Of a DNA stretch of 64,000 nucleotides, positions 1 to 64,000 are shown in pieces. The position numbers and the translations under genes are program-made. The first letter of the stretch is position 1. Each line of letters opens with the position of its first letter. The stretch is from NCBI GenBank assembly GCA_963842805.1, contig CAWJIA010000011.1:23649-87648 (forward strand), read 5' to 3'. Source of the stretch: an uncultured Chloroflexia bacterium (lineage in GTDB: Bacteria; Chloroflexota; Dehalococcoidia; GIF9; UBA5629). The notes beneath the pieces were generated by a model, which saw nothing but the letters and a program-made list of their open reading frames with translations, did not search any database and was not told the origin of the DNA.

Positions 1-212
1 GGCTTGATGGCCAGTATAATCACATCTGCGCTTTCGATAGCGGCCAGGTTGTCCCCGGTTACCTTCACTTTATACCTGTTATTGAGAAAATCGCGCCGGG
101 ACTTCATTACATCGCTGATAATGATATCTCCCCGATCTGCCAGTTTTTTGTGCAATGTGCTTCTAATGATGGCTTCCCCCATGGTGCCACCACCCAGTAT
201 AGCTATCTTCAT
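1..212 (-). CDS. proC: Pyrroline-5-carboxylate reductase, N-terminal fragment (gene continues beyond window start)
   Basis: Reverse-strand translation from ATG at 212 gives MKIAILGGGTMGEAIIRSTL...ADVIILAIK, a Rossmann GxGxxG N-terminus typical of P5C reductase; no stop before position 1. Confidence 0.6.
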   Translation of the reverse strand, partial: MKIAILGGGTMGEAIIRSTLHKKLADRGDIIISDVMKSRRDFLNNRYKVKVTGDNLAAIESADVIILAIK

Positions 213-215
213 GAT

Positions 216-908
216 TTAACTCCTTTCACCGAATATCGCCCGTCCGATACGTATCATGGTAGCTCCCTCTTCGACAGCCACCTCGAAATCATCGGTCATG
301 CCCATGGAAAGCTCTTTAAACCCGAAATGTTCATTTAACTCTCTCAGCTTGCGAAATACCGGCCGCACCTTTTCAGGATCATCCACTGCCGGTCCAATGG
401 TCATCAAGCCCAGAACCTCGAGGTTAGGCAATGCTGTGACCACCTTAATATTGGCGTCCAGGTTTTCAATCGGGAAGCCGTATTTAGTTTCCTCCTCCGC
501 AATGTTGACCTGGACCAGGACGGTCGATTTCTTGCCCGCACTCTCATTTAGCATGTTGGCCAGGCGCAGCGAGTCCACACTCTGGATTATGTCAACCGTT
601 TTTACGGCATCCCTAACCTTATTGGTCTGCAAATGCCCTATAAAATGCAACGTCAGTTTCGACCGGATGTCGCTTAATTCACTGTACTTGGCCTGTGCTT
701 CCTGTACCCTGTTTTCTCCGAAATGCCTGAGGCCAACCTGGAATGCCATATGCACAGCCTCCGCTGGAAAGTTCTTGGTGACCGCTACAACCTTGACCGT
801 GGATATATCCCTGCGACCCCTCTCACAGGCATCAGCCAGGCGCCGCTGTATATTTTGGATATTGGCAGCTACACTCTGGCGCAGACCACCAGCTTCAGAC
901 TTGTCCAC
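216..908 (-). CDS. YggS-family pyridoxal-phosphate homeostasis protein (alanine-racemase-fold)
   Basis: 230-aa ORF; sequence ...VKVVAVTKNFP...LHFIGHLQTNKV...MGMTDDFEVAVEEGATMIRIGRAIFG matches YggS/PROSC family; stop abuts proC start. Confidence 0.8.
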   Translation of the reverse strand: MDKSEAGGLRQSVAANIQNIQRRLADACERGRRDISTVKVVAVTKNFPAEAVHMAFQVGLRHFGENRVQEAQAKYSELSDIRSKLTLHFIGHLQTNKVRDAVKTVDIIQSVDSLRLANMLNESAGKKSTVLVQVNIAEEETKYGFPIENLDANIKVVTALPNLEVLGLMTIGPAVDDPEKVRPVFRKLRELNEHFGFKELSMGMTDDFEVAVEEGATMIRIGRAIFGERS

Positions 909-923
909 TTCTTACGCACGGTT

Positions 924-2153
924 TCATTCGTATATTTTTTCCTCCTCTGCTCCCGCCTCCTGCGCATCCTCCTCAACATTGCGCACCTTTTCAACCGGTT
1001 TCAGGGTCTCACGATAATACTCATGCTGGATAATTAAGTCCATTATCTCACTGGTGCCTGTCCATATAATGGAAAGCCTGGCGTCGCGCAACATTTTCTC
1101 AATAGGATATACGTTGGTGTAGCCGATACCTCCCACTACCTGCATAGCATTGTTGATTACCTCCCAGGCAGCTTCCGTGCCGAATTTCTTGGCCTCCGAT
1201 ACCAGCCTTCTGGTATAGCCAGTGCTTCCCAGTGAGTCGACGGCTGAAGATGCGCCGTAAACCAGCATCCTGGCTGCATCGAGCTTGGTCACGCTGTCAG
1301 CTATCCTGAAACTTACTCCTTCGAACTCACGGATCTTGCGGCCGAAGGCTTTTCTCTTGTCGGTATACCTGGCTGCAACCTCGAGCGCCGCCCTGGCCAT
1401 GCCGATAGCGCCGGCCGCAGAGGTCATCCTCTCCGGGATCATCATCTGGTTGAATACCTCGGCACCCCGGTTCAGTCCCAATACCAGGTTTTCCTTAGGC
1501 ACCTTGGTATCCTTAAAAACCAGTCTGCCGGCGCCACCACCCCTGGTGCCGAGCAAGCCGTATATATATTTGGCTTCGACGCCCATGTCCCTTTCGACTA
1601 TAAATGCGCTTATGTTTTTGCCTGCCGAGCCCTCGGTCCTGGCATAGACCAGGAATATATCAGCACCCTCAGCTCCAACCACAAACCTTTTCTGGCCATT
1701 TAAAATGAAATAATCGCCTCTCTGCACAGCCGTCGTGGTGGCACCAAAGAAATCGGAACCGCCCCTGGGCTCCGTCAGCGCTTCAGCACAGAATATCTTG
1801 CCCTTGAGCAAAGGCTCCAGATACTGGCGTTTTTGCTTGTCCGTGCCGAACACGTCGAGCGACTCACCGACAATGCTGACCAGGGAGAACAGGCAGCCCA
1901 GGGACATGCCGAGTACACCGATTTCCTCCAGAGCTATGGCCTCGTCCACCCATTTCAATCCCCGTCCACCGTACTCGGTGGAAAAGCGCAGGCCCAATAG
2001 GTTTTTCTTGGCAAGGCCGATAACATATTCACGGGGATACCTGATCTTATCGGCGTCCATATCCAGCAATAGCTGTTTGGGGACCGATTTCACATATTGC
2101 CTGACTTCGTCACGTAGTAATTTTTGCTTCTCCGTCATCAATGGTTCAAGCAT
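924..2153 (-). CDS. Acyl-CoA dehydrogenase family protein
   Basis: 409-aa ORF with ACAD hallmarks ([33 protein letters not shown]-terminal IWTGTSEIM-like motif). Confidence 0.85.
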
Positions 2154-2205
2154 GTTTTCACCTCGCGCTGTAATACAGCTTAATACCGCTTATTATAATG
2201 CGGCG

Positions 2206-4698
2206 CTATTTCAATACGATGTTGAGCAGCTTGCCAGCAACGTAAATGATTTTGAGGATGTCCCTGCCCGAGGTATAGGATTTAATACGTTCCTGATCAA
2301 AGGCTATTTTTTTAGCTTCGTCTTCGGTAATGGATGCCGGCACCGTCAGCTTATCCCGAACCTTGCCGTTTATCTGTACGACCAGGGTTACTTCCTCATC
2401 TATAGCCAGCTCCGGGTCCCATGCCGGCCATCTCTGTTTATGTATGCTGTAGGGTAGCCCGAGGCCCAGCCACAACTCTTCGGCCATGTGCGGCGCTGAA
2501 GGCGCAATTAAAATAAGTAGATTCTTGATGGCTTCATCCCACGTCGCCTTAGAAACGGAGCCCGCCTCTAAAACCTTGTTCAATAAGTTGGAGTATTCCA
2601 TGAGCGCGGCCAGCATAGTGTTGAAGCGGAAGCGCTCCATATCCTCGGAAGCTTTTTTTATTGTCTTGTGCATAACCCGCTTGCAATCCTTTTCACTCTC
2701 GGAGTCCACATCCTTTACAGCATAATCCGAGGATGCCAGGTTCCAGATCCTGCTCAGCCAGCGGCTCATACCTACGATGCCGTTGTCATTCCATTCACCT
2801 CCCTGCTCCCAGGGACCCACGAACATGAGGTAGACGCGCACGGCATCGGCGCCCATATCGGACACATAGTCATCCGGTGTGACTACGTTGCCCTTAGATT
2901 TACTCATTTTCTCGCCCTGGAAGACTATGATGCCCTGGTTAAAAAGCCTGGTAAAGGGCTCGTCGAAATCCACCAGACCCATATCACGTATGGCCTTGAT
3001 AAAGAAACGCGAATACAGCAGGTGCATGGTTGCATGTTCAGCTCCACCGGTATATAAATCGACCGGCATCCAATATTTCAGCTTGCTTTTTTCAAAGGGG
3101 AATTTATCGTAGCCGGGGCTTGTGTACCGAAGGAAATACCATGAAGAGCACATAAAGGTATCCATGGTATCCGTCTCCCTTTTGGCAGGGCCGCCGCATT
3201 CGGGGCAGGTAGTATTTACGAACGATTCGCAGTACTTGAGCGGCGACTCGCCGGTAGGCCGGAACTCCACGTCGGGTGGTAATAATACTGGAAGATCCTT
3301 TTCGGGCACCGGTACGATGCCGCATTTGGGGCAATATATCATGGGGATGGGTGCTCCCCAGTATCTCTGACGTGATATCAGCCAGTCACGCAGCCGGTAC
3401 GTGATAGTCTTTCCACCCCAGCCTTTACTTGCCAGGTAATCGCAGATCGCCGATTTCATCGCTTCGTTATCCAGACCGTCGAACTGCTTGGAGGAGTTGA
3501 CCATCTTGCCGCCTTCAATATGGGCGGCTTCAAGGTCCTTGCCATCCCAATCATATGGCGCGACAACTATCCTGATGGGGATGCCGTATTTCTTGGCAAA
3601 GTCAAAGTCCCTCTGATCGTGTGCAGGCACGCCCATGACTGCTCCGGTGCCGTATTGCGGCAGCACGTAATCTGCGATCCAGATGGGGACCTTTTCACCG
3701 TTAACAAGGTTGATCACGTAACTGCCCAAAAATACGCCGGTTTTCTCGGTCTCGGCGGCGGTCCTTTCGAACTCGGTCTGCCTTTGGGCCTTGCGTATAT
3801 AATCCTCGACTTCGGCTTTTCTGTTTGGGGTAGTCAGGGCATGAACCAGCGGATGCTCAGGCGCCAGCACAAAGAAGGTGACGCCGAAAAGCGTGTCAGG
3901 GCGGGTTGTAAATACCCGGATCTCCTTTTCGTCAATGCCCGGATGGTCCAGCCCGAATGAAATATCGGCCCCGTAGCTTTTACTTATCCAGTTGGTCTGC
4001 ATGATACGGATGCGCTCGGGCCAGTCTATGTTTTTATATTCGAGCAGCTCATCGGCATAACGTGTGATACGAAAGAACCATTGCTCGAGCTGCTTTTTCT
4101 CCACAGTACTGTCGCAGCGCCAGCAAACACCATCGCCCACCACCTGTTCATTGGCCAGCACCGTCTGGCATTTGGGGCACCAATTGACGGCTGCCTTGCC
4201 GCGATAGGCGAGACCGGCCTCATAAAGCTTCAAGAAAAACCATTCGGTCCATTTATAGTATTCGGGCAGACAGGTGACGACTTCCCGGGTCCAATCATAA
4301 ATAGCGCCGATGGTCCGAAGCTGGCGGCGCATATTCTCAACATTTTTAATCGTCCAGTCGGCCGGATGCACGCCCGTAGCTATAGCCTTGTTCTCCGCCG
4401 GCAGTCCAAAAGCATCGAAACCCACAGGATGCAAAACGTTATATCCCTGCATACTCTTATATCTGGCATAGACATCAGAGGGAGCCATGGCATACCAGTG
4501 CCCAATGTGCAGGTCTCCCGATGTATAGGGAAACATGGTTAACGCATAAAATTTCGGCCTCGGGTCATTCTCTTTGACTTCATATAAGTGGTCTGCCGCC
4601 CATCTATCCTGCCATTTCTTCTCTATTTCTTGCGGGTTGTATTTACTCGAAGCTTTCATAATAGTGGAAATTTTAACTTCAGAACCCTCTATCGTCAA
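2206..4698 (-). CDS. leuS: Leucine--tRNA ligase
   Basis: 830-aa ORF with class I HIGH (HIGHWYA) and KMSKS (KMSKSKGNVV) motifs and CP1 editing-domain region; length typical of bacterial LeuS. Confidence 0.95.
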   Translation of the reverse strand: MTIEGSEVKISTIMKASSKYNPQEIEKKWQDRWAADHLYEVKENDPRPKFYALTMFPYTSGDLHIGHWYAMAPSDVYARYKSMQGYNVLHPVGFDAFGLPAENKAIATGVHPADWTIKNVENMRRQLRTIGAIYDWTREVVTCLPEYYKWTEWFFLKLYEAGLAYRGKAAVNWCPKCQTVLANEQVVGDGVCWRCDSTVEKKQLEQWFFRITRYADELLEYKNIDWPERIRIMQTNWISKSYGADISFGLDHPGIDEKEIRVFTTRPDTLFGVTFFVLAPEHPLVHALTTPNRKAEVEDYIRKAQRQTEFERTAAETEKTGVFLGSYVINLVNGEKVPIWIADYVLPQYGTGAVMGVPAHDQRDFDFAKKYGIPIRIVVAPYDWDGKDLEAAHIEGGKMVNSSKQFDGLDNEAMKSAICDYLASKGWGGKTITYRLRDWLISRQRYWGAPIPMIYCPKCGIVPVPEKDLPVLLPPDVEFRPTGESPLKYCESFVNTTCPECGGPAKRETDTMDTFMCSSWYFLRYTSPGYDKFPFEKSKLKYWMPVDLYTGGAEHATMHLLYSRFFIKAIRDMGLVDFDEPFTRLFNQGIIVFQGEKMSKSKGNVVTPDDYVSDMGADAVRVYLMFVGPWEQGGEWNDNGIVGMSRWLSRIWNLASSDYAVKDVDSESEKDCKRVMHKTIKKASEDMERFRFNTMLAALMEYSNLLNKVLEAGSVSKATWDEAIKNLLILIAPSAPHMAEELWLGLGLPYSIHKQRWPAWDPELAIDEEVTLVVQINGKVRDKLTVPASITEDEAKKIAFDQERIKSYTSGRDILKIIYVAGKLLNIVLK

Positions 4699-4781
4699 TA
4701 TTCAGGGTGGTATAGAAGTGGAAATGTTGTCGAGGCGAAAAATTGTTATCATGGTCTTAGAGATTGCTTGCGAAATAAGTT

Positions 4782-5159
4782 ATGCGCCGAGAGAAATTTG
4801 AGGACCTGGTTTTGGATGCCATTTCCAACATTCCGGAGGAATTCAAAGAACTCCTGGAAAATATCGATATAATCGTGGAAGACTGGCCCAGCAATAGCCA
4901 GATTAAAAGGTTGGGACTGAAAAACAAATACGAGCTTCTGGGTTTATACGAAGGAATTCCCCGAACCAGAAGGGACCATAGCTACAACCTGGCACTGCCA
5001 GATAAAATAACGATATTCCAAAAACCCCTGGAGGCAGACTGCTCCTCAGAAGAGGACTTAAAGCAGGAAATCATCAGGACAGTGAAGCACGAAATCGCCC
5101 ATTACTTTGGGCTTGACGATGACCGTCTTGAAGAAATAGAAAACGACGGTGATACTTAA
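4782..5159 (+). CDS. Small putative zinc metallopeptidase (HExxH, DUF1025-like)
   Basis: 125-aa ORF with HEIAHYFGLDDD motif near C-terminus. Confidence 0.55.
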   Translation: MRREKFEDLVLDAISNIPEEFKELLENIDIIVEDWPSNSQIKRLGLKNKYELLGLYEGIPRTRRDHSYNLALPDKITIFQKPLEADCSSEEDLKQEIIRTVKHEIAHYFGLDDDRLEEIENDGDT

Positions 5160-5241
5160 TTACTATTGATTTACATTTAATTTTAGAGTAGAGTATTACA
5201 AAGGTGACATGTGTGGTAAATATTTTGGAGGCTAATATTAC

Positions 5242-7005
5242 ATGAGAAGGTTGCTGATATCGTTACCGATCGCACTGTTGATATTGATGGCGATTATTAC
5301 CCCTCGTGCAGCTTTTGCTGAGAGTGTATTATCCAACGACCCTGGCTCATGCGGTTTTGAACGGTCAGTTTCAACTTCTGGATCATCGTATCCTTCATAT
5401 TTCGCAGCAGATAACACCACTTTGCCTGACGGCCTGGTCCTCAAGAAAGGTTCACCCTTTATAACACCCTCCGAAGTCAACAAAGGTGATGTAGTCACGA
5501 TAAAAGTTAGCGCCACTAATTCGGGTCAGCAACAGATCATTTACCCTCTCGCAGTCCAAGTCAACGGCAAAACAGGCACTTCACAGACGATCACACTGGA
5601 CCCGGGTCAGACCAATGATAATATTATATTTCAGATAAATGCCGATGATTCCGGCAATAATGCAGTCATAGTCGGCAATTTACAGGGGTTTTTTACGGTT
5701 AAAGATAGCGGGTCATTTCTGGATATGTTTCCTCCTTACCTCTGGGGATTCTTCGGAATCGTGCTCGGGGTGATTATTATGTTGATTGTTCTGATGGCAA
5801 CCAAACCTTCTAAGCGAAAACCGGGAGCGCCGGGTGAGCAGCTTAAAAAGGGCGCCAAGCAAAAAGGCAAACCGGGTAGACCAGGTATGGGAGATGCCCA
5901 GATGCCAGGGGTCCCGCAACGTCCGGGCATGGCTGGCATGCCGGAAGGGATGTTCATGAGCATGCAAACACCAGGCCAGCCGGGGATGCCTCAGGATATG
6001 TCTACACCGGGCATGCCTGGAATGCAGCAGCCGTTCCAGCAGCAACCGCAACCGGGTATGCAGCCACCATTCCAACAGCCAAACCAACCGGGTATGCAAC
6101 CTCCCTTTCAACCCGGTATGCAGCCATCCGGTATGAGGGGCTCTCCTCCTGGCGGACAACCTCCCATGCAGGGAATGCCTCCAGGGGTACAGCCGATGGG
6201 CCCGGGAATGCCCCCTCAAATGGGTGGCCAACCGGGAATGCCATTCGGGATGCAGCGGCCTCAGCCTGGAATGTCTCCTGGAGCGCCGCAGATGCCTCCT
6301 CCCGGCCCGCAATATATGCAATCGGGCCCGCCGACTATGACATCACCTATTCCGTCGCAGGGTATGCCTCCCGGTATGGGCCCATCAGCTCAATCAGGTA
6401 TGCAACCTCCTGCAGCCTCCGGAGCAGGACCGATGATTGTGCCCAAGTTTTCGGTTAGCAACCTCACTATTACACCAAACAAGGTCAAAGCGGGCGAGCC
6501 TGTTAATATAAGCATCATCGTCTCCAATAATGGGATGCAGACCGGCAAATACAGCGTTGTGCTGAGAATCGGTGGGGTCGTTGAAAACATCAGCGACCTT
6601 TCCCTGCCACCCGGCGCCAGTCAAACTGCCGGTTTCACGGTCGTTAAAGATGTTCCCGGCGATTACTATGCCGATATTGACGGCCTCGGCGGTTTTTTCA
6701 CAGCCATTCCCCTGGTACCGCCTTCATTCATTATCAGCAATTTCTCCATCGGCCCTGAACGTGTCAGGCAGGGACAACCGGTGATCGTCACAGCTTCAGT
6801 AACAAACGTGGGTGAGATCACAGGGAATCACACCCTAATTCTGCGTGTAAAGGGATTATCCGAGAGCCAGCAGGAAATTAACCTGGGTCCCGGCAAGATG
6901 CAGAATATCGAATTCCAGATCATAAAGGATACGCCGGGCTTTTATCCGGTAGCGCTGGAAAATTGGACCGGCAAATTTGTGGTAGAGATGGACTGGAACG
7001 GCTGA
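5242..7005 (+). CDS. Signal-peptide membrane protein: CARDB-like domain, one TM helix, ~230-aa Pro/Gly/Met/Gln low-complexity region, two C-terminal CARDB-like domains
   Basis: N-terminal signal peptide MRRLLISLPIALLILMAIITPRAAFA; TM LWGFFGIVLGVIIMLIVLMAT; degenerate PGMQPPFQQ repeats; C-terminal KAGEPVNISIIVSNNG... and RQGQPVIVTASVTNVG... CARDB-like modules. Confidence 0.6.
   Translation: MRRLLISLPIALLILMAIITPRAAFAESVLSNDPGSCGFERSVSTSGSSYPSYFAADNTTLPDGLVLKKGSPFITPSEVNKGDVVTIKVSATNSGQQQIIYPLAVQVNGKTGTSQTITLDPGQTNDNIIFQINADDSGNNAVIVGNLQGFFTVKDSGSFLDMFPPYLWGFFGIVLGVIIMLIVLMATKPSKRKPGAPGEQLKKGAKQKGKPGRPGMGDAQMPGVPQRPGMAGMPEGMFMSMQTPGQPGMPQDMSTPGMPGMQQPFQQQPQPGMQPPFQQPNQPGMQPPFQPGMQPSGMRGSPPGGQPPMQGMPPGVQPMGPGMPPQMGGQPGMPFGMQRPQPGMSPGAPQMPPPGPQYMQSGPPTMTSPIPSQGMPPGMGPSAQSGMQPPAASGAGPMIVPKFSVSNLTITPNKVKAGEPVNISIIVSNNGMQTGKYSVVLRIGGVVENISDLSLPPGASQTAGFTVVKDVPGDYYADIDGLGGFFTAIPLVPPSFIISNFSIGPERVRQGQPVIVTASVTNVGEITGNHTLILRVKGLSESQQEINLGPGKMQNIEFQIIKDTPGFYPVALENWTGKFVVEMDWNG
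6040..6130 (+). repeat. Imperfect ~30-33 bp tandem nucleotide repeats encoding QPGMQPPFQQ units
   Basis: caaccgggtatgcagccaccattccaacagcc / caaccgggtatgcaacctccctttcaacc / cggtatgcagccatcc seen directly in sequence. Confidence 0.6.
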
Positions 7006-7024
7006 CGACCCGATTACAAAAAGC

Positions 7025-7504
7025 CTATTCCGTTTCTTCGTCGGTTTTAAGTAACTGGTCCTGATCTTGAAGATAGTCTATGTACAGGATCCCGTTGAGG
7101 TGATCTATTTCGTGCTCAAGTGCCTGGGCCAGCAGTTCTGTAGCCTTCTTGCGGACCAGTTTGCCATGCCTATCCCTGGCCCTAACCTTGACCGACTCCG
7201 ATCTTATTATCTCGGCCTGGTAACCTGGTATGCTCAGACAACCCTCTATTACACACCTTTCACCCTTCTTTTCAACTATTTCCGGGTTAATCAACGCTAT
7301 GACATCCTCCTCCTCAGGAGCTTTTATAACTATGATGCGCAGGGGTATCCCCACCTGGTTGGCCGCCAGACCCACACCGGGCGCAGCAGTCAGCGTTTCG
7401 ATCATGTTGTCAATAAAGCGCTGTACGGAATCGATGTCAGTGACCCGTTTGGCTTTTTTCCTGAGAACAGGATCGGGGTTGGTACGAATTCTCAATACGG
7501 CCAT
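7025..7504 (-). CDS. def: Peptide deformylase
   Basis: 159 aa; motifs GVGLAANQVG, EGCLSIPG, HEIDHLNG. Confidence 0.9.
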   Translation of the reverse strand: MAVLRIRTNPDPVLRKKAKRVTDIDSVQRFIDNMIETLTAAPGVGLAANQVGIPLRIIVIKAPEEEDVIALINPEIVEKKGERCVIEGCLSIPGYQAEIIRSESVKVRARDRHGKLVRKKATELLAQALEHEIDHLNGILYIDYLQDQDQLLKTDEETE

Positions 7505-7513
7505 GCTAAGTAA

Positions 7514-9736
7514 TTAAAGCATACCAACAGGGTCAATGTCCAAAATCCATCCCAGTGGGAAATTCACTTTTTCCAGTATATTCTGAACGTTGTCACCCAG
7601 TATGATTAGCTGTACCTGATGTTTACCTCGCAATCTTGAAACAAAGGCTGGCGCAGGACCTATTAATTTAAACCTTTCCACACCTTGTTCTTCGATAATT
7701 AACTTGATATTTGTGGCCAGCCTTCCGGCTTCCGCTCGGCACTTCTCTTCACTACTATGGCTGTAAACCAAGCGAACCATCCTGGAAAACGGGGGGTAAC
7801 CAAACTCCCGTCTATAGTTCAATTCACTCTTATAAAATCCGAGATAATCATGCAGCGCGGCATATCTGATAGCGTAATACCCTGGATTATAGGTCTGAAT
7901 AACCGCTTTTCCTGCTATTTTTCCACGACCGGCCCTGCCTGCAACCTGGCACAAAAGCTGAAATGTTCTTTCTCCCGAGCGGAAGTCCGGCAGATTCAAA
8001 CCGGTATCCGAGTTAACGATGCCTACCACAGAGACGCTGGGAAAATCCAGGCCCTTAGCCAGTATCTGGGTGCCGACTAAGATATCGATCTCACGTTTGC
8101 GAAAGCTGTTCATAGTTTTTTCATATTCCCGGGTTTTGGTCATAGTATCACTGTCAAAGCGCAGCACCCTGGCATAGGGGAATAATTTCCAGCATTCTGC
8201 TTCAACCGTTTCGGTGCCGATGCCAAAATATTTAATCTCCTTGCTGGAACAATTAGGACAGGTGTTGAGAATGGGGTAAGTGCGCCGGCAGTGATGGCAT
8301 ATCAGTCGCTTCTCCGCAGAATGGTAAGTGAGGGAGCCCGAGCACCTTTTGCAGTTTGGCACAAATCCGCAATTCATGCATTCCACGAAGGTCGACTGGC
8401 CGCGCCGGTTGATAAAAAGTATAACCTGCTCCTGCTGCTCGAGGGCCAGCCTTATCTGGGCTTTGAGCAAGCGGCTGAAGATGCCGCGGTTCCCTGCCTT
8501 GAATTCATCCCTCATATTGACAACACTAACTTCCGGCAAAGGTGTACTGCCCAATGGTGTGATACGTTCTTTTAGCTCGATAATCTCGTATTCACCATTA
8601 ACAGCCTTATAGTACGTCTCGATATCCGGCGTAGCGCTGCCCATGATCAGCGTGGAACCCGTCAGCTTGGCCAGATGTACTGCCACATCGCGGGCATGGT
8701 ATCTGGGTGTTTGGTCGGACTGCTTATAGGCCCATTCATGTTCCTCGTCCATTATGATCAATCCGAGGTCGGGCTGTGGAGAGAAGATGGCGCTACGCGG
8801 GCCGATTACTATGTCAAAATCCCCCTCTTGGATACGCCTCCATTCATCGTACTGTTCTCCCTGTGAAAGCTTGCTGTGGAATACGGCAACCCTGCCCGGA
8901 AACCTGGAAAAGAAACGATTGACGATTTGCGTGGTCAGAGAAATTTCAGGCACCAAACATATGCCTTTTTTACCGCGCTTTATCGTCTCTGCCAGCGCCC
9001 TCAAATATATCTCCGTTTTGCCACTACCAGTAACGCCGTGCAATAGAAACAGCTTCGGTTTACCGGCACCACCCTTACCATCCATGGCATTTTCTATTGG
9101 ACGCCAGGCCAGGTTCTGGTTATCGGTGAATGTGAAAGGCAGTTCCAGAGCAAGCTCGCGGCGGGCCAGCGGGTCACGGCTTACCTCTATTTCCTCCTCG
9201 ATCGCCAACCCTTTCGCCAGCAGCGTCTTTATAACGCTCCGGTCCAGATGCAATTGTCCCAGAATTTGGGGCACCGGTAATCTGCCTCCGGATTCGGAAA
9301 GCAATTCCAGTACAGCACGCTGTTTAGCTGATGCGCTTTTCCCGGCCGAACCGCTTTTTGCCCGTTCACCTTCAGGAACAAGCGCTAAATATTTTAATGA
9401 TTTCGGTTTGATAACAGTGTTTCTTTCAAAACCGGGGGGCAGAAACAGGGCAATTGAGCTCCAAAGCGGCGAGATGTAGTAGTCGGCAATCCACAGAGCG
9501 ACCCTTATACGTTCGGACGATATGATCGGGGATGAAGAGATAACCTGCTCTATATCTCTGGTATCGGGGAAAGAAGGTTTACCCGTAACCTCAATGATAA
9601 TCCCCTGCAGGAGTCTGGGACCAAAAGGCACCCGGACCCCGTAGCCAACCTCCACCTTTAGTGTATCCGGGATTGAGTAGGAGAAAGTATGTCGATGGCC
9701 GCCAGGCGCATTGACGGCCACCTCAGCATATTTCAT
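7514..9736 (-). CDS. priA: Primosomal protein N' (replication restart helicase)
   Basis: 740 aa; Walker A GVTGSGKTEIY, DEEH box, Cys-rich zinc-binding insert (CxxC...CxxC), C-terminal helicase motifs. Confidence 0.9.
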   Translation of the reverse strand: MKYAEVAVNAPGGHRHTFSYSIPDTLKVEVGYGVRVPFGPRLLQGIIIEVTGKPSFPDTRDIEQVISSSPIISSERIRVALWIADYYISPLWSSIALFLPPGFERNTVIKPKSLKYLALVPEGERAKSGSAGKSASAKQRAVLELLSESGGRLPVPQILGQLHLDRSVIKTLLAKGLAIEEEIEVSRDPLARRELALELPFTFTDNQNLAWRPIENAMDGKGGAGKPKLFLLHGVTGSGKTEIYLRALAETIKRGKKGICLVPEISLTTQIVNRFFSRFPGRVAVFHSKLSQGEQYDEWRRIQEGDFDIVIGPRSAIFSPQPDLGLIIMDEEHEWAYKQSDQTPRYHARDVAVHLAKLTGSTLIMGSATPDIETYYKAVNGEYEIIELKERITPLGSTPLPEVSVVNMRDEFKAGNRGIFSRLLKAQIRLALEQQEQVILFINRRGQSTFVECMNCGFVPNCKRCSGSLTYHSAEKRLICHHCRRTYPILNTCPNCSSKEIKYFGIGTETVEAECWKLFPYARVLRFDSDTMTKTREYEKTMNSFRKREIDILVGTQILAKGLDFPSVSVVGIVNSDTGLNLPDFRSGERTFQLLCQVAGRAGRGKIAGKAVIQTYNPGYYAIRYAALHDYLGFYKSELNYRREFGYPPFSRMVRLVYSHSSEEKCRAEAGRLATNIKLIIEEQGVERFKLIGPAPAFVSRLRGKHQVQLIILGDNVQNILEKVNFPLGWILDIDPVGML

Positions 9737-9741
9737 CCAAA

Positions 9742-10170
9742 TTATTTAGATTCAGAAGACGGATCGGCGGGTGCAGCTTCGGCAGCAGGCGCATCTTCAG
9801 CCGTAGCTATAACAGCATTCTCGGCTATACGCTCACGCCTCTCCTTTAGCCTGGCTTCCTTGGTGCTAAGTCTCCTGATATAGTATAATTTGCTACGACG
9901 CACCTTACCGTGCCTTACAACTTCAATTTTTTCCAGCAGCGGTGATGCCAAAGGAAATGTATGTTCAACACCTACCCCGGAAGTAACCCTGCGAACCGTG
10001 AAATTCCCGCCAGCCCCGTTCTTGGCAATTTTGATCACCAGGCCGGGGAACGTCTGCAACCTTTCCCTGCTGGCTTCCTTAATCTTGAAACTAACACGTA
10101 CATTATCACCGGCCGACAGCTTGGGCAAATTCGGGTTTATTTTAGTTTTTCCTAGAATCTTGATGTCCAT
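9742..10170 (-). CDS. rplS: 50S ribosomal protein L19 with Ala/Glu-rich C-terminal tail
   Basis: 142 aa; conserved L19 core (GDNVRVSFKIKE...RLQTFPGLVI...RRLS); 5 bp gap to priA. Confidence 0.9.
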   Translation of the reverse strand: MDIKILGKTKINPNLPKLSAGDNVRVSFKIKEASRERLQTFPGLVIKIAKNGAGGNFTVRRVTSGVGVEHTFPLASPLLEKIEVVRHGKVRRSKLYYIRRLSTKEARLKERRERIAENAVIATAEDAPAAEAAPADPSSESK

Positions 10171-10193
10171 TTTATGATCCTTTTCCTTAGAAT

Positions 10194-10976
10194 TTAATTA
10201 TTGTTCAAATCTACAGATTTTAGCATCTTGTGCTCTTTATCTGTTAGTAAAGCCTTATTCAACAGGTCCGGCCGTCTGCTGGCGGTCCGCCTCAGGCTCT
10301 CCGCTCGACGCCAATCTGCAATCTCTTTATGATTACCCGATAGCAATACGTCGGGCACTTTCCAACCTCTGTATTCCGGCGGCCTGGTGTATTGAGGATA
10401 TTCCAGCAGGCTCTCTATATGGGACTCTTCTGCCAGTGAAGTACTTGAACCGATAGCACCGGGCAACAGCCTCACCAGGCAATCTATGATCACCATAGCC
10501 GCGACCTCGCCGCCGCTCAATAAATAATCCCCGATACTGATCTCGTCTGTAGCCAGGTGCTGGGCAACCCTCTCATCTATGCCCTCATAGTGGCCGCATA
10601 TCAATATTATATTGCTTTCCTCAATGAGCTTACCTGCCAGTTCCTGCGTAAACAACCTTCCCTGGGGAGTCAGCAGAATAATACGACAATCAGCTGCCTG
10701 ATTTTCAGTTTTTACGAATTCGACTGCTTCAAATATGGGGCCTGGTTTCATGACCATCCCCGCTCCCCCACCATAGGGATAGTCATCCACCGTATTATGC
10801 TTATCATGCGTAAAATCCCTAATATTATGTAATCTTATATCTACGACCTGCTTTTCGGCAGCTCTGCCGATAATGCTGTGCGCCAGATATCCCGAAAAAG
10901 CCTCAGGGAAGAGTGTCAATACATAAATACGTAACACGGGTGCAATCGTCCGTATATACCTAAAATAGCAAACCAT
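10194..10976 (-). CDS. trmD: tRNA (guanine37-N1)-methyltransferase
   Basis: [44 protein letters not shown] motifs; true start may be internal GTG near 10937 ([12 protein letters not shown]). Confidence 0.9.
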
Positions 10977-11177
10977 TCTACCATACCTGTATTAAACCAC
11001 AAAATTTAACTTCAGGCTTTTACCTTTTATATATATATGTGAATATCCGGACCATCTGGCACAATATATTGTGTTTTTACTCCCATACAACCATTTATCT
11101 GGTGTTTTTCAAAATAAGTCGCTATTTTTTACACCAAAATCGCTAAAAATTACCGAAGTTTTTTGGCTGATTAGCTA

Positions 11178-11207
11178 TTGACAAGTGGGGTAAAAAGTGT
11201 CCATAAT
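11178..11207 (+). promoter_or_regulatory. Sigma-70-like promoter for the division cluster (TTGACA-18-CATAAT)
   Basis: TTGACA at 11178-11183, 18-nt spacer, CATAAT at 11202-11207, upstream of first ORF of the mraZ cluster. Confidence 0.45.
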
Positions 11208-11230
11208 GGTGAATAGTGGTAAAAAGTGGT
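11185..11230 (+). promoter_or_regulatory. GTGG(G/T) direct-repeat array (candidate MraZ-binding repeats)
   Basis: GTGGGG 11185, GTGT 11197, GTG 11209, GTGGT 11216, GTGGT 11226; the last two exactly 10 bp apart; overlaps the -10 region. Confidence 0.35.
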
Positions 11231-11248
11231 AAATAAGGGGAAAAGGAT

Positions 11249-11614
11249 ATGGCATTTAATTATTGTTGCGAGAACATGGTGGGGCCAGATCTTTTCTCGT
11301 TTATAAAAGAAAATGGTTTTACGGGATTGAAATTGAGACTTTTATTTTTCTGGGGGAAGCACCCTCATACTAAATTCGATCTGGATTGCATTGCACACTT
11401 TCTGGATATCACGCGTTATCACCTGCGTGACATCATCAAGGATTTAATCGATAAAGGAGTGATTAATGAACAATATTGCTCTAATGGAACGGCTCATTAC
11501 TCACTAAACCAGGAGAACGAAACAACCAAGTACATTGGTGAATTGGCCAGCCTCGATTGGAGCATCTTGAATAATATGCTTGGAACGATTGAAAGAGAAG
11601 CCCTTCCGGTATAA
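11249..11614 (+). CDS. Hypothetical small protein, possible winged-helix DNA-binding fold, first gene of mraZ cluster
   Basis: 121 aa with good RBS (aaggggaaaagga); segment FDLDCIAHFLDITRYHLRDIIKDLIDKGVINEQ...HYSL resembles wHTH; no assignable family. Confidence 0.45.
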   Translation: MAFNYCCENMVGPDLFSFIKENGFTGLKLRLLFFWGKHPHTKFDLDCIAHFLDITRYHLRDIIKDLIDKGVINEQYCSNGTAHYSLNQENETTKYIGELASLDWSILNNMLGTIEREALPV

Positions 11615-11637
11615 CAACTCCGTCAGGTTAGTTAATT

Positions 11638-12066
11638 ATGTTTGTTGGCGAATACGAATACAAGGTCGATAACAAGGGTCGTCTGCCTTTGCCACCCAAA
11701 TTCCGCAAAGACATTGATGATGGGCTTGTGCTTACCATGGTGGCGGATAACTGTATCACGGCCTACACCAGGGATGACTGGGCCAAGATGACCACCAACC
11801 AGGCCCCGACCGGGTTCCTCATGTCTGATAAGGCAAGGAAGATAAACCGTTTTATCTTCAGCAATGCCAACGAAGTCACGATAGATAATCAGGGCAGGAT
11901 ATCCCTGCCTTCAATGCTGAGGGAAAGATGTGGTATCTCCGACAGTGCCTCTATCGCCGGCGTAAACAACTATTTTGAAATTTGGAATCCGGAACACTGG
12001 AAGAAAGAAAGGATTTCCTCGGACGACGCAAGTCAAATAATGGACATTCTTGAGGAGAAGAAATGA
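11638..12066 (+). CDS. mraZ: Division/cell-wall cluster transcriptional regulator MraZ
   Basis: 142 aa; duplicated DxxGR motifs (VDNKGRLPLP and DNQGRISLP). Confidence 0.9.
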   Translation: MFVGEYEYKVDNKGRLPLPPKFRKDIDDGLVLTMVADNCITAYTRDDWAKMTTNQAPTGFLMSDKARKINRFIFSNANEVTIDNQGRISLPSMLRERCGISDSASIAGVNNYFEIWNPEHWKKERISSDDASQIMDILEEKK

Positions 12067-12998
12067 GCTTAACGTTAGAGAGAATGGTCCACACGCCGGT
12101 GCTGATCACAGAGGTCATTCAGGGGCTGGACGTGATGCCGGGGAAGCGATATGTCGACTGTACTTTAGGCGGTGGCGGCCATTCAACAGCCATACTGTCC
12201 AAATGCCAGCCCGGTGGTGAGTTGCTGGGTATAGACTCGGACCCTGAGGCCATTCGGATCGCACAACACAACCTCTATAACTATTTCGAAAGCACTATGA
12301 TCGTTAATGACAACTTCTATAACCTGGAGCAAATTTGCACGGAGACCCGTTTTATGCCGGTAGATGGTATTTTATTCGACCTGGGCCTTTCTTCCCTTCA
12401 GCTTTCCAGCGATGAACGTGGATTCAGTTTCCAGCGCAGCGGCCCGCTCGATATGAGGTTCAACCCCGATGAGCAGCTCACGGCTGCCGACATCGTCAAC
12501 AAAATGCCCGAGTCCAAGCTGGCCCAGCTCATACTTATCTACGGTGAGGAGTCTTACGCCAATCGGATAGCCAGCAATATCGTCAGGCACAGGCCGATAT
12601 CGGGTACGGCCGAACTGGCCGCCATCGTTTCCAGTTCAGTTGGCGACCGCTATACCAAGATTCATCCGGCTACCAGGACCTTTCAGGCCCTGCGCATAGC
12701 CGTCAACCGGGAACTGGATCACCTTACCTCCGCCCTCGACCAGAGCCTTAAATGCCTGGCCCCGGGGGGCAGGCTAGCGGTCATCAGCTACCATTCATTG
12801 GAAGACCGTATAGTCAAGAATTTCATGTTACGAGAAACCAGGTCCTGCATATGTCCCAGCAATATACCCGAATGCCGCTGCCATCACCAGCAGCAAATCA
12901 CCCTGATAAACAGGCATCCCATTACCCCGGCTGAAACCGAAATCGAAATAAACCCGCGCAGCAGGAGCGCCAAGCTCCGCATAGCGCAAAGATTATAA
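12063..12998 (+). CDS. rsmH: 16S rRNA (cytosine1402-N4)-methyltransferase
   Basis: HTPVLITEV...YVDCTLGGGGHS...FDLGLSS...GGRLAVISYHSLEDRIVK motifs; overlaps mraZ stop by 4 bp. Confidence 0.9.
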   Translation: MSLTLERMVHTPVLITEVIQGLDVMPGKRYVDCTLGGGGHSTAILSKCQPGGELLGIDSDPEAIRIAQHNLYNYFESTMIVNDNFYNLEQICTETRFMPVDGILFDLGLSSLQLSSDERGFSFQRSGPLDMRFNPDEQLTAADIVNKMPESKLAQLILIYGEESYANRIASNIVRHRPISGTAELAAIVSSSVGDRYTKIHPATRTFQALRIAVNRELDHLTSALDQSLKCLAPGGRLAVISYHSLEDRIVKNFMLRETRSCICPSNIPECRCHHQQQITLINRHPITPAETEIEINPRSRSAKLRIAQRL

Positions 12999-13222
12999 AA
13001 ATAGCAGGAGGCACGGAAAATGATACAAGCAAGCAGATTCGGCACCATTCTTAATAGGGATGGGAAACTCCTGGCAATATTCAGCGGCATGGTTTTTGAC
13101 GGCATCGTTTTCATCAGCCTGATAATCGCTATTGCCATACTTTACTTCTTATAGCGTGTATTAATTTACTCACCAGGAAATTTAGCAGTTAAGTATCACT
13201 AAATCGAAGGAGGCATGGATAA

Positions 13223-14449
13223 ATGACAAAAAGGTTAATCACCGGCATCGATGTAGGTACAACTAAGATTTGTACAATAGTTGCCACCCTTGATTCCGGC
13301 GGTGCCCTGCAGGTACTTGGGGTCGGCCAGGTACCTTCCCATGGTTTACACAAAGGCATGGTTGTCAACGTTGATGAAGCCAGAGATTCGGTTGCCGAAT
13401 CGGTCAAACGTGCTGAACAGGCCAGCGGTGTCAAGATCGAGTCAGCCTACATCGGCGTAACCGGCAGGCACATCAGTTCGGTCAATAGTCATGGCGTCGT
13501 GGCTATACCCCGAACCGACCGCCTTGTCAGGCAGGACGACCTGTCACGTGTTCTGTCATCTGCCAAGAACATCAACATCCCCGATGACAGAAAAATCCTT
13601 CACCAGATCCCCAGGGGTTACAGTCTGGACACCCAGGAAAAAATCAAGAACCCGGTCGGCATGCATGGGTTCAGGCTGGATGTCGAAACCCATATCATCA
13701 CCGCTTCCACTGCTTCTGTGCAGAACCTGGTTAAATGTGTTCGTAGCGTTGGTGTGGAAATCGACGACCTGGTGCTCGAACCACTGGCCAGCGGCGAGTC
13801 GGTACTTACGCCGGAAGAAAAAGAGATCGGCGTAATCATGGCAGATATCGGCGGAGGTACCACTGACATCGCCGTATTTAAGGACGGCAGTATTTATCAC
13901 ACCTCCATCATACCCGTGGCCGGCTACCAGTTCACAAGCGACCTGTCGATCGGTCTAGGTCTGCCCTTTGAAATCGCAGAAGCGATGAAGAAGAAGTACG
14001 GCAATGTTTACCCTGAGACGGGTCAGAAAGACGAGGGTTCCACCCTGACGGTGGAAGATGGACACAGCGTTTCCTACAAAGACCTTTGCAACATACTTCG
14101 GGACCGCATGGAAGAGCTGCTCAGGCTTATCTTACTGGAAATGCCGGATACCAGCTATGCATCGCTGGCCCCTGCCGGACTGGTAATGACCGGAGGTGGA
14201 TCCAAGATGAACGGCCTGGAAGCTCTCGCCCGCGGCACCATCCGCATCCCCACCAGGATAGGAGAACCAATGGGAGTCTATGGTATTACTGATGTGCTGC
14301 ATGACCCGGCCAACGCTACCGGCGTGGGTCTTCTCCTCTGGGCCATCAAGACCGGAGGAAAGCCCACATGGGAATCGAAGGGCGGCGACGCCAGAACCAG
14401 CCAGGTAAGCAACGTCATGGGCATGCTCAAGAAATTCTTTAGTGCCTGA
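13223..14449 (+). CDS. ftsA: Cell division protein FtsA
   Basis: 408 aa actin-fold protein: GIDVGTTKICTIVA, DIGGGTTDIAVF, MTGGGSKMNGL; immediately precedes ftsZ. Confidence 0.9.
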   Translation: MTKRLITGIDVGTTKICTIVATLDSGGALQVLGVGQVPSHGLHKGMVVNVDEARDSVAESVKRAEQASGVKIESAYIGVTGRHISSVNSHGVVAIPRTDRLVRQDDLSRVLSSAKNINIPDDRKILHQIPRGYSLDTQEKIKNPVGMHGFRLDVETHIITASTASVQNLVKCVRSVGVEIDDLVLEPLASGESVLTPEEKEIGVIMADIGGGTTDIAVFKDGSIYHTSIIPVAGYQFTSDLSIGLGLPFEIAEAMKKKYGNVYPETGQKDEGSTLTVEDGHSVSYKDLCNILRDRMEELLRLILLEMPDTSYASLAPAGLVMTGGGSKMNGLEALARGTIRIPTRIGEPMGVYGITDVLHDPANATGVGLLLWAIKTGGKPTWESKGGDARTSQVSNVMGMLKKFFSA

Positions 14450-14488
14450 TAATAAACATTTTTGAAATAGCAGGAGGTTTTAGAAAGT

Positions 14489-15601
14489 ATGTCGAAATCA
14501 ATGTTCTCAACAGCACCAGCTAAGATCAAAGCCATAGGCTGCGGCGGTGGCGGCTCAAATGCTATCACCCGCATGGTCCGCGAGGGGATCAAGGGCGTCG
14601 AATTCATCTGTATGAATACTGATGCGCAGGCATTAGCCCTGGCAGAGGTCCCGGTTCGCGTCCAACTCGGTGAAAAACTCACACGCGGGCTTGGCGCAGG
14701 CGGCGACCATAATGTCGGCAGGAAATCGGCCGAAGAAAGCCGTCAGGCGATCCAGGAAGTGGTATCCGGCGCTGACATGGTATTCATCACAGCAGGCATG
14801 GGTGGCGGCACCGGCACAGGCAGCATCCCTGTAGTGGCTGAAGTTGCCAGGTCATCCGGCGCTCTGACCATTGCCATCGTGACCAAACCGTTTGCCTTCG
14901 AAGGCGCAAGGCGCATGAAGGTAGCCGAAGAGGGTATCCTGCAGCTTTGCGACAAGGTAGACACCCTAGTCATCATCCCCAACGACCGCATAATCGAGCT
15001 CTGCGACAACAAAACCACAGTCGACAACGCTTTCCGGTTGGCTGATGATGTGTTGAAGCTGGGCGTGCAGGCTATTGCTGAAGTGGTAACCGTCCCTGGC
15101 CTTATCAACCTGGATTTCGCTGACATCAGGGCCATCATGAAGAACTCCGGACCGGCATGGATGTCTGTTGGCCACGGCAAGGGTTCCAACAGGGCGGTAG
15201 AGGCAGCCAAGGCGGCCCTGGCCAGCCCGATGCTCGACGTTTCTATCAGCGGCGCCAAAGGCGTACTATTCAACGTGACCGGCGGCAGCAGCCTGACGCT
15301 TTTCGAATGCAACGAGGCGGCTGACGTAATTGCCCAATCAGTCGATCCCGACGCCAACATCATATTCGGCGTGGTCTTCAATTCTCAGCTTGAGGATGAA
15401 GTCCAGATCACTATCATAGCTACCGGGTTCACCGCACAGTATGGTTCCGGGGTTCCAACCGAGGTGGAACTGCGCAGACTGTTGCGTGGAGCAACCGAAG
15501 ACAGCCTTGATGTTCCTTCATTCCTGAGAAGAGGATCGCGTTATCCCAATGCCCAATCGGGGGCACCCCGCCAGTCAGATTTTAGCAGAATGCCTCGCTA
15601 A
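14489..15601 (+). CDS. ftsZ: Cell division GTPase FtsZ
   Basis: [19 protein letters not shown] tubulin signature, ATGFT; 370 aa. Confidence 0.95.
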
Positions 15602-15633
15602 CAAAGTGTAGATCGATTAATGCATCGGACCCA

Positions 15634-15670
15634 AAGAGGTCGGAGAAATTTCTCCGACCTCTTTTATTAT
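15634..15670 (+). terminator. Rho-independent terminator after ftsZ
   Basis: aaagaggtcggagaaatttctccgacctcttt perfect hairpin followed by tattat T-rich tract. Confidence 0.7.
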
Positions 15671-15683
15671 GTATTGTTAGCCA

Positions 15684-15737
15684 TTGACTCCTACTATATC
15701 TTGTGCTAGTATCCTTCTACACCACACAGTGTAGTGT
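15684..15737 (+). promoter_or_regulatory. Promoter (TTGACT-17-TAGTAT) plus NrdR-box-like palindrome abutting nrdR start
   Basis: TTGACT 15684-15689, TAGTAT 15707-15712; palindrome ACACcACACaGTGTaGTGT at 15719-15737 (16/19 symmetric), resembles NrdR operator (ACAC..GTGT type). Confidence 0.45.
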
Positions 15738-16283
15738 TTGATGATGAAGTGCCCTTCTTGCGGAGAGATGGAATCTAAGGTGATAGATTCGCGAAGCCTT
15801 GGTGATGAAATACGGAGGCGTCGTGAATGTATTAAATGCAGGGAGCGCTTCACGACTTATGAGAGGATCCAGAACAGGGGCCTCTACGTAATCAAGAAAG
15901 ACGGCAGAAGGGAAGATTTCAATCGTGAGAAATTGTTTTCAGGCATACGCAAAGCCTGTGAGAAGCGTCCCATGCCGACTGGGACAATTGAAAAACTGGT
16001 CGAGACAATCGAAACCGACCTGTATCGCCTCGGCAAGACTGAGGTCCCCAGCTCGCTGATAGGGAAGATAATCGTCAGCAAACTGGCCGACATAGACCAC
16101 ATCGCATATATCAGATTCGCCAGTGTTTACTATGAGTTCTCGGATATAACCACTTTAAAGCAAGCGGTGGATACTCTGATCGAGAGCAAACACGGGGCAC
16201 CTCTGGACGGCCAGTTGCCCCTGATAAATCCCAGGGAAGCCGCAGGGCAAAAACGCAGAAGCAAGAAACAGCAACGTGGTTAA
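15738..16283 (+). CDS. nrdR: Transcriptional repressor NrdR (zinc ribbon + ATP cone)
   Basis: MKCPSCG...CIKC zinc ribbon followed by ATP-cone (VIKKDGRREDFNREKL...); real start likely ATG at 15741 or 15744. Confidence 0.9.
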   Translation: MMMKCPSCGEMESKVIDSRSLGDEIRRRRECIKCRERFTTYERIQNRGLYVIKKDGRREDFNREKLFSGIRKACEKRPMPTGTIEKLVETIETDLYRLGKTEVPSSLIGKIIVSKLADIDHIAYIRFASVYYEFSDITTLKQAVDTLIESKHGAPLDGQLPLINPREAAGQKRRSKKQQRG

Positions 16284-18888
16284 TAAGCAATCGAAGAATT
16301 ATCTATCGGACCCAATGCGCAATTACGTTGCGAAGACCGTCTTTACATACATGCAGACACTGGGGTTGGCCGACAGGCATCAGCAGGAAGACCTGACAGA
16401 GCAAGTAATTTTGAGGTTGGAGAAGAGTATGTCTCTTGAAGAACACACAAAAACTAAAAAAGTGGAACGCACTTTCCCCGGTATGGAAAACCTCGTAGCT
16501 TCATTGGCTCCCCAACCGCCCGGCAAGGAACAGATAGAGTCCGTGGTCAATGAACTTCTGGCAGAGAAAGCCGGCTCAAAGGCCTCGGTAGAAAGCCCCC
16601 CTGTCACGCCTTCGGCCGCTCCTGTTATCGCGCCCGCCGCCAGTGAACTAAAGCTAACTGAGAATGCTCTGATAGTCCTGGAGAAAAGATACCTGCAAAA
16701 AGATGGCCAGGGAAATGTTATAGAGACTCCCGAAGAGTTGTTCCACCGGGTCAGCAGTTACATTGCTTCCGCTGAGCTTGTGTTTGATAAATCTGCCAGG
16801 ATTGCCGAGTGGGAAGCCAAATTCTACAGTCTCATGACGTCGCTGGAATTCCTGCCCAATTCACCCACTCTCATGAATGCTGGCCGCGAGCTGGGACAAC
16901 TATCGGCCTGCTTTGTGCTGCCAATCGATGACACCATGGAGTCAATCTTCGATGCCGTTAAATATACGGCTCTGATTCATAAAAGCGGTGGAGGAACAGG
17001 CTTTTCCTTCTCACGCATCAGACCCAAGAAGGACAGGGTAGGATCTACGGGAGGCGTCGCCAGCGGACCTGTCTCTTTCATGCGCGCCTTCGATACAGCA
17101 ACAGACGTCATTAAACAGGGTGGCATGCGCCGCGGCGCCAACATGGGCATATTGAATGTAGACCACCCGGATATCCTGGAATTCATCTCATCCAAGGAAG
17201 ACCTGAAAGCATTTACGAATTTCAACATCTCGGTAGCTATTACCGACCATTTTATGAAGGCTGTGGAGCAGAATACAGACTACGATCTGATCAATCCGCA
17301 TAACAAGGAGGTTGTGGGCAAGCTTAACGCCAGGGAGGTCTTCAGCAAGATAGTAGACATGGCATGGAGAACAGGCGACCCCGGCGTAATCTTCCTGGAC
17401 AGGATAAATGAATCTAACTCAACTCCCAATCTGGGCAAAATAGAAAGCACCAACCCCTGCGGTGAACAACCTCTGTTGCCATATGAATCATGCAATCTGG
17501 GATCGATCAATTTATCAAGGATGGTCAAACGGGTCAACAGCCATAGCGAAATAGACTATGATAAGCTCAGGGAGGTTATCAAGCTGGCCGTGAGATTTCT
17601 GGATGATGTGATCGAGGTCAATAAGTTCCCTCTGCCCCAGATCGGGGAGATGACCCGTAAAACCCGCAAGATCGGGCTGGGGGTGATGGGTTTCGCCGAC
17701 ATGCTTATGCAGTTGCAGATACCATACAACTCGGATAGGGCGCTTGAAACTGCCGAGAGGGTAATGCGTTTCGTTTCGGAAGAAGCCAGTAAGGAATCCG
17801 AATCGCTAGGAAGGTCCAGGGGAACCTTCCCTGCTTTCAACGGCAGCATATATGACACCAGGAACGGACCCAGGGTGAGAAATGCCAACAGGACCACCAT
17901 CGCTCCTACCGGCACCTTAAGCATTATAGCCGGTTGCTCCAGCGGTATCGAGCCGATATTCGCCTTAAGTTACTTCCGCCATATACTCGACGGGCAGACA
18001 TTAATAGAGATCAACCCCTATTTTGAAGAAGCGGCAAAGAAGGATTGTTTCTATTCAGCCGATCTCATGAAAAAGCTGGCGGAGGGAGGGAAATTAAATG
18101 ACATTCCGTCAGTGCCCGCGCAGGTCAAGGATGTTTTTGTAACCTCGCATGACATCTCGCCCGAATGGCATGTGAAAATCCAGGCTGCCTTCCAGAAATA
18201 TACAGATAGCGCCGTTTCCAAAACGGTGAACCTGCCTCACGAAGCTACCGTAGAAGACGTGCAAAACGTTTATCTGATGGCTTACAAGCTGGGATTGAAA
18301 GGTATCACAATTTACAGAGACAGGAGCCGCGACAGCCAGGTATTGAATACGGGCCAGAAAGAACCCGTTACAGAAAAGGAAAAGAGGACGGACAATGAAG
18401 CCGAGGCCGAAGCCAGGCTTTCTCCTCGCCAGAGGCCCAAGATCACCAGGGGCATTACTGAGCGTGTAACCACTGGGTGCGGTTATATTTATGTGACCGT
18501 CAATTTTGATGATAAGGGAATATGTGAAGTTTTTTGCAGCCTGGGTAAAGCCGGAGGCTGTGCTTCCGCACAGCTTGAAGCTACCAGTCGGCTCATTTCG
18601 CTTATTTTCAGATCGGGCATCGATGTCAGCTCAGTCATAAAACAGCTGCGAGCCATCAGATGCCCTTCCGTTTCCTGGGAGCACGGACGTGCCATATTAT
18701 CCTGCGCAGATGCTATCGGCAGCGTATTGGAAAAATACGTAAAAAAAGATGATGACATCGTGCCCATAAAAAGTATCAGCCAGTCTACCGGAAGCTCTAC
18801 CGGGCAATGCCCCGACTGCGGAAATCTGCTTGTTTATCAAGAGGGCTGTCACATTTGCCCGAGTTGCGGCTATACTAAATGCGGATGA
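16276..18888 (+). CDS. nrdJ: Adenosylcobalamin-dependent (class II) ribonucleoside-triphosphate/diphosphate reductase with ~110-aa N-terminal extension and C-terminal zinc ribbon
   Basis: Conserved class II core (FLPNSPTLMNAG, SACFVLP, GGGTGFSFSRIRP, NPCGEQPL, ...TIAPTGT); C-terminal CPDCG...CPSCG; start may be a downstream Met (e.g. MSLEEH) because the annotated start overlaps nrdR. Confidence 0.85.
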   Translation: MVNKQSKNYLSDPMRNYVAKTVFTYMQTLGLADRHQQEDLTEQVILRLEKSMSLEEHTKTKKVERTFPGMENLVASLAPQPPGKEQIESVVNELLAEKAGSKASVESPPVTPSAAPVIAPAASELKLTENALIVLEKRYLQKDGQGNVIETPEELFHRVSSYIASAELVFDKSARIAEWEAKFYSLMTSLEFLPNSPTLMNAGRELGQLSACFVLPIDDTMESIFDAVKYTALIHKSGGGTGFSFSRIRPKKDRVGSTGGVASGPVSFMRAFDTATDVIKQGGMRRGANMGILNVDHPDILEFISSKEDLKAFTNFNISVAITDHFMKAVEQNTDYDLINPHNKEVVGKLNAREVFSKIVDMAWRTGDPGVIFLDRINESNSTPNLGKIESTNPCGEQPLLPYESCNLGSINLSRMVKRVNSHSEIDYDKLREVIKLAVRFLDDVIEVNKFPLPQIGEMTRKTRKIGLGVMGFADMLMQLQIPYNSDRALETAERVMRFVSEEASKESESLGRSRGTFPAFNGSIYDTRNGPRVRNANRTTIAPTGTLSIIAGCSSGIEPIFALSYFRHILDGQTLIEINPYFEEAAKKDCFYSADLMKKLAEGGKLNDIPSVPAQVKDVFVTSHDISPEWHVKIQAAFQKYTDSAVSKTVNLPHEATVEDVQNVYLMAYKLGLKGITIYRDRSRDSQVLNTGQKEPVTEKEKRTDNEAEAEARLSPRQRPKITRGITERVTTGCGYIYVTVNFDDKGICEVFCSLGKAGGCASAQLEATSRLISLIFRSGIDVSSVIKQLRAIRCPSVSWEHGRAILSCADAIGSVLEKYVKKDDDIVPIKSISQSTGSSTGQCPDCGNLLVYQEGCHICPSCGYTKCG

Positions 18889-18921
18889 TATGTTACATTA
18901 GGACGAAGGGGTGGAAGAGGC

Positions 18922-20343
18922 ATGGATGCCACTGAAAATCGCTGTTCTCTTGCATTCAAGCAGATAGCTAAAGTAGTCAACAGTGATTTACCTTTAAAGA
19001 AAATAATGGGACTGATTGCCGCCAGCGCAGCGCGAGCTTTGCAAGCTTCAGGCTGTGCTATTATGCTGCTCAACCCCCAGCGTGAATATCTGGATATCAT
19101 CGGCGCTTTCGGATTGAGTGACATCTACTTACGCAAAGGAGCCTTGAACGCTCGTAAAAGCTACCCTGAGATCCTGGACGGCAAGACTGTCGCTGTTGAA
19201 GATATTATCGTCGATAAAAGGACTCAGTTCCCCGAACAAGCAGCTAAGGAAAATCTGAAGTCGCTGCTGGGTGCGCCTATTTTGCAGAAAGAGGAGGTAA
19301 TAGGGGAGATCAGGATTTACACCCATGAAAAAAAGCATTTCAAACCTCATGAGAAAGACTTCATTGCCACCGTGGCTAATATCATTGCGGTGACAGTGGG
19401 AAAAAACGAATTGTACCAGTACTTAAATACACATCATGAGACCAATGTCACACAGCAGAAGAAACTCACCAGTTTCTCCCACCTTCCTTTGAAGCCGGTG
19501 CGTCCGACCAGTTTCAGCCACCCCAGTGAAGAAGAGTTTGCCAGGTTGCTGGATTTTTACCAGGTGGAATGGCTTTACGAGCCACGTTCATTTCCATTGT
19601 CCTGGGAAGCTAACAGAATCACCGAGATGTTCACGCCGGATTTCTATCTGCCTGAGATAGATTTATATATCGAATTGACAACTTCCAGACAAAGCCTTAT
19701 CACAGAGAAGAACCATAAGCTGCGCCAGCTCAAAGAACTGTATCCGGATGTCAACGTAAAACTGCTCAATAAAGCCGATTACCTAAAGCTTTTTGTAAAA
19801 TACGATTTTATACCCCTGGGCGAAAACAAGATGAACGGCGTGCAAAAATACCTGTTCAATAAAACGCAGCTCGACAGGCGCGTAAAGTCGCTGGCCAAGC
19901 AGATATCGAAAGATTATCATGGGAAGGACCTTATTCTTATTGGCATTCTTAAAGGGGTCATATGTTTTATGTCGGACCTGATGCAGAATATATCCATACC
20001 CCTTGAATGCGATTTTATGGCGATATCCACTCCCCAGGGCAAATCCGATTCGCTAATTAAAATAACTAAAGACCTGGATATTGATATCAGAGGCAAGCAC
20101 GTATTGATGGTGGAAGATATAATCGATACGGGAATGACCTTGAACTACGTATTAAACTACCTTGCGACACGCAAGCCGGCGAGTTTAAAAGTGTGCACAC
20201 TTTTAGATAAGAGGGTTAGGCGCTTAATCGATGTACATCTCGACTATATCGGATTCGAGATACCGGACGAGTTTGTCGTGGGCTACGGCCTGGATGTCAG
20301 GGGGAAATACCGCAACTTACCCTTCATAGCGATTTTGGAATAA
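18922..20343 (+). CDS. hpt: Three-module fusion: N-terminal GAF domain, central PD-(D/E)xK-like (DUF559/Vsr-like) module, C-terminal hypoxanthine phosphoribosyltransferase
   Basis: C-terminal 175 aa match HPRT (LILIGILKGVICFMSDL..., VLMVEDIIDTGMTL PRPP motif, VVGYGLDVRGKYRNLPFI); N-terminus GAF-like (KIMGLIAASAARALQASGCAIMLL...IGEIRIYTHE); middle region EEEFARLLDFYQVEWLYEP...PDFYLPEIDLYIELT. Confidence 0.7.
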   Translation: MDATENRCSLAFKQIAKVVNSDLPLKKIMGLIAASAARALQASGCAIMLLNPQREYLDIIGAFGLSDIYLRKGALNARKSYPEILDGKTVAVEDIIVDKRTQFPEQAAKENLKSLLGAPILQKEEVIGEIRIYTHEKKHFKPHEKDFIATVANIIAVTVGKNELYQYLNTHHETNVTQQKKLTSFSHLPLKPVRPTSFSHPSEEEFARLLDFYQVEWLYEPRSFPLSWEANRITEMFTPDFYLPEIDLYIELTTSRQSLITEKNHKLRQLKELYPDVNVKLLNKADYLKLFVKYDFIPLGENKMNGVQKYLFNKTQLDRRVKSLAKQISKDYHGKDLILIGILKGVICFMSDLMQNISIPLECDFMAISTPQGKSDSLIKITKDLDIDIRGKHVLMVEDIIDTGMTLNYVLNYLATRKPASLKVCTLLDKRVRRLIDVHLDYIGFEIPDEFVVGYGLDVRGKYRNLPFIAILE

Positions 20344-20349
20344 AAAAGC

Positions 20350-20461
20350 CCCAAGTAACCTCAGTATCCCGGTTCCTCATCTTCCCCCCTTACACTATTC
20401 GGCCTTCGCCTACCTTGTGCTAGGGACCTCTGCCTCCCCGTTCCAACTTCGATTACTTGGG
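20350..20461. other. 9-bp inverted repeat (CCCAAGTAA / TTACTTGGG) enclosing a 94-nt pyrimidine-rich segment in the hpt / pilD convergent intergenic region
   Basis: seen directly; could be a long-range stem of a small RNA or terminator structure. Confidence 0.25.
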
Positions 20462-20551
20462 ACGTTTTCAAAAGTAGCACATAAACGCATACATGTCAAT
20501 ACCCTATTTACGATCAACAGAATTTTTTTATAAAATTTTTGTTTATTTTTA

Positions 20552-21337
20552 TCAGGCTCCGGGCACCAGTAAAGCTATAAACAAATATATTTCCCTGCCC
20601 CACACCAAAGTCACCAGCGTACCCAAAGCCAGGAATAATCCGAAGGAAACAGGCTCGGTAAGTTTCCTGAGTCTGAGTATTACCAGGACTATTGCGGTCA
20701 GGCCACCCGTCAAAACCGCCAGGTATATTGCTGCCATGACCAGGGGAAAACCCACCATAACGCCGATCAACCCTCCCATTACAACATCGCCCAATCCTAT
20801 GACTTCTTTTTTGAATAGCCTGGCTATGCACCAGATTAGAAAGAAAAATCCGAAGCCTGAGGCAAATCCGATAGCTGCATTGACTATATCGGGAGATAAG
20901 CCTGCGAGAGTTTTGACCAATGTAATTATCAGGGCAATCCCGATGGCTGGATAGATAATTATTCCCGGTAATAAACCGCTCTCCAGGTCGGTGATGGATA
21001 GTACTACCAGGATGGAGATGTAGAGTAGGACAACCGGCAACTGCCATTGCAGTCCCAATACGGCCCATGCCAGCACAAAGAGCAGCCCTGTCATCAGCTC
21101 TACCAGCATCGACCTTAATGCTATGCCGGCGCCGCAGTAACGGCACCTGCCCCTTAATACAACATAGCTGACAACAGGTATGAGATCTCTTGTTTCCAGT
21201 GGATGACCGCACTGGAAACAATGGGACGGGGGGGATATAATCGATTTATGCTGGGGCACCCGGTCCGCCACGACATTCAAAAAACTGCCGAAGCTAATGC
21301 CGATCAAGAAAAAAATAAGCGCTAAAACAATTTCCAA
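20552..21337 (-). CDS. pilD: Prepilin peptidase (A24 family)
   Basis: 261 aa polytopic membrane protein; N-terminal CxxC...CxxC zinc motif (CFQCGH...CRYCG) and conserved D-containing GLGDVVMGGLIG segment. Confidence 0.85.
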   Translation of the reverse strand: MEIVLALIFFLIGISFGSFLNVVADRVPQHKSIISPPSHCFQCGHPLETRDLIPVVSYVVLRGRCRYCGAGIALRSMLVELMTGLLFVLAWAVLGLQWQLPVVLLYISILVVLSITDLESGLLPGIIIYPAIGIALIITLVKTLAGLSPDIVNAAIGFASGFGFFFLIWCIARLFKKEVIGLGDVVMGGLIGVMVGFPLVMAAIYLAVLTGGLTAIVLVILRLRKLTEPVSFGLFLALGTLVTLVWGREIYLFIALLVPGA

Positions 21338-21342
21338 GTGAT

Positions 21343-23814
21343 TTAATTACTTCTGTGTATTTTTGATTCTTTATCCATCAAGCCGCTGACGATTTCTTGT
21401 CCTTCGGTTTGAAATCCGCTTCCATTGTTCAACATAGCATCAACGACGCCTGCCAACAAGGTAATATCCTCGTCCGGTACAATTGCGGCCGATTTCTTAA
21501 AGGCCTGAACGGAGCCCTGGTAGTCCCCACCGTAGATATCGGAAATACCCAACAACATATATCCCTTCCAGTTGACTCCGTCACTATCAATGCGGGATTT
21601 TAAAGCACCGATTACCGAATCTATTTCACCAGCCCTGTAAGTGTTCAATACACTGCAAAAGTTCATATAGTAGGTTACATCTTTCACATCATCCTTAATA
21701 GGCGTGATAAGAAAATCAGCCGCCGCCCGGTTATCGCCTCTATATATTTGCAGCAGTCCCTGAAAAAATGAGGTCTGTATCCACAGCGGGTCGCTCTTTG
21801 TAGAGTCAGCTAATTTCTGTTCCGCAGCTTGATGATCTCCTTTGAAAATCAGCGCCAGCGCCCATTTGTTTAAAATCACCGGATTGGCCGGGAATATCCG
21901 GTCGGCTTTCTCATATAGGCCAAGGGCATCATTAAATTTGTCTTTATTACCGTTCAGAGCCCAGTAGACGTCCACATCAGCCAGCCTGTAATACCAGATA
22001 GCCATGGCCGGGTCCACGCGGATAGCCTCCTTGTAAGCTGACTCACTGAGGGAGAGCAGTTTTAACTGCTCTTGGGGGTCCTTGCTCTCTTGAGCCATCA
22101 TATAAGCCAGGTTGCCCAGGAAGTTCTGATAGTAAGATTGCTGGGGTTCAATCCTTACCGCCTCGCTATACATGGCCATAGCAGCATTCTTATCTTTGTT
22201 ATATAGGCTGAGGCCGCTCTCAACATAGGTATTAGCCAGTAACGGAGTGACGGTAAGGCCGGCTCCGATAATAATAAATATTGCAAATACTATCACTGCC
22301 ATGAATTTCCTTATCAGGCCGGGTCCTGTTCCCTCGGGTTTACACACTTCATTCAACATGCCGGCAGGCTGTTTGGGCAGGTTAATCTCTGCCGCGGAGT
22401 CGATTTTGATATTGGCCACGGTCAGCGCTAAAACCAGCCAGAACACCAGCTCCGGCGTGATAACCGACGGGTCGAAAAATACATGGGCACAGTATTGCAC
22501 AATGGCAGCAATGAAAGCCGACATAAGCAGAATTGAATCCCTTTCACCGCTTCGCAGCAGATATTTGAAGCCCATGTAGAAGAATATGCCTAGGATGACC
22601 AGGAAGGCCAGCAATCCCAGGATGCCCAGGGTCAGTGCCAGGTACAGATAATGGTTTTCGGGCTGCGAGATAACCAGCGACCCAAAGGTATATGTGCCTT
22701 TCCAGGCGGGAGGAAACCTGGTCTGTGACACGGCTATGAACGTTTCGGGCCCATATCCGATGAGGCGCCGTAAGCCGTGCAGATTATCCTGCAGATAGGG
22801 TATTTCAGGTGACTGAGTAATTACTTCGAGGGCGCACTGCCAGGTCTGTAAACGGATAGGCAACGTTCCCAGCCCAACCTGTTCGGCAACTGTGGCGCCG
22901 GGATTGCGGCTCTCGCCGGGTGCAACGCCGTTTTGTGGAACCAGCATCTGCCCCAGCAGTACGGCAGCAATAATGCCAACCAGTACGAGGGAAAAAATGC
23001 TGAGGGCCAGAGTTGCCCTCCTCTGCAGGAAAATCCCCGCTAACACAAAGAAAGCGAAAATCCCTATTATGAATAGCAGCAGGGTGATGGAATATTGCGC
23101 CAGTGCCAGGCAACACATCTGCAGGACAAATACCACCAGCAGGCCGATGAACCTGACCCACTTCCGGGTTCTGGACAACGGCGCATACCAGGTCAGTACG
23201 ATTAAAGCCAGCGTGACCGGCAAAATCATGGCTATGAAACCGCTTAACGATAGTGGGTTGCCGTCTATAGATACTACCCTGCCGCCCAATAAACCCCACG
23301 GCGCAAGGAAAAATTGCACTATGCCGATCAAACAAACTATGGCTGAAGATATCACCAGCGCATACAGGGCACGGTAAACCTGTTGGCGTGATCTTACTTT
23401 CTGTGACAGGATCAGGAAAAAGATGATCCAGGATATATTGGGGAGCAAGCCTACACTGCCCGCCAAATTCCCCCAGAGGCTCTTATAGGGCATGATGGAA
23501 CAGGCGGTCGATATCATCCATATCAAACCGAAGACCAGTACCGCAACCTGCAGCGGCGATGATTTTACTCTATCAGTTAAGTCCCTCCAACTAATTTCAT
23601 GCTTCCGGAGCAGCCACTGAGCCAGCGCCAGGCCCAGTAATGCGCACACCAGGAAAACCAGTGTAAGCGATTTAACAAAATAATAGGGGTCGAGGCAAAA
23701 AGGATCGTAAGCAAGGGGAACCAGGAAGATCGTCAGCAGCCAGATACATTCGATGGCTGTCTCCAGCCTGCCAAACAATTTGCTGCTTCGATTGCTGATC
23801 AATTCCATTAGCAT
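21343..23814 (-). CDS. Polytopic membrane protein with Wzy_C/O-antigen-ligase-like core and C-terminal TPR-repeat domain
   Basis: 823 aa; ~12 predicted TM helices in first ~470 aa, then soluble repeat domain with TPR-like helical periodicity (AYKEAIRVDPAMAIWYYRLA..., ALGLYEKADRIFPANP...); sits between prepilin peptidase and pilin. Confidence 0.5.
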   Translation of the reverse strand: MLMELISNRSSKLFGRLETAIECIWLLTIFLVPLAYDPFCLDPYYFVKSLTLVFLVCALLGLALAQWLLRKHEISWRDLTDRVKSSPLQVAVLVFGLIWMISTACSIMPYKSLWGNLAGSVGLLPNISWIIFFLILSQKVRSRQQVYRALYALVISSAIVCLIGIVQFFLAPWGLLGGRVVSIDGNPLSLSGFIAMILPVTLALIVLTWYAPLSRTRKWVRFIGLLVVFVLQMCCLALAQYSITLLLFIIGIFAFFVLAGIFLQRRATLALSIFSLVLVGIIAAVLLGQMLVPQNGVAPGESRNPGATVAEQVGLGTLPIRLQTWQCALEVITQSPEIPYLQDNLHGLRRLIGYGPETFIAVSQTRFPPAWKGTYTFGSLVISQPENHYLYLALTLGILGLLAFLVILGIFFYMGFKYLLRSGERDSILLMSAFIAAIVQYCAHVFFDPSVITPELVFWLVLALTVANIKIDSAAEINLPKQPAGMLNEVCKPEGTGPGLIRKFMAVIVFAIFIIIGAGLTVTPLLANTYVESGLSLYNKDKNAAMAMYSEAVRIEPQQSYYQNFLGNLAYMMAQESKDPQEQLKLLSLSESAYKEAIRVDPAMAIWYYRLADVDVYWALNGNKDKFNDALGLYEKADRIFPANPVILNKWALALIFKGDHQAAEQKLADSTKSDPLWIQTSFFQGLLQIYRGDNRAAADFLITPIKDDVKDVTYYMNFCSVLNTYRAGEIDSVIGALKSRIDSDGVNWKGYMLLGISDIYGGDYQGSVQAFKKSAAIVPDEDITLLAGVVDAMLNNGSGFQTEGQEIVSGLMDKESKIHRSN

Positions 23815-23879
23815 CTATAGCGGGACATGCGCTGTTTTTCACTTATTATACTATGCCGCGGGCAACTTTGGATTATACC

Positions 23880-23912
23880 AAAATGTGACCTTAGTACTAT
23901 GAAAATGTGACC
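23880..23912 (+). promoter_or_regulatory. Two direct repeats AAAATGTGACC spaced 22 bp, just upstream of pilin promoter
   Basis: exact 11-bp repeats at 23880-23890 and 23902-23912. Confidence 0.4.
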
Positions 23913-23921
23913 AATTGGCTA

Positions 23922-23949
23922 TTTACATTACGATCGGGGTCGGTATAAT
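23922..23949 (+). promoter_or_regulatory. Putative pilin promoter (TTTACA-16-TATAAT)
   Basis: TTTACA 23922-23927, TATAAT 23944-23949; strong RBS aaggagg before ATG 24039. Confidence 0.45.
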
Positions 23950-24038
23950 TGAATCGTAGGACAAAAATGGGATCAGAAGATTAACGTAGCCGGTCAGGTC
24001 GATCCGGCTTGTTGAGCAGCTAATTAAGGAGGTAACTT

Positions 24039-24344
24039 ATGAAATTATTTAAATCAGCACAAAAGGGTTTTACGCTAATCGAGTTGTTGGTGGTCATTTC
24101 CATCCTGGGTGTGCTCGCCGCTGTGGTAATACTGAACGTTACCAAGTACATGAGCGCTGGTAAGGAGCAGGCTGCGGCAACCGAGCTGGCCAATGTACAG
24201 ACGGCAGTATCAGCCTATATGTATGACAACACCGGCGCCGTCCCGTCCGGTCAGGCGGCACTATCCCCCTATTTCCTGGGCTCGCCGCATGGAACCTATT
24301 CCATTGACACGTACGGCAAGGTAACCCAGACATCCTACCCGTAA
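24039..24344 (+). CDS. pilA: Type IV major pilin (prepilin-type N-terminal cleavage/methylation domain)
   Basis: 101 aa; leader MKLFKSAQKG followed by FTLIELLVVISILGVLAAVV class III signal peptide. Confidence 0.85.
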   Translation: MKLFKSAQKGFTLIELLVVISILGVLAAVVILNVTKYMSAGKEQAAATELANVQTAVSAYMYDNTGAVPSGQAALSPYFLGSPHGTYSIDTYGKVTQTSYP

Positions 24345-24373
24345 AAACAATCAGCTAACGTAATCCGGATATA

Positions 24374-24416
24374 AAAGAGAGCGTGGACTAAAATCCACGC
24401 TCTCTTTATGCTGTTT
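24374..24416. terminator. Bidirectional rho-independent terminator between pilin (+) and pilT (-)
   Basis: aaagagagcgtgga-ctaaaa-tccacgctctcttt 14-bp perfect stem, T-runs on both strands. Confidence 0.75.
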
Positions 24417-24423
24417 TCATGCT

Positions 24424-25494
24424 TCATGGAAACCCATTATCCGACCTCAATATTTTGTTTATATCGTCTGCATCCTGGCAGAAGGCATATACCGATTCCC
24501 GCGATATTACCTTTTTCCTGAACAGGTCTACCAGCGCGTCATCCAGCGTCTTCATCCCCAGATTGGCGCTGGTGCGAATGGTGTTGGGAATCAGGAAAGG
24601 TTTCCCCTCCCTGATAAGGTTTTTAACAGCCGCGGTGGCCAGCATGATTTCCACGGCAGCCACACGTCCTCCGCCTATACGCGGCACCAGCACCTGGCAG
24701 AAAACCGCCAGTAGCGTTGATGCCAGCCTGGCCTGGGCCATCTGCCTCTCATGGGGCGGGAACAGGTCCACAATCCTCTCAACGGATTGGGCTGCGCTGG
24801 GAGCATGCCCGGTGGATAGCACCAGATGGCCTGTTTCGGCTACGGTCAGGACGGCGGAGGCCGTCTCAAGGTCCCTCATTTCACCTACCAGTATCACATC
24901 CGGGTCCTGCCTCAGCACATACTTTAAAGCATTAACGAACGAATGTGTATCCTGATCGAGCTCCCTCTGTGAGAAGGCGCATTTAAGGCCGGGGTGAACG
25001 TATTCGATAGGGTCTTCGATGGTAACGACATACCTCTGCAGCGAGTGGTTAAGGTGATTGAACATAGCAGCAATGGTCGTGCTTTTACCTGAGCCGGTGG
25101 GGCCGGTAACCAGTATCAGGCCCCTGGGACGTATTATCAGCTCCTTGGCAATATCCGGCAGCCCGATCTCTTCTACCGTCGGTATATGGTCCGACAAAAT
25201 ACGTATGGCCAAACTGATCGAGCCCTGCTGCCAGCAGGCATTACACCGGCCGCGCCCACCACCGGGAAGCTCATGCGCAAAATCAACTTCCAGCTCGCTC
25301 TTTAACAAATCCCTCAAATGCGTATTCGCGACCTGGTGAAAGAGGCGCTCTATTTCCTCGCCCGCCATGATCCCGAACTCGGGGAACGGCTTTAACTCGC
25401 CGTCAATCCTCAATATGGGAGGTACGCCTGCTACCAGATGGAGGTCGGAGCCTTTTTTATCTTGTGCCAGCTTTATCAAATCCTGGATATTCAT
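24424..25494 (-). CDS. pilT: Type IV pilus retraction ATPase PilT
   Basis: 356 aa; Walker A GPTGSGKST, ...GHLVLST, PilT-type AIRNLIRE-like motif (AVKNLIREGK). Confidence 0.9.
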   Translation of the reverse strand: MNIQDLIKLAQDKKGSDLHLVAGVPPILRIDGELKPFPEFGIMAGEEIERLFHQVANTHLRDLLKSELEVDFAHELPGGGRGRCNACWQQGSISLAIRILSDHIPTVEEIGLPDIAKELIIRPRGLILVTGPTGSGKSTTIAAMFNHLNHSLQRYVVTIEDPIEYVHPGLKCAFSQRELDQDTHSFVNALKYVLRQDPDVILVGEMRDLETASAVLTVAETGHLVLSTGHAPSAAQSVERIVDLFPPHERQMAQARLASTLLAVFCQVLVPRIGGGRVAAVEIMLATAAVKNLIREGKPFLIPNTIRTSANLGMKTLDDALVDLFRKKVISRESVYAFCQDADDINKILRSDNGFP

Positions 25495-25528
25495 CTATGG
25501 CCTTTGGATCTCCTTGAGGTTCTGCTTT

Positions 25529-26938
25529 TTACCTGTCCGCTGTCAGGGTAATCTCAAATTGCGTTTGATTGTATGATGTGCTGGTTATGGAAGTCACATC
25601 TACCTTCTTATAATTTCCATTCTGCTTGAGGTTGCGGGCATAATCGAGCACCATATCCCCGTTGGGAGCTGTGCCCTGGACCACTATGCTTTGGCCATCA
25701 TCGTGGATGGACGTCAAATACATAAATCCAGGCAGGGGAGCCATTAAATCGCCCCAGTCCCTGTTGATAGAAGCTCTCTCCTGCGCCAGATAATCCAGCG
25801 GAGCTTTTAAGGCATTAAGTGTTTGCTGGTACTGGTCGCGTTGTTGGGCGGCTTTATCTCCCTGCTCTTTGACATTTTTCTGCGTATCCACAACCTGCTT
25901 TGTTTTCTCATTGACCAGCATTTGCAGGCTATTATTCTGTGCGGCTGTCGAGCTATAAAGGACATAGGTGGCAATAAATATTACTGAAGCAAGGGCCAGG
26001 GCGAAAAGTGGAAGCGTGCTGGTTCTGGCCGCAGGTTTAGCAGCGGCCAGCCGGGGCATGACATCGATATTGACCCTCATCAGCCTGGCCGCGGCGCCGG
26101 TACCCCTCAGGGCCATACCGGTATTGGCGGCAAACCTGCCCTCATCGGCCCCGGCGGGATAAACCAGCTTAGAAGGCAGAGGTCTTATACTGTACGGAAT
26201 AACCTGCGCCAGGCCCTCGCTCAGATCGCCGCTCAGGAAGCACCTTGCATTCTTGTCCAATTGCCTGTCGGCATGGCTGGAATTATAAAAATTGACCGTC
26301 CTGATAATTTCATCGTTGATGATGGATATTTTATCGGGCTGGCTCATGTCTGTTTGAGCAAAAGTCAGGCTGCGCATCAGCTCGGGTATCCCCGAGTCCA
26401 GCACGCTGATATCAAAGCCGTTTACCTGGACATTGACCACCACGGCGGTCTGTTCATCCACCACCCGGTCTACGGCCAGCGGCTTAAGCTCCAGCGATTT
26501 TAGCCTCAGGCCGCACAGCTTCAGGGTATCTATCACCGAGTCGACATTATCACGGGGCAAACCCAGCAAGCACAGTGCCGATTCAACACCCGATATTTTG
26601 ATGTCCTGCCAGGATGTATAAAGGGTTTCCAGCGGGACGGGACTGACGCGTTCCATCTCTTTCCGGGCGGCCTCCGCCAGCAAACCCCTTTCGAGCCTGG
26701 GCACATATACCACCCGGTAAATTGAGTGCACGCCGCTCACGCAGGCTATGGCTTCCCTCTCGCGGATATTGTTGGTGGTAAGCAGGTTAATGATTTGCTG
26801 ACTTACGGAATCTTTATCAATAACCACTCCATTCTGCACCCAACCGGCCGTCAAATTCCCTTCAACGGCGGAAATCACCCGTTTGCCGCTGACCCGGGTT
26901 ATCCTTACCGAATCATCTTCAATATTAAGCGTTAACAT
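25529..26938 (-). CDS. Fused PilM (actin-like) - PilN (TM + coiled coil) pilus alignment protein
   Basis: 469 aa; N-terminal ~300 aa PilM-like; then TM segment LFALALASVIFIATYVLY and Gln-rich coiled coil plus C-terminal domain typical of PilN. Confidence 0.7.
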   Translation of the reverse strand: MLTLNIEDDSVRITRVSGKRVISAVEGNLTAGWVQNGVVIDKDSVSQQIINLLTTNNIREREAIACVSGVHSIYRVVYVPRLERGLLAEAARKEMERVSPVPLETLYTSWQDIKISGVESALCLLGLPRDNVDSVIDTLKLCGLRLKSLELKPLAVDRVVDEQTAVVVNVQVNGFDISVLDSGIPELMRSLTFAQTDMSQPDKISIINDEIIRTVNFYNSSHADRQLDKNARCFLSGDLSEGLAQVIPYSIRPLPSKLVYPAGADEGRFAANTGMALRGTGAAARLMRVNIDVMPRLAAAKPAARTSTLPLFALALASVIFIATYVLYSSTAAQNNSLQMLVNEKTKQVVDTQKNVKEQGDKAAQQRDQYQQTLNALKAPLDYLAQERASINRDWGDLMAPLPGFMYLTSIHDDGQSIVVQGTAPNGDMVLDYARNLKQNGNYKKVDVTSITSTSYNQTQFEITLTADR

Positions 26939-26953
26939 TTTTTCATGACGTTC

Positions 26954-27553
26954 TCATTGATTAGTACAAAACACCGTCAATGTAATAGTGGCCTGGTCCG
27001 GAAGCCCCTGGGCCTGAGCAGGCTGCATGGTTATATCCGTAGCTACGCTGGACGGCAAAGTTTTATCCAGGTCCCTAATGAAATTCAGAAAATTCTGGAT
27101 CCAGCCATTCATGCCCAGTGCATAAATAGTCACTGGATAGTCTGTTCCCTGTATTTGAGACGTGCCAGATGAGATGGACATGGAAGTGATGGTAATATCA
27201 TATTGAAATGCCAGGTTGATCAATTTCTGCGCTGTCTCGACGCTGTCGCAGGCATTCCCGTAAATTGCTCTCTGAGCGGCGATGTCGGAGCTTAATTTGC
27301 TTATTTCACTGTCCACGGAGGTCTGCGCAGTTAATTGCCCTTGGAGATTATTGTACTGCGTGCCCAATTCCGCCAGCCTGTTATTTAAGGCGCTCTGCCT
27401 GTAGATCTCGTCCGAGTAGGACATCGCGATGGGCACGATAGCCATCAGAAACAGGGCGCCTACTATGATCAGCCAGACGGACGTGCTCAGGCGGGGTAGC
27501 CTTTGCAACAGGCTACTCGTGGCACTTTTGGAATAATTAGCGGGTGGACGCAA
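26954..27553 (-). CDS. PilO-like pilus assembly protein (N-terminal TM, coiled coil, C-terminal domain)
   Basis: 199 aa; TM VWLIIVGALFLMAIVPIAM followed by coiled-coil RLAELGTQYNNLQGQL. Confidence 0.6.
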   Translation of the reverse strand: MRPPANYSKSATSSLLQRLPRLSTSVWLIIVGALFLMAIVPIAMSYSDEIYRQSALNNRLAELGTQYNNLQGQLTAQTSVDSEISKLSSDIAAQRAIYGNACDSVETAQKLINLAFQYDITITSMSISSGTSQIQGTDYPVTIYALGMNGWIQNFLNFIRDLDKTLPSSVATDITMQPAQAQGLPDQATITLTVFCTNQ

Positions 27554-27638
27554 TTCTATTTATTCCTACCAGCCTATTGCGCATATTATACATTAAATAA
27601 GTCTGTTTTAACCCGTCTCTCTATTTTAACAGAGTATC

Positions 27639-28889
27639 TCACTGATAATTGTAGCCAATTAAAAGGGGCGTACCACCCAGGCCTGCGCCGGGTATCTGGG
27701 TCTCCGAGTGGATGCCGCTCATGTACTTGATAATTGCGCTTCCTTGCATCGTGATGCTCTTGGCTATAACAGATCCGTACACGTAAGCGGAACCGCTCAG
27801 AGTGGCATCTGCATTGGGCGCATATATAACGGCTGCTACTTGTCCGCTGCCGCCGATAGTAACCGTAGTGCCCTGACAGATTATAAAGGGTATATTCCCT
27901 GCCACAAGGTTTGCGTTAGCGCTTCCGTCTAACGTTAGATTTCCTCCACATACAATTGTATACGCCCCATCCACTACGCCGCTATTTGCAATATGCAGGT
28001 TGCCCGTGCAATACACTGTGCCATTCAAATGGACTGTGACGCTGCCCCCTATGGTCAGGTCGCCGGTTATATAGGCCGGGCCCGGGAATGTATAAGTCCC
28101 ATAGCCCGGCACAGGGCTACTGCCGTAATGGGTGCCGGCGCTGGCCTGGTTGATGAAAGTCTGGACGTTAACAGTATATGAGACGGGGGCAGCGCTGGTC
28201 ACCGTGCTGCCGTCACACGTGCCGGTATTGCAGTTGCTGATCGTTGCCGTCCCGGTTGCCGATGCCACACCCTGCGCAGCAGTGCCTGAACCGCAGGTAT
28301 TGCAGGCAGAACAGCATGTGCCTCCTACCGTTGCACTTGGCGTTAAAGTTATATTCCCGTTGGCATAAATATTGCCATAGTTGCCGGCCTGCCTACCATC
28401 GGATAGTATATGGGCTCCGCCTGTCATCGAAAAATTACCATTGAGGCTGGCTGCTGCCTGGTTGAATATATTGTTGCCGGGCGCCGGAACCCGGATTAGC
28501 GCAATTACCTTTGCCCGGGTTTTACCGGCCGAGGCCGCGCTGGATGTAATCGTATAATTATCGTATGAGTTATCGGGAGCCCGGCTATCCGCCGCCGCTA
28601 CCGTCACCGTCATCCCGTTTATTGGATTAGGAATAGTAGGAAGATAAGTAGAAGTAATATTGTTGGGGTTTGTATTCCAGTACCAGTACAGTGCCTGGAT
28701 GCCCGAATCGGCCGCATAATAAGCCGCCATGTCCTGCTGAGCATTGGAGTTAATGGTCAGGAGTGAATACATGAACCCCAGCCCGGGCACAACTATTAAA
28801 GTTGCCGCAACAAGAAGTATCAAAGCCAGGGGCAATATCATGCCGCGCTCTTTACGGCCGATTTTTCTCAGAAACTTCTTAAATCTCAC
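27639..28889 (-). CDS. PilX_N-domain large minor pilin-like protein, Gly/Thr/Asn/Ser-rich beta-repeat body
   Basis: N-terminal hydrophobic anchor GMILPLALILLVAATLIV and AAYYAADSGIQ motif typical of PilX N-terminal domain; 416 aa. Confidence 0.6.
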   Translation of the reverse strand: MRFKKFLRKIGRKERGMILPLALILLVAATLIVVPGLGFMYSLLTINSNAQQDMAAYYAADSGIQALYWYWNTNPNNITSTYLPTIPNPINGMTVTVAAADSRAPDNSYDNYTITSSAASAGKTRAKVIALIRVPAPGNNIFNQAAASLNGNFSMTGGAHILSDGRQAGNYGNIYANGNITLTPSATVGGTCCSACNTCGSGTAAQGVASATGTATISNCNTGTCDGSTVTSAAPVSYTVNVQTFINQASAGTHYGSSPVPGYGTYTFPGPAYITGDLTIGGSVTVHLNGTVYCTGNLHIANSGVVDGAYTIVCGGNLTLDGSANANLVAGNIPFIICQGTTVTIGGSGQVAAVIYAPNADATLSGSAYVYGSVIAKSITMQGSAIIKYMSGIHSETQIPGAGLGGTPLLIGYNYQ

Positions 28890-29422
28890 AATGCACCCAA
28901 CTGCGGCGGCATCCTCTGGTAAAACTTGAATGTTATATTGTCGCTGGCATATTTATTTGTACCCAAACTTTTAGCCGCCCTTATAGTTAGTAAATATGTG
29001 TTATTCTCTGTAATCGTTGGATTGACCTTAATAAAAGAGGTACTGGCCGGGTCTATATATTGCGCGATGTATTTCCCGTTGCGCAGCAAGTTCCCATTGG
29101 TTATTCTATAGGTGACGGTGCTGCGAGTGAATGCGCTCCCGCTCCATTGATAGCAGGTCATCGAGCACAGGTTGCCTGGAGAGACGGCCGTTATATTGTC
29201 GGCGCTGGCAACGTCTTTAGCTATCGATGCTCCGGCCTGGTGGACCTGAGCCAGCACTATAGCCTGCGCCATACCGGAGCTCGTCACCCTGGTCGCCTCG
29301 CTGAATGTCAGGGCCATAACCGCGCTCGCCCCACCGATGATTGACAGGATAATAATAAGTTCAAGCAGTGTAAAACCCCTGCTCCACTTTGCAGCCGCAT
29401 TGCCCTTTTTAAAAATATTCAT
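28886..29422 (-). CDS. Minor pilin (prepilin-type N-terminal methylation domain)
   Basis: leader ...KWSRG then FTLLELIIILSIIGGASAV; ATGA overlap with upstream gene. Confidence 0.75.
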   Translation of the reverse strand: MNIFKKGNAAAKWSRGFTLLELIIILSIIGGASAVMALTFSEATRVTSSGMAQAIVLAQVHQAGASIAKDVASADNITAVSPGNLCSMTCYQWSGSAFTRSTVTYRITNGNLLRNGKYIAQYIDPASTSFIKVNPTITENNTYLLTIRAAKSLGTNKYASDNITFKFYQRMPPQLGAL

Positions 29423-29432
29423 ATTATGTAAT

Positions 29433-29903
29433 CTAATAGCCGATAATATATTCGGTCATTCCCGCCTCTTGCTTGTTATTATATTTAACGGTAACTGTCA
29501 CCTGCTGGATTTTGGGGTCGCTGTTATACGGCGATGCGCCTAGCGAAGCACCCTGCACGGTAACTGTATAGCCTGTATAACCCGGGGGAAGGCTGTTGTG
29601 AGAAGAATCCCAGGCCGGGTATCCGGGAGATCCACCCGGTATTGTATATGACCAGGGTGGCTTCCCAGCGGGTGTTCCAGCTTTGAGGATATTGGTCCAG
29701 TTGTCGCCGACAGACCTTACGTACTCCAACTCATAACGCGCCAGGCCCTCGGCTGTCATATTGGTGCGCGCAATATTATTGCCCTGGATGGTGGTATATA
29801 TACCGGCCACCAGGGTGACTCCTACAAAGCCCAGAATGGCGACGGCAACCAGGGCTTCCGCCAGGCTGACACCTCGCTCACCCCCAGCGCTTAACCACCG
29901 CAC
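29433..29903 (-). CDS. Minor pilin / pseudopilin (PilV-like)
   Basis: leader MRWLSAGGERG then VSLAEALVAVAILGFVGV. Confidence 0.65.
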   Translation of the reverse strand: MRWLSAGGERGVSLAEALVAVAILGFVGVTLVAGIYTTIQGNNIARTNMTAEGLARYELEYVRSVGDNWTNILKAGTPAGKPPWSYTIPGGSPGYPAWDSSHNSLPPGYTGYTVTVQGASLGASPYNSDPKIQQVTVTVKYNNKQEAGMTEYIIGY

Positions 29904-29907
29904 GCCT

Positions 29908-31122
29908 TTACCCTCCCCCCCCGACGACGCTGACGGCGGAGTAGATAGGCACGAAAATAGATAATGCCAGGAAGCCGACCACCAGGCCGATGGCTACGGT
30001 CATGGCAGGCTCGATCAAGCCCAGCAGCGTCTGCAGCTTGTCCGCCGCCTCAATTTCGAAGCTGTCCGAGACTACCGTCAAGGTGCTGTCGAGGTTACCC
30101 GTCTCCTCTCCCACCCTGGTCATCTCCACCATAAGCGGCAGGAAAACGTGCTTGCCCCTCATGGCCCCGGCCAGCGCCTCGCCCTTGATAATATCCTGCT
30201 CCACATCCCTGAGGGCTTGGGCGATAACCCTGTTGCCTGCCGAATCAGCTGTCAGAGTTAATATATCGGGCAGGGGCAGGCCTGACCTGAATAAGAGGGT
30301 AATGCTGCGACAGATGCGTGAAAGGGTGTTGAGCAGTATAAGCCTCCCCAACACCGGCAATCTCAATAAAAGGGCATCCTTCCGATAGGCGCCCTCAGGC
30401 GTGCGGGTGTATAGATAGCCGGCTACCCCCACTATGGCAATAGCCAACAATATGTATATGCCGTAGCTGGTGGCGAATGTAATCCCCCATATCAGTATCT
30501 GCGTGATGAGCGGCAGGTTGCCGCCCAGGTTTTTAAATACGGCCAGGATCGGCGGCAAAATAAAGGTGACCATAAGTATGGCCACCAGAATGGCCAGGAC
30601 CAGCACCACAGCGGGATAAGTTGTCGCCTGCTTGACCTTCCTCATAGCCGCCGTGGCCTGCTCGGAATAGCCGGCAAGGTTCCTCAATACGCTCTCCAAT
30701 TGGCCGGTCTGTTCGCCGACTGCAATAATCTTACAGAACATCTTGTTAAATGCCCCGGGGTGTTTTTCCAGGGCAATGGATAGCGCCAACCCTGCGCGCA
30801 GGTCGGTCACCACCTTGCCCAGCATGGCAGAAAAATTCTTATTGGCCGACTGTGCGCGCAGCAGGTCCAGGCTTTGTACGATCCCCACCCCTGACTCGAG
30901 AAGCAGGGCCAGCTGCCTGGAAAACATCACTACATCTTCCGGCTTGATTTTCGGCTGCATAAAAGAAGGCATGCCCGTGATGAAAGGGGTTATGGGCTTT
31001 ACATTAAGTATCTGGTACCCGTCGCGTAAAAGCGCGTCACCGGCGCTCTTCTCGCTGTCGGCAGTTATCCTGCCTTTTACCACCCGGCGGTCTACCGTAT
31101 ATCCGACATATTCGTATTCCAT
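29908..31122 (-). CDS. pilC: Type IV pilus inner-membrane platform protein PilC (GspF family)
   Basis: 404 aa with duplicated GspF-type domains and three TM segments. Confidence 0.85.
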   Translation of the reverse strand: MEYEYVGYTVDRRVVKGRITADSEKSAGDALLRDGYQILNVKPITPFITGMPSFMQPKIKPEDVVMFSRQLALLLESGVGIVQSLDLLRAQSANKNFSAMLGKVVTDLRAGLALSIALEKHPGAFNKMFCKIIAVGEQTGQLESVLRNLAGYSEQATAAMRKVKQATTYPAVVLVLAILVAILMVTFILPPILAVFKNLGGNLPLITQILIWGITFATSYGIYILLAIAIVGVAGYLYTRTPEGAYRKDALLLRLPVLGRLILLNTLSRICRSITLLFRSGLPLPDILTLTADSAGNRVIAQALRDVEQDIIKGEALAGAMRGKHVFLPLMVEMTRVGEETGNLDSTLTVVSDSFEIEAADKLQTLLGLIEPAMTVAIGLVVGFLALSIFVPIYSAVSVVGGGG

Positions 31123-31172
31123 ATTCCTTCTATCCGGTACTATCTGAGCAAGATGGTACCTGCATGTGCTTA

Positions 31173-32729
31173 TTAAGTGATGGAAAAGGCGTTCCTGAGG
31201 ACTTCATAGGGGGTGGTGATCCCGGCTTTGGCCTTCATCATGCCGTCTTTGGCAATAGTAACCAGGCCCTGGCTCAAGGCGGTGGCATGGATGTCCTGGT
31301 TGCCGGCGCCCGCCACGATCATGCGGCGCAGCTCATCGGTCATGGTCAATATCTCAAATATGGCGGTGCGACCCAGGTAGCCGGAATATACGCATTCCTT
31401 GCAGCCTGCGCCGTACATAAACTCCGTCCTGCTCTCGCCCATCTCCTTCTCATAAGCTATTTGCTCAACCAGCGGCGCCGTCACCTTGCGGGCGCAGTGA
31501 GGGCAGACGCGCCTTACCATCCTCTGGGCCACTATGCCTACCAATGCGGAGCTTATGAGGAACGGCTCAACGCCCAGGTCGATCAAACGGAAGAGCACCC
31601 CCACCGTCTCATTGGCGTGCACGGATGAAAGGACCAGATGCCCGGTAAGCGCCGACTGCACGGCGATCTGCGCAGTCTCGCTATCACGTATCTCACCCAC
31701 CAGGATCACATCCGGGTCCAGCCTGACGATGGAGCGCAGCCCGCCGGCAAAGGTCAGGCCCGCCTTGATATTTACCTGTATCTGATTAATATTCTCAAAG
31801 CGGTATTCGACGGGATCTTCGATGGTTATGATGTTTTTGCCCACGCTGTCCAGGGAGTTGACGGCTGCATACAGCGTTGTGGTCTTGCCGGCGCCCGTCG
31901 GGCCGCTGATCAGGACCATGCCGTAGGGCATCATCAACATCTTTTCATATTGCTCCTGGCTCTCCCTGAGAAAGCCGATCTGGGGAAGGGCCAGCGCCGC
32001 CATGGACTTATCCAGCAGCCGCAGCACACCCATCTCACCGTTGACGGTGTTGATGGTGGCCACACGCACATCGATCCGCTTGCCGGCCGCCTCGAAAGAG
32101 AACTGGCCGTCCTGCGGCCGGCGGTGGTCGGCAATATTCATGTCCGAAAGGATCTTGATGCGCGAAATCAAAGCGGTATGCACGCTCAGCGGCAGTGAGG
32201 CGACCTCATGTAAAATGCCGTCGATCCTGTAACGCACGCGCACCCTTATCTCATCCGGCTCGATATGTATGTCGGAGGCGCGTGACTTAACACCTTCCTC
32301 CAGCAGCCTGTCCAGCTGGCGCGCTATAGGTGTATCGGAAGCCTCATCCGCCATCGTGACATCGACTGACGCCTGGGCTGCGGAAGTACGATCACTACCC
32401 TTTCCTCCCTCTTTCAGCGTCCTGTAATTGTAATCAATGGCTTCCTTGATATCGGCCTCTGTGGCAGGTATCGGCTCAATCCTTTTTTTGGTATAGATCG
32501 ACAGGTTCTCTATGGTGAGTATGTCACTGGGATTGGCCATGTAGACGCGGCACGTGTTGCCGTCGAGGGATTGAGGCAGCACATTATATTTCCTGGCGAT
32601 ATCCTCGGGCACTAGTTGCAGCGCCTCCGGCATGGGCCCGTCCGACTGGACATTCAACCTAGCAATACCAGGCTTGGCCGACCCGCTGGCATTGGCCCGG
32701 CCCTTTGTTTCTTTAGAATCAGATGCCAT
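31173..32729 (-). CDS. pilB: Type IV pilus assembly ATPase PilB (GspE family)
   Basis: 518 aa; Walker A GPTGAGKTTT, tetracysteine motif CPHC...CKEC, GspE N-terminal domain. Confidence 0.9.
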   Translation of the reverse strand: MASDSKETKGRANASGSAKPGIARLNVQSDGPMPEALQLVPEDIARKYNVLPQSLDGNTCRVYMANPSDILTIENLSIYTKKRIEPIPATEADIKEAIDYNYRTLKEGGKGSDRTSAAQASVDVTMADEASDTPIARQLDRLLEEGVKSRASDIHIEPDEIRVRVRYRIDGILHEVASLPLSVHTALISRIKILSDMNIADHRRPQDGQFSFEAAGKRIDVRVATINTVNGEMGVLRLLDKSMAALALPQIGFLRESQEQYEKMLMMPYGMVLISGPTGAGKTTTLYAAVNSLDSVGKNIITIEDPVEYRFENINQIQVNIKAGLTFAGGLRSIVRLDPDVILVGEIRDSETAQIAVQSALTGHLVLSSVHANETVGVLFRLIDLGVEPFLISSALVGIVAQRMVRRVCPHCARKVTAPLVEQIAYEKEMGESRTEFMYGAGCKECVYSGYLGRTAIFEILTMTDELRRMIVAGAGNQDIHATALSQGLVTIAKDGMMKAKAGITTPYEVLRNAFSIT

Positions 32730-32756
32730 CTTAGCCTCGCTTGCTTAAAATAGGCC

Positions 32757-34118
32757 TTAACCTAAAGCGTCCGCCTTCTCGACATTTATGATTTTAATCT
32801 TCTGCTGGTCGGCGAATTGCTGGGCCTCTTTGGCCAGACCCGGCGAAGCCAGCAGTATCTTATCGTGGATTCCGATATCATAGGCCTTGGTATCATAGGC
32901 GGATACGGCTTCCAGACCGACCCCCTTGGGGTCCGCCAGGATGCCGATGGATATGGTATGCGTGAACAGGCCGTCGTCGTAATACGCGATGATATCCATG
33001 GTATATTCAGCGCCCGAGCGGCCGCGTATCCTGGCTTTTTCCTCCGTCCTGTAGCCCTGTTCGTGCAGGTATTTCAACAACTGTTTGCGGCTTTCAAATT
33101 TGAACGGCTTTTTATTCACGTTGCCCGGCAAGTTATCACCTGCACCCTTTAAGAATGTCTCCAGTTCGTCGGCATTGAACGATTTGATGCGCTGCCTCTG
33201 GGCAAATTGCCTGGCCTCGCTGTTTAGCCCGGGCATGGCCAGCAGGATCTTATCATGTATACCCAGGTCATAGGCCTTGTTATCGAACCTGAATACGTCT
33301 TCGAGGCCGATATTTTCCGAGTTGTGCCCGATGGCTATGCCGATGCCCAGGATAAAGGTCAGGAAGCCGTCGTCACGCTCGGCCAGCATATCCAGCACAT
33401 GCGTGACGCCCGAACCGGACCCGCTGCTCGCCCTGGCCTTTTCAAATACCTTATAGCCCTGCTGTTCCAGGTAGGTGATAAACTTGGACTTGAAGCCCAT
33501 ATCGAATGTAAGCCAGTTCCTGCTCTGCTCGTTTAAAATGTAGGAGTTAATGGTCTGGACTTTAGCTTCTTCATCGGAGAAGAAGATGGAGCACTTAAGG
33601 CACTGCCACTTCATGGTGATCTCGGTGGACAGGCCGCCGCAACTCTGGCACTTATAATTCACTCCCAAGCTGCGGTAATCAGTCCCCAGGAATTTAAGCG
33701 GCTTCTTACAATGCGGGCAAACATATTTCCCGCCGGCGATAAACTCCTGTTCCAACCCGTTCTTTCCGCAGGCGAAGTGCTCCAGTATCCTCCCCTTGGC
33801 AACATTGCCCGACCCGCATTTAGGGCACCTCAAGCTGGGCCTCAAATTCATGGAATTACATACGGGGCAGAAGATCAGGCGCTCATAGAAGCGCCCTTCC
33901 AGCATGCGCTCTTGCACCAGGCTGTCCAGTATTTTTATAACCTCTTCCGAGGTCTTGCCCAGCGTCGCTTCAACCTGGGGATACACCGCGCCGGACTGCC
34001 TGGTGAAGTCGATAACCGGACGTATCTCCTCAATACGGCCTTCGATCATATCGTTGATAAGCTGCAGCACCTTGGGATCATGGGTTGCCGTTTGAGAAGA
34101 TTCTAATATCTCAATCAT
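32757..34118 (-). CDS. Uncharacterised lead gene of pilus operon: three CxxC zinc-ribbon pairs and a tandem-duplicated ~95-aa C-terminal domain
   Basis: 453 aa; CPVCNS...CPKCGS, CPHCKK...CQSCGG, CLKCS; repeats GYKVFEKARASSGSGSGVTHVLDMLAERDDGFLTFILGIGIA...DKILLAMPGLNSEARQFAQRQRIK and GYRTEEKARIRGRSGAEYTMDIIAYYDDGLFTHTISIGIL...DKILLASPGLAKEAQQFADQQKIK. Confidence 0.5.
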   Translation of the reverse strand: MIEILESSQTATHDPKVLQLINDMIEGRIEEIRPVIDFTRQSGAVYPQVEATLGKTSEEVIKILDSLVQERMLEGRFYERLIFCPVCNSMNLRPSLRCPKCGSGNVAKGRILEHFACGKNGLEQEFIAGGKYVCPHCKKPLKFLGTDYRSLGVNYKCQSCGGLSTEITMKWQCLKCSIFFSDEEAKVQTINSYILNEQSRNWLTFDMGFKSKFITYLEQQGYKVFEKARASSGSGSGVTHVLDMLAERDDGFLTFILGIGIAIGHNSENIGLEDVFRFDNKAYDLGIHDKILLAMPGLNSEARQFAQRQRIKSFNADELETFLKGAGDNLPGNVNKKPFKFESRKQLLKYLHEQGYRTEEKARIRGRSGAEYTMDIIAYYDDGLFTHTISIGILADPKGVGLEAVSAYDTKAYDIGIHDKILLASPGLAKEAQQFADQQKIKIINVEKADALG

Positions 34119-34421
34119 TTCTTTCCCCGCATATGCAAGCGCATAAATTGCTCATATATAAAATCGGCCACAGCTTGCTTCAAGAGCAAACAGCCGGCCC
34201 CCATGTTCGAGCTTGTTGATAATAGCTATGGCCTGCCCTGTGTTTTCACTGCATTTCAGATTCATTTAGCTTAATCTAGCATGCGATTTCGTATTTTGCA
34301 AATATCTCATTGTTTATGGTAGATTTCGACTAACTCTAATATAAATGAATTCCTGCCAAAAACTGTGCTGCTCTAGTACCAGGGACTAAAGTCCTATGTA
34401 TGATAAACTTGGCTACCGCAT

Positions 34422-37400
34422 ATGGTTATGCTTCTTTTACTGGTCCTGAGCATTTTAGATATATGTTCGTTCTGCCCGGCCGCCCATGCCGACAATACCA
34501 GTGGCAGGACGCTGACCTGGTCGGTGGTCAAGACACCGATTAACAATGGCCCCGACAACGTAATCTGCAGCCCTGGCGAGATCAACTCCATGGCCCTGGG
34601 CAACGGCGTGATCTATTGCGCCGATACGGCCAACAGCAGGCTGTTCCGCTCCGTGAACGGAGGATACAGCTTCACCGATATAAGCAGCGATCTTGCTGCC
34701 GCCGGGGCGAATTTACCGGTCTGGTCGGTGGCCGTAGCCCCGGATGATCCGAAATTTGTAGTGGTTGTCACCTTCACTACACTACCGTTGCCACCCAATC
34801 CAGGGCCTCAGCAGGTCTATGTATCCATCGATGGGGGAAACAACTGGCAAAATACGGGCCCTACAATTAACGGGGCAGGACCAGCTACAGACAAGATTGG
34901 AACAGACGAATATATAAGCTGCATAGACATATCCAGGTCATATGGCGCGTATCGCGATATCGCCATCGGCACACGCACCACTACAGCGACTACAGGAACC
35001 GGACAGGTATTAAATCTTAAGTACGGCTCTGCCGGTACGGGATGGTCTTCGCAGCCAGTCTTAACTGCAGCCATAACATCCCTTAAATTCTCCCCCAACT
35101 ACGGGTCGGATTCGACGCTGGCAGTTATCACGTGCAATCCTACTTCACCATTCCTCAACCTGGGGCAGCATGATACAACCACCAACTCCACGATCTGGAA
35201 TACACCGTATGGCGCTTACCCTATCCCGCTCGCCCCTGCGGCTTCAGGTGTGGTTCCAGGTGTGGTGATAGGAACCGACCTATCACTGCCGTCCGATTTC
35301 AACGCACAGAACCCCGCCCTGATGGGCTGTTTCGCCAGCATCCAATCCGACACAGCGTTCCAAGATTTTATGGGCAGGACCACTCAGACGGGTGTCTTTT
35401 ATATAAATACCTCTATCGGCGCCACGCCATTCACTATAACCCCCCCGCCGGTGGTCCCCCCGGGACTCCCACCGGGACGCCGCATTTACTCGATTGCCTA
35501 CAACGGCAGTGAGGCCAGTGGCATCCTGCTGGCTGGCGAGGCCACGGCCGACCCGGCTACCGCCATGGTCCCCGTCTATCAAAGCTCCAATGCCCAGTCG
35601 TTCAGCCCGGGTGCCGCCACCTGGACCAGCTCGCAGGACTATAACGATTATAAGTCGCCCACGGGCGGCGGGAATTCGGGCCGCGCCAACGCCATACTGG
35701 GCTGGGGCTATAACGGCGTTCCCTATTGCGCTACCAGCTCTGAAAACGACATTACAGGTGGAACAGCATGGGCAGTGGGTCAATGGCCTTTTTCAAAATC
35801 GCTTGGAGTCCCTCTTGATGAATCCGCCTTTTCATATAGCTCCAACGGCGGGCTGAGCTGGAACCAGATCGGCCTGATAGATACCAGCATCGATCAACTG
35901 TCCGATTCGGCCGCCCTTGAAGCTCCGCCCGATGCCACCCAGAGCAGCGTGCTCTACCTGTCTTCCCTTAATAAAAAGGGCGCGCCCAATAGCTTCGACA
36001 GCGTGTGGCGCTCTACCAGCGATACGCTGGGGGATCAATGGGAACGCATCCTGACCCGCACGACCAGTGACAGCGGAACGATCTTGCGTGTGAACGATAA
36101 GACGCCCGGTTCCACTGCCCTGATCCTGGGGGACCTGACCACGCCCAATATCATGTATACAGCAGATGAGGGCCAGAAATGGGAAACGGTATTTGCCGGA
36201 ATATCGTCCCTGCGCGATATCGCATTTAGGGATGAATCGACCATCTACGTACTTGAGGATTACCGGGTAAGGCAACTATCCATGGGAGACACCAACTGGG
36301 TGCCGGGGCAATTCGTCAACACGGATTTGCTGATACCCGCACATACCATATGTACCCCGCTGGTCAACCCTACCAGCGCAGATCTAGTCTTCGTAGGCTC
36401 AGGCATCTACACACTGGGAAACCCCGAGGCCTATGTAGCCTGGACCGATTTTTCTCAACCTTCGCCTAAATTCACCGCACTTAAAATGCTGCCGCAGAGC
36501 GGCAACGTGCATGTTATCGCGGACAGCAAGTACGACCAGAACAATATGATCTATGCGGCGGTAAACACTGATTTTAAGCCCAGCAGCGAGGGGGTTATTT
36601 ACAGGTGGACTGTAGGCACAAGCACTGACTGGGATGAACTGGAGCCGCTCAACCGCGCCTTTTTTGGGATCGCCATGGCCGGCGATGTGCTTTATGGCTC
36701 CTGGAACTTTGACACCACCACGCTACAGAACAGCGGGGGCGTGGACCGTACGCTCTCTCCCAGGGTCAAAGTGCCCCCGGCGCCCGATTGGGATGAGCTG
36801 AAAGACGGCCTCCCCATACCGCCCGCTATTAATTATCCCGTCGTCTTCACCCGCGAACCCACATCGCTCAAAATCTCCTCCAATACCAATAATACGCTGT
36901 GGTCAATCGATAACAGTGCAAATCCTTACAACTACGATAATAAGATAGGCTGCCTCTGGCAATTCATCGATTCGGTAGCCAGGGTAAGCCCCTGGCCCAC
37001 TGCGCCGCCCTCCGGCAGCTTCATCGGGGTGGATCCGGTGACGGGCAGGTCTCAACAGATTGATATTAAGTGGCGGCAACTGAAAGATGTCTTCGGTTAC
37101 GACCTGCTGATAGCCAAAGATGTGAATTTTACGACGCTTCTATCGGAGAACGCCACGAAGATTTTCAATATGGTCACGGTTGATAGCAAGACGGGTGCGT
37201 GGGTCATAGGGTGGGACAAGATGACGGGTAAGTGGATAGCGACGCTCGACCAATCACAGCAGTTGTCGCCGGGCGTATGGATACCCCCCGGTATATTGGA
37301 AGCCGGCCAGCCATACTACTGGAAAGTGAGGGGCAGCCGCAGCATAACTGGCGCCGCCATTCACAGCCTGTGGTCGCCGGTCATGTTTTTCTCGGTCAAA

Positions 37401-37835
37401 CCGGGTTTCGCTGTGAGGAGCAGCGTAAGCGGTCCCCAGCTCCTGGCACCCATCGACGGCGTCTGCCGGGACTGCCAGCCTACCGTCGGCTTTAGCTGGA
37501 CACCCGTTAAAAATGCCAAAAAATATGAATTCACCCTGGCTTATGATCAGGACCTCAAAAACGTAATTGTTCAGACTGTTACGACCACGACTGCATATAA
37601 ATATGAGGACCGGCTCGAGCCGGGCAGAATTTATTTCTGGCAGGTGAAAGCTGTGGCGCCGTTTGAAAGCGATCCCAGCCCTACAGGCACTTTCGTCATA
37701 GCCGGCAGCCGGCCCGTAATGCCCCTGGAGTCCCTGCCCCCGTCCTACCTGTGGATAGCTGTAATCATAGCCACGACCGTCATACTGGTTTTGATCATCG
37801 TCATATTCTTTTACAATTATATGCGCAGGTATTAA
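34422..37835 (+). CDS. BNR/Asp-box repeat cell-surface protein with signal peptide and C-terminal TM anchor (S-layer-like)
   Basis: 1137 aa; signal peptide MVMLLLLVLSILDICSFCPAAHA; Asp-box motifs SVNGGYSF, SIDGGNNW, SSNGGLSW, TADEGQKW; C-terminal LWIAVIIATTVILVLIIVIFFY + RRY. Confidence 0.7.
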   Translation: MVMLLLLVLSILDICSFCPAAHADNTSGRTLTWSVVKTPINNGPDNVICSPGEINSMALGNGVIYCADTANSRLFRSVNGGYSFTDISSDLAAAGANLPVWSVAVAPDDPKFVVVVTFTTLPLPPNPGPQQVYVSIDGGNNWQNTGPTINGAGPATDKIGTDEYISCIDISRSYGAYRDIAIGTRTTTATTGTGQVLNLKYGSAGTGWSSQPVLTAAITSLKFSPNYGSDSTLAVITCNPTSPFLNLGQHDTTTNSTIWNTPYGAYPIPLAPAASGVVPGVVIGTDLSLPSDFNAQNPALMGCFASIQSDTAFQDFMGRTTQTGVFYINTSIGATPFTITPPPVVPPGLPPGRRIYSIAYNGSEASGILLAGEATADPATAMVPVYQSSNAQSFSPGAATWTSSQDYNDYKSPTGGGNSGRANAILGWGYNGVPYCATSSENDITGGTAWAVGQWPFSKSLGVPLDESAFSYSSNGGLSWNQIGLIDTSIDQLSDSAALEAPPDATQSSVLYLSSLNKKGAPNSFDSVWRSTSDTLGDQWERILTRTTSDSGTILRVNDKTPGSTALILGDLTTPNIMYTADEGQKWETVFAGISSLRDIAFRDESTIYVLEDYRVRQLSMGDTNWVPGQFVNTDLLIPAHTICTPLVNPTSADLVFVGSGIYTLGNPEAYVAWTDFSQPSPKFTALKMLPQSGNVHVIADSKYDQNNMIYAAVNTDFKPSSEGVIYRWTVGTSTDWDELEPLNRAFFGIAMAGDVLYGSWNFDTTTLQNSGGVDRTLSPRVKVPPAPDWDELKDGLPIPPAINYPVVFTREPTSLKISSNTNNTLWSIDNSANPYNYDNKIGCLWQFIDSVARVSPWPTAPPSGSFIGVDPVTGRSQQIDIKWRQLKDVFGYDLLIAKDVNFTTLLSENATKIFNMVTVDSKTGAWVIGWDKMTGKWIATLDQSQQLSPGVWIPPGILEAGQPYYWKVRGSRSITGAAIHSLWSPVMFFSVKPGFAVRSSVSGPQLLAPIDGVCRDCQPTVGFSWTPVKNAKKYEFTLAYDQDLKNVIVQTVTTTTAYKYEDRLEPGRIYFWQVKAVAPFESDPSPTGTFVIAGSRPVMPLESLPPSYLWIAVIIATTVILVLIIVIFFYNYMRRY

Positions 37836-37871
37836 ACCGTATATGTCCGTATTTTCGGGTGGTTTTAAGTT

Positions 37872-38528
37872 ATGGATACAGAGAAATCCGCTTTTGCATT
37901 TGCATCACAGGTGAAAGGATACCTGGCCGAGGACGAGGGGCAATGCCTCTTCAGGCTGGCACTGGAGGCATCCGCCTCAGGCCCCTGTCTGGAGATAGGC
38001 AGTTTCTGTGGCAAGTCCACCGTCTATTTAGGCGCAGCCTGTAAAATCAAGGGCGTTACGCTTTTTACCATAGACCATCACCGCGGTTCGGAGGAGCAGC
38101 AGCCGGGGCAACTCTACTTCGATCCTGAGATCTACGATGAGAAGAAGCAGGAAATAGACAGTTTCCCCATCCTGAGAGCCACTTTAAAAAAAGCGGGGCT
38201 GGAAGATACGGTAGTGCCTATGGTTACATGGTCCAGGGTGGCAGCCAGGAATTGGTCCACACCGCTCAGCCTAGTATTCATCGACGGCGGCCATAGTTAT
38301 GAAACTGCCCTATCGGACTATAACTGCTGGAACCCTCACCTGGCGCCGGGCGGCTACCTGATTTTCCACGATATTTACCTGGATCCTTCGAAGGGCGGTC
38401 AGGCGCCCTACGAAGTGTATAAAAAAGCCGTCAAGAGCGGCAACTATGAGGAGCTGCCCATGGTAAATACGCTGGGGATACTAAAGAAGAGCGGCCCCAT
38501 GGTGATCGAAAAGAAGGTTTGTTGCTGA
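37872..38528 (+). CDS. Class I SAM-dependent O-methyltransferase-like protein
   Basis: 218 aa; SAM motif I LEIGSFCGKSTVYLG, motif FIDGGHSYE typical of Methyltransf_24/TylF-like enzymes. Confidence 0.6.
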   Translation: MDTEKSAFAFASQVKGYLAEDEGQCLFRLALEASASGPCLEIGSFCGKSTVYLGAACKIKGVTLFTIDHHRGSEEQQPGQLYFDPEIYDEKKQEIDSFPILRATLKKAGLEDTVVPMVTWSRVAARNWSTPLSLVFIDGGHSYETALSDYNCWNPHLAPGGYLIFHDIYLDPSKGGQAPYEVYKKAVKSGNYEELPMVNTLGILKKSGPMVIEKKVCC

Positions 38529-39542
38529 TTCCCGGTTGAGCATATCCGCCGCCAGAATAACTGCGGCGGCCGTCCAGGTCGGCTTCTCCAGCGGCCATAT
38601 CTCATTTTCCGGATAAGCCACGCCGTACCAGTAGGCTCCGTCATCATCACGAAGGTGGTGTATCCAGTTGTAGACCATCGCAGCCTGCCGGTATTCCCCG
38701 TGCACCGCCAGGGAAATGGCCAGTTCGCTAGTTTCGGCAGCTGTGACCCACTGCTTTTCAAGGTTGCACACCGATCCTTTGCCATGCACTATGAATTTGT
38801 CCCAGCTATCATAAATGCGGCTGATCGCTTCACGCCCGTTGATGACGCTGCACAATGCGGGATAATACCAGTCCATGGCAAACGCTGATAGGCTGTCGCC
38901 TTCGGACTTTGCAACGTAAGGCAAAGGCATTCTCAAGATTGCTGAGCGCAATACGTTATTTGCTTCCCGCCAGTCGCGGCGGTCTTCGCCCATAAGTTCT
39001 GCCATCTTTAAAGCGCATCTGATGCTTAAATAAGAAGAACTGCAGCTGGTAATCTGCGCTGATGGATACAAAATGTCATCGGCATCCCTGGCCCAGTATA
39101 TTTCCCCATGGGGGCCGCGCATCCCGAGAATATAGTCTACGGCTCTTCGCACGCTTGGCCACATCCTGTCGACAAAACGAACATCGTCATTAATAAGATA
39201 ATGGTGCCAGATGCCCACGGCAATATAAGAGATAGCGTGCGACACCTTGTACATGTCTTTGGGCAATCCGTTCCTGTAATTGGCATACCAGCTCCCATCT
39301 GGAAGCTGGACATTGGCCAGCCACTCGTAGGCTTTTTCCGCTTCGTCGTGGAAACTGCCGGCGTCGATGGCCATGGCGCACTCTATATGGGTCCACGGTT
39401 CTACGATGCCGCCCTCCAGTTCCGGCACGGCGCCCCCCTGTTCCTGCACGCTGACTATGCCCTCCAGCGTGGGGTTCAGGAACTGCCGGGACAATTGATT
39501 TTCCGTGCCGGATGCATCAAGAGTGCTGCTGTTTATGCTCAT
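38481..39542 (-). CDS. Prenyltransferase/squalene-oxidase-repeat (alpha/alpha-toroid) protein
   Basis: QLPDGSWYANY and RDDDGAYWYGVAY match QxxDGGW repeat; start chosen at MSINSS (39542) to avoid overlap with upstream GT; 48-bp convergent overlap with methyltransferase 3' end. Confidence 0.5.
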   Translation of the reverse strand: MSINSSTLDASGTENQLSRQFLNPTLEGIVSVQEQGGAVPELEGGIVEPWTHIECAMAIDAGSFHDEAEKAYEWLANVQLPDGSWYANYRNGLPKDMYKVSHAISYIAVGIWHHYLINDDVRFVDRMWPSVRRAVDYILGMRGPHGEIYWARDADDILYPSAQITSCSSSYLSIRCALKMAELMGEDRRDWREANNVLRSAILRMPLPYVAKSEGDSLSAFAMDWYYPALCSVINGREAISRIYDSWDKFIVHGKGSVCNLEKQWVTAAETSELAISLAVHGEYRQAAMVYNWIHHLRDDDGAYWYGVAYPENEIWPLEKPTWTAAAVILAADMLNRESATNLLFDHHGAALL

Positions 39543-39549
39543 AGTAGTT

Positions 39550-40800
39550 TTAAACCCCGGCGTGAGCGGCCTGTAGCTCCACTGCCTCCCTGTAATAGTC
39601 GGCCGTTTGCCTGGCCGTATTTTCCCAGTTAAATAATCTCCCGACCCTTTCAACCCCCATCCTGCCTAGCTGCCTGCGTTTGTTTGCATCATCCAGCAAC
39701 GAAGTGACGGCGCCGACTATTGCCCCTGTATCGCCGGGTGGTATCAGGATGCCGGCATCACCCACAACCTCGGGCAAAGCTCCCGCAGTAGTCGATATCA
39801 CCGGGGTGCCGCAGGCCATAGCTTCGGCTGCCGGCAATCCGAAACCCTCGTAAATCGAAGGGACAACCAGCATAGCGGCGGTGGAATAATGGCTGACCAG
39901 CTCATCGGTATCAATTTTGCCCGTATATGTGGCACAGTCCTCAAGCTGCAGCGACCTTATCAGCCCCTGCGTATAGCCGTTCTTCATGGGCTGCCCGACT
40001 ATGGTCAACCCGATGTTTCTTGTTTTACGCAGTTCGGCAACAGCCTCCATTAAATACTTTAAACCCTTTAACGGCGTGTCGCCGCTGTTGATTACCAGTA
40101 TTCTATTATCCGATCTAACCGAACCCGGCGCTTCCTTGAAAGTCTCTCGGTCCACACCACAGTAGATTATCTTGAATTTATCAGAAGTAAGACCGAAGCT
40201 CTGCGCTATTTCATCCAGCGAATTCTGCGAATCCGTGATGAAGTGTGACAACTGGCCGGCTACCTTGATCTGAGTGTCGCAGAAGGCATACCAGCGGCGT
40301 ATACCCAGGGTTCGGATGAAAGAGCGTGATGCTTTAAGCGCCAGCTCCCGGTCAATAGTTATGGGATGGTGAATGGTGGTAACCATAGGCATTCCCATCT
40401 GCCTGATCTTTAATATCCCCTCTGTAATGCACTGGTTGTCATGCACGATATCATATTTCTTCGAATGTCCGTTCTGGCGGAACATATCGTGGGCACGCAT
40501 CCCGAAGGTCATCGGCTCGGTAAAGAAGCCGCCGCATTCTCCGATCCACTCCACAAAGTTAGGCCAGGTATTTAACAGTAGTGGATTGATAAAATAACGT
40601 CTGATCTCTGGGTATCTATAAAGGTCCAGGCTGGGAAGCTTGATTAGCCTGATGCCGTCTGCAAGTTCCGGATAGGGCGGTCCGGCCACCACATCCACCT
40701 CATGTCCCAGGTCCCGCAGAGACTGGCTGAGATATTTTACATATACTCCCTGTCCGCCGGAGTATTTATATGCCCGGTAACTGAGTAAACACACGCGCAT
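39550..40800 (-). CDS. Glycosyltransferase family 4 (GT-B, group 1)
   Basis: 416 aa; N-terminal SYRAYKYSGGQGVYVKYLSQSLRDLGHEVDVV; C-terminal EGFGLPAAEAMACGTPVISTTAGALPEVV (E-x7-E GT4 motif). Confidence 0.8.
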   Translation of the reverse strand: MRVCLLSYRAYKYSGGQGVYVKYLSQSLRDLGHEVDVVAGPPYPELADGIRLIKLPSLDLYRYPEIRRYFINPLLLNTWPNFVEWIGECGGFFTEPMTFGMRAHDMFRQNGHSKKYDIVHDNQCITEGILKIRQMGMPMVTTIHHPITIDRELALKASRSFIRTLGIRRWYAFCDTQIKVAGQLSHFITDSQNSLDEIAQSFGLTSDKFKIIYCGVDRETFKEAPGSVRSDNRILVINSGDTPLKGLKYLMEAVAELRKTRNIGLTIVGQPMKNGYTQGLIRSLQLEDCATYTGKIDTDELVSHYSTAAMLVVPSIYEGFGLPAAEAMACGTPVISTTAGALPEVVGDAGILIPPGDTGAIVGAVTSLLDDANKRRQLGRMGVERVGRLFNWENTARQTADYYREAVELQAAHAGV

Positions 40801-40915
40801 CGGATATCCGCCAACCTCGTTTTATTAATAATCATGCCCAAGGCACCCGAACATTTTACATGTAATTAACCAGTTAATCAATACTGGAACAAATTGGAGC
40901 GTATATTACAGACCC

Positions 40916-42148
40916 TTATTCCCTGCCTTTGATAGCTTCGAGGTATATATCGGCTGTACGTTTGGCTGCGTTCTTCCAGTTGAAATTATCCAGGATGCGC
41001 CGACGGCCCAGCGAGCTATATTCCAGCCTTTTGACAGGATCAGCGACCATGCGAGCAATGGCCAAGGCCAGCGCTGCGGAATCGGCGGGTGGCACCAGTA
41101 TCCCGGCGTCACCTACCACCTCTGGCAATGCCCCGGCTGTGGTGGATACCACTGGCGCGCCGCATGACATGGCTTCGGCTGCCGGTATCCCAAACCCTTC
41201 GTAGGTGGAGGGCACAGCCACCAGTGTTGCCGACCTGTAGAGGTCTATCAGCTCATCGGTGTCGATCCGGTCGCGGAAGGTTACATTGGCGGTGACACCC
41301 AACCTCTCCATAAGCTTCTCCGTCAGGCCGTCTCCCATGGTCCTGCCCACTACCACAAGTTTTAAATCGTATTTTTTCCTCAATTCGGCCAGGGCTTCCA
41401 GCAGGAAGCGCAGGCCTTTGACGGCAGTGTCACGGCTCATCACCATCAATATCATGTTTTCCAGCCGTTTTACGCTTTCCGAAGGGCTGAAGAGCCCGGT
41501 ATCGATGCCGTTGTAAATCACTCTGAGATTGTCCTCAGGCACCTTGAAGACCTCGTGAATATGCTGTTTGGCCATCTCCGAGACGGTGATAATATAAGGC
41601 AATTGCTTCGCAACCTTCATCTGCATGCCGGTGAAGGAAAACCAGCGCCGGTAGCCCAGCTTGTCTTTAATCGATTTCGCCGAGCTGATGGCCAGATCGC
41701 GATCCTTGGTGACCGGATGATGAATGGTTTCCACGACGGGATAGCCGGCCTTTTGTATGTCGACTATCCCGTAGGACAGTGTCTGGTTGTCGTGTATCAC
41801 GTCGTAGAGCTTTTTACTGTCGCGGCAGAGGTACTGGTAGGCGCGCATGCCGAAGGTCAGAGGCTCTGAGAAATAGCCGGTCACGGTGCCACCCCACTCT
41901 ACGAAGTTGGCATAGGTATTGAGCTTGCGAGGGTCTATAAAAAGCCTCTGAACGGATGTCATCGAATACAGATCGAGGCTGGGCAGCTTTATCAGCCCTA
42001 CGCCTTCATCCACGATGGGATAAGGAGGCCCCGACATGAGGTCTACTTCGTGCCCCAGGTCCCGCAGGGCATTGCTCAAATAGCGCATGTAAATGCCCTG
42101 GCCGCCTGAATAGGGGTAGCTGCGATAGCTTAAAATGCAAATCCGCAT
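40916..42148 (-). CDS. Glycosyltransferase family 4, tandem paralog of preceding gene
   Basis: 410 aa; ~55-60% identical to 39550-40800 product (MRICILSYRSYPYSGGQGIYMRYLSNALRDLGHEVDLMSGPPYP..., EGFGIPAAEAMSCGAPVVSTTAGALPEVV). Confidence 0.8.
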   Translation of the reverse strand: MRICILSYRSYPYSGGQGIYMRYLSNALRDLGHEVDLMSGPPYPIVDEGVGLIKLPSLDLYSMTSVQRLFIDPRKLNTYANFVEWGGTVTGYFSEPLTFGMRAYQYLCRDSKKLYDVIHDNQTLSYGIVDIQKAGYPVVETIHHPVTKDRDLAISSAKSIKDKLGYRRWFSFTGMQMKVAKQLPYIITVSEMAKQHIHEVFKVPEDNLRVIYNGIDTGLFSPSESVKRLENMILMVMSRDTAVKGLRFLLEALAELRKKYDLKLVVVGRTMGDGLTEKLMERLGVTANVTFRDRIDTDELIDLYRSATLVAVPSTYEGFGIPAAEAMSCGAPVVSTTAGALPEVVGDAGILVPPADSAALALAIARMVADPVKRLEYSSLGRRRILDNFNWKNAAKRTADIYLEAIKGRE

Positions 42149-42244
42149 GTGTAAAGACCGTTACACCTTATTTGACGCCAGATATAATACCAGACCTGCC
42201 AGGCCCAACTAAAACAGAAATGCGCAAGTGAGCGACTGAAACGG

Positions 42245-42991
42245 CTATTTAGCCTTGCCCTGGTTGGCCACGGCGCTGGTAGCTTTCTCCAGCTCCTCGG
42301 CGCTGGCCAGGTAATAGCTTTTCAACTTTTTCAGGTTGGAGTCCACCTCGTAGACCAGCGGGATGCCGGTGGGAATATTAAGGCCGACTATATCCTGATT
42401 GGAGACATTATCAAGATATTTCACCAGCGCCCGCAGACTGTTGCCGTGAGCGGAAATTATGACCCGTTTGCCTGATTTTACCGCCGGCGCAATAGAAGTA
42501 TGCCAGTAGGGAAGGCAGCGTCTGTAGGTATCCTTCAGGCTCTCCGAAAGGGGTATTTGATCCAGTTTCAGGTCAGCGTACCTCGGTTCACGGCCCGGGT
42601 AGCGCTCATCCTTCTTATCAAGTGCCGGGGGCGGGATATCGTAGCTTCGCCGCCAGACCAACACCTGGTCTTCGCCGTACTTACGGGCCGTCTCGGACTT
42701 ATTCAAGCCCTGCAGCGCGCCGTAGTGCCTCTCATTCAGACGCCATGAATTTTTCACCGGTATCCACATCAGGTCCAGCTCATCCAGTGCGATCCAGAGC
42801 GTCCTGATGGCCCGCTTCAGCACAGATGTGAATGCAAGGTCGAATACATATCCCTGCTGGCGTAATACCCTGCCAGCCTTGGCGGCCTCCTTAATACCCT
42901 TATCTGAAAGGTCTACGTCGGTCCAGCCGGTGAACCTGTTCTCACTATTCCACACGCTTTCACCGTGCCGCAGCAAAACCAGCTTGATCAT
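42245..42991 (-). CDS. gpmA: 2,3-bisphosphoglycerate-dependent phosphoglycerate mutase
   Basis: [12 protein letters not shown] phosphohistidine motif, [12 protein letters not shown], 248 aa. Confidence 0.9.
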
Positions 42992-43173
42992 ATGAATTTC
43001 TCCGTAAAACCTATAAAATATTACATGTAGTACTTTGATTTTATTTCATTGACGTTTTATTATAACCAAAGCTAGCCCGGCCTGCATTGTTTGCGAAGAG
43101 ACGTCAGCAAACAATAGATGCATTGCCCCGTTTGAAAAAACTGGGTTGAAACCGATTTTTTAGGGGGATTGAA

Positions 43174-45159
43174 TTGGTACAAACAGTTAATCTAAGCAAG
43201 GACCTCGGGTTCCTGCGAATCGGCGCGGCTGTGCCTGCACTAAAGGTTGCCGATGTCGACTTCAATATAAAAGCCATCTTGGATATAGTCGAAAAAGCGG
43301 GCGCTGCCGGTGTGCAGGTGTTATCCCTGCCTGAAATGTGTATAACCGGTTATACGCTGGGCGACCTGGTGCAGCAGGAATCGCTGCTGTCAAAGGCCGC
43401 TGAGGGGTTGAATTCGCTGGTCGACTCTACAGCCGGTTCGAATATGATGGTGATAGCCGGGCTGCCGATGTGCATCGACCAGAAGGTCTTCAACTGCGCT
43501 GCGGTGATCTGCGGCGGCCAGATACTGGGGATTATACCGAAGACCTATCTGCCCTCTTATAAAGAATTTTATGAGAACAGATGGTTCGTTTCCTCTGAGG
43601 ATGCTCTCTCCGATACCGTGCATATCGCCGGCAGAGCCGTGCCGTTCGGCACAAATATATTGTTCACACTTCACGGGATACCTTCCGCCATCATCGGCAT
43701 TGAGATTTGCGAAGACATGTGGGTGCCTCTGGCGCCGCATGAATACCAGGCCCTTGCCGGCGCTACGGTGCTGATCAACATCTCCGCCAGCAACGAAATA
43801 CTGGCCAAGGCAGACTGGCGGCGTACCATGGTCTCCTCTGAATCGGGCCGCTGCGTGGCTGCTTCCTGCTATGTTTCGGCCGGCATAGGCGAATCGTCCA
43901 ACGACGTGGTCTTCGGCGGCCACTGCCTGATAGCCGAGAACGGCAATATACTCAAAGAATCGCAGAGGCTTATCCCGGACCTAGTTCTACTTACAGCGGA
44001 TGTCGACCTGGACAGGCTGGTCCATGACCGCATTACACTCAACAGCTTCCGGCAGTCTCCCGCGCATATAAAACCCTTTCGCGTCATCGAGACCTATGTA
44101 GAAGATACTGCAGCAACCGGGCTCCTGAGGGATATCGACCCGCAGCCTTTCGTTCCCAAGGACCCGACCAGGCGCGCTGAGAGGTGCCACGACATCTTTT
44201 CCATGCAGGTGGCGGCGCTGGCCAAAAAGCTGACAGGGGCGAAAATCGACCGTGTCGTGCTGGGTGTATCGGGCGGCCTCGATTCCACCCTGGCGCTGCT
44301 GGCCGCCGCCAAGACCGCCGACTTCCTCAAGATGCCACGGAAAAACATTTACGCCTTCACCATGCCGGGCTTCGGTACTACCGAACGCACACGCAATAAT
44401 GCCACCGGCCTGTGCAAAGCCCTGGGGGTAAACATCAAGCGCGTGGATATTTCCACGAGTTGCAAAGCGCACCTTTCAGACCTTGAGCACGGCGAGAACG
44501 AAGACATCGTTTTTGAAAATAACCAGGCCCGCTATCGCACCGAGTTCCTTTTCAACAAGGCCAACGAGCTGCACGGCATGCTGCTCGGCACCGGCGATTT
44601 GACCGAGGTAGCGCTGGGCTGGAGCACTTTCTCCGGCGACCATATGTCGCACTACCATATAAACGTATCGGTGCCCAAGACGCTGGTGCGCTACCTGATA
44701 CGCTGGGTGGCGGATGAGGAGCTGTCAGGCACCCCGGCTCAGAAGGTGCTGTACGATGTGCTGGATACCCCCATCTCCCCCGAGCTGAAAAGGCCCACTA
44801 AGGGCAAGATCAGCCAGATGAGCGAAGATGTTATAGGCCCCGTTGAGCTGGCCGATTTCTTCCTCTATCCGCTGGTCAGGCTGGGCACCCGTCCCGGCAA
44901 GATACTTTTCCTGGCCAATGAAGCCCGCAAGCAGAAGCTGTTCGAAGGCCACTATACCCTGGAAGATATCCACCGCTGGCTGATGAATTTCATCAAACGG
45001 TTTTTCTCCAACCAGTTCAAGAGGACCTGCCTGCCCGAGGGGCCGAAGGTGGGTTCGGTCAGCCTGTCGCCCAGGGGCGACTGGAGGATGCCTTCCGATG
45101 CCGAGCCGGCCCTGTGGCTGGAAGACCTGGAAAATATGTACTCGAAATTGCGCCGCTAG
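43174..45159 (+). CDS. nadE: Glutamine-dependent NAD+ synthetase (nitrilase domain + NAD synthetase domain)
   Basis: 661 aa; N-terminal CN-hydrolase domain (catalytic E/K/C context ...IEICEDMW...), C-terminal ATP-PPase SGGLDS motif (VLGVSGGLDSTLALL); TTG start with strong RBS. Confidence 0.9.
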   Translation: MVQTVNLSKDLGFLRIGAAVPALKVADVDFNIKAILDIVEKAGAAGVQVLSLPEMCITGYTLGDLVQQESLLSKAAEGLNSLVDSTAGSNMMVIAGLPMCIDQKVFNCAAVICGGQILGIIPKTYLPSYKEFYENRWFVSSEDALSDTVHIAGRAVPFGTNILFTLHGIPSAIIGIEICEDMWVPLAPHEYQALAGATVLINISASNEILAKADWRRTMVSSESGRCVAASCYVSAGIGESSNDVVFGGHCLIAENGNILKESQRLIPDLVLLTADVDLDRLVHDRITLNSFRQSPAHIKPFRVIETYVEDTAATGLLRDIDPQPFVPKDPTRRAERCHDIFSMQVAALAKKLTGAKIDRVVLGVSGGLDSTLALLAAAKTADFLKMPRKNIYAFTMPGFGTTERTRNNATGLCKALGVNIKRVDISTSCKAHLSDLEHGENEDIVFENNQARYRTEFLFNKANELHGMLLGTGDLTEVALGWSTFSGDHMSHYHINVSVPKTLVRYLIRWVADEELSGTPAQKVLYDVLDTPISPELKRPTKGKISQMSEDVIGPVELADFFLYPLVRLGTRPGKILFLANEARKQKLFEGHYTLEDIHRWLMNFIKRFFSNQFKRTCLPEGPKVGSVSLSPRGDWRMPSDAEPALWLEDLENMYSKLRR

Positions 45160-45173
45160 TGTAGCCTGCGCAA

Positions 45174-45782
45174 TCAAACAACCAGTTTGAACTGCTCTTT
45201 CTTAGCGCCGCAGATGGGGCATTCATCCGGAGCAGAGCCCACTGCCACATAGCCACAGACGTTGCAGACGTAATACTCCACGCCCTGCGGGTCCATCATG
45301 CGGTCCAGCGCTTTTTCATACAGCTTGGCATGGCCTCTTTCCACATCGCGGTGAAACTCGAACACCTTGGCTACCGCCGCATTCCCCTCCTCATTAGCGT
45401 CTTTGATAAAGTCCGGGTAGGCGTCCTTGGCATAGTTTTCACGTTCAAATGCGGCCTGCAGGTTCTCCTGCGTGTCGGCTATGACTCCCAGCAGTTGGAG
45501 GTGGCGGGAGGCATGAATGGCCTCGGACTGCGCTACCGCCCGGAAAAGTCCGCCGATCGCAGGTAAACCTTCCTGGTCGGCCTTTAAAGCGAAGGCCAGG
45601 TCGCGGATATTGGCCTTTGATTCACCGGCAAAGCCCTGCTGCAAATTCTTAAGGGTCTTGGTGCCTTTTATTTTGGTATTTTGATAAAGCTCCATCTGGT
45701 CGGCGGGGGCGCCGCACACCGGGCAATGCTCGGGTTTGGCCTCGGCCATTTCAAGATGTCGGCAGTTAGTGCACAGCCACAT
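45174..45782 (-). CDS. Rubrerythrin-family protein with N- and C-terminal rubredoxin-like CxxC pairs
   Basis: 202 aa; CTNC...CPVCG at N-terminus, ferritin-like diiron core (E..H motifs), CNVCGY...CPICG at C-terminus. Confidence 0.8.
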   Translation of the reverse strand: MWLCTNCRHLEMAEAKPEHCPVCGAPADQMELYQNTKIKGTKTLKNLQQGFAGESKANIRDLAFALKADQEGLPAIGGLFRAVAQSEAIHASRHLQLLGVIADTQENLQAAFERENYAKDAYPDFIKDANEEGNAAVAKVFEFHRDVERGHAKLYEKALDRMMDPQGVEYYVCNVCGYVAVGSAPDECPICGAKKEQFKLVV

Positions 45783-45813
45783 AATTTAACCTCCGAATGC
45801 TTATTTATAGCTG

Positions 45814-46416
45814 CTATGGCGCCGGGAAGTTAGCGATCCCGCGGTGGATCATGCTGATGGCGATAGCAGCCAGCAGCAGCGCGAATATTTTGGATACTGC
45901 CAGCACCCCGCCGCGCCCCAGTATTTTAACCAGTTTGTTGGCCTGGACGAAGAACAACCAGGATATCAGCAGGTTCACGATGAAAGAGAATGTTACGACT
46001 AAGATATTATACTGGTCATTAAGTATCAGCAAAGTAGTAAGCACGGCCGGGCCGACAACCAGCGGCGTACCGAGGGGCACGACGCCGACCACATTGTCTC
46101 CCATAGAAGCCTGCGCCTCAAACATCTTGCCGACTACCAGTTCCTTGGCGCCCAGCAGAAAGAGGATCAGCCCGCCCGCTATCAGGAAATCGTTCACCGT
46201 TATCCCCATAAAGATAAAGATGCCTTTGCCTATGGCAATGAAGATGAGCCCCAGGGCCAGGGCCGTGATCAGCCCGTTGCGGATCACGCCACCACGCTGC
46301 CTATCGGTCATTTCCTGAGTGAGCGTAAGCAGGATGGGTATAACGCTGATGGAATCCATGGCCACGAACAGCGGGACAAAGGTCAGGCCGAAATCACGCA
46401 GCAAATTCAAAAACAA
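45814..46416 (-). CDS. MarC-family (UPF0056) integral membrane protein
   Basis: 200 aa, six hydrophobic helices, N-terminus LTFVPLFVAMDSISVIPILLTL typical of MarC family. Confidence 0.75.
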   Translation of the reverse strand: MFLNLLRDFGLTFVPLFVAMDSISVIPILLTLTQEMTDRQRGGVIRNGLITALALGLIFIAIGKGIFIFMGITVNDFLIAGGLILFLLGAKELVVGKMFEAQASMGDNVVGVVPLGTPLVVGPAVLTTLLILNDQYNILVVTFSFIVNLLISWLFFVQANKLVKILGRGGVLAVSKIFALLLAAIAISMIHRGIANFPAP

Positions 46417-46502
46417 ACCCGTGCCTCACTCCTTCGATTTTAAATGAATGCGCTTGTATCGCAGGTAGTATAGCAAAGGGCTATTTTGCCTACAAATTAA
46501 AG

Positions 46503-47537
46503 TTAACGTGCCTGAATATAGCGGACATAGAGTTTTTCAGCCAGTTCCTCATCAAGCGTATTATGGATAATCGCACGCCTGTCCGGGAAGACCGTGATAT
46601 GATAATTATCGACATCAAAACTCAGCATATATTCATTGTAGGTCAGGTTCTGGACATCGGTCAGGCGCCCGGCAAGTTGCTCGAACTTTATCTCTCCGGC
46701 GGTTGTATCCACTATCTGTACAGCCCGGCTCTGACCGCAGAGCGACGATTTTATAAGCGTCTTTATTTCTTTAAGAAAGTCATAGCTGCCCTTGCAGGCC
46801 GGGCAGCCTTCCTTCCGTGATATGGGCAGGCGCTGGAAAGATCCATCCCAGATATCGAGGCTGATCAGGTCCTTATTTAATTGGTAATTGCCGACCAGTA
46901 TTTTGATGGCCTCAGTAGCTTCAAACGAGCTGATAGCTGCAGCTGCCGTGCCCAGTACCCCGTCCGTCTCACAGGTAGGCATGGTCCCGCTGGGCAGTAT
47001 ATCCGGGAAAACGCACCTGAAGCAGGGAGTCCGGCCGGGTATTATGGTCATAGTCATGCCGAATGATGAAATCGCTCCTCCGTAGACGTAGGGAATACCC
47101 AGTTTAAGGGCGACGTCGTTAATCAAATAGCGGGTTCCCAGATTGTCCAGGCCGTCCATAATGACATCCATGCCGGAGCAAAGCCTTTCCACATTGCTCA
47201 CATTCACATCGGCAACTACGGATTCGACCTCAACCAGCGAATTAATCGCATTCAGACGCCTTTTGGCGGCTATGGCCTTGGGCAATTGTTCTTTAACGTC
47301 GTTTTCGTCGAAAAGCACCTGCCGCTGCAGGTTATGATATTCTACGAAGTCCCTGTCGATAATTCTTACTTTGCCCACTCCCGCCCTTACCAGTAGATTG
47401 GCCACATTGCTGCCCAATGCCCCACACCCAACTATTACTATGCTGCTCTGTTCCAGTTTTTCCTGGCCCTCTTCACCTATGCCGCGGAACATCACCTGCC
47501 TGGAATAGCGCTGCCTGACCTGTTTTTCCATTTCCAT
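46503..47537 (-). CDS. ThiF/MoeB/HesA-family E1-like adenylyltransferase with C-terminal extension
   Basis: RYSRQ motif, IVGCGALGSNVANLLVRAGVGK Rossmann, CxxC pairs (CFRC, CPAC); extra ~90-aa C-terminal domain. Confidence 0.8.
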   Translation of the reverse strand: MEMEKQVRQRYSRQVMFRGIGEEGQEKLEQSSIVIVGCGALGSNVANLLVRAGVGKVRIIDRDFVEYHNLQRQVLFDENDVKEQLPKAIAAKRRLNAINSLVEVESVVADVNVSNVERLCSGMDVIMDGLDNLGTRYLINDVALKLGIPYVYGGAISSFGMTMTIIPGRTPCFRCVFPDILPSGTMPTCETDGVLGTAAAAISSFEATEAIKILVGNYQLNKDLISLDIWDGSFQRLPISRKEGCPACKGSYDFLKEIKTLIKSSLCGQSRAVQIVDTTAGEIKFEQLAGRLTDVQNLTYNEYMLSFDVDNYHITVFPDRRAIIHNTLDEELAEKLYVRYIQAR

Positions 47538-47670
47538 ATGATCTTTTCCAGCTTGATCGTTATTTCAGATATAGGTAACAGGATTTCCACGTAATAATAT
47601 CATGCCTGACAGGCTGATGAAATTGTCAACAGAGGCCGTGCAGAATTTAGCTATTTTTCGCTGTGATTAT

Positions 47671-49200
47671 TTAATCCAGATAGTCTTTGAGTTTACGGCT
47701 GCGGCTGGGATGACGCAATTTACGCAGAGCTTTGGCTTCGATCTGACGGATGCGTTCCCTGGTCACGTTGAATTCCTGACCCACTTCCTCCAGCGTCCTG
47801 GCCCTGTCGTCTTCCAGGCCGAAGCGCAATAAAATGACCCGCCTTTCCCTGTCAGTCAATTCACCAAGCAATTCATTTATCTGCGTCCGGAGCAATCCAA
47901 TGGTTGCGACCTCGCTGGGAGGCAAGCCTGTCTTGTCTTCTATAAAATCCCCCAAATGGCTGTCTTCTTCTTCTCCGACAGGCGTCTCCAGCGATAAAGG
48001 GGTCCTGGTTAATTTCAGGATTTCCGTTACCTTTTCCACGGAAAGCTCCATGGCCAGGGCAATCTCATCTATATTGGGCTCACCGCCGCCCTCTTGGCTT
48101 AACTGCCTGCGGGTCCTCAACAACCTGTTGATATTTTCCACCATATGAACTGGAATCCTGATAGTGCGTGACTGGTCGGCGAGCGCCCGTGTTACGGCCT
48201 GCCGTATCCACCATGTAGCATAAGTGCTGAATTTAAAACCCCGCCTGTATTCGAATTTATCAACGGCCCGCACAAGACCTATATTCCCTTCCTGTATCAG
48301 ATCCAGAATCGGCATATGTTGCTGGCTGTATTTCTTGGCGATACTGACTACCAGCCTCAGGTTGGCCTCAATAAGGTGCCTTGACGATTTATCCGCATCC
48401 CGTTTTACACTGCTGGAAAATTGTATGAACTGGTCTTTAAGGAGTTGCAACTCCGTCAGCAATTTTTCATCCACCGGGTCTTTAAGGAGCAGCTCAACCT
48501 GGTCCCACGACGTGCGGCTCCCGATGATGTCATAGATTTTCAGGGGCAACAGACGGCTGTATATGGATATATCGGCAATATCACGCCAGACTTCCATGAA
48601 CGTCTTTCCGCAACTTGCGCATATTGCTTCAACAAAGGATATTTCTACTACGCCGTCAATGGCAGTCCTCAATTCCGGTTTGAGAATCGTTTGCTTGAAA
48701 TTGCTTCCACACTTCATTCCCAGACTTTTGTATAAAGCCAGAACTATCGGGTAGGCGGAAACCAGCTTTCGCAAGCTGGCCAGGATTACGCTGATCTCCC
48801 GGTCATATTGTTCCGGATTGGCCATATAGAACTTTTCCAGCCTTTCCAGGTAACGGCCGTCCTCAACCTTGCCTGCTAGAGAGCGCTCCTCCTTTGCAGT
48901 AAGAAGGGCCACTTTCCCGATCTCCCGCAGATACAAATGTATCGGGTCATCATAGAATTCGGGTACCTCAGCCGCTATGGCGGATGGCAACGGCAGTTTG
49001 TTATCCGGCCGTAGCGCCGCCGGCTCCTCCAACCCATTCTCAATCGATACCAGGTCTTCCCAGATAGAGGAGGTGCGGGCGAATTCATCTACTTCCTTTT
49101 CATCGAAAACATCCAGTACGACGTCAAGGCCCACCGATGACTGCTGGCCCGGCGTTGAAATGAATGGGCTCTTAAGCCCAATCTCTTTACTATTTATCAA
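47671..49200 (-). CDS. rpoD: Primary RNA polymerase sigma factor (sigma-70 family) with large non-conserved insert
   Basis: region 1.2 ([21 protein letters not shown]), region 2 ([16 protein letters not shown]...[12 protein letters not shown]), region 3 and 4.2 ([12 protein letters not shown]...[28 protein letters not shown]). Confidence 0.9.
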
Positions 49201-49277
49201 TATGAATATCTCAATAACACCCGGTAAATTTTGTTATTTCCAGGCTGTAACCTGCTTGTGTAGTTGAAGAAGCTTTT

Positions 49278-49583
49278 TTATATCTTCGGTTTTATCGCAC
49301 TATAGCAATCGCTGCAATAGACCGGCCTGTCAGCTCGAGGTTCGAAAGGTATCTCGGCCTGTTTGCCGCACTGAGCGCATACCGTCGAATACATCTGCCG
49401 CACATAGCCCTGACGGCCACCATTGCCGCCGCCGCGGGATGATTTTCTGGCCTGCCTGCAATCAGGACAGCGCTTGGGCTCGTTGGTATAACCTTTGGAC
49501 GCGTAAAATTCCTGATCGTTGGTGCTGAACGTGAACTCTTTGTTGCAGTCGGCGCAGGTTAGATTTTTGTCGGTGAAACCCAT
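49278..49583 (-). CDS. Small zinc-ribbon protein (tandem CxxC-x17-CxxC modules)
   Basis: 101 aa; CADC...CPDC and CAQCG...CSDC, Gly/Arg-rich linker. Confidence 0.6.
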   Translation of the reverse strand: MGFTDKNLTCADCNKEFTFSTNDQEFYASKGYTNEPKRCPDCRQARKSSRGGGNGGRQGYVRQMYSTVCAQCGKQAEIPFEPRADRPVYCSDCYSAIKPKI

Positions 49584-49969
49584 GTGATGACCTCCAATTT
49601 TTTTCTAATGGCTTGAAGTCGGGGTCATCTAAAACGTGAATAAATTAAGGCGGGATAATGCGTTAATGTAATTCAGTTAACAATAACCGAAACTTGACCA
49701 CCTCTTTAACTATACAGGAGAAAGCGGCATCAATCAAATTCACATCGTATTTATCGGCAACTGCCCACGATGTAGAACTGAACGGCCTCTGCGCGGCCGG
49801 GAAAAGCTTTCAACCTATGTCCCAGCTTTACACAAAGCCTTATGTAATATATAATGTGTCTATAGTTCAAGTTAAGGTTATTCACCAGCTTCGTATAGTC
49901 TCTTCAGATTTATCTCAAGTTCTTGGATGGCCCAACCTGGCTAAATTAATAATTTAAGAGGTCATCCAT

Positions 49970-51181
49970 TTGAGTTTCCAAAATTTCAATCTCCATCCTA
50001 GCATCATGGCCGGCGTAGAGGCAGCTGGTTACACAACGCCCACGCCCATCCAGATGCAGGCCATCCCCCCGATTATGCAGGGCCGCGATATCATAGGCCT
50101 GGCGCAAACCGGGACGGGCAAAACGGCGGCTTTCCTGCTGCCCGCAATGCACCGCCTGTTGCAGCTTCCCAGGGGCAAGATAGGAGCCCTTATCATTTCT
50201 CCCACGCGTGAGCTTGCCGAGCAAACCTGCGAGGCAATCGACGACCTGGGCAAGAAAACCGGTTTAAAAAGCATAGCCATTTATGGCGGCGTCGGTATGG
50301 ACCAGCAGGTGCGCAGGCTGCGCAGCGGCGTAGAGATAGCTGTTGCCTGCCCGGGCCGGCTCCTGGACCACATCTGGAAGGGGACGATAGACCTGTCCAA
50401 ACTGGATATACTGATAATCGACGAGGCCGACCGCATGTTCGACATGGGGTTCCTTCCCGATATAAAAAGCATCCTGAAATGCGTGATGGAGCGGCGTCAG
50501 ACGCTGCTCTTTTCAGCCACTATGCCGGCGGATATCCGCAGGTTAGTGAAGGACACATTACGCAACCCGGTCACTATTCAAATCGGGCAATCGGCACCTG
50601 CCGACACCGTTTCGCACGCGGTATATCCGGTCAAGCAGCATTTAAAAACCTCCCTGCTGATCGAGTTCCTGCGGCAGAATGAAACCGACTCCGTGCTGGT
50701 ATTCACACGCACTAAGCGCCGCGCAGACCGCGTTGCCATGCAGTTGGAGAGGGCCGGCTTCCACGTGGCGCAAATACACAGTGATTTAGCCCAGAACAGG
50801 CGCCAGGCCGCGCTGGATTCGTTCCGTTCCGGATCAGTTAAAATCCTGGTAGCGACCGACATTGCCGCCCGCGGCATCGATGTCCTGAGCATTTCACACG
50901 TAATCAACTACGATATGCCGGAGAGCGTTGATGCCTATACACACCGCATAGGCCGTACGGGCCGGGTGGAACAAAAGGGCATTGCGTTGACTCTTGTTAC
51001 GCATGAAGATGCTTCCCTGATACGTGACATTGAGAACGTGCTGAATGCGCCGCTGGAGCGCATGACACTGGACGGTTTCAACTACTTGGTTCCTGCGCCT
51101 GCTATGACAGCCAGGCCGGCTGTTAACCGGTCCAACGGCCGACGCCCTTTCAGGAACCATGTTACGAGCGGGCGCAGATAG
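49970..51181 (+). CDS. DEAD-box ATP-dependent RNA helicase
   Basis: Q-motif (TPTPIQ), Walker A AQTGTGKT, DEAD (IIDEADRM), SAT, HRIGRTGR. Confidence 0.9.
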   Translation: MSFQNFNLHPSIMAGVEAAGYTTPTPIQMQAIPPIMQGRDIIGLAQTGTGKTAAFLLPAMHRLLQLPRGKIGALIISPTRELAEQTCEAIDDLGKKTGLKSIAIYGGVGMDQQVRRLRSGVEIAVACPGRLLDHIWKGTIDLSKLDILIIDEADRMFDMGFLPDIKSILKCVMERRQTLLFSATMPADIRRLVKDTLRNPVTIQIGQSAPADTVSHAVYPVKQHLKTSLLIEFLRQNETDSVLVFTRTKRRADRVAMQLERAGFHVAQIHSDLAQNRRQAALDSFRSGSVKILVATDIAARGIDVLSISHVINYDMPESVDAYTHRIGRTGRVEQKGIALTLVTHEDASLIRDIENVLNAPLERMTLDGFNYLVPAPAMTARPAVNRSNGRRPFRNHVTSGRR

Positions 51182-52810
51182 TTATCGATGTCCGGTTAAT
51201 AAAGTATTATTAGTTGAGCGTAATCGGATTGATGCATTCGCCGGATTGATCTTATATAACACTCGTTGAATATTTGGGACTCGAACAATTACGTATTTCG
51301 ATGCTCTTCCACGCTGCCTTCGCTTGTCTGTGCAAAGGCAAGTCTAAACATTTTGGGGTCAATTACAAATTCTTTTCCCGTACAACGGATCCAATCATTG
51401 ACCGCTTCTATCACGCCAAAGAGCATACCCGCATATCCCTGTATATAGGCCTCATTCACCTTATACATCCGTAGCAAGTTGGGCACTTGATGTGCCGAAA
51501 AATCCCCAAAATCGGCAACAACATATTTATCGCCTGTCAGGCGACTCAAAAGCAGATATCTTTGCAACTGATCTGAAGCTGGAGCGGACTTCCCACCTGG
51601 TAAAGTGACCTTTTGTAAGAGTTGGGGCCGGTCGCTGTTTCATATTACGCCCGCAATAGTTGAGGAGCATATTTTACGTAATGGCCTGGAAGAAGAGGAC
51701 GAAGATGCCCCCAATTTCTAGCGTAGATGTACAACAGATGAGTTGCTAAGATGTCTACTCTCGAATTTGTCATCGCAGCCCGTATTACGATCAAAGGGGG
51801 CAAAGGGTAAAATGCAAGGATACAAGGATATATTCCTGGAAAAGAGGGTAGGGAAAAATTAAAAAACGATCAAAAGGGCTAAAATGATTTTTAATATCTC
51901 CGTACCCCCTTTTATGGCAAGTATATCCTTGTATCCTTGTAAGCCACTCTCAGCCCACGATCGACAAGGATATCCCTTTTCGGCAAAATGATATCCCTGT
52001 CGATCCTTGTATCCTTGCATGTAAACAAATGTTTTGGGCTGGCAAAAAGATAGACTTAACGGATGAGTTACCCGTCAGATACTTCTGATAAAAGTACCGG
52101 TTTGAAGCTAATCTGCAGATGGAACGGTACTTCTTCCCTAGCAAAGTGATCTTGTGGAAGCTGACTTCCCACCTGGCAACGTCCCGAATCCGGAAACTGT
52201 GCGAGGGGTGGTAGGGTCGATGGACTGACCCACAGCCAGCAGACTATCAGGCTGGCAGGTAGCAGCGTGACAGGCACTATCCGGTTATGTTGGAGATGAG
52301 GGAGGCCCCGCCTACATCATACCATTCATTCTTCAGCTACTGATACAAAGAAGAGTGTTGGCTGTTAGGTTCAACGCGGGAGGATGATATGACTGATCTG
52401 AAATGTTCAAACTGCGACTGTAACACACCGCCGGATGCCGCCAGGCGTCCAAATTGCGAACGATACGCAAAGGGAGAGATAGGATGTCTCCGAAGAATAA
52501 TGTGAATAGCCTCGTCTTAACAAAGTGTGGCATGATAACGGCAACATGCAGACTTTAGTAGTATTCAATAATTTGATTATATATTAGATAACTATATTTG
52601 ATTATGTCGTGTAAATAAGAGTATTTTCAACAAATAAAAATGCTGGCGGAGGAAACTTGACAGATAATTCTATGTAGTTATACTATTTGTACTGAATGAT
52701 ACTAATGTTATGGCAATATGGTAGTTTCGACAATTTTAGCGAGTAAGCTTCATAGATAGCTCCATATAACGCCAAGATTCAAACTGAATGAAACTAATGT
52801 TGGGGACATA
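51182..52810. repeat. 1.6-kb repeat-dense non-coding region (direct repeats and CAAGGATA-type inverted-repeat cluster); possible decayed mobile element/MITE or regulatory array
   Basis: ~37-bp direct repeats gcaA(C/A)(T/G)TGATCT..GAAGCTG..GACTTCCCACCTGG at 51564-51600 and 52141-52176; perfect 18-bp inverted repeats CAAGGATACAAGGATATA at 51815-51832 and 51922-51939 with third inverted copy at 52002-52020; no convincing ORF. Confidence 0.5.
52657..52801 (+). promoter_or_regulatory. Putative promoter (TTGACA-16-TATACT) and two 19-bp direct repeats (ACTGAATGAWACTAATGTT) upstream of the TetR-GRE operon
   Basis: TTGACA 52657-52662, TATACT 52679-52684; repeats at 52691-52709 and 52783-52801 (1 mismatch), the second ending 9 bp before the GTG start of the TetR gene. 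Confidence 0.4.
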
Positions 52811-54004
52811 GTGATCGAACGCAAACGGGCTCCGATGCTGACCAGGCAGAATATTCTAAACGCTGCTTCCAGAGGAATGGCCCAGAATGGATACGAGGGT
52901 TCTAAGTTGAACGAAATTGCGCAAGAAGCAGGCGCGACAGAACCAACTATTTATCTGCATTTTAAAGGAAAGGAGAGTCTGTTGTTCTCTGTTGCTGAGG
53001 AACATATGGCTAGATACCTCCTTTTCCTTAACGAACACGAACAGGGGATCATCGGCGCTCATGACAAATTACGTAAACTTGTCTGGGCCCACCTGCGATA
53101 CAGCGATATAGACACAGAATTTATGCGTCTAGTTCTGTTTGACTGTAGAAACAACCGGAATTTTTATGAATCTGATGCCTACAAGCTGGTTCGTAAGTAT
53201 TCTGGAATTCTATCGTCCATTCTCGACGAAGGTATCAGGGAGAAAGTTTTCAGGTCGGACATGAACGTACCGCTGGTTCGGGACATTATTTTTGGCCTCA
53301 TGGATTACGAGGCGATCCAATATTTTGTAAGCAAAGAAAAGCCTAATGCTGTTTTGGACCTGGAAGATATTATGCAACTTCTCGATCAAATGCTTTTGCG
53401 CAAATACCAAATGGAAGATCAGCCTGCGGATAAAAGACAACGTATTCTTCAAGCAGCAGTCCAAGCTTTTGCCGAGAACGGATATGCCAAGGCGACCATT
53501 GCGGAGATCGCCCACGAGGCTGGTGTGGCGGACGGAACAGTTTATGAGTATTTCAAAAATAAGGAAGATGTTCTAGTCTATATTGCGGAAGAACGTTTCG
53601 CAGGACACCTAGAACAACTTAAACAGACTTTCAGCGGTAACACCCCTAGAAAGCTGTGGCTTTTAATGCTGAACCATTTTCAGCAGTATCTGGATGATCC
53701 GAATTTTGCCGTAGTCTTCTTAACCATGATTCAGTTTAACCGCCGTTTTTATCAATCACGCGCGTACATAAGCCAGCACAACTACGTGATCGAACTTGAA
53801 AAACTGATACAGGAAATCATCAATGAGGGAAGTCTGCAGAATATTAATATCAGGGTTTTTGGAAATATGTTTTTAGGAGCATTTAGCCATATGGCACTCC
53901 GGTGGTTTCTGGTAGATCGTGATCGAAATTTTGACAAGATGGCAGAAATCAAGGAGGTTGCTATACTTTTTTCAGATGCATTATCTCCCAAATTTAATTT
54001 ATAG
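52811..54004 (+). CDS. Tandem double TetR-family transcriptional regulator (two complete TetR HTH + ligand-binding modules in one polypeptide)
   Basis: 397 aa; two TetR_N HTH segments: ILNAASRGMAQNGYEGSKLNEIAQEAGATEPTIYLHFKGKESLL and ILQAAVQAFAENGYAKATIAEIAHEAGVADGTVYEYFKNKEDVL; GTG start. Confidence 0.8.
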   Translation: MIERKRAPMLTRQNILNAASRGMAQNGYEGSKLNEIAQEAGATEPTIYLHFKGKESLLFSVAEEHMARYLLFLNEHEQGIIGAHDKLRKLVWAHLRYSDIDTEFMRLVLFDCRNNRNFYESDAYKLVRKYSGILSSILDEGIREKVFRSDMNVPLVRDIIFGLMDYEAIQYFVSKEKPNAVLDLEDIMQLLDQMLLRKYQMEDQPADKRQRILQAAVQAFAENGYAKATIAEIAHEAGVADGTVYEYFKNKEDVLVYIAEERFAGHLEQLKQTFSGNTPRKLWLLMLNHFQQYLDDPNFAVVFLTMIQFNRRFYQSRAYISQHNYVIELEKLIQEIINEGSLQNINIRVFGNMFLGAFSHMALRWFLVDRDRNFDKMAEIKEVAILFSDALSPKFNL

Positions 54005-54041
54005 GACACTATCATAAAATGCTTAAAAGGGAAGAAATAAG

Positions 54042-56459
54042 ATGACAGTAGCGAAATCCAAAAAGGTTGAACACTTGGCTGAAAAGATCAGTATTAAGGC
54101 AGTACGCAACATTCGCAGGGGCCAGGAGATTGAAGAGGGGCAGGGGATTTATCGACCCGGTGTAAAGGTTTGCCCAGAGAGGAATGGTCTGCTGACCGAG
54201 TCCTATAAAACGACCGAAGGTGAACCGGCCGTGATTCGGCAGGCCAAGGCGCTTGAACATATACTCCTTAATATGACCATATATATTCGTGACTGGGATA
54301 AAATAGTAGGAAATTATGCATCATCGCCGGATGCAGTCTTCTGGCCGATTGAGCAGAACTGGAAGTCGGTGCACAGGCTGCTCCATGGTGAGGGAAGGTC
54401 TCTAATTGATGATGCGGGCAGAGAGAAACTCGACAGGCTTGTCGAGTATTGGGACGGAAAGGCGGTAAGTGATATAAGGAAAAGGGCGTTTGGCGGTTCC
54501 CCGGATCTTGAAAAGTACTGGAGATATGAAGGTACCATGTTATGGTCGCAATGGTCAGACCAGGGCGTGCCGAACTATGACAAAGTAATCAGCACCGGAC
54601 TTAATGCGATTATTAGAAAAGCAGAAGAAAGACTTAAGGAGTTAGGAACAAGCCTTCCTTCTGATTATATTCAGCAAAAGGATTTTCTGGAGGCAGTAAT
54701 CATTGCCCTGAGAGCAGCAATAAAATGGGCTGAGAGATACGCTATAAAGGCAGAGGAATTGGCGACAAAAGAGGAGGACAAGAAGAGGAAAAAGGAGCTC
54801 GAGGAAATTGCTCGTATCTGCAGAAAAGTTCCAGCAAACCCGGCATCTACCTTCCAGGAAGCTCTCCAGTCCTTCATTTTTACACACCTTATCGGGCATC
54901 AGATTGAATTTATCACCCTTGGATGCGGCCTCCGATTTGACATGACCCTGGAACCCTTTTTCCAGAAGGATATCGCCGAGGGTAAAATCACCAGAGATGA
55001 AGCGATTGAGCTGATTAAACACACCCGGATCCACCTTGAAGAGCTTGGCCAGATGTACTCCCCGACCACCACACAGGTTTACGGGGGGGTCCAGGTTCTC
55101 CAGTCCATTGTCATTGGCGGTGTTGACTCCGAGGGAAGGGATGTTACTGGAGAGACAAGCTACATGATCCTCAATTCTGTCCTGGAATTGCCAACCCTGC
55201 AACCGAGCATTGTCTTAAGAGTTCATGACGGTACTCCCAAAGAACTTATCCTCAAGGCGATCGATGTTATCAAGACAGGTGTCGGCTATCCGTCCCTTCA
55301 GAATGACAAGGCGCTTATTCCTCTGATGATGAAATGGAACTGCCCTCTCGAAGATGCAAGAAATTACACCATAAGCGGGTGCGTTTACCTTGATGTTCCC
55401 GGCAAGAATATTCTGCGCCGGAACGCAACCTACTTTTCTCTGCCCAAGTGCCTATGGTGGGCACTTCACCAGGGAGTCAATCCCAAAAACGGAGAGCAAT
55501 ATGGAGCCGCTACAAAGGATCCAGCCTACTTTGAATCTATTGATGATGTGATGGATGCCTACATTGAGCAGGTTAGATTCTTCATGGATAAACAGGTCAA
55601 AGTGGAAAATATCACAAGAGCCATATATGCCGAACGGTATCCGCGACCCTTTGAATCTGCATTGACCGATGGCTGTATTGAGCGCGGTCAGGATATGAGA
55701 AAGTGGCGATATCAGGGACGTGTCGAGAGTTTTTCAATATCCGTGGGGTTGACCAATGTGGCTGATTCGCTGGCGGCTATAAAGAATGTAGTGTTTGCTG
55801 AAAGAAGAGTAACCATGAAGCAACTGATCGAAATCATGGACAAAAACTGGGAAGGGCATGAGGAGTTACGTCTGATAATGCTGGCAGCACCCAAATTTGG
55901 GAATGACGATGATTATGTAGACATGATCGCCAACGACTTACATCATCGGACGGAAGAGGTGGTCGAACAGTTCTCAGATATTTATGGCTCCGCTTTTCAC
56001 CTAGATGGGAGTGCGGTTTCCGCCAGCTACGGCCTGTCTCTTGACACCCCAGCCACGCCGGACGGAAGAAAAGACGGAGACGGGTTTGCGGATGGGTCCA
56101 TCTCACCAATGCTTGGGATGGATGTCAACGGGCCGACCGCCGTACTGAAATCCTGCTCGAAGATAGATACACTCAAGACCTATAATCATCTGCTGAACCA
56201 GAAGTTTCTTCCCCAGTTTCTGGAAGGGAAAAACAGGGAAATCTTTTACTACTATATCAAGTCATGGGTCGATTTTGGAATCCCTCATATCCAGTTCAAC
56301 GTGATAGACAGGGAAACACTTCTTGATGCCCAAAAACACCCTGAAAAGCACAGCAACCTAATTGTAAGGGTTGCCGGGTACAGTGCCTATTTTGTAGATC
56401 TTTCCACAGGGCTCCAGGACCATATAATCGAAAGGACCGAGCAGGCGTTTGCAGGGTAA
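54042..56459 (+). CDS. Glycyl radical enzyme (PFL/glycerol-dehydratase superfamily), paralog 1
   Basis: 805 aa; C-terminal glycyl radical signature LIVRVAGYSAYFVDL; single-Cys loop ISGCVYLDVPGKN; ~55-60% identity to downstream paralogs. Confidence 0.85.
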   Translation: MTVAKSKKVEHLAEKISIKAVRNIRRGQEIEEGQGIYRPGVKVCPERNGLLTESYKTTEGEPAVIRQAKALEHILLNMTIYIRDWDKIVGNYASSPDAVFWPIEQNWKSVHRLLHGEGRSLIDDAGREKLDRLVEYWDGKAVSDIRKRAFGGSPDLEKYWRYEGTMLWSQWSDQGVPNYDKVISTGLNAIIRKAEERLKELGTSLPSDYIQQKDFLEAVIIALRAAIKWAERYAIKAEELATKEEDKKRKKELEEIARICRKVPANPASTFQEALQSFIFTHLIGHQIEFITLGCGLRFDMTLEPFFQKDIAEGKITRDEAIELIKHTRIHLEELGQMYSPTTTQVYGGVQVLQSIVIGGVDSEGRDVTGETSYMILNSVLELPTLQPSIVLRVHDGTPKELILKAIDVIKTGVGYPSLQNDKALIPLMMKWNCPLEDARNYTISGCVYLDVPGKNILRRNATYFSLPKCLWWALHQGVNPKNGEQYGAATKDPAYFESIDDVMDAYIEQVRFFMDKQVKVENITRAIYAERYPRPFESALTDGCIERGQDMRKWRYQGRVESFSISVGLTNVADSLAAIKNVVFAERRVTMKQLIEIMDKNWEGHEELRLIMLAAPKFGNDDDYVDMIANDLHHRTEEVVEQFSDIYGSAFHLDGSAVSASYGLSLDTPATPDGRKDGDGFADGSISPMLGMDVNGPTAVLKSCSKIDTLKTYNHLLNQKFLPQFLEGKNREIFYYYIKSWVDFGIPHIQFNVIDRETLLDAQKHPEKHSNLIVRVAGYSAYFVDLSTGLQDHIIERTEQAFAG

Positions 56460-56482
56460 GCAGTCATTAGGGGATTAACGAC

Positions 56483-57406
56483 ATGAGTTTTAACAACTCT
56501 GACAACAATAGCAAAGGGTTGGTATTCAACATCCAGAAGTATTCTCTTGATGACGGCCCTGGAATCAGAACGACGGTCTTTATGAAGGGATGTTCCCTGG
56601 CCTGCAAGTGGTGCAGTAATCCGGAATCAATAAATCGGAATCAAGAGACCATGACCCGTAACCTGAGATGTATCGCATGCGGAAAATGTGCGGCGGCCTG
56701 TCCAATTGTGGCGATCGCCTTTACAGACGGACACAGGGAAATAAACTGGGAGAGGTGCAACAACTGCCTTGAATGTGCCAGGGTATGCCCGGCAAAGGCT
56801 ATTGAATCTATCGGGCATTACATGACCGTGGAAGAAGTAATGAAAAAGGTAGAAGCTGACCGGACATTCTATGAAAATTCAAACGGCGGAATGACAATAT
56901 CGGGCGGTGAACCACTTGTTCAGCCGAAATTTGTCAGAGACCTGTTTAAAAATTGTCGGGAAAAAGGAATCCATACCACCTTAGACACCACCAGCAACGC
57001 ACCGTGGCAGGACATAGAGAACGTCCTCGAGTATGTTGACCTTGTTCTTCAGGATATCAAGCACATGGACACAGGGATGCATAAGAAAGGCACAGGTGTC
57101 GGGAATAAGCTTATACTTGAAAATGCCAAAAAAATCGCTATGCGGAAGAGGATATGGATTAGGATACCGCTTATCCCGGGGTTCAATGATTCGGAAGTAA
57201 ACATAAAAAAGACTGCTGAATTGGGATTAGATATAGGTGTGGAAAAAGTATCGCTGCTGCCATACCACGAGCTGGGGGCATCCAAATATCCGGCGCTAGG
57301 CCGGGTCTATCCGATGCAGGGAACCAAGCCTCCTGAGAAGAAAGTTATAGAAAAGATCAGAAAGACAATGGAATCATATGGGTTGAAGGTTGAAATCGGG
57401 AGGTAA
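56483..57406 (+). CDS. Glycyl-radical-enzyme activating enzyme (radical SAM, with ferredoxin-like insert)
   Basis: 307 aa; GIRTTVFMKGCSLACKWCSNPE radical-SAM CxxxCxxC, additional CIACGKCAAACP and CNNCLECARVCP clusters, GGEPL motif. Confidence 0.9.
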   Translation: MSFNNSDNNSKGLVFNIQKYSLDDGPGIRTTVFMKGCSLACKWCSNPESINRNQETMTRNLRCIACGKCAAACPIVAIAFTDGHREINWERCNNCLECARVCPAKAIESIGHYMTVEEVMKKVEADRTFYENSNGGMTISGGEPLVQPKFVRDLFKNCREKGIHTTLDTTSNAPWQDIENVLEYVDLVLQDIKHMDTGMHKKGTGVGNKLILENAKKIAMRKRIWIRIPLIPGFNDSEVNIKKTAELGLDIGVEKVSLLPYHELGASKYPALGRVYPMQGTKPPEKKVIEKIRKTMESYGLKVEIGR

Positions 57407-57440
57407 AAAATTTTCAAGAATTCTTACGGAGGGACAAAAA

Positions 57441-59888
57441 ATGAGTAGAGTAATGACTGAAAAAAGCACCGGGACACCGTGGCCGGAGCTTAGTGACGAT
57501 CTCCGCATGCTCAGACAGAATGTCTCGATCAAGGTGTCCAGGAATGTTCGGCAGGGGTATGAGAAAGATGAGCACAAACGGGGTATGTACAGAACAAGCA
57601 TCAAGCTGAATGTTGTAAGGAATCGCCTTTTGACCGAATCATACAAGGCTACGGAAGGCGAACCAATGGTCCTGCGGCGGGCAAAGGCCCTGGCCCACAT
57701 CCTGAGAAATCTGCCTGTTTATACTGTGCCCCACGAGCGCATTGTCGGCCATTCAGGAGCAACCCCGGATGAGCTTTATTATCCCATAGAGGTGAACTGG
57801 GAATCTGCCTGGCGGGCCATGAACTCCGATGACGCTCGCGAGATCCTGGATGATGAGGGACGCGCCGAGATGGAGAAGATTGTTGAATACTGGAAAGGCA
57901 AGACCCTGAGTGACCTGCGCAAGAATGCCTTTAAGGGAGACCTGGAAAAATACTTCAAGTTTGAAGGAACATTCCTCTGGTCCCACTGGGACGAAGGGGC
58001 CGTACCGAATTATGAAAGGCTGTTCAAAATTGGCCTGAAAGGTCTCAGAAAAGAGGCAGAGGAAAGGCTTCAGGAAGTGATTGACACCATTCCTGATAAT
58101 TACCTTGAACAGCATGATTTTTTGCAGGGCGTTTTGATCACTCTGGATGCAGCAGTGGATTTTGCCCGAAGATATGCGGAAAGAGCAAGAGAGGACGCTG
58201 CCAAGGAGAATGATCCAAAAAGGAAGAAGGAGCTTGAGCAGATCGCCAGAATTTGTGACCGGGTGCCTGAAAATCCGGCACAAACCCTGCACGAGGCCCT
58301 TCAGTTCTTCTGGTTTATTACCCTGATTAAGGGGCAACTTGAATTTGCAAACCTTACCCTCGGTAGCAGGTTTGATATTCTATTTAACCCTTATTACCAG
58401 AAAGATCTAGCTGAACGGAGGATTACCAGAAAGGAGGCTGTTGAGCTGATACAGCACCTGTTCGTACATTTCGAGGAGTCGGGGGAGTGGTTTTCTCCCA
58501 TGATCACCGGTATCTATGGAGGTGTCCAGCAGCTTGAGGGAATCACCCTGGGCGGTATTGACGAAAACGGACATGATGTCACCAATGATATGACATATAT
58601 ATGCCTTGAAGCAGCTAAGGGCCTCCGTCAGCTTCAGCCGACCATCGCCCTGAGGGTGCACAAAAACACTCCCAAGGAACTTCTTGCAGCAGCCACGGAC
58701 GTCATAAGAACCGGAGTCGGGTATCCCTCCCTGTTTAATGACGAGGCACTGATTCCTCTCATAAATAAATGGGGTACCCCCCTGAAGGACGCCAGAAATT
58801 ATAACGTGTTCGGCTGTGTGTACCTTGATATTCCCGGGAAAAACAATAATGCAAGGCGTGCATCAGGCTATTTTGTACTTCCGAAATGTCTGTGGTGGGC
58901 TCTGCACCGGGGCGTTAATCCAAAGACAGGCGAGCAATACGGTGCACGGACGCCTGACCCTGAAACCTTCACCGGCATCCAGGATGTTATTGAAACGTAT
59001 CTCGATCAGGTCAGATTCTTCTTCGGCAAGATGGTAAAGCTGGAGAACACCTCCCGAGGACTCTACCGGGAATATGCGCCCAGGCCTTTCCTGTCAGCCT
59101 TCCTGGACGGCTGCATAGAGCGTGGGCAGGATGCAAAGGAGTGGGCCGATACTACTTCCTCTATTAACGCCTTTAACATCATCATCGGTCCGACCAATGT
59201 GGCCGATTCCCTGGCTGCGATAAAGAAGCTGGTTTTTGATGACAAGGAATTGACCATGCGGGAGTTCATCGACATCCTGGATAAAAACTGGGAAGGTCAT
59301 GAAGATCTTCGCCAGAGGGTCATAAACCAGGTCCCCAAATTTGGCAATGATGACGACTATGTTGATCTTCTTGCCAAGGAGGTTCACGAACGTTCAGAAG
59401 CTATCTATCAGGAGTTTACCGATGAGCACGGTGCTAAATGGAGAGGTGACGGAAGCGGCGTATCTGCGACATATGGCCTTGGACCCGGAACACCGGCCAC
59501 ACCCGATGGTAGAAAAGACGGCGAGCCTTTTTCCGATGCTACCCTGTCGCCAATGCTTGGCCGGGATATAAACGGCCCCACTGCCGTTCTGGCATCATGC
59601 GCCAAAATCAAACCCCTTAATCAGCTTCTGAATCAGAAGTTCCTTCCCCAGTTTCTGGATGACGAGCATAAGGAACAGTTTATCAGCTACCTCAGGTCCT
59701 GGTGCGATATGGGAGTCCCTCATATCCAGTTTAATGTCGTGGACAATGCAACCTTGAGGGATGCCCAGAAACATCCCCAAAAGTACACCAACCTGATTGT
59801 AAGAGTTGCAGGTTACAGCACCTATTTCGTGGATCTCAGCAAAGGCCTGCAGAACCATATTATTGCAAGGGCAGAACAGCAGTTTTAG
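57441..59888 (+). CDS. Glycyl radical enzyme, paralog 2
   Basis: start at ATG 57441 (MSRVMTEKS, RBS ggaggga) by analogy with paralog 3; Cys loop FGCVYLDIPGKNNN; C-terminal RVAGYSTYFVDL. Confidence 0.85.
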   Translation: MSRVMTEKSTGTPWPELSDDLRMLRQNVSIKVSRNVRQGYEKDEHKRGMYRTSIKLNVVRNRLLTESYKATEGEPMVLRRAKALAHILRNLPVYTVPHERIVGHSGATPDELYYPIEVNWESAWRAMNSDDAREILDDEGRAEMEKIVEYWKGKTLSDLRKNAFKGDLEKYFKFEGTFLWSHWDEGAVPNYERLFKIGLKGLRKEAEERLQEVIDTIPDNYLEQHDFLQGVLITLDAAVDFARRYAERAREDAAKENDPKRKKELEQIARICDRVPENPAQTLHEALQFFWFITLIKGQLEFANLTLGSRFDILFNPYYQKDLAERRITRKEAVELIQHLFVHFEESGEWFSPMITGIYGGVQQLEGITLGGIDENGHDVTNDMTYICLEAAKGLRQLQPTIALRVHKNTPKELLAAATDVIRTGVGYPSLFNDEALIPLINKWGTPLKDARNYNVFGCVYLDIPGKNNNARRASGYFVLPKCLWWALHRGVNPKTGEQYGARTPDPETFTGIQDVIETYLDQVRFFFGKMVKLENTSRGLYREYAPRPFLSAFLDGCIERGQDAKEWADTTSSINAFNIIIGPTNVADSLAAIKKLVFDDKELTMREFIDILDKNWEGHEDLRQRVINQVPKFGNDDDYVDLLAKEVHERSEAIYQEFTDEHGAKWRGDGSGVSATYGLGPGTPATPDGRKDGEPFSDATLSPMLGRDINGPTAVLASCAKIKPLNQLLNQKFLPQFLDDEHKEQFISYLRSWCDMGVPHIQFNVVDNATLRDAQKHPQKYTNLIVRVAGYSTYFVDLSKGLQNHIIARAEQQF

Positions 59889-59919
59889 CGCATAAATAAA
59901 AGATGAAGCGAGGACGAAA

Positions 59920-62361
59920 ATGAGTAGAGTAATGACTGAAAAAAGCACCGGGACACCGTGGCCGGAGCTTAGTGACGATCTCCGCATGCTCAGACAGAAT
60001 GTCTCGATCAAGGTGTCCAGGAATGTTCGGCAGGGATACCAGAAAGATGAGCACAAACGGGGCATGTACCGGTCAAGCATCAAACTGAATGTGGAAAGGA
60101 ATCGCCTTTTGACCGAATCATACAAGGCTACGGAAAGCGAACCAATGGTCCTGCGGCGGGCAAAGGCCCTGGCGCATATCCTAAGGAATATGAGTATATT
60201 CATTGTCCCGAACTCCCGTATTGTTGGCCACTCCGGGTCAACACCAAACGATCTTTATTATCCCATAGAGGTGAACTGGAAATCTGCCTGGCGGGCCATG
60301 AATTCGGATGACGCTCGCGAGATCCTGGATGATGAGGGACGCGCCGAGATGGAGAAAATTGTTGAATACTGGAAAGGCAAGACCCTGAGTGACCTGCGCA
60401 AAAATGCCTTCAAGGGAGACCTGGAAAAATACTTCACATATGAAGGAACATTCCTCTGGTCCCACTGGGACGAACTGGGAATTCCCAACTATGAAAAACT
60501 GTTGACAAAAGGGATCAACGGAATAAAGAAGGAAGCTGAAGAAAAACTAAAGAAGGTAATAGCATCGATTCCCGATGACTACCTTGAGCAGTGTGAATTT
60601 TTAGAAGCTGTTATCATCAGCTTGGAGGCAACAATCGATTTTGCCCGAAGGTATGCTAAAAAGGCAAAGGAGATTGCCAAAAGTGAAAAAAATGGGGCAT
60701 GGAAAAGGCAGCTTGAGCAGATTGCGGAAGTCTGCCGCCGAGTACCTGCTGAGCCAGCAACTACTTACTACGAAGCTCTGCAGTCCTTTTGGTTTATCAA
60801 CCTGATCACCAGACAGATCGAGCTTGTGAGCCTCGGATGCGGCGCCAGGTTTGATGCCCTCTTTGGTCCGTACTATCAGAATGATCTTGCCGAGGGCAGA
60901 ATTACCAGGGAAGAGGCGCTTGAGCTAATGGAGCATCTTTTGTTGAAGTTTGAGGAGTCGGGGATGTGGTATTCACCACTGGTCACCGGTATTTATGGCG
61001 GTGTCCAGCAGCTCCAAGGAATCACCCTGGGCGGTATTGACGAAAACGGACATGATGTCACCAATGACATAACATATATAACCCTTGAGGCTGCCAGAAA
61101 GCTTTACATCCTTCAACCGACCATCGCCCTGAGGGTGCACAAAAACACTCCCAAGGAACTTCTTGCAGCAGCCACGGACGTCATAAGAACCGGAGTCGGG
61201 TATCCCTCCCTGTTTAATGACGAGGCACTGATTCCTCTCCTGCATGAATGGAAGGTTGCTGAAAAGGACATCTATAATTACTCCGTCAGCGGATGCGTTT
61301 ATCTTGACGTCCCCGGTAAAAACCTGGTTCGCAGGGCATCAGGCTATTTTGTACTTCCGAAATGTCTGTGGTGGGCTCTGCACCGGGGCGTTAATCCAAA
61401 GACAGGCGAGCAATACGGTGCACGGACGCCTGACCCTGAAACCTTCACCGGCATCCAGGATGTTATTGAAGCGTATCTCGATCAGGTCAGATTCTTCTTC
61501 GGCAAGATGGTAAAGCTGGAGAACACCTCCAGAGGACTCTACCGGGAATATGCGCCCAGGCCTTTCCTGTCAGCCTTCCTGGACGGCTGCATAGAGCGTG
61601 GGCAGGATACAAGAAGATGGGCCTATCCCTCAAACATGAACTCCTTTAACATCATCATCGGTCCGACCAATGTGGCCGATTCCCTGGCTGCGATAAAGAA
61701 GCTGGTTTTTGATGACAAGGAATTGACCATGCGGGAGTTCATCGACATCCTGGATAAAAACTGGGAAGGTCATGAAGATCTTCGCCAGAGGGTCATAAAC
61801 CAGGTCCCCAAATTTGGCAATGATGACGACTATGTTGATCTTCTTGCCAAGGAGGTTCACGAACGTTCAGAAGCTATCTATCAGGAGTTTACCGATGAGC
61901 ACGGTGCTAAATGGAGAGGTGACGGAAGCGGCGTATCTGCGACATATGGCCTTGGACCCGGAACACCGGCCACACCCGATGGTAGAAAAGACGGCGAGCC
62001 TTTTTCCGATGCTACCCTGTCGCCAATGCTTGGCCGGGATATAAACGGCCCCACTGCCGTTCTGGCATCATGCGCCAAAATCAAACCCCTTAATCAGCTT
62101 CTGAATCAGAAGTTCCTTCCCCAGTTTCTGGATGACGAGCATAAGGAACAGTTTATCAGCTACCTCAGGTCCTGGTGCGATATGGGAGTCCCTCATATCC
62201 AGTTTAATGTCGTGGACAATGCAACCTTGAGGGATGCCCAGAAACATCCCCAAAAGTACACCAACCTGATTGTAAGAGTTGCAGGTTACAGCACCTATTT
62301 CGTGGATCTCAGCAAAGGCCTGCAGAACCATATTATTGCAAGGGCAGAACAGCAGTTTTAG
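59920..62361 (+). CDS. Glycyl radical enzyme, paralog 3 (mosaic; C-terminal ~350 aa almost identical to paralog 2)
   Basis: 813 aa; identical first 40 aa and last ~330 aa to paralog 2, divergent central region and Cys-loop cassette SGCVYLDVPGKNLVR. Confidence 0.85.
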   Translation: MSRVMTEKSTGTPWPELSDDLRMLRQNVSIKVSRNVRQGYQKDEHKRGMYRSSIKLNVERNRLLTESYKATESEPMVLRRAKALAHILRNMSIFIVPNSRIVGHSGSTPNDLYYPIEVNWKSAWRAMNSDDAREILDDEGRAEMEKIVEYWKGKTLSDLRKNAFKGDLEKYFTYEGTFLWSHWDELGIPNYEKLLTKGINGIKKEAEEKLKKVIASIPDDYLEQCEFLEAVIISLEATIDFARRYAKKAKEIAKSEKNGAWKRQLEQIAEVCRRVPAEPATTYYEALQSFWFINLITRQIELVSLGCGARFDALFGPYYQNDLAEGRITREEALELMEHLLLKFEESGMWYSPLVTGIYGGVQQLQGITLGGIDENGHDVTNDITYITLEAARKLYILQPTIALRVHKNTPKELLAAATDVIRTGVGYPSLFNDEALIPLLHEWKVAEKDIYNYSVSGCVYLDVPGKNLVRRASGYFVLPKCLWWALHRGVNPKTGEQYGARTPDPETFTGIQDVIEAYLDQVRFFFGKMVKLENTSRGLYREYAPRPFLSAFLDGCIERGQDTRRWAYPSNMNSFNIIIGPTNVADSLAAIKKLVFDDKELTMREFIDILDKNWEGHEDLRQRVINQVPKFGNDDDYVDLLAKEVHERSEAIYQEFTDEHGAKWRGDGSGVSATYGLGPGTPATPDGRKDGEPFSDATLSPMLGRDINGPTAVLASCAKIKPLNQLLNQKFLPQFLDDEHKEQFISYLRSWCDMGVPHIQFNVVDNATLRDAQKHPQKYTNLIVRVAGYSTYFVDLSKGLQNHIIARAEQQF

Positions 62362-62392
62362 CGCATAAATAAAAGATGAAGCGAGGACGAAA

Positions 62393-64000
62393 ATGAGTAG
62401 AGTAATGACTGAAAAAAGCACCGGGACACCGTGGCCGGAGCTTAGTGACGATCTCCGCATGCTCAGACAGAATGTCTCGATCAAGGTGTCCAGGAATGTT
62501 CGGCAGGGGTATGAGAAAGATGAGCACAAACGGGGTATGTACAGAACAAGCATCAAGCTGAATGTTGTAAGGAATCGCCTTTTGACCGAATCATACAAGG
62601 CTACGGAAGGCGAACCAATGGTCCTGCGGCGGGCAAAGGCCCTGGCCCACATCCTGAGAAATCTGCCTGTTTATATTACGCCCCACGAGCGCATTGTCGG
62701 CCATTCAGGAGCAACCCCGGACGATCTTTTCTACCCCATAGAGGTGAACTGGAAATCTGCCTGGCGGGCCATGAACTCCGATGACGCTCGCGAGATCCTG
62801 GATGATGAGGGACGCGCCGAGATGGAGAAGATTGTTGAATACTGGAAAGGCAAGACCCTGAGTGACCTGCACAAGAATGCCTTTAAGGGAGACCTGGAAA
62901 AATACTTCAAGTTTGAAGGAACATTCCTCTGGTCTCTGTTTGACTCAGGGTCCATCCCTAATTATGAAAGGCTGTTCAAAATTGGCCTGAAAGGTCTCAG
63001 AAAAGAGGCAGAGGAAAGGCTTCAGGAAGTGATTGACACCATTCCTGATAATTACCTTGAACAGCATGATTTTTTGCAGGGCGTTTTGATCACTCTGGAT
63101 GCAGCAGTGGATTTTGCCCGAAGATATGCGGAAAGAGCAAGAGAGGACGCTGCCAAGGAGAATGATCCAAAAAGGAAGAAGGAGCTTGAGCAGATCGCCA
63201 GAATTTGTGACCGGGTGCCTGAAAATCCGGCACAAACCCTGCACGAGGCCCTTCAGTTCTTCTGGTTTATTACCCTGATTAAGGGGCAGATGGAGTTCGC
63301 CAACCTCGGAGGCGGCGGACGGTTTGACCTTCTCTTTTATCCGCTCTATAAGAAGGAGCTTTCCAAAGGAAAGATCACCAGACGGGAAGCCATTGAACTG
63401 TTGCAGCACCTGTTCGTACATTTCGAGGAGTCGGGGGAGTGGTTTTCTCCCATGATCACCGGTATCTATGGAGGTGTCCAGCAGCTTGAGGGAATCACCC
63501 TGGGCGGTATTGACGAAAACGGACATGATGTCACCAATGATATGACATATATATGCCTTGAAGCAGCTAAGGGCCTCCGTCAGCTTCAGCCGACCATCGC
63601 CCTGAGGGTGCACAAAAACACTCCCAAGGAACTTCTTGCAGCAGCCACGGACGTCATAAGAACCGGAGTCGGGTATCCCTCCCTGTTTAATGACGAGGCA
63701 CTGATTCCTCTCATAAATAAATGGGGTACCCCCCTGAAGGACGCCAGAAATTATCATGTACCCGGTTGTGTGTACCTTGATATTCCCGGGAAAAACAATA
63801 ATGCAAGGCGTGCATCAGGCTATTTTGTACTTCCGAAATGTCTGTGGTGGGCTCTGCACCGGGGCGTTAATCCAAAGACAGGCGAGCAATACGGTGCACG
63901 GACGCCTGACCCTGAAACCTTCACCGGCATCCAGGATGTTATTGAAGCGTATCTCGATCAGGTCAGATTCTTCTTCGGCAAGATGGTAAAGCTGGAGAAC
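62393..64000 (+). CDS. Glycyl radical enzyme, paralog 4 (5' partial, runs off window end; mosaic of paralog 2 with a distinct cassette)
   Basis: open frame from ATG 62393 to window end; nearly identical to paralog 2 except LHKNAFK, WSLFDSGSIP, and the segment MEFANLGGGGRFDLLFYPLYKKELSKGKITRREAIELLQ; Cys loop PGCVYLDIPGKNNN. Confidence 0.8.
   Translation, partial: MSRVMTEKSTGTPWPELSDDLRMLRQNVSIKVSRNVRQGYEKDEHKRGMYRTSIKLNVVRNRLLTESYKATEGEPMVLRRAKALAHILRNLPVYITPHERIVGHSGATPDDLFYPIEVNWKSAWRAMNSDDAREILDDEGRAEMEKIVEYWKGKTLSDLHKNAFKGDLEKYFKFEGTFLWSLFDSGSIPNYERLFKIGLKGLRKEAEERLQEVIDTIPDNYLEQHDFLQGVLITLDAAVDFARRYAERAREDAAKENDPKRKKELEQIARICDRVPENPAQTLHEALQFFWFITLIKGQMEFANLGGGGRFDLLFYPLYKKELSKGKITRREAIELLQHLFVHFEESGEWFSPMITGIYGGVQQLEGITLGGIDENGHDVTNDMTYICLEAAKGLRQLQPTIALRVHKNTPKELLAAATDVIRTGVGYPSLFNDEALIPLINKWGTPLKDARNYHVPGCVYLDIPGKNNNARRASGYFVLPKCLWWALHRGVNPKTGEQYGARTPDPETFTGIQDVIEAYLDQVRFFFGKMVKLEN

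Follow-up and report, generated by a model that had tools for sequence, protein, structure and literature searches.

A tandem array of C-V-Y glycyl radical enzymes in an uncultured Chloroflexia bacterium: a family outside the characterised classes

We analysed a 64,000-nucleotide stretch of DNA (the window) from an uncultured Chloroflexia bacterium, whose last part (52811-64000) carries a single plus-strand array of one regulator, one activase and four glycyl radical enzymes (GREs), which are sensitive to oxygen. Judged by sequence, these enzymes, which share a C-V-Y catalytic loop, form a family outside every characterised GRE family, within a largely uncharacterised radiation that lacks the C-x-E motif and includes the X-succinate synthases (XSS). 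We put at about one in two the probability that they represent a new functional family acting on hydrophobic carboxylate substrates and feeding acyl-CoA metabolism, with fumarate addition as the leading chemistry and with the cassette as a horizontally shared catabolic operon. Among the papers that could be searched, none was found on the family, and none described its loop, its Arg pair or its four-isozyme cassette.

Organization of the array

An earlier note, made from the sequence alone, had described a tandem GRE array with a regulator and a single activase on one strand. Open reading frames and domain matches confirm this layout and its short spacers (37, 23, 34, 31 and 31 nt, in order):

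52811..54004, + strand: single-chain double TetR regulator, 397 aa, TetR_N and TetR C-terminal domains present twice each
54042..56459, + strand: GRE1, type A isozyme, 805 aa, with PF02901 and PF01228, Cys447, Tyr449, Arg459-Arg460, Trp168 and Gly779
56483..57406, + strand: GRE-activating enzyme, 307 aa, the sole activase of the array, radical SAM with a two-ferredoxin-cluster insert (TIGR02494)
57441..59888, + strand: GRE2, type C1 isozyme, 815 aa, with Cys459, Tyr461, Arg472-Arg473 and Gly791
59920..62361, + strand: GRE3, type B isozyme, 813 aa, with Cys459, Tyr461, Arg471-Arg472 and Gly789
62393..64000, open at the window end, + strand: GRE4, type C2 isozyme, 535 aa visible

GRE2 begins at an ATG with a good ribosome-binding site, an alternative TTG at 57390 overlapping the activase gene. 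GRE2 is 85% identical to GRE3 and 94% to GRE4, and GRE1 shares 54-57% with the others; the last 716 nt of GRE2 and GRE3 are identical. Orthologues of GRE1 in four related loci (L001, L010, L013 and L023) show 81-93% identity. By synteny with L001, L010 and L013, GRE4 should be the last GRE of the array and a FadD-like acyl-CoA ligase should come next. No plus-strand terminator-like site was found inside the array, and an Rfam scan of the whole window gave no match and thus no riboswitch. The activase scored 354 bits against TIGR02494 (cut-off 174), 347 bits against eliminase-type activase models and 236 bits against BssD, and its exact sequence was found in a protein cluster named Dehalococcoidia bacterium.

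Every characterised XSS has accessory subunits. Genes for such subunits had been reported absent here, and the searches bear this out: tblastn returned no BssB/BssC-like match better than E = 0.06 in the window and 20 related loci, the positive control being a gamma-subunit gene found beside a genuine MasD-like GRE in L029. At 23-38 nt, the spacers are too short to contain small-subunit genes.

Placement among glycyl radical enzymes

The three complete copies (GRE1-3) belong to the glycyl radical superfamily (PF02901, E = 1e-164 to 1e-169; PF01228, about 1e-28). None of the NCBIfam equivalog cut-offs was reached. The eliminase models were missed by about half (HpsG, the best, 547 bits against 1000; HypD 485/1100; HpfG 444/1000; CutC 432/1050; PflD-type 395/1109), and the decarboxylase models IAD (410/1100) and HPAD (310/1150) were missed as well. 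The subfamily model TIGR01774 was also missed (560 bits against 678), and TIGR01255, for pyruvate/2-ketobutyrate formate-lyase, gave 120 bits against 994. Identity to the closest characterised GRE was at most 37.6%. Similarity was highest to the 1,2-eliminases (GDH/PD, CutC, HypD, IseG/IslA and HpsG; 36-38% identity), with GDH at 474 bits in single-sequence searches and 626 bits with the family profile; the corresponding scores were 367 and 529 bits for MasD and 355 and 505 bits for BssA, to both of which the family is 29-32% identical. HPAD was the PFL2-like structure most distant by sequence.

In the trees, all of them neighbour-joining and built without named HypD, IslA, HPAD, IAD or PAD sequences, the family was monophyletic in 96-100% of bootstraps. 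It fell with XSS and many non-C-x-E clusters of uncharacterised function into a supergroup recovered in 100/100 bootstraps, which excludes GDH, PD-like GrpM, CutC, YbiW and all C-x-E representatives, so that the family and the eliminases lie on opposite sides of the deepest split. XSS was sister to the family in 75/100 bootstraps of a 49-taxon tree. In a later tree, which took in the nearest 50%-cluster representatives, XSS grouped with their closest relatives (96-97%) and the family formed a separate clade (96%). The XSS references came from a metagenome scan with the sequence of bssA primer 7772f, most of whose 120 hits were chance matches; L093, L113 and L130 are genuine bssDCAB loci, L130 scoring 1634 bits to TutD. 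The MasD reference was transcribed from an HMMER alignment. The C-V-Y family also takes in P0049, which comes from a Lokiarchaeia MAG. P0265, with the loop C-L-Q, was considered as a possible relative of phenylacetate decarboxylase (PAD); its Cys position and the residue 13 downstream mismatch the published PAD residues.

Alignments and trees with part of the references that the earlier note had proposed as a check place the family outside the characterised clades sampled, and the note's proposal of an unassigned clade agrees with the missed cut-offs, the low identities and the monophyly. Its further suggestion, that the enzymes may be XSS-like or new, is supported as hedged: they fall outside the XSS clade and lack three XSS hallmarks (loop motif, Q707/E690 and accessory subunits), but the deepest split leaves them with XSS, and they keep the Arg that binds fumarate in BSS and MASS.

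Catalytic loop and pocket residues

The loop G-C-V-Y-L-D, reported earlier for every copy, is encoded in 4/4 copies (nt 55377-55394, 58812-58829, 61291-61308 and 63764-63781), and C-V-Y recurs in nearly all of 120 homologues. The motif R-V-A-G-Y-S is present in the three complete copies, the C-terminus of GRE4 lying outside the window. The loop Cys aligns with GDH C433 and BSS C493. The earlier view that this loop matches neither the Cys-Cys dyad of pyruvate formate-lyase nor the C-x-E of the eliminases proved correct: the residue preceding the Cys is Gly, and the Tyr aligns with the catalytic Glu of GDH, PD, HypD and HplG. No characterised eliminase or isomerase lacks C-x-E, and CutC and IslA require the Glu (PMC13450708). 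The other polar residues of the dehydratase pocket are swapped for hydrophobic or small ones, GDH H164, H281, S282, Y339, D447 and Y640 becoming Q/G/L, L, G/T, L, N/A and S, respectively. What the family does share with the eliminases is the length of the Cys-loop hairpin (equal to that of GDH and CutC), the G-C-V start of the loop and the lack of accessory subunits.

The hallmarks of the family are the C-V-Y Cys loop, an invariant Arg-Arg pair with which the next strand begins and, after strand 1, a Trp that is likewise invariant. BSS R508 and MASS R492, which bind fumarate (PMC12358834), align with an Arg invariant in 36 of 36 sampled members. Since YbiW, which acts on a sugar phosphate, also has Arg in this column, the residue would mark an anion site and not fumarate in particular. 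The invariant Trp aligns with the MASS gate residue W185, and several hydrophobic pocket residues are common to the family and XSS, BSS L391 and V709 being conserved. As in XSS, there is no loop Glu. In contrast to XSS, the loop reads C-V-Y-L/I instead of C-M/L-S-P, the hairpin is shorter, the position of BSS Q707/MASS E690 is an invariant Ser, and that of BSS N615 is Ile or Val. The Cys of an invariant K-C-L-W-W motif was considered as a second catalytic Cys; in a model it falls in the helix after strand 6 and is probably peripheral.

Cassette distribution and isozyme types

The same cassette was found, little changed, in Dehalococcoidia assemblies and in those of bacteria of the sulfate-reducer type (Thermodesulfobacteriota and Syntrophaceae). 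Complete cassettes hold exactly four GREs and then the FadD-like acyl-CoA ligase, which directly follows the array in L001, L010 and L013, and a thiolase-like TLP1 gene lies downstream in L013 and L014. Cassette proteins of Dehalococcoidia are 69-87% identical to those of Thermodesulfobacteriota/Syntrophaceae, the flanks differ among related genomes, and GC3 is below that of neighbouring genes, so that the earlier idea of an acquired island is plausible. The accompanying remark that such a cassette is unexpected in a Dehalococcoidia-like genome was overstated, as single GRE and activase pairs of the family are common in Dehalococcoidia/Chloroflexi MAGs (L006, L007, L020, L021, L027 and L028). 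TetR genes flank single-copy members in four of the five loci examined. In L028 (Dehalococcoidales), a TRAP transporter and two family-III CoA-transferases, with best matches to succinyl-CoA:mesaconate and succinate-glutarate CoA-transferases, lie directly upstream of the single family member. No alkylsuccinate-pathway mutase or carboxyl-transferase genes were found near the cassette. Members of the family come from anoxic lakes, basins and seep sediments; given the lakes and basins besides the seeps, hydrocarbons are no obvious common substrate.

GRE2 and GRE4 differ at 30 residues, clustered at 182-188 (the loop after strand 1), 300-337 (a strand and the following helix) and 455-457 (beside the Cys). 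Type-specific signatures recur in L001, L010 and L013, and within any one genome the N-termini and long stretches do not differ. These alignments show four orthologous isozyme types, namely A (GRE1), C1 (GRE2), B (GRE3) and C2 (GRE4). Their signatures are kept across phyla in three pocket or channel segments, and the remainder is homogenised within each genome by gene conversion. The earlier suggestion of a family of related substrates is strongly supported by these four types, whose differences are confined to pocket or channel segments and kept across phyla.

Regulator and upstream region

The double TetR regulator heads every related cassette. Its two halves are 32.5% identical to each other, and both match the model of the Bacillus-type acyl-CoA-sensing FadR (YsiA). 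The whole protein scored 214 bits against NF053878 (FadR; cut-off 200), reaching this threshold with two stretches because it is a tandem fusion. The operon that it heads ends with an acyl-CoA ligase. The regulator differs from the Bacillus-type protein in that a single chain joins two complete TetR units and that its candidate operator is an asymmetric 19-nt box with no palindrome. The upstream features are:

52657..52684, + strand: promoter-like site TTGACA-16-TATACT, 11/12 matches, the best of those in the region, some 125 nt before the regulator gene
52691..52709, + strand: 19-nt box ACTGAATGATACTAATGTT, just 3' of the promoter-like site
52783..52801, + strand: second copy of the 19-nt box with one mismatch, immediately 5' of the regulator start codon

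We infer that the TTGACA-16-TATACT site acts as a promoter; the AACTTGACA box upstream of the regulator is kept in L001, L013 and L015. The 19-nt box is a candidate operator of the double TetR protein, as it recurs with 0-3 mismatches, upstream of the regulator and equally far from it, in cassettes of three phyla (L001, L010/L015, L013, L022, L023 and L024). The duplicated promoter/box segment is also present in L001 and L023. The 1.6 kb intergenic gap that the earlier note had called repeat-rich is real (51182-52810), but its repeats were overstated, being few and short: it has a 15-mer present three times as well as a long imperfect hairpin.

Proposed function and alternative readings

The proposed mechanism is as follows. 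In each of the four enzymes, the lone activase would place a radical on the R-V-A-G-Y-S Gly, and the glycyl radical would yield a thiyl radical on the loop Cys. In a mostly hydrophobic pocket, the Arg pair may hold a carboxylate, and the leading candidate for the reaction is an XSS-like addition of a hydrophobic substrate to fumarate without accessory subunits, with other C-C or C-H chemistry using the invariant Tyr as the alternative. Each isozyme would take another member of a substrate series. The ligase would then convert the acid products to CoA thioesters for a beta-oxidation-like degradation, and the acyl-CoA or acid would relieve FadR-like repression at the conserved 19-nt box. This reading is consistent with the cassette architecture kept in three phyla, with the supergroup shared with XSS and the Arg and Trp aligned to theirs, with the four isozyme types and with the acyl-CoA ligase, thiolase-like gene, CoA-transferases and FadR match. 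It is opposed by the missing accessory subunits, by C-V-Y-L in place of C-M/L-S-P, by the residues found at Q707/E690 and N615, by raw similarity that is higher to eliminases than to XSS, by an activase that is nearer to the eliminase type than to BssD, and by the lack of alkylsuccinate-pathway genes nearby. The family lacks the general base of the eliminases, so its reaction would not be a 1,2-elimination; given the XSS branch and the different catalytic loop, it is probably one not yet described. More tentatively, and with the odds against it, a new functional class may be at hand that acts on a series of hydrophobic natural compounds: the C-V-Y enzymes could be subunit-free hydroalkylases, or Tyr-assisted radical enzymes with a chemistry unlike that of the seven classes recognised in 2026.

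Among the alternatives, a PAD-like decarboxylase activity on hydrophobic aryl- or alkyl-acetic acids is unlikely; in it the Arg pair would hold the substrate carboxylate, and a different acid would fall to each of the four isozymes. In PAD the second residue after the Cys is Gln rather than Glu, and no small subunit is required. The family likewise has no small subunit and no loop Glu, its Tyr standing against Glu in HPAD and IAD and Gln in PAD, and its hydrophobic pocket with an invariant anion site and the TRAP organic-acid transporter of L028 would suit such substrates. However, a hydrocarbon product would leave the ligase, the thiolase-like gene and the CoA-transferases useless, the IAD and HPAD scores lie far under their cut-offs, and HPAD is the remotest PFL2-like structure by sequence.

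A divergent form of 1,2-eliminase or dehydratase, akin to the glycerol/propanediol dehydratases and with Tyr as proton acceptor/donor in place of the loop Glu, is quite unlikely, although sequence and profile similarity peaks at GDH, PD, CutC and IseG, and the hairpin length and the nearest activases point the same way. The C-x-E of all characterised eliminases and isomerases, with a Glu essential where tested, is missing, as are the other polar catalytic residues of GDH, and the split from all C-x-E sequences is found in every bootstrap. Aldehyde-forming dehydratases normally come with aldehyde dehydrogenases or microcompartment genes, and the ligase, FadR and CoA-transferase context is unlike theirs.

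Even less credible are true, subunit-free XSS (alkyl- or arylalkyl-succinate synthases). Environmental-genomics papers have reportedly assumed XSS membership for similar "PflD-like" or "Ass/Bss-like" genes. The shared supergroup, the conserved Arg and Trp, and the AssK-like ligase after the array (a CoA-activating enzyme being encoded beside the GRE in both) speak for it. So do comparable Asgard MAG genes annotated as Ass/Bss at 29-32% identity (PMC8163825), P0049 being a family member. Against it stand the separate clade, the low identity to BssA and MasD, and the failure of each of the three hallmarks tested (the beta, gamma and delta subunits among them). The family further differs from XSS in an activase that is closer to the eliminase type and shared by four isozymes.

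Relation to "Ass/Bss-like" genes and significance

Uncultured Chloroflexota, Deltaproteobacteria-type lineages and Asgard archaea carry "Ass/Bss-like" genes that are widely cited as evidence that they degrade hydrocarbons. The "PflD-like" and "Ass/Bss-like" GREs of MAGs (A. fulgidus PflD, 2F3O; Hermodarchaeota, PMC8163825) share with the present family a single Cys, a neighbouring activase, the lack of small subunits and an origin in anoxic sediments; hydrocarbon activation was proposed for them on weak similarity, and their function is debated. A. fulgidus PflD itself is not a member, scoring 372 bits where family members exceed 1000. The C-V-Y family could show whether "Ass/Bss-like" genes perform hydrocarbon chemistry. 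According to a 2026 review of the field, whole GRE clades, including archaeal ones, are without experimental validation, and the assignment of GRE function lags behind metagenomics.

The locus offers a well-defined target, with the C-V-Y loop, the Arg-Arg candidate anion site and four pocket variants on one scaffold, together with an activase, a regulator and a candidate operator of its own and a CoA ligase downstream. Accessory subunits are the main practical obstacle to work on XSS. As the family lies beside XSS and would need no such subunits, it could be a tractable model of radical C-H activation. Concerted evolution with conserved pocket patches, as seen here, is a clear natural case of isozyme-array upkeep. 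If the more tentative reading of a new functional class is true, the four-isozyme cassette would be a substrate-range array whose scaffold is kept uniform by gene conversion and whose four pockets are maintained by selection. Its spread between Dehalococcoidia and Thermodesulfobacteriota/Syntrophaceae, together with single genes in Lokiarchaeia, would then point to a route of anaerobic carbon turnover, common in sediments and anoxic waters, that has gone unrecognised.

Reality of the tandem copies

Gene junctions in the array are exact repeats of about 860 nt, and contigs assembled from short reads of the same or related strains end at or within the second GRE (L002, L003, L011, L012, L019, L023 and L024), as expected from such repeats. 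The order A-activase-C1-B-C2, as assembled, occurs only in this contig; elsewhere B directly follows the activase. A mis-assembly of strain variants, which would have created the tandem copies or the mosaic pattern and order with no real four-gene array behind them, could draw on these observations but is barely credible, because three independent assemblies from other samples and phyla (L001, L010/L015 and L013) hold the same four GREs followed by the ligase, the signature residues of the four types are kept across phyla, and the copies are non-identical. The C1/C2 order is not the same in L001 and L010, so rearrangement occurs naturally. The order of the three downstream copies is given here as assembled; the tandem copies are genuine and no assembly artefact.

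Layout of the cassette and its host

We assign a probability of about 0.5 to the reading that the C-V-Y family, i.e., the glycyl radical enzymes (GREs) with a C-V-Y Cys loop, is a new functional family, in which four pocket variants with one activase act on hydrophobic substrates with a bound carboxylate and feed acyl-CoA metabolism. The cautious interpretation of the earlier note is supported, and the cassette, whose GREs belong to a known enzyme superfamily, is an unusually well-specified target. Its six genes run on the + strand from 52811 to the window end, with spacers of 23-38 nt.

Genes of the cassette, in order (all + strand)
Double-TetR regulator, 397 aa; two TetR_N and two C-terminal domains, i.e., two complete TetR units
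GRE1, 805 aa
56483-57406, radical-SAM activase, the only one in the cassette, 307 aa; TIGR02494, 354 bits against a cut-off of 174
GRE2, 815 aa
GRE3, 813 aa
GRE4, open at the window end, 535 aa visible

A PFL-like barrel and the catalytic Cys motif G-C-V-Y-L-D are present in all four GREs, and the glycine-radical domain with the radical-Gly motif R-V-A-G-Y-S in all three complete copies (GRE1-GRE3). The gene order, single strand, short spacers and shared Cys motif, all recorded in the earlier note, were thus borne out throughout. The top NCBIfam match of the regulator is Bacillus-type FadR, and its two halves are 32.5% identical.

The genes around the cassette are housekeeping ones: leucyl-tRNA synthetase (LeuRS, 2206-4698), PriA, a class II RNR with NrdR, NAD synthase, ThiF, RpoD and a DEAD-box helicase. 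Relatives of LeuRS are 74-84% identical, and all those named for an organism belong to Dehalococcoidia or Chloroflexi; the activase falls in a cluster named Dehalococcoidia bacterium. Also among the housekeeping genes is a 1137-aa ORF (34422-37835, + strand), whose sole Pfam match is a faint one to Sortilin/Vps10. A 101-aa protein with two treble-clef zinc-finger domains (PF13451 and PF23477) is encoded immediately upstream of rpoD on the same strand (49278-49583, - strand).

Family assignment and position in the GRE superfamily

The cassette GREs missed every curated threshold, namely those for HpsG (547 vs 1000 bits), HypD (485 vs 1100), CutC (432 vs 1050), IAD (410 vs 1100), HPAD (310 vs 1150) and PFL (120 vs 994), as well as that of the broad subfamily model TIGR01774 (560 vs 678). 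The solved structure closest by sequence is glycerol dehydratase (GDH, 474 bits), and among the proteins of the plasmid collection C. butyricum GDH has the highest identity, 37.6%. The best 120 database proteins, at 54-93% identity, are all generically named and stem from metagenomes and MAGs; their sources are Thermodesulfobacteriota or 'Deltaproteobacteria', Dehalococcoidia or Chloroflexi and, in one case, Lokiarchaeia. The loop reads G-C-[VA]-Y in 112 of them, with G-C-V-Y in most, and A-C-V-Y in several more; R-V-[AS]-G-[YF] and K-C-L-W-W each occur in 119. Our literature search found no paper on the C-V-Y family or its cassette. Whole GRE clades are still without validation (PMC13450708), and related 'Ass/Bss-like' genes of Asgard MAGs were assigned on 29-32% identity alone (PMC8163825).

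For phylogeny, metagenomes provided BssA references at three bssDCAB loci (for L130, 1634 bits to TutD), MasD was transcribed from a HMMER alignment, and GDH, CutC, YbiW, PflB and PD-like GrpM came from annotated plasmids. Both trees are distance-based, and HypD, IslA, HPAD, IAD, PAD and AAD are absent from them as named sequences. In the first (neighbour-joining, 49 taxa), the C-V-Y family was monophyletic in 100/100 bootstraps, with the X-succinate synthases (XSS) as sister in 75/100. Further relatives came from searching all of 1.84 billion representatives clustered at 50% identity, among which the C-V-Y family collapses to about one. The next relatives (P0263-P0280, 40-46% identity) form some 15 further 50%-identity clusters of unknown function with loops C-A-V, C-M-W, C-L-Q, C-V-G, C-V-T, C-V-S, C-M-I and C-V-R, none of them a characterised loop; C-x-E sequences predominate only under about 40% identity. 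The second tree (81 taxa, 769 columns, 100 bootstraps) gave supports of 96 for the C-V-Y family, 96 for the family with 13 neighbouring unknown clusters, 97 for XSS and 96 for XSS with near relatives. The supergroup of C-V-Y family and XSS, without GDH, GrpM, CutC, YbiW and every C-x-E representative, was supported at 100.

These supports indicate that the C-V-Y family is not XSS, yet lies on the XSS side of the deepest split. The suggestion of an unassigned clade therefore holds, as every curated threshold was missed and the proteins do not cluster tightly inside a characterised family by neighbour-joining; of the suggestion 'X-succinate-synthase-like or new', placement inside XSS fell away, and affinity to the XSS side remained. 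By its sequence, the family is placed in a largely unexplored non-C-x-E radiation beside XSS, which are the only characterised members in this part of GRE sequence space.

Active site, gene neighbourhoods and candidate chemistry

Active-site columns were read from an L-INS-i alignment anchored at the catalytic Cys, with 36 family members sampled. An Arg invariant in 36/36 aligns with R508 of benzylsuccinate synthase (BSS) and R492 of (1-methylalkyl)succinate synthase (MASS), which bind one fumarate carboxylate (PMC12358834), with a second invariant Arg directly after it. The same column has Trp in GDH-type dehydratases and CutC and Arg in YbiW; because YbiW also has Arg, the column is best read as an anion site. 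An invariant Trp aligns with W185, the gate of the MASS channel. BSS F385, L391, W613, N615, I617, V709 and L711 correspond to Y, L, F, I/V, I/V, V and A, and dehydratase H164, H281, S282, Y339, D447 and Y640 to Q/G/L, L, G/T, L, N/A and S. These columns predict a hydrophobic pocket that is strongly basic in one corner and places a phenol beside the thiyl radical.

The C-V-Y family thus shares with XSS the aligned fumarate-type Arg and the gate Trp, but differs by an invariant Ser at BSS Q707/MASS E690 and by having no accessory subunits. The reported absence of small-subunit genes was upheld by a search that found no XSS accessory subunit and recovered, as positive control, the gamma subunit beside a MasD-like GRE in L029. 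This contig of a Desulfosalsimonadaceae MAG has, at 8676-18184, the MasD-like GRE (loop A-C-L-S-P), a BssC-like gamma-subunit gene directly upstream of it, an activase, and an AMP-binding ligase 4 kb downstream, and is a genuine alkylsuccinate-synthase-type locus.

Related loci add metabolic context. The ligase that follows the array in complete cassettes is FadD-like (537-550 bits to long-chain-fatty-acid-CoA ligase models, below cut-offs), and a thiolase-like TLP1 gene follows it in L013 and L014. TetR genes adjoin single GRE and activase pairs of the family in L020, L025, L026 and L027. In a Dehalococcoidales operon (L028, 1718-12741), one C-V-Y GRE lies directly 3' of TRAP transporter genes and two tandem family-III CoA-transferase genes, in the same direction as genes for an activase, an aldo-keto reductase and an ICMT/PEMT-like methyltransferase. 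The top matches of the CoA-transferases are succinyl-CoA:mesaconate and succinate-glutarate CoA-transferases, and the operon resembles the logic of BSS with BbsEF. The ligase, thiolase-like, TetR and CoA-transferase genes together point to carboxylic, possibly dicarboxylic, acids activated to CoA esters. Pairs of C-V-Y GRE and activase in Dehalococcoidia, Lokiarchaeia and Desulfobacterota loci also adjoin an FMN-reductase/flavodoxin-like gene (L001 7558-8280; L006 13784-14668; L008 9066-9632; L025 8176-8838), whose product may be the electron donor of the activase; in the window this gene is missing and a non-coding gap takes its place.

The leading candidate for a specific chemistry, although a tentative one, is addition to fumarate by enzymes that need no accessory subunits; the CoA-ester context fits a substituted-succinate product and is also compatible with an acid substrate. 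The two main rivals are both unlikely. One is decarboxylation; the HPAD and IAD thresholds are among those missed, and PAD (phenylacetate decarboxylase), which also lacks the loop Glu, has Gln484 (PMC13450708). The other, slightly less probable still, is that the enzymes are eliminases using Tyr. Their raw and profile similarity is higher to eliminases than to XSS, and the activase is closer to eliminase-type activases than to BssD; both points qualify the placement on the XSS side. The Tyr of C-V-Y aligns with the catalytic Glu of GDH, PD, HplG and HypD; C-x-E is retained by all eliminases and isomerases, with Cys-Cys limited to PFL and TdcE (review of June 2026, PMC13450708). Structure comparison gave no discrimination among GRE classes.

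Four isozyme types and probable gene conversion

GRE1 is 54-57% identical to GRE2-GRE4, which are closer to each other (GRE2/GRE3 85%, GRE2/GRE4 94%, GRE3/GRE4 78%). The layout of double TetR, GRE, activase, three further GREs and AMP-binding ligase recurs in three other assemblies.

Cassettes in related genomes
L001, 214-kb JGI contig of a related organism: complete; 88% nucleotide identity over 11.4 kb
L005/L010/L015, 313-kb Thermodesulfobacteriota contig: complete
L013, Syntrophaceae contig: complete
L018, L022, L023 (Dehalococcoidales) and L024: truncated

Every complete array has exactly four GREs, so GRE4 is expected to be the final copy here, with the ligase behind it. Contigs built from short reads of this strain or relatives of it (L002, L003, L011, L012, L019, L023 and L024) end directly after the activase or within the second GRE. 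Such breaks are explained by exact repeats at the gene junctions: GRE2 and GRE3 share an identical 3' end of 716 nt, and the 31-nt spacers that follow are identical too, as are the initial 116 nt of the gene after each spacer.

At the nucleotide level the downstream copies are mosaic, with exact tracts of up to 716 nt alternating with segments of synonymous divergence up to 0.7-0.8. GRE2 and GRE4 differ at 30 of 535 residues, 23 of them in three patches (GRE2 numbering).

Patches
Patch 1, residues 182-188: loop after strand 1; aligns with GDH N156-S166 and BSS 191-201
Patch 2, residues 300-337: strand with the GDH H281/S282 column and the helix after it
Patch 3, residues 455 and 457: adjoin the catalytic Cys

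The substrate channel of BSS is built from the cap helix and the loop that follows strand 1 (review). When L001, L010 and L013 are brought into the comparison, the patches prove to define four orthologous types, each with a signature kept across three phyla.

Isozyme types
A: GRE1
B: GRE3; WSHWDELG, LGCGAR, SVSGC; hairpin shorter by one residue
C1: GRE2; WSHWDEGA, LT[LC]G[SG]R, NV[FM]GC
C2: GRE4; WSLFDSGS, LGGGGR, HVPGC

The N-termini and long tracts, in contrast, are the same within one genome and different from genome to genome. The pattern looks like gene conversion among tandem paralogues, with selection protecting type-specific pocket residues. Conserved patches together with homogenisation within genomes argue for four substrate specificities, in support of the proposed family of related substrates, and against an assembly artefact; the paralogues differ, and three other assemblies contain the four-GRE array. 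The order of types around the activase (AE) is A-AE-C1-B-C2 in the window, A-AE-B-C1-C2 in L001 and L013, and A-AE-B-C2-C1 in L010. Either recombination has shuffled the array, or it was the assembler that chose the order in the window, across exact repeats no shorter than 860 nt.

Probable horizontal acquisition

Cassette proteins of Dehalococcoidia are 69-87% identical to those of Thermodesulfobacteriota or Syntrophaceae, which is far above the identity of housekeeping genes between different phyla. Homology to L001 begins only at 52533 of the window; upstream, L001 has the FMN reductase and other genes, whereas the window has the helicase and a 1.35-kb non-coding stretch, and the upstream distance to NrdR is 8 kb in L001 vs 36 kb in the window. 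GC3 is 0.45-0.57 in the cassette vs 0.54-0.72 in neighbour genes. Cross-phylum identity, differing flanks and lower GC3 make horizontal acquisition likely, as the earlier note had proposed in calling the cassette an acquired island.

Predicted promoter, candidate operator and upstream gap

Ahead of the regulator gene is the region's best promoter-like site (TTGACA-16-TATACT, 52657-52684), and no terminator-like site was found on the + strand inside the array; the cassette is thus likely a single transcription unit. In all three phyla, the cassettes share the 19-nt box ACTGAATGA-N-ACTAATGTT just 3' of the conserved promoter, and the window has two copies of it (52691 and 52783). The asymmetry of the box would suit a pseudo-dimeric single-chain TetR as putative regulator. 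The segment of promoter, box and ribosome-binding site is tandemly duplicated in Dehalococcoidia cassettes with a period of about 92-99 nt (window 52560-52810; L001 8500-8765; L023, upstream of the regulator), and single-copy in those of Thermodesulfobacteriota and Syntrophaceae.

The gap upstream of the cassette contains a 92-aa ORF (51289-51567, - strand) with no Pfam match, which may be a gene or what is left of the genes that L001 has at this place. At 51790-52030 the gap contains three copies of the 15-mer ATCCTTGTATCCTTG, which is absent elsewhere in the window (0/100 shuffles had three matches), and folds into a long imperfect hairpin of about 160 nt and a second hairpin (z = -7.5 vs shuffles). 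This stretch could be a remnant of a small palindromic mobile element or an array for protein binding.

Follow-up and report, generated by a model that had tools for sequence, protein, structure and literature searches.

How do neighboring genes for glycyl radical enzymes (GREs) come to be identical over long stretches and sharply different in short segments around the catalytic cysteine? The question is raised by four tandem GRE genes, P1 to P4, in the window (the whole stretch of 64,000 nucleotides analyzed here). The explanation we consider likely is that P2, P3, and P4 are old paralogs that were homogenized by gene conversion, with short active-site patches escaping it.

Organization of the operon

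The operon, compared here with at least eight independent metagenome assemblies that also carry it, runs in the order TetR gene, GRE-1, activase, three GREs, and FadD-like ligase; all features located below lie on the forward (+) strand. The regulator (52811–54004) consists of two fused TetR units with YsiA/FadR-like C-terminal domains (Pfam: two TetR_N plus TetR_C_4), and the same gene also lies upstream in the related loci L002, L016, L023, L025, L026, L028, and L107. P1 (54042–56459; Pfam PFL-like and Gly_radical; Cys447, Gly779) is about 56% identical to P2–P4 and stands outside the homogenization, its longest exact match to the P2–P4 region being 17 nt. The only glycyl-radical activating enzyme of the operon (56483–57406), a radical SAM protein with Pfam Radical_SAM and Fer4 domains, scored 354 bits against TIGR02494 (cutoff 174). 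P2 (57441–59888; catalytic Cys459 at 58815–58817, Gly791 at 59811–59813) probably starts at the ATG at 57441, ahead of which stands GGAGGG, and carries type-B patches on a scaffold common to P4 and P3. P3 (59920–62361; Cys459 at 61294–61296, Gly789 at 62284–62286) carries type-A patches; B/C-type sequence has replaced its N-terminus as well as its C-terminal half. P4 (62393–64000; Cys459 at 63767–63769) is of type C and is cut at residue 535 by the end of the window. Spacers in the P1-to-P4 array measure only 23–34 nt. The neighborhood in the window is core chromosome, with ftsAZ, leuS, priA, and rpoD.

Identical blocks

The boundaries of the identity blocks in the three copies were sharp, and exact repeats reached 866 nt. 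The first copy of this longest direct repeat (59170–60035) reaches from the C-terminus of P2 across its stop codon and a 31-nt spacer into the N-terminus of P3; the second (61643–62508) reaches in the same way from the C-terminus of P3, across stop codon and 31-nt spacer, into the N-terminus of P4. A preliminary description of the locus had let the identity of P2 and P3 stop at the gene end, but it runs on through the stop codon and spacer and 116 nt into the following gene, start codon included. Its other observations on this pair were confirmed. The identical 40 N-terminal residues belong to a block found in all three copies (57438–57556, 59917–60035, and 62390–62508), and over the last ~1 kb (58860–59919 in P2, 61336–62392 in P3) only two isolated mismatches and a patch of 37 nt set the genes apart. 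P4, which had been described as P2 with one swapped segment, is indeed largely P2-like, but it differs in three main patches. The two genes show 95 mismatches in 1642 nt; 73 are left when the unrelated 31-nt upstream spacer is set aside, and 62 of the 73 fall inside the patches at 57983–58007, 58337–58451, and 58803–58814.

A GENECONV-like permutation of polymorphic sites (1181 sites, 17 copies, 5000 shuffles) was applied to these shared runs. P2 and P3 share 294 consecutive sites, whereas the maximum run in shuffled data averaged 19.6 and never exceeded 44. Observed runs of 294, 410, and 387 sites compared with shuffled maxima of 44, 42, and 88, respectively; none of the 5000 shuffles reached the observed values, which excludes chance as the source of the P2/P3 run. 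At the codon level, P2 and P3 showed zero differences in 237 codons, versus 25 synonymous and 13 non-synonymous codons between P2 and its ortholog L023_b.

Exact repeats of this kind could also arise if a short-read assembler had collapsed or threaded them, in which case the copies would be less alike or fewer than shown. Repeats of up to 866 nt exceed short-read length, and those of 119–866 nt permit collapse to 100% identity or misordering of the variable cores. Many related contigs (L001, L003, L006, L007, L009–L011, and L029–L031) end inside the array, which suggests that the repeats break assemblies; the B-A-C gene order was found in the window only, and a search for an independent copy of this strain found none. 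We nevertheless regard an assembly artifact as unlikely. At least eight independent assemblies have three copies of types A, B, and C, their patches at the same positions, and every copy in the window has a canonical, fully linked patch set of the same type as in its orthologs, which random threading would have scrambled. In close relatives, moreover, scaffold identity is graded from 85 to 100% with intact differences, as expected for conversions of different ages. An artifact could account for the identity being exactly 100% and for the order of the genes, but not for the mosaic itself.

Variable patches

Between the identical blocks lie sharp-edged patches with only 51–69% nucleotide identity, which belong to three types, P3 having type A, P2 type B, and P4 type C. 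Patch 1 (57983–58007; residues 181–189) forms the loop after beta-1 and reads SHWDEGAV in B, SLFDSGSI in C, and SHWDELGI in A. Patch 2 (58337–58451; residues 299–337; NLTLGSRFD in B, NLGGGGRFD in C, SLGCGARFD in A) covers a barrel strand and the following helices. A longer divergent block (57923–58538), in which type A (P3 60402–61017) is 69% identical to B/C at the nucleotide level, surrounds both; throughout it P2 equals P4 except in patches 1 and 2. Further downstream are a helix patch (58589–58637; residues 383–399), 59% identical to P3 61068–61116, and the Cys-loop patch (58761–58859; residues 441–473), 55% identical to P3 61240–61335. Inside the latter, a 12-nt difference between B and C (58803–58814; NVFG versus HVPG) occupies the four codons directly ahead of the catalytic Cys codon. 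Patch 4 (59133–59169; residues 565–577), a loop leading into strand 578–582, is 51% identical to P3 61609–61642 and reads DAKEWADTTSSINAF in P2 versus DTRRWA-YPSNMNSF in P3. The long block, the Cys-flanking patch, and a second short patch had already been pointed out for P2 and P3.

Patch types are linked across 83 distinct proteins (AAA, BBB, CCC, and BD followed by B or D), with few recombinants, such as A-type patches combined with a B-type Cys loop. Cassette exchange, as proposed earlier, does occur in these natural recombinants, but it is the exception rather than the rule. The recombinant combinations and the cassette-like look of short patches in otherwise identical genes give the array a superficial likeness to programmed diversification, in which a diversity-generating retroelement, a shufflon or invertase, or swapping between an expression site and silent cassettes would exchange active-site cassettes. 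We consider the probability of such a mechanism next to negligible. Mismatches are spread over all four bases and are not adenine-specific; no inverted repeats flank the patches, only weak scattered ones occurring, and a Pfam scan of 38 ORFs across the window revealed no reverse transcriptase, recombinase, invertase, or transposase. All copies are complete genes with their own ribosome-binding sites (P4 running off the window end), they sit in core chromosome, and the patch repertoire comprises only three to four conserved types.

Comparison with related loci

The same peaks and troughs of paralog identity were found in L002, L016, L023, L025, and L026, and patch types are shared over assemblies. 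L028 has the same copy order, A, B-like, B-like, and likewise has long exact repeats between copies. In the scaffolds (residues 474–535 and 579–815), nucleotide identity was 0.93–0.97 between types within a genome, versus 0.85–0.88 within a type between genomes. The relation is reversed in the patches, at 0.51–0.76 within a genome versus 0.79–0.91 between orthologs, and each patch in the window is closest to the ortholog of its own type. Scaffold dS was 0.000 within the window versus 0.45–0.60 between orthologs. The type-A C-terminus provides a further example: its ancestral form, with a KGY/KAY insertion and a DGSAVS motif in common with P1, is kept in L016_a, L003_a, and L004_a, but in the window B/C sequence has taken its place. 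In 15 related loci (14 distinct contigs) the gene that directly follows the activase is visible, and in each of them it is of type A. Judged by these alignments, the array undergoes concerted evolution by gene conversion, with putative active-site patches escaping.

Identical scaffolds with patches that differ strongly in amino acids could instead stem from a recent tandem duplication whose copies then diverged rapidly in situ, which would make the patches young and positively selected. The ages of the patches leave this reading hardly credible. Between paralogs, dS in the core patches is about 1 or more, or saturated to the point of being undefined. Among orthologs, their dN/dS is 0.08–0.11, a value of about 0.1 that indicates purifying selection on each patch type. 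The patches in the window share 92–98% identity with patches of their own type from other genomes, and patch types are common to very different metagenome bins. The patch variants are old, kept as three to four types in distant genomes.

Patches of such age might also have been imported through recombination with the DNA of other strains or species, so that the mosaic would be a product of horizontal transfer. The operon occurs in bins labeled as different phyla, and some proteins carry mixed patch types; such taxon labels, however, are unreliable on short binned contigs. Identity of the window patches to their L023 orthologs (0.92–0.98) is as high as that of flanking single-copy genes (0.905–0.933), which is the expectation of vertical descent, and we rate horizontal import as very improbable.

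Patches and the active site

Alignment to solved homologs, together with secondary structure, was used to relate the patches to the active site. An AlphaFold2 model (pLDDT 85), which matches the fold of solved GREs with TM scores of 0.86–0.90, places the patches on barrel loops and strands. Patch 1 aligns with His164 of GDH and Arg187, Ile190, and Gln191 of IseG, and patch 2 with Ser282 of GDH and Thr310 of IseG; the third patch is the Cys loop itself. Strand 578–582 (FNIII), directly after patch 4, aligns with the hydrophobic pocket strand Trp613–Ile617 of BSS (W613, N615, and I617). By homology, then, the patches fall on substrate-contacting segments of solved GREs, as the preliminary description had expected, although patch 4 and the helices of patch 2 are putative substrate contacts. 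The Ser672 segment, which aligns with Tyr640 of GDH and Arg676 of IseG, is homogenized in the window; not every pocket segment is therefore protected.

Enzyme family and nearest known systems

P1–P3 matched PF02901 (E 1e-164 to 1e-169) and PF01228 (E 1e-28), and the cut-off P4 matched PF02901. The glycyl loop RVAGYST (Gly791), which fits the superfamily pattern R-V-x-G-[YF], and the Cys loop GCVY (Cys459, aligned with C433 of GDH) carry residues that are invariant in 59 homologs. Both domains, the glycyl loop and Cys, and the radical-SAM activase nearby place these proteins in the glycyl radical enzyme superfamily. Every NCBIfam equivalog score fell far short of its cutoff (best 529–547 bits versus cutoffs of 1000 or more), and the subfamily model TIGR01774 also scored under its cutoff (557 versus 678).

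The B12-independent diol dehydratase (PD, 5I2A/5I2G) and glycerol dehydratase (GDH, 1R8W) gave the best matches both in sequence (E 1e-134 and 1e-131) and in fold (TM 0.86–0.90, 33–34% identity). They have in common with the array GREs a PFL-like barrel, the Cys (C433 in GDH, C438 in PD), an RVAGYS loop, and an adjacent radical-SAM activase. However, the positions aligned with H164, S282, and D447 of GDH are not conserved in the array GREs, and, unlike in GDH, PD, and other 1,2-eliminases/isomerases, one activase serves four array enzymes. GRE 1,2-eliminases and isomerases require a C-x-E motif in the Cys loop, the Glu of which hydrogen-bonds the substrate hydroxyl (PMC13450708). The array departs from this motif, sought here as the mark of GDH, PD, CutC, HypD, IslA, HplG, and YbiW: it reads C459-V460-Y461, with the Tyr invariant in 59 homologs. 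The enzymes make up an uncharacterized GRE clade that has C-x-Y instead of C-x-E.

X-succinate synthases (BSS, MASS) gave an equally good fold match (4PKF, TM 0.89) and resemble the array system in that a downstream step could turn an acid product into a CoA thioester. Their sequence similarity to the array GREs is weaker (E 1e-104 to 1e-117), the array activase scored under the BssD cutoff, and between the P1–P4 genes there are no genes for small beta/gamma subunits and no small ORFs. Arg472 and Arg473 are invariant in the 59 homologs; their distance from the catalytic Cys is presumably similar to that of Arg508, the residue that binds fumarate in BSS.

Concerted evolution by gene conversion is known in bacteria, for example from tufA/tufB, from rRNA operons, and from homogenized ketosynthase regions in modular polyketide synthases. 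As in those cases, the paralogs of the array are closer than orthologs, tracts are mosaic, and functionally distinct segments are spared; in contrast to them, the spared segments are very short (12–115 nt), lie on active-site elements of a radical enzyme, and recur at the same positions across many lineages. Full-text literature searches found no paper linking glycyl radical enzymes to gene conversion or concerted evolution. The array also resembles pilE/pilS, vlsE, and diversity-generating retroelements in its short variable cassettes within otherwise identical sequence. Unlike these cassette systems, it has no silent donors, reverse transcriptase, adenine bias, or recombinase, and its conserved variants number just three to four, all of them subject to purifying selection.

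Discussion

The homogenization of the scaffolds by gene conversion and the selective maintenance of short, different patches near the active site, both suggested earlier, are supported by within-genome scaffold identity above that between genomes, by a dS of 0 in the window, by the homology mapping, and by recurrence in independent assemblies. On this likely explanation, P2, P3, and P4 are old tandem paralogs (types B, A, and C) behind a single activase. Repeated non-reciprocal homologous recombination between the tandem copies overwrites the scaffolds, including the entire C-terminal half that holds the glycyl-radical domain as well as spacers and N-termini, and these parts have become identical in this genome. 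The short patches escape conversion and remain orthologs of their own type elsewhere. P2 is a type-B gene with a scaffold overwritten from the type-C copy, and P3 a type-A gene with both ends overwritten by B/C sequence. The patches may persist through selection against hybrid active sites, and also because at ~50% nucleotide identity a conversion tract would find no homology to cross.

The three isoenzymes may act on related but different substrates. These are probably carboxylates or carboxylate-yielding compounds, to judge from the invariance of Arg472-Arg473 and from the position of the array between a FadR-like TetR upstream and a FadD-like ligase downstream. With a uniform glycyl-radical domain, a single activase may more easily act on every copy.

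The array had been proposed as a way to generate active-site diversity; since the patches are old and under purifying selection, the process instead preserves existing diversity, and recombinant patch combinations are rare. Because each copy retains its own ancient stretches near the active site, the array marks the parts of these enzymes that probably set substrate specificity.

Organization of the GRE operon and its surroundings

The four glycyl radical enzyme (GRE) genes form part of an operon at the window end, in which all genes lie on the plus strand. A fused double TetR regulator gene (52811-54004) is followed by P1, the first GRE (54042-56459), the sole radical-SAM activase gene of the operon (56483-57406), and then P2 (57441-59888), P3 (59920-62361) and P4 (62393 onward), the last being cut by the window end at residue 535. 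Pfam searches assigned a PFL-like barrel and a glycine-radical domain to P1, P2 and P3, and the barrel to P4, whose glycine-radical domain lies beyond the window end. The regulator comprises two complete TetR units with two TetR_N domains, and its fused form was found upstream of every array examined. The longest ORF of P2 begins at a TTG at 57390 and overlaps the activase gene end; the true start is likely the conserved ATG at 57441, which follows a GGAGGG and lines up with the start codons of P3, P4 and the orthologous genes.

The remaining window is ordinary core chromosome, including leuS, priA, trmD, mraW, ftsA/ftsZ, nrdR with a class II RNR, type IV pilus genes, NAD synthase and rpoD. 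A 1137-aa ORF (34422-37835, plus strand), flanked by the pilus/secretion genes on one side and a methyltransferase gene on the other, gave no Pfam match at E <= 1e-5. Adjoining the type IV pilus ATPase genes, the gene at 32757-34118 (minus strand) encodes a protein in which a TackOD1 output domain is joined to a restriction endonuclease domain of the Mrr type.

Mosaic structure of P2, P3 and P4

Nucleotide alignment showed that exact blocks alternate with sharply bounded divergent patches among P2-P4. P2 and P3 differ at 342 of 2513 columns, and the mismatches cluster nearly entirely in six segments (P2 coordinates): 57557-57616 (83% identity), 57657-57827 (81%), a long block at 57923-58538 (69%), 58589-58637 (59%), the Cys loop at 58761-58859 (55%) and the DAKEW patch at 59133-59169 (51%). 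P2 and P4 differ at 95 of 1642 columns, 22 of which fall in unrelated upstream spacers; 62 of the other 73 are held by three patches, namely 57983-58007 (SHWDEGAV vs SLFDSGSI), 58337-58451 (NLTLGSRFD... vs NLGGGGRFD...) and 58803-58814 (NVFG vs HVPG), which ends one base ahead of the catalytic Cys codon (58815-58817). The longest exact repeat, 866 nt (59170-60035 = 61643-62508), continues past the stop codon and a 31-nt spacer into the following gene, of which it covers the first 116 nt; gene borders therefore do not delimit the homogenised unit. In a permutation test on the sites polymorphic across 17 related copies, P2 and P3 agreed over a run of 294 sites; the maximum after shuffling was 44, and none of 5000 shuffles reached the observed value. 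The mosaic proposed in the preliminary description was therefore borne out by the exact blocks and bounded patches, the 866-nt repeat and the permutation test, and pairwise comparison of the copies defined its block boundaries. Two antisense ORFs of about 200 aa inside the GRE genes (59595-60203 and 62068-62652, both minus strand) showed no sign of being genes; they occur twice because they lie within the repeated block.

Programmed diversification of the patches is contradicted by the base spectrum of the mismatches, on which a DGR was rejected, as well as by the lack of flanking repeats and of an enzyme for the process among the Pfam-scanned window ORFs. No reverse transcriptase, recombinase or transposase was detected among the window ORFs of at least 150 aa scanned with Pfam, and the search for inverted repeats around the patches returned only weak pairs of 15-22 nt that arise from the repeats themselves.

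Patch types and their linkage

In protein alignments, each variable window patch corresponded to one of three signatures, all of them found repeatedly in different assemblies. Type A (P3) is marked by HWDELG, SLGCGARFD, SVSGC, GK-NLVRR and RRWA-YPSN; type B (P2) by HWDEGA, TLTLGSRFD, NV[FM]GC and EWA[DE]TTSS; and type C (P4) by LFDSGS, NLGGGGRFD and HVPGC. Some genomes carry a fourth signature, TCGG. Among 83 distinct clade proteins, the three core patches were co-inherited as AAA, BBB, CCC or BD(B or D). Recombinant sets were a minority, AAB (homologues P0022 and P0029 and the GRE copy L010_a), BCC (L002_c) and BCB (P0042), and some of these could be assembly chimeras. Peripheral patches (patch 4 and the C-terminal 3-residue insertion) were exchanged more often than core patches. 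The suggestion that the array generates active-site diversity was thus overstated: diversity is preserved and seldom reshuffled.

The array in other assemblies

The operon was sought in species-representative genomes, in metagenomes, and in the contigs of a P1-type homologue (P0088) and of three other, close homologues, and it was recovered many times. Complete or near-complete arrays were found at related loci L002, L016, L023/L024/L027, L025, L026, L028 and L107, with the shared architecture TetR, P1, activase and three GREs. An AMP-dependent ligase gene lies downstream in all five loci examined for it (L002, L016, L023, L025 and L026); that of L023 scores as FadD-like (NCBIfam). The closest relative, L023, shares 90.5-93.3% identity with the window in TetR, P1 and the activase.

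The order of patch types in the window, B-A-C, is unique. Elsewhere the usual order is A-B-C (A-C-B' in L016), and type A directly follows the activase in 15 of 15 related loci showing that gene. Each of the two window spacers belongs to the b-to-c class found in L023. The B-A-C order may reflect a genuine rearrangement, or else the path that an assembler took through the exact repeats. Neither an exact P3 protein look-up nor a search of metagenome contigs for the exact 42-nt spacer pattern revealed a second assembly of the window strain. An assembly artefact could account for the unique order and for the literal 100% identity, but it could create neither the conserved A, B and C types nor the correct patch linkage present in every window copy.

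Contigs of ten loci (L001, L003, L006, L007, L009, L010, L011, L029, L030 and L031) end within a GRE copy of the array, as would happen where short-read assemblies break at the repeats. Metagenome bins therefore probably contain more paralogues of this GRE family than are counted in them. In L008/L032 (contig Ga0194126_10000794), a single type-A GRE (6438-8831) follows the activase, and the next ~9 kb contain no further GRE. Its patch 4 is nonetheless B-like (DAKEWAYSTSAIN), a hint of conversion with a former or distant partner.

Concerted evolution of scaffolds and escape of patches

Segment-wise nucleotide identity was compared over six arrays. In the scaffolds (residues 474-535 and 579-815), copies of different types within a genome shared 0.93-0.97 identity, vs 0.85-0.88 for copies of the same type between genomes. 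The relation was reversed in the patches, with 0.51-0.76 within and 0.79-0.91 between genomes. Over the 237 codons of residues 579-815, P2 and P3 showed no differences, whereas P2 and its orthologue L023_b differed by 25 synonymous and 13 non-synonymous codons, so that nucleotide-level constraint leaves the identity unexplained. Between paralogues, scaffold dS came to 0.000 for the window copies and to 0.17-0.43 for those of close relatives; it was higher between orthologues (0.45-0.60). Core-patch dN/dS among orthologues was 0.08-0.11, and paralogue dS was about 1 or more, or saturated. These identities and dN/dS values substantiate the earlier proposal that conversion homogenises the scaffolds while selection keeps the patches different.

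For every window patch, the nearest sequence was one of its own type from L023, L025 or L026 (0.92-0.98). Rapid divergence of the patches in place is contradicted by the saturated dS and by the presence of orthologous patches in other genomes. Import of the patches from other genomes is likewise contradicted, since patches and flanking single-copy genes are equally diverged.

Identity peaks and troughs occupy the same positions in L002, L016, L023, L025 and L026 but vary in extent, which fits repeated, independent conversion events. The longest exact inter-copy runs of L002 (~1 kb) and L025 (914 nt) exceed those of L016, L023, L026 and L028, which reach at most 257 nt. Two features reveal the direction of conversion. 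One is the ancestral C-terminus of type A, which carries a 3-residue KGY/KAY insertion before NQLLNQ as well as the motifs DGSAVS and YGLSxxTPATP, all common to P1, and is kept in L016_a (L016 10001-12403), L003_a (304-2700) and L004_a (10001-12400); in the window and close relatives it has been replaced by B/C sequence. The other is P2, whose scaffold is nearest to type-C orthologues and whose patches are type B. P1 was rejected as a conversion partner, the longest exact run that it shares with P2-P4 being 17 nt.

These patterns are best explained by gene conversion of the ordinary RecA type acting between direct repeats in tandem. Conversion tracts would stop at the patches, which are ~50% identical, and the patches would be retained by selection for three co-adapted active sites.

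Patch positions relative to the active site

The patches were mapped through HMMER alignments to solved GREs and published contact residues (PMC13450708, PMC6453916, PMC12583861). Patch 1 (P2 residues 181-189) is the loop after beta-1 and aligns with His164 of glycerol dehydratase (GDH) and Arg187/Ile190/Gln191 of IseG; the equivalent loop also contributes to the substrate channel of the X-succinate synthase BSS. Patch 2 (299-337) includes the strand with GDH Ser282 and IseG Thr310 (P2 304-305), beside the variable TL.S / GG.G / GC.A. Patch 3 (441-473) is the Cys loop itself, as far as the invariant Arg472-Arg473, and patch 4 (565-577) is a loop into strand 578-582, aligned with BSS Trp613/Asn615/Ile617. 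An AlphaFold2 model (pLDDT 85.3, pTM 0.89) placed the patch elements where expected, in loops and short strands, and matched propanediol dehydratase, GDH, BSS, HypD and CutC with TM scores of 0.86-0.89. The expectation that the patches line the substrate channel thus appears to hold in part: patch 1, the strand of patch 2 and the Cys loop align with contact segments, while patch 4 and the helical part of patch 2 may be second-shell. One pocket segment of the window copies, that of Ser672 (aligned with GDH Tyr640 and IseG Arg676), has been homogenised. Candidate specificity residues, which still differ between the copies and are conserved by type in many genomes, are 181-189, 300-337, 455-458 with 468-471, and 565-577.

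Enzyme identity and activation

The best sequence matches were B12-independent propanediol dehydratase (E 1e-134) and glycerol dehydratase (E 1e-131). In all characterised GRE eliminases and isomerases, the Glu of the C-x-E motif is class-defining (PMC13450708); in this clade, however, it is replaced by an invariant Tyr (C459-V-Y461 of P2, 58815-58823). Arg472 and Arg473 (58854-58859; 13-14 residues past the Cys), Trp485 and Trp486 are also invariant. The C-x-Y, Arg-Arg and Trp-Trp features suggest that the chemistry of the clade differs from that of the dehydratases. NCBIfam gave no equivalog assignment for the window GREs, all equivalog scores being far under cutoff, and, unlike X-succinate synthases, the window array has no small-subunit genes. 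Together with C-x-Y, this indicates that the family is an uncharacterised clade. A limonene GRE was rejected as a member, since its paper describes a true X-succinate synthase. A carboxylate may be the substrate or product, as suggested by the Arg pair, by the FadR-like TetR and by the FadD-like ligase downstream of related arrays. The genomic context of the stand-alone homologue P0082 gave no clue to the substrate.

The Gly loop RVAGYS[TA] is present in all four GREs; in view of known activase specificity, this sequence is compatible with a single activase, by which the four GREs are apparently served.

Significance of the array

The mosaic is thus genuine and of general occurrence. Gene conversion limited by selection is a well-known process and not new. 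The novelty lies in the clean imprint that this process has left, repeatedly, on a GRE array of uncharacterised function, and in the candidate specificity determinants to which that imprint points. A full-text search found no literature linking glycyl radical enzymes with gene conversion or concerted evolution, and nothing relevant was found on GRE paralogs in Syntrophaceae. A farther-reaching proposal, which we consider unlikely, is that the array is a natural modular-specificity system: selection would keep conversion as a means of matching the glycyl-radical domain and interfaces of the isoenzymes to one activase, the patches would be exchangeable specificity cassettes whose occasional swaps (AAB, BCC, BCB) yield new substrate ranges, and the clade, with C-x-Y and Arg-Arg, would catalyse an undescribed reaction type.

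Such arrays break or scramble short-read assemblies, and care is thus needed with metagenome paralogue counts and with 'chimeric' GREs. GRE active sites are narrowly tailored, and entire clades are without known function (PMC13450708). By making all but roughly 60-200 nt per gene pair identical, evolution has run a clean comparison; the patch residues are direct targets for patch swaps, and they give a lead to possible substrates of this uncharacterised clade, in which the catalytic Glu of the nearest relatives is missing.
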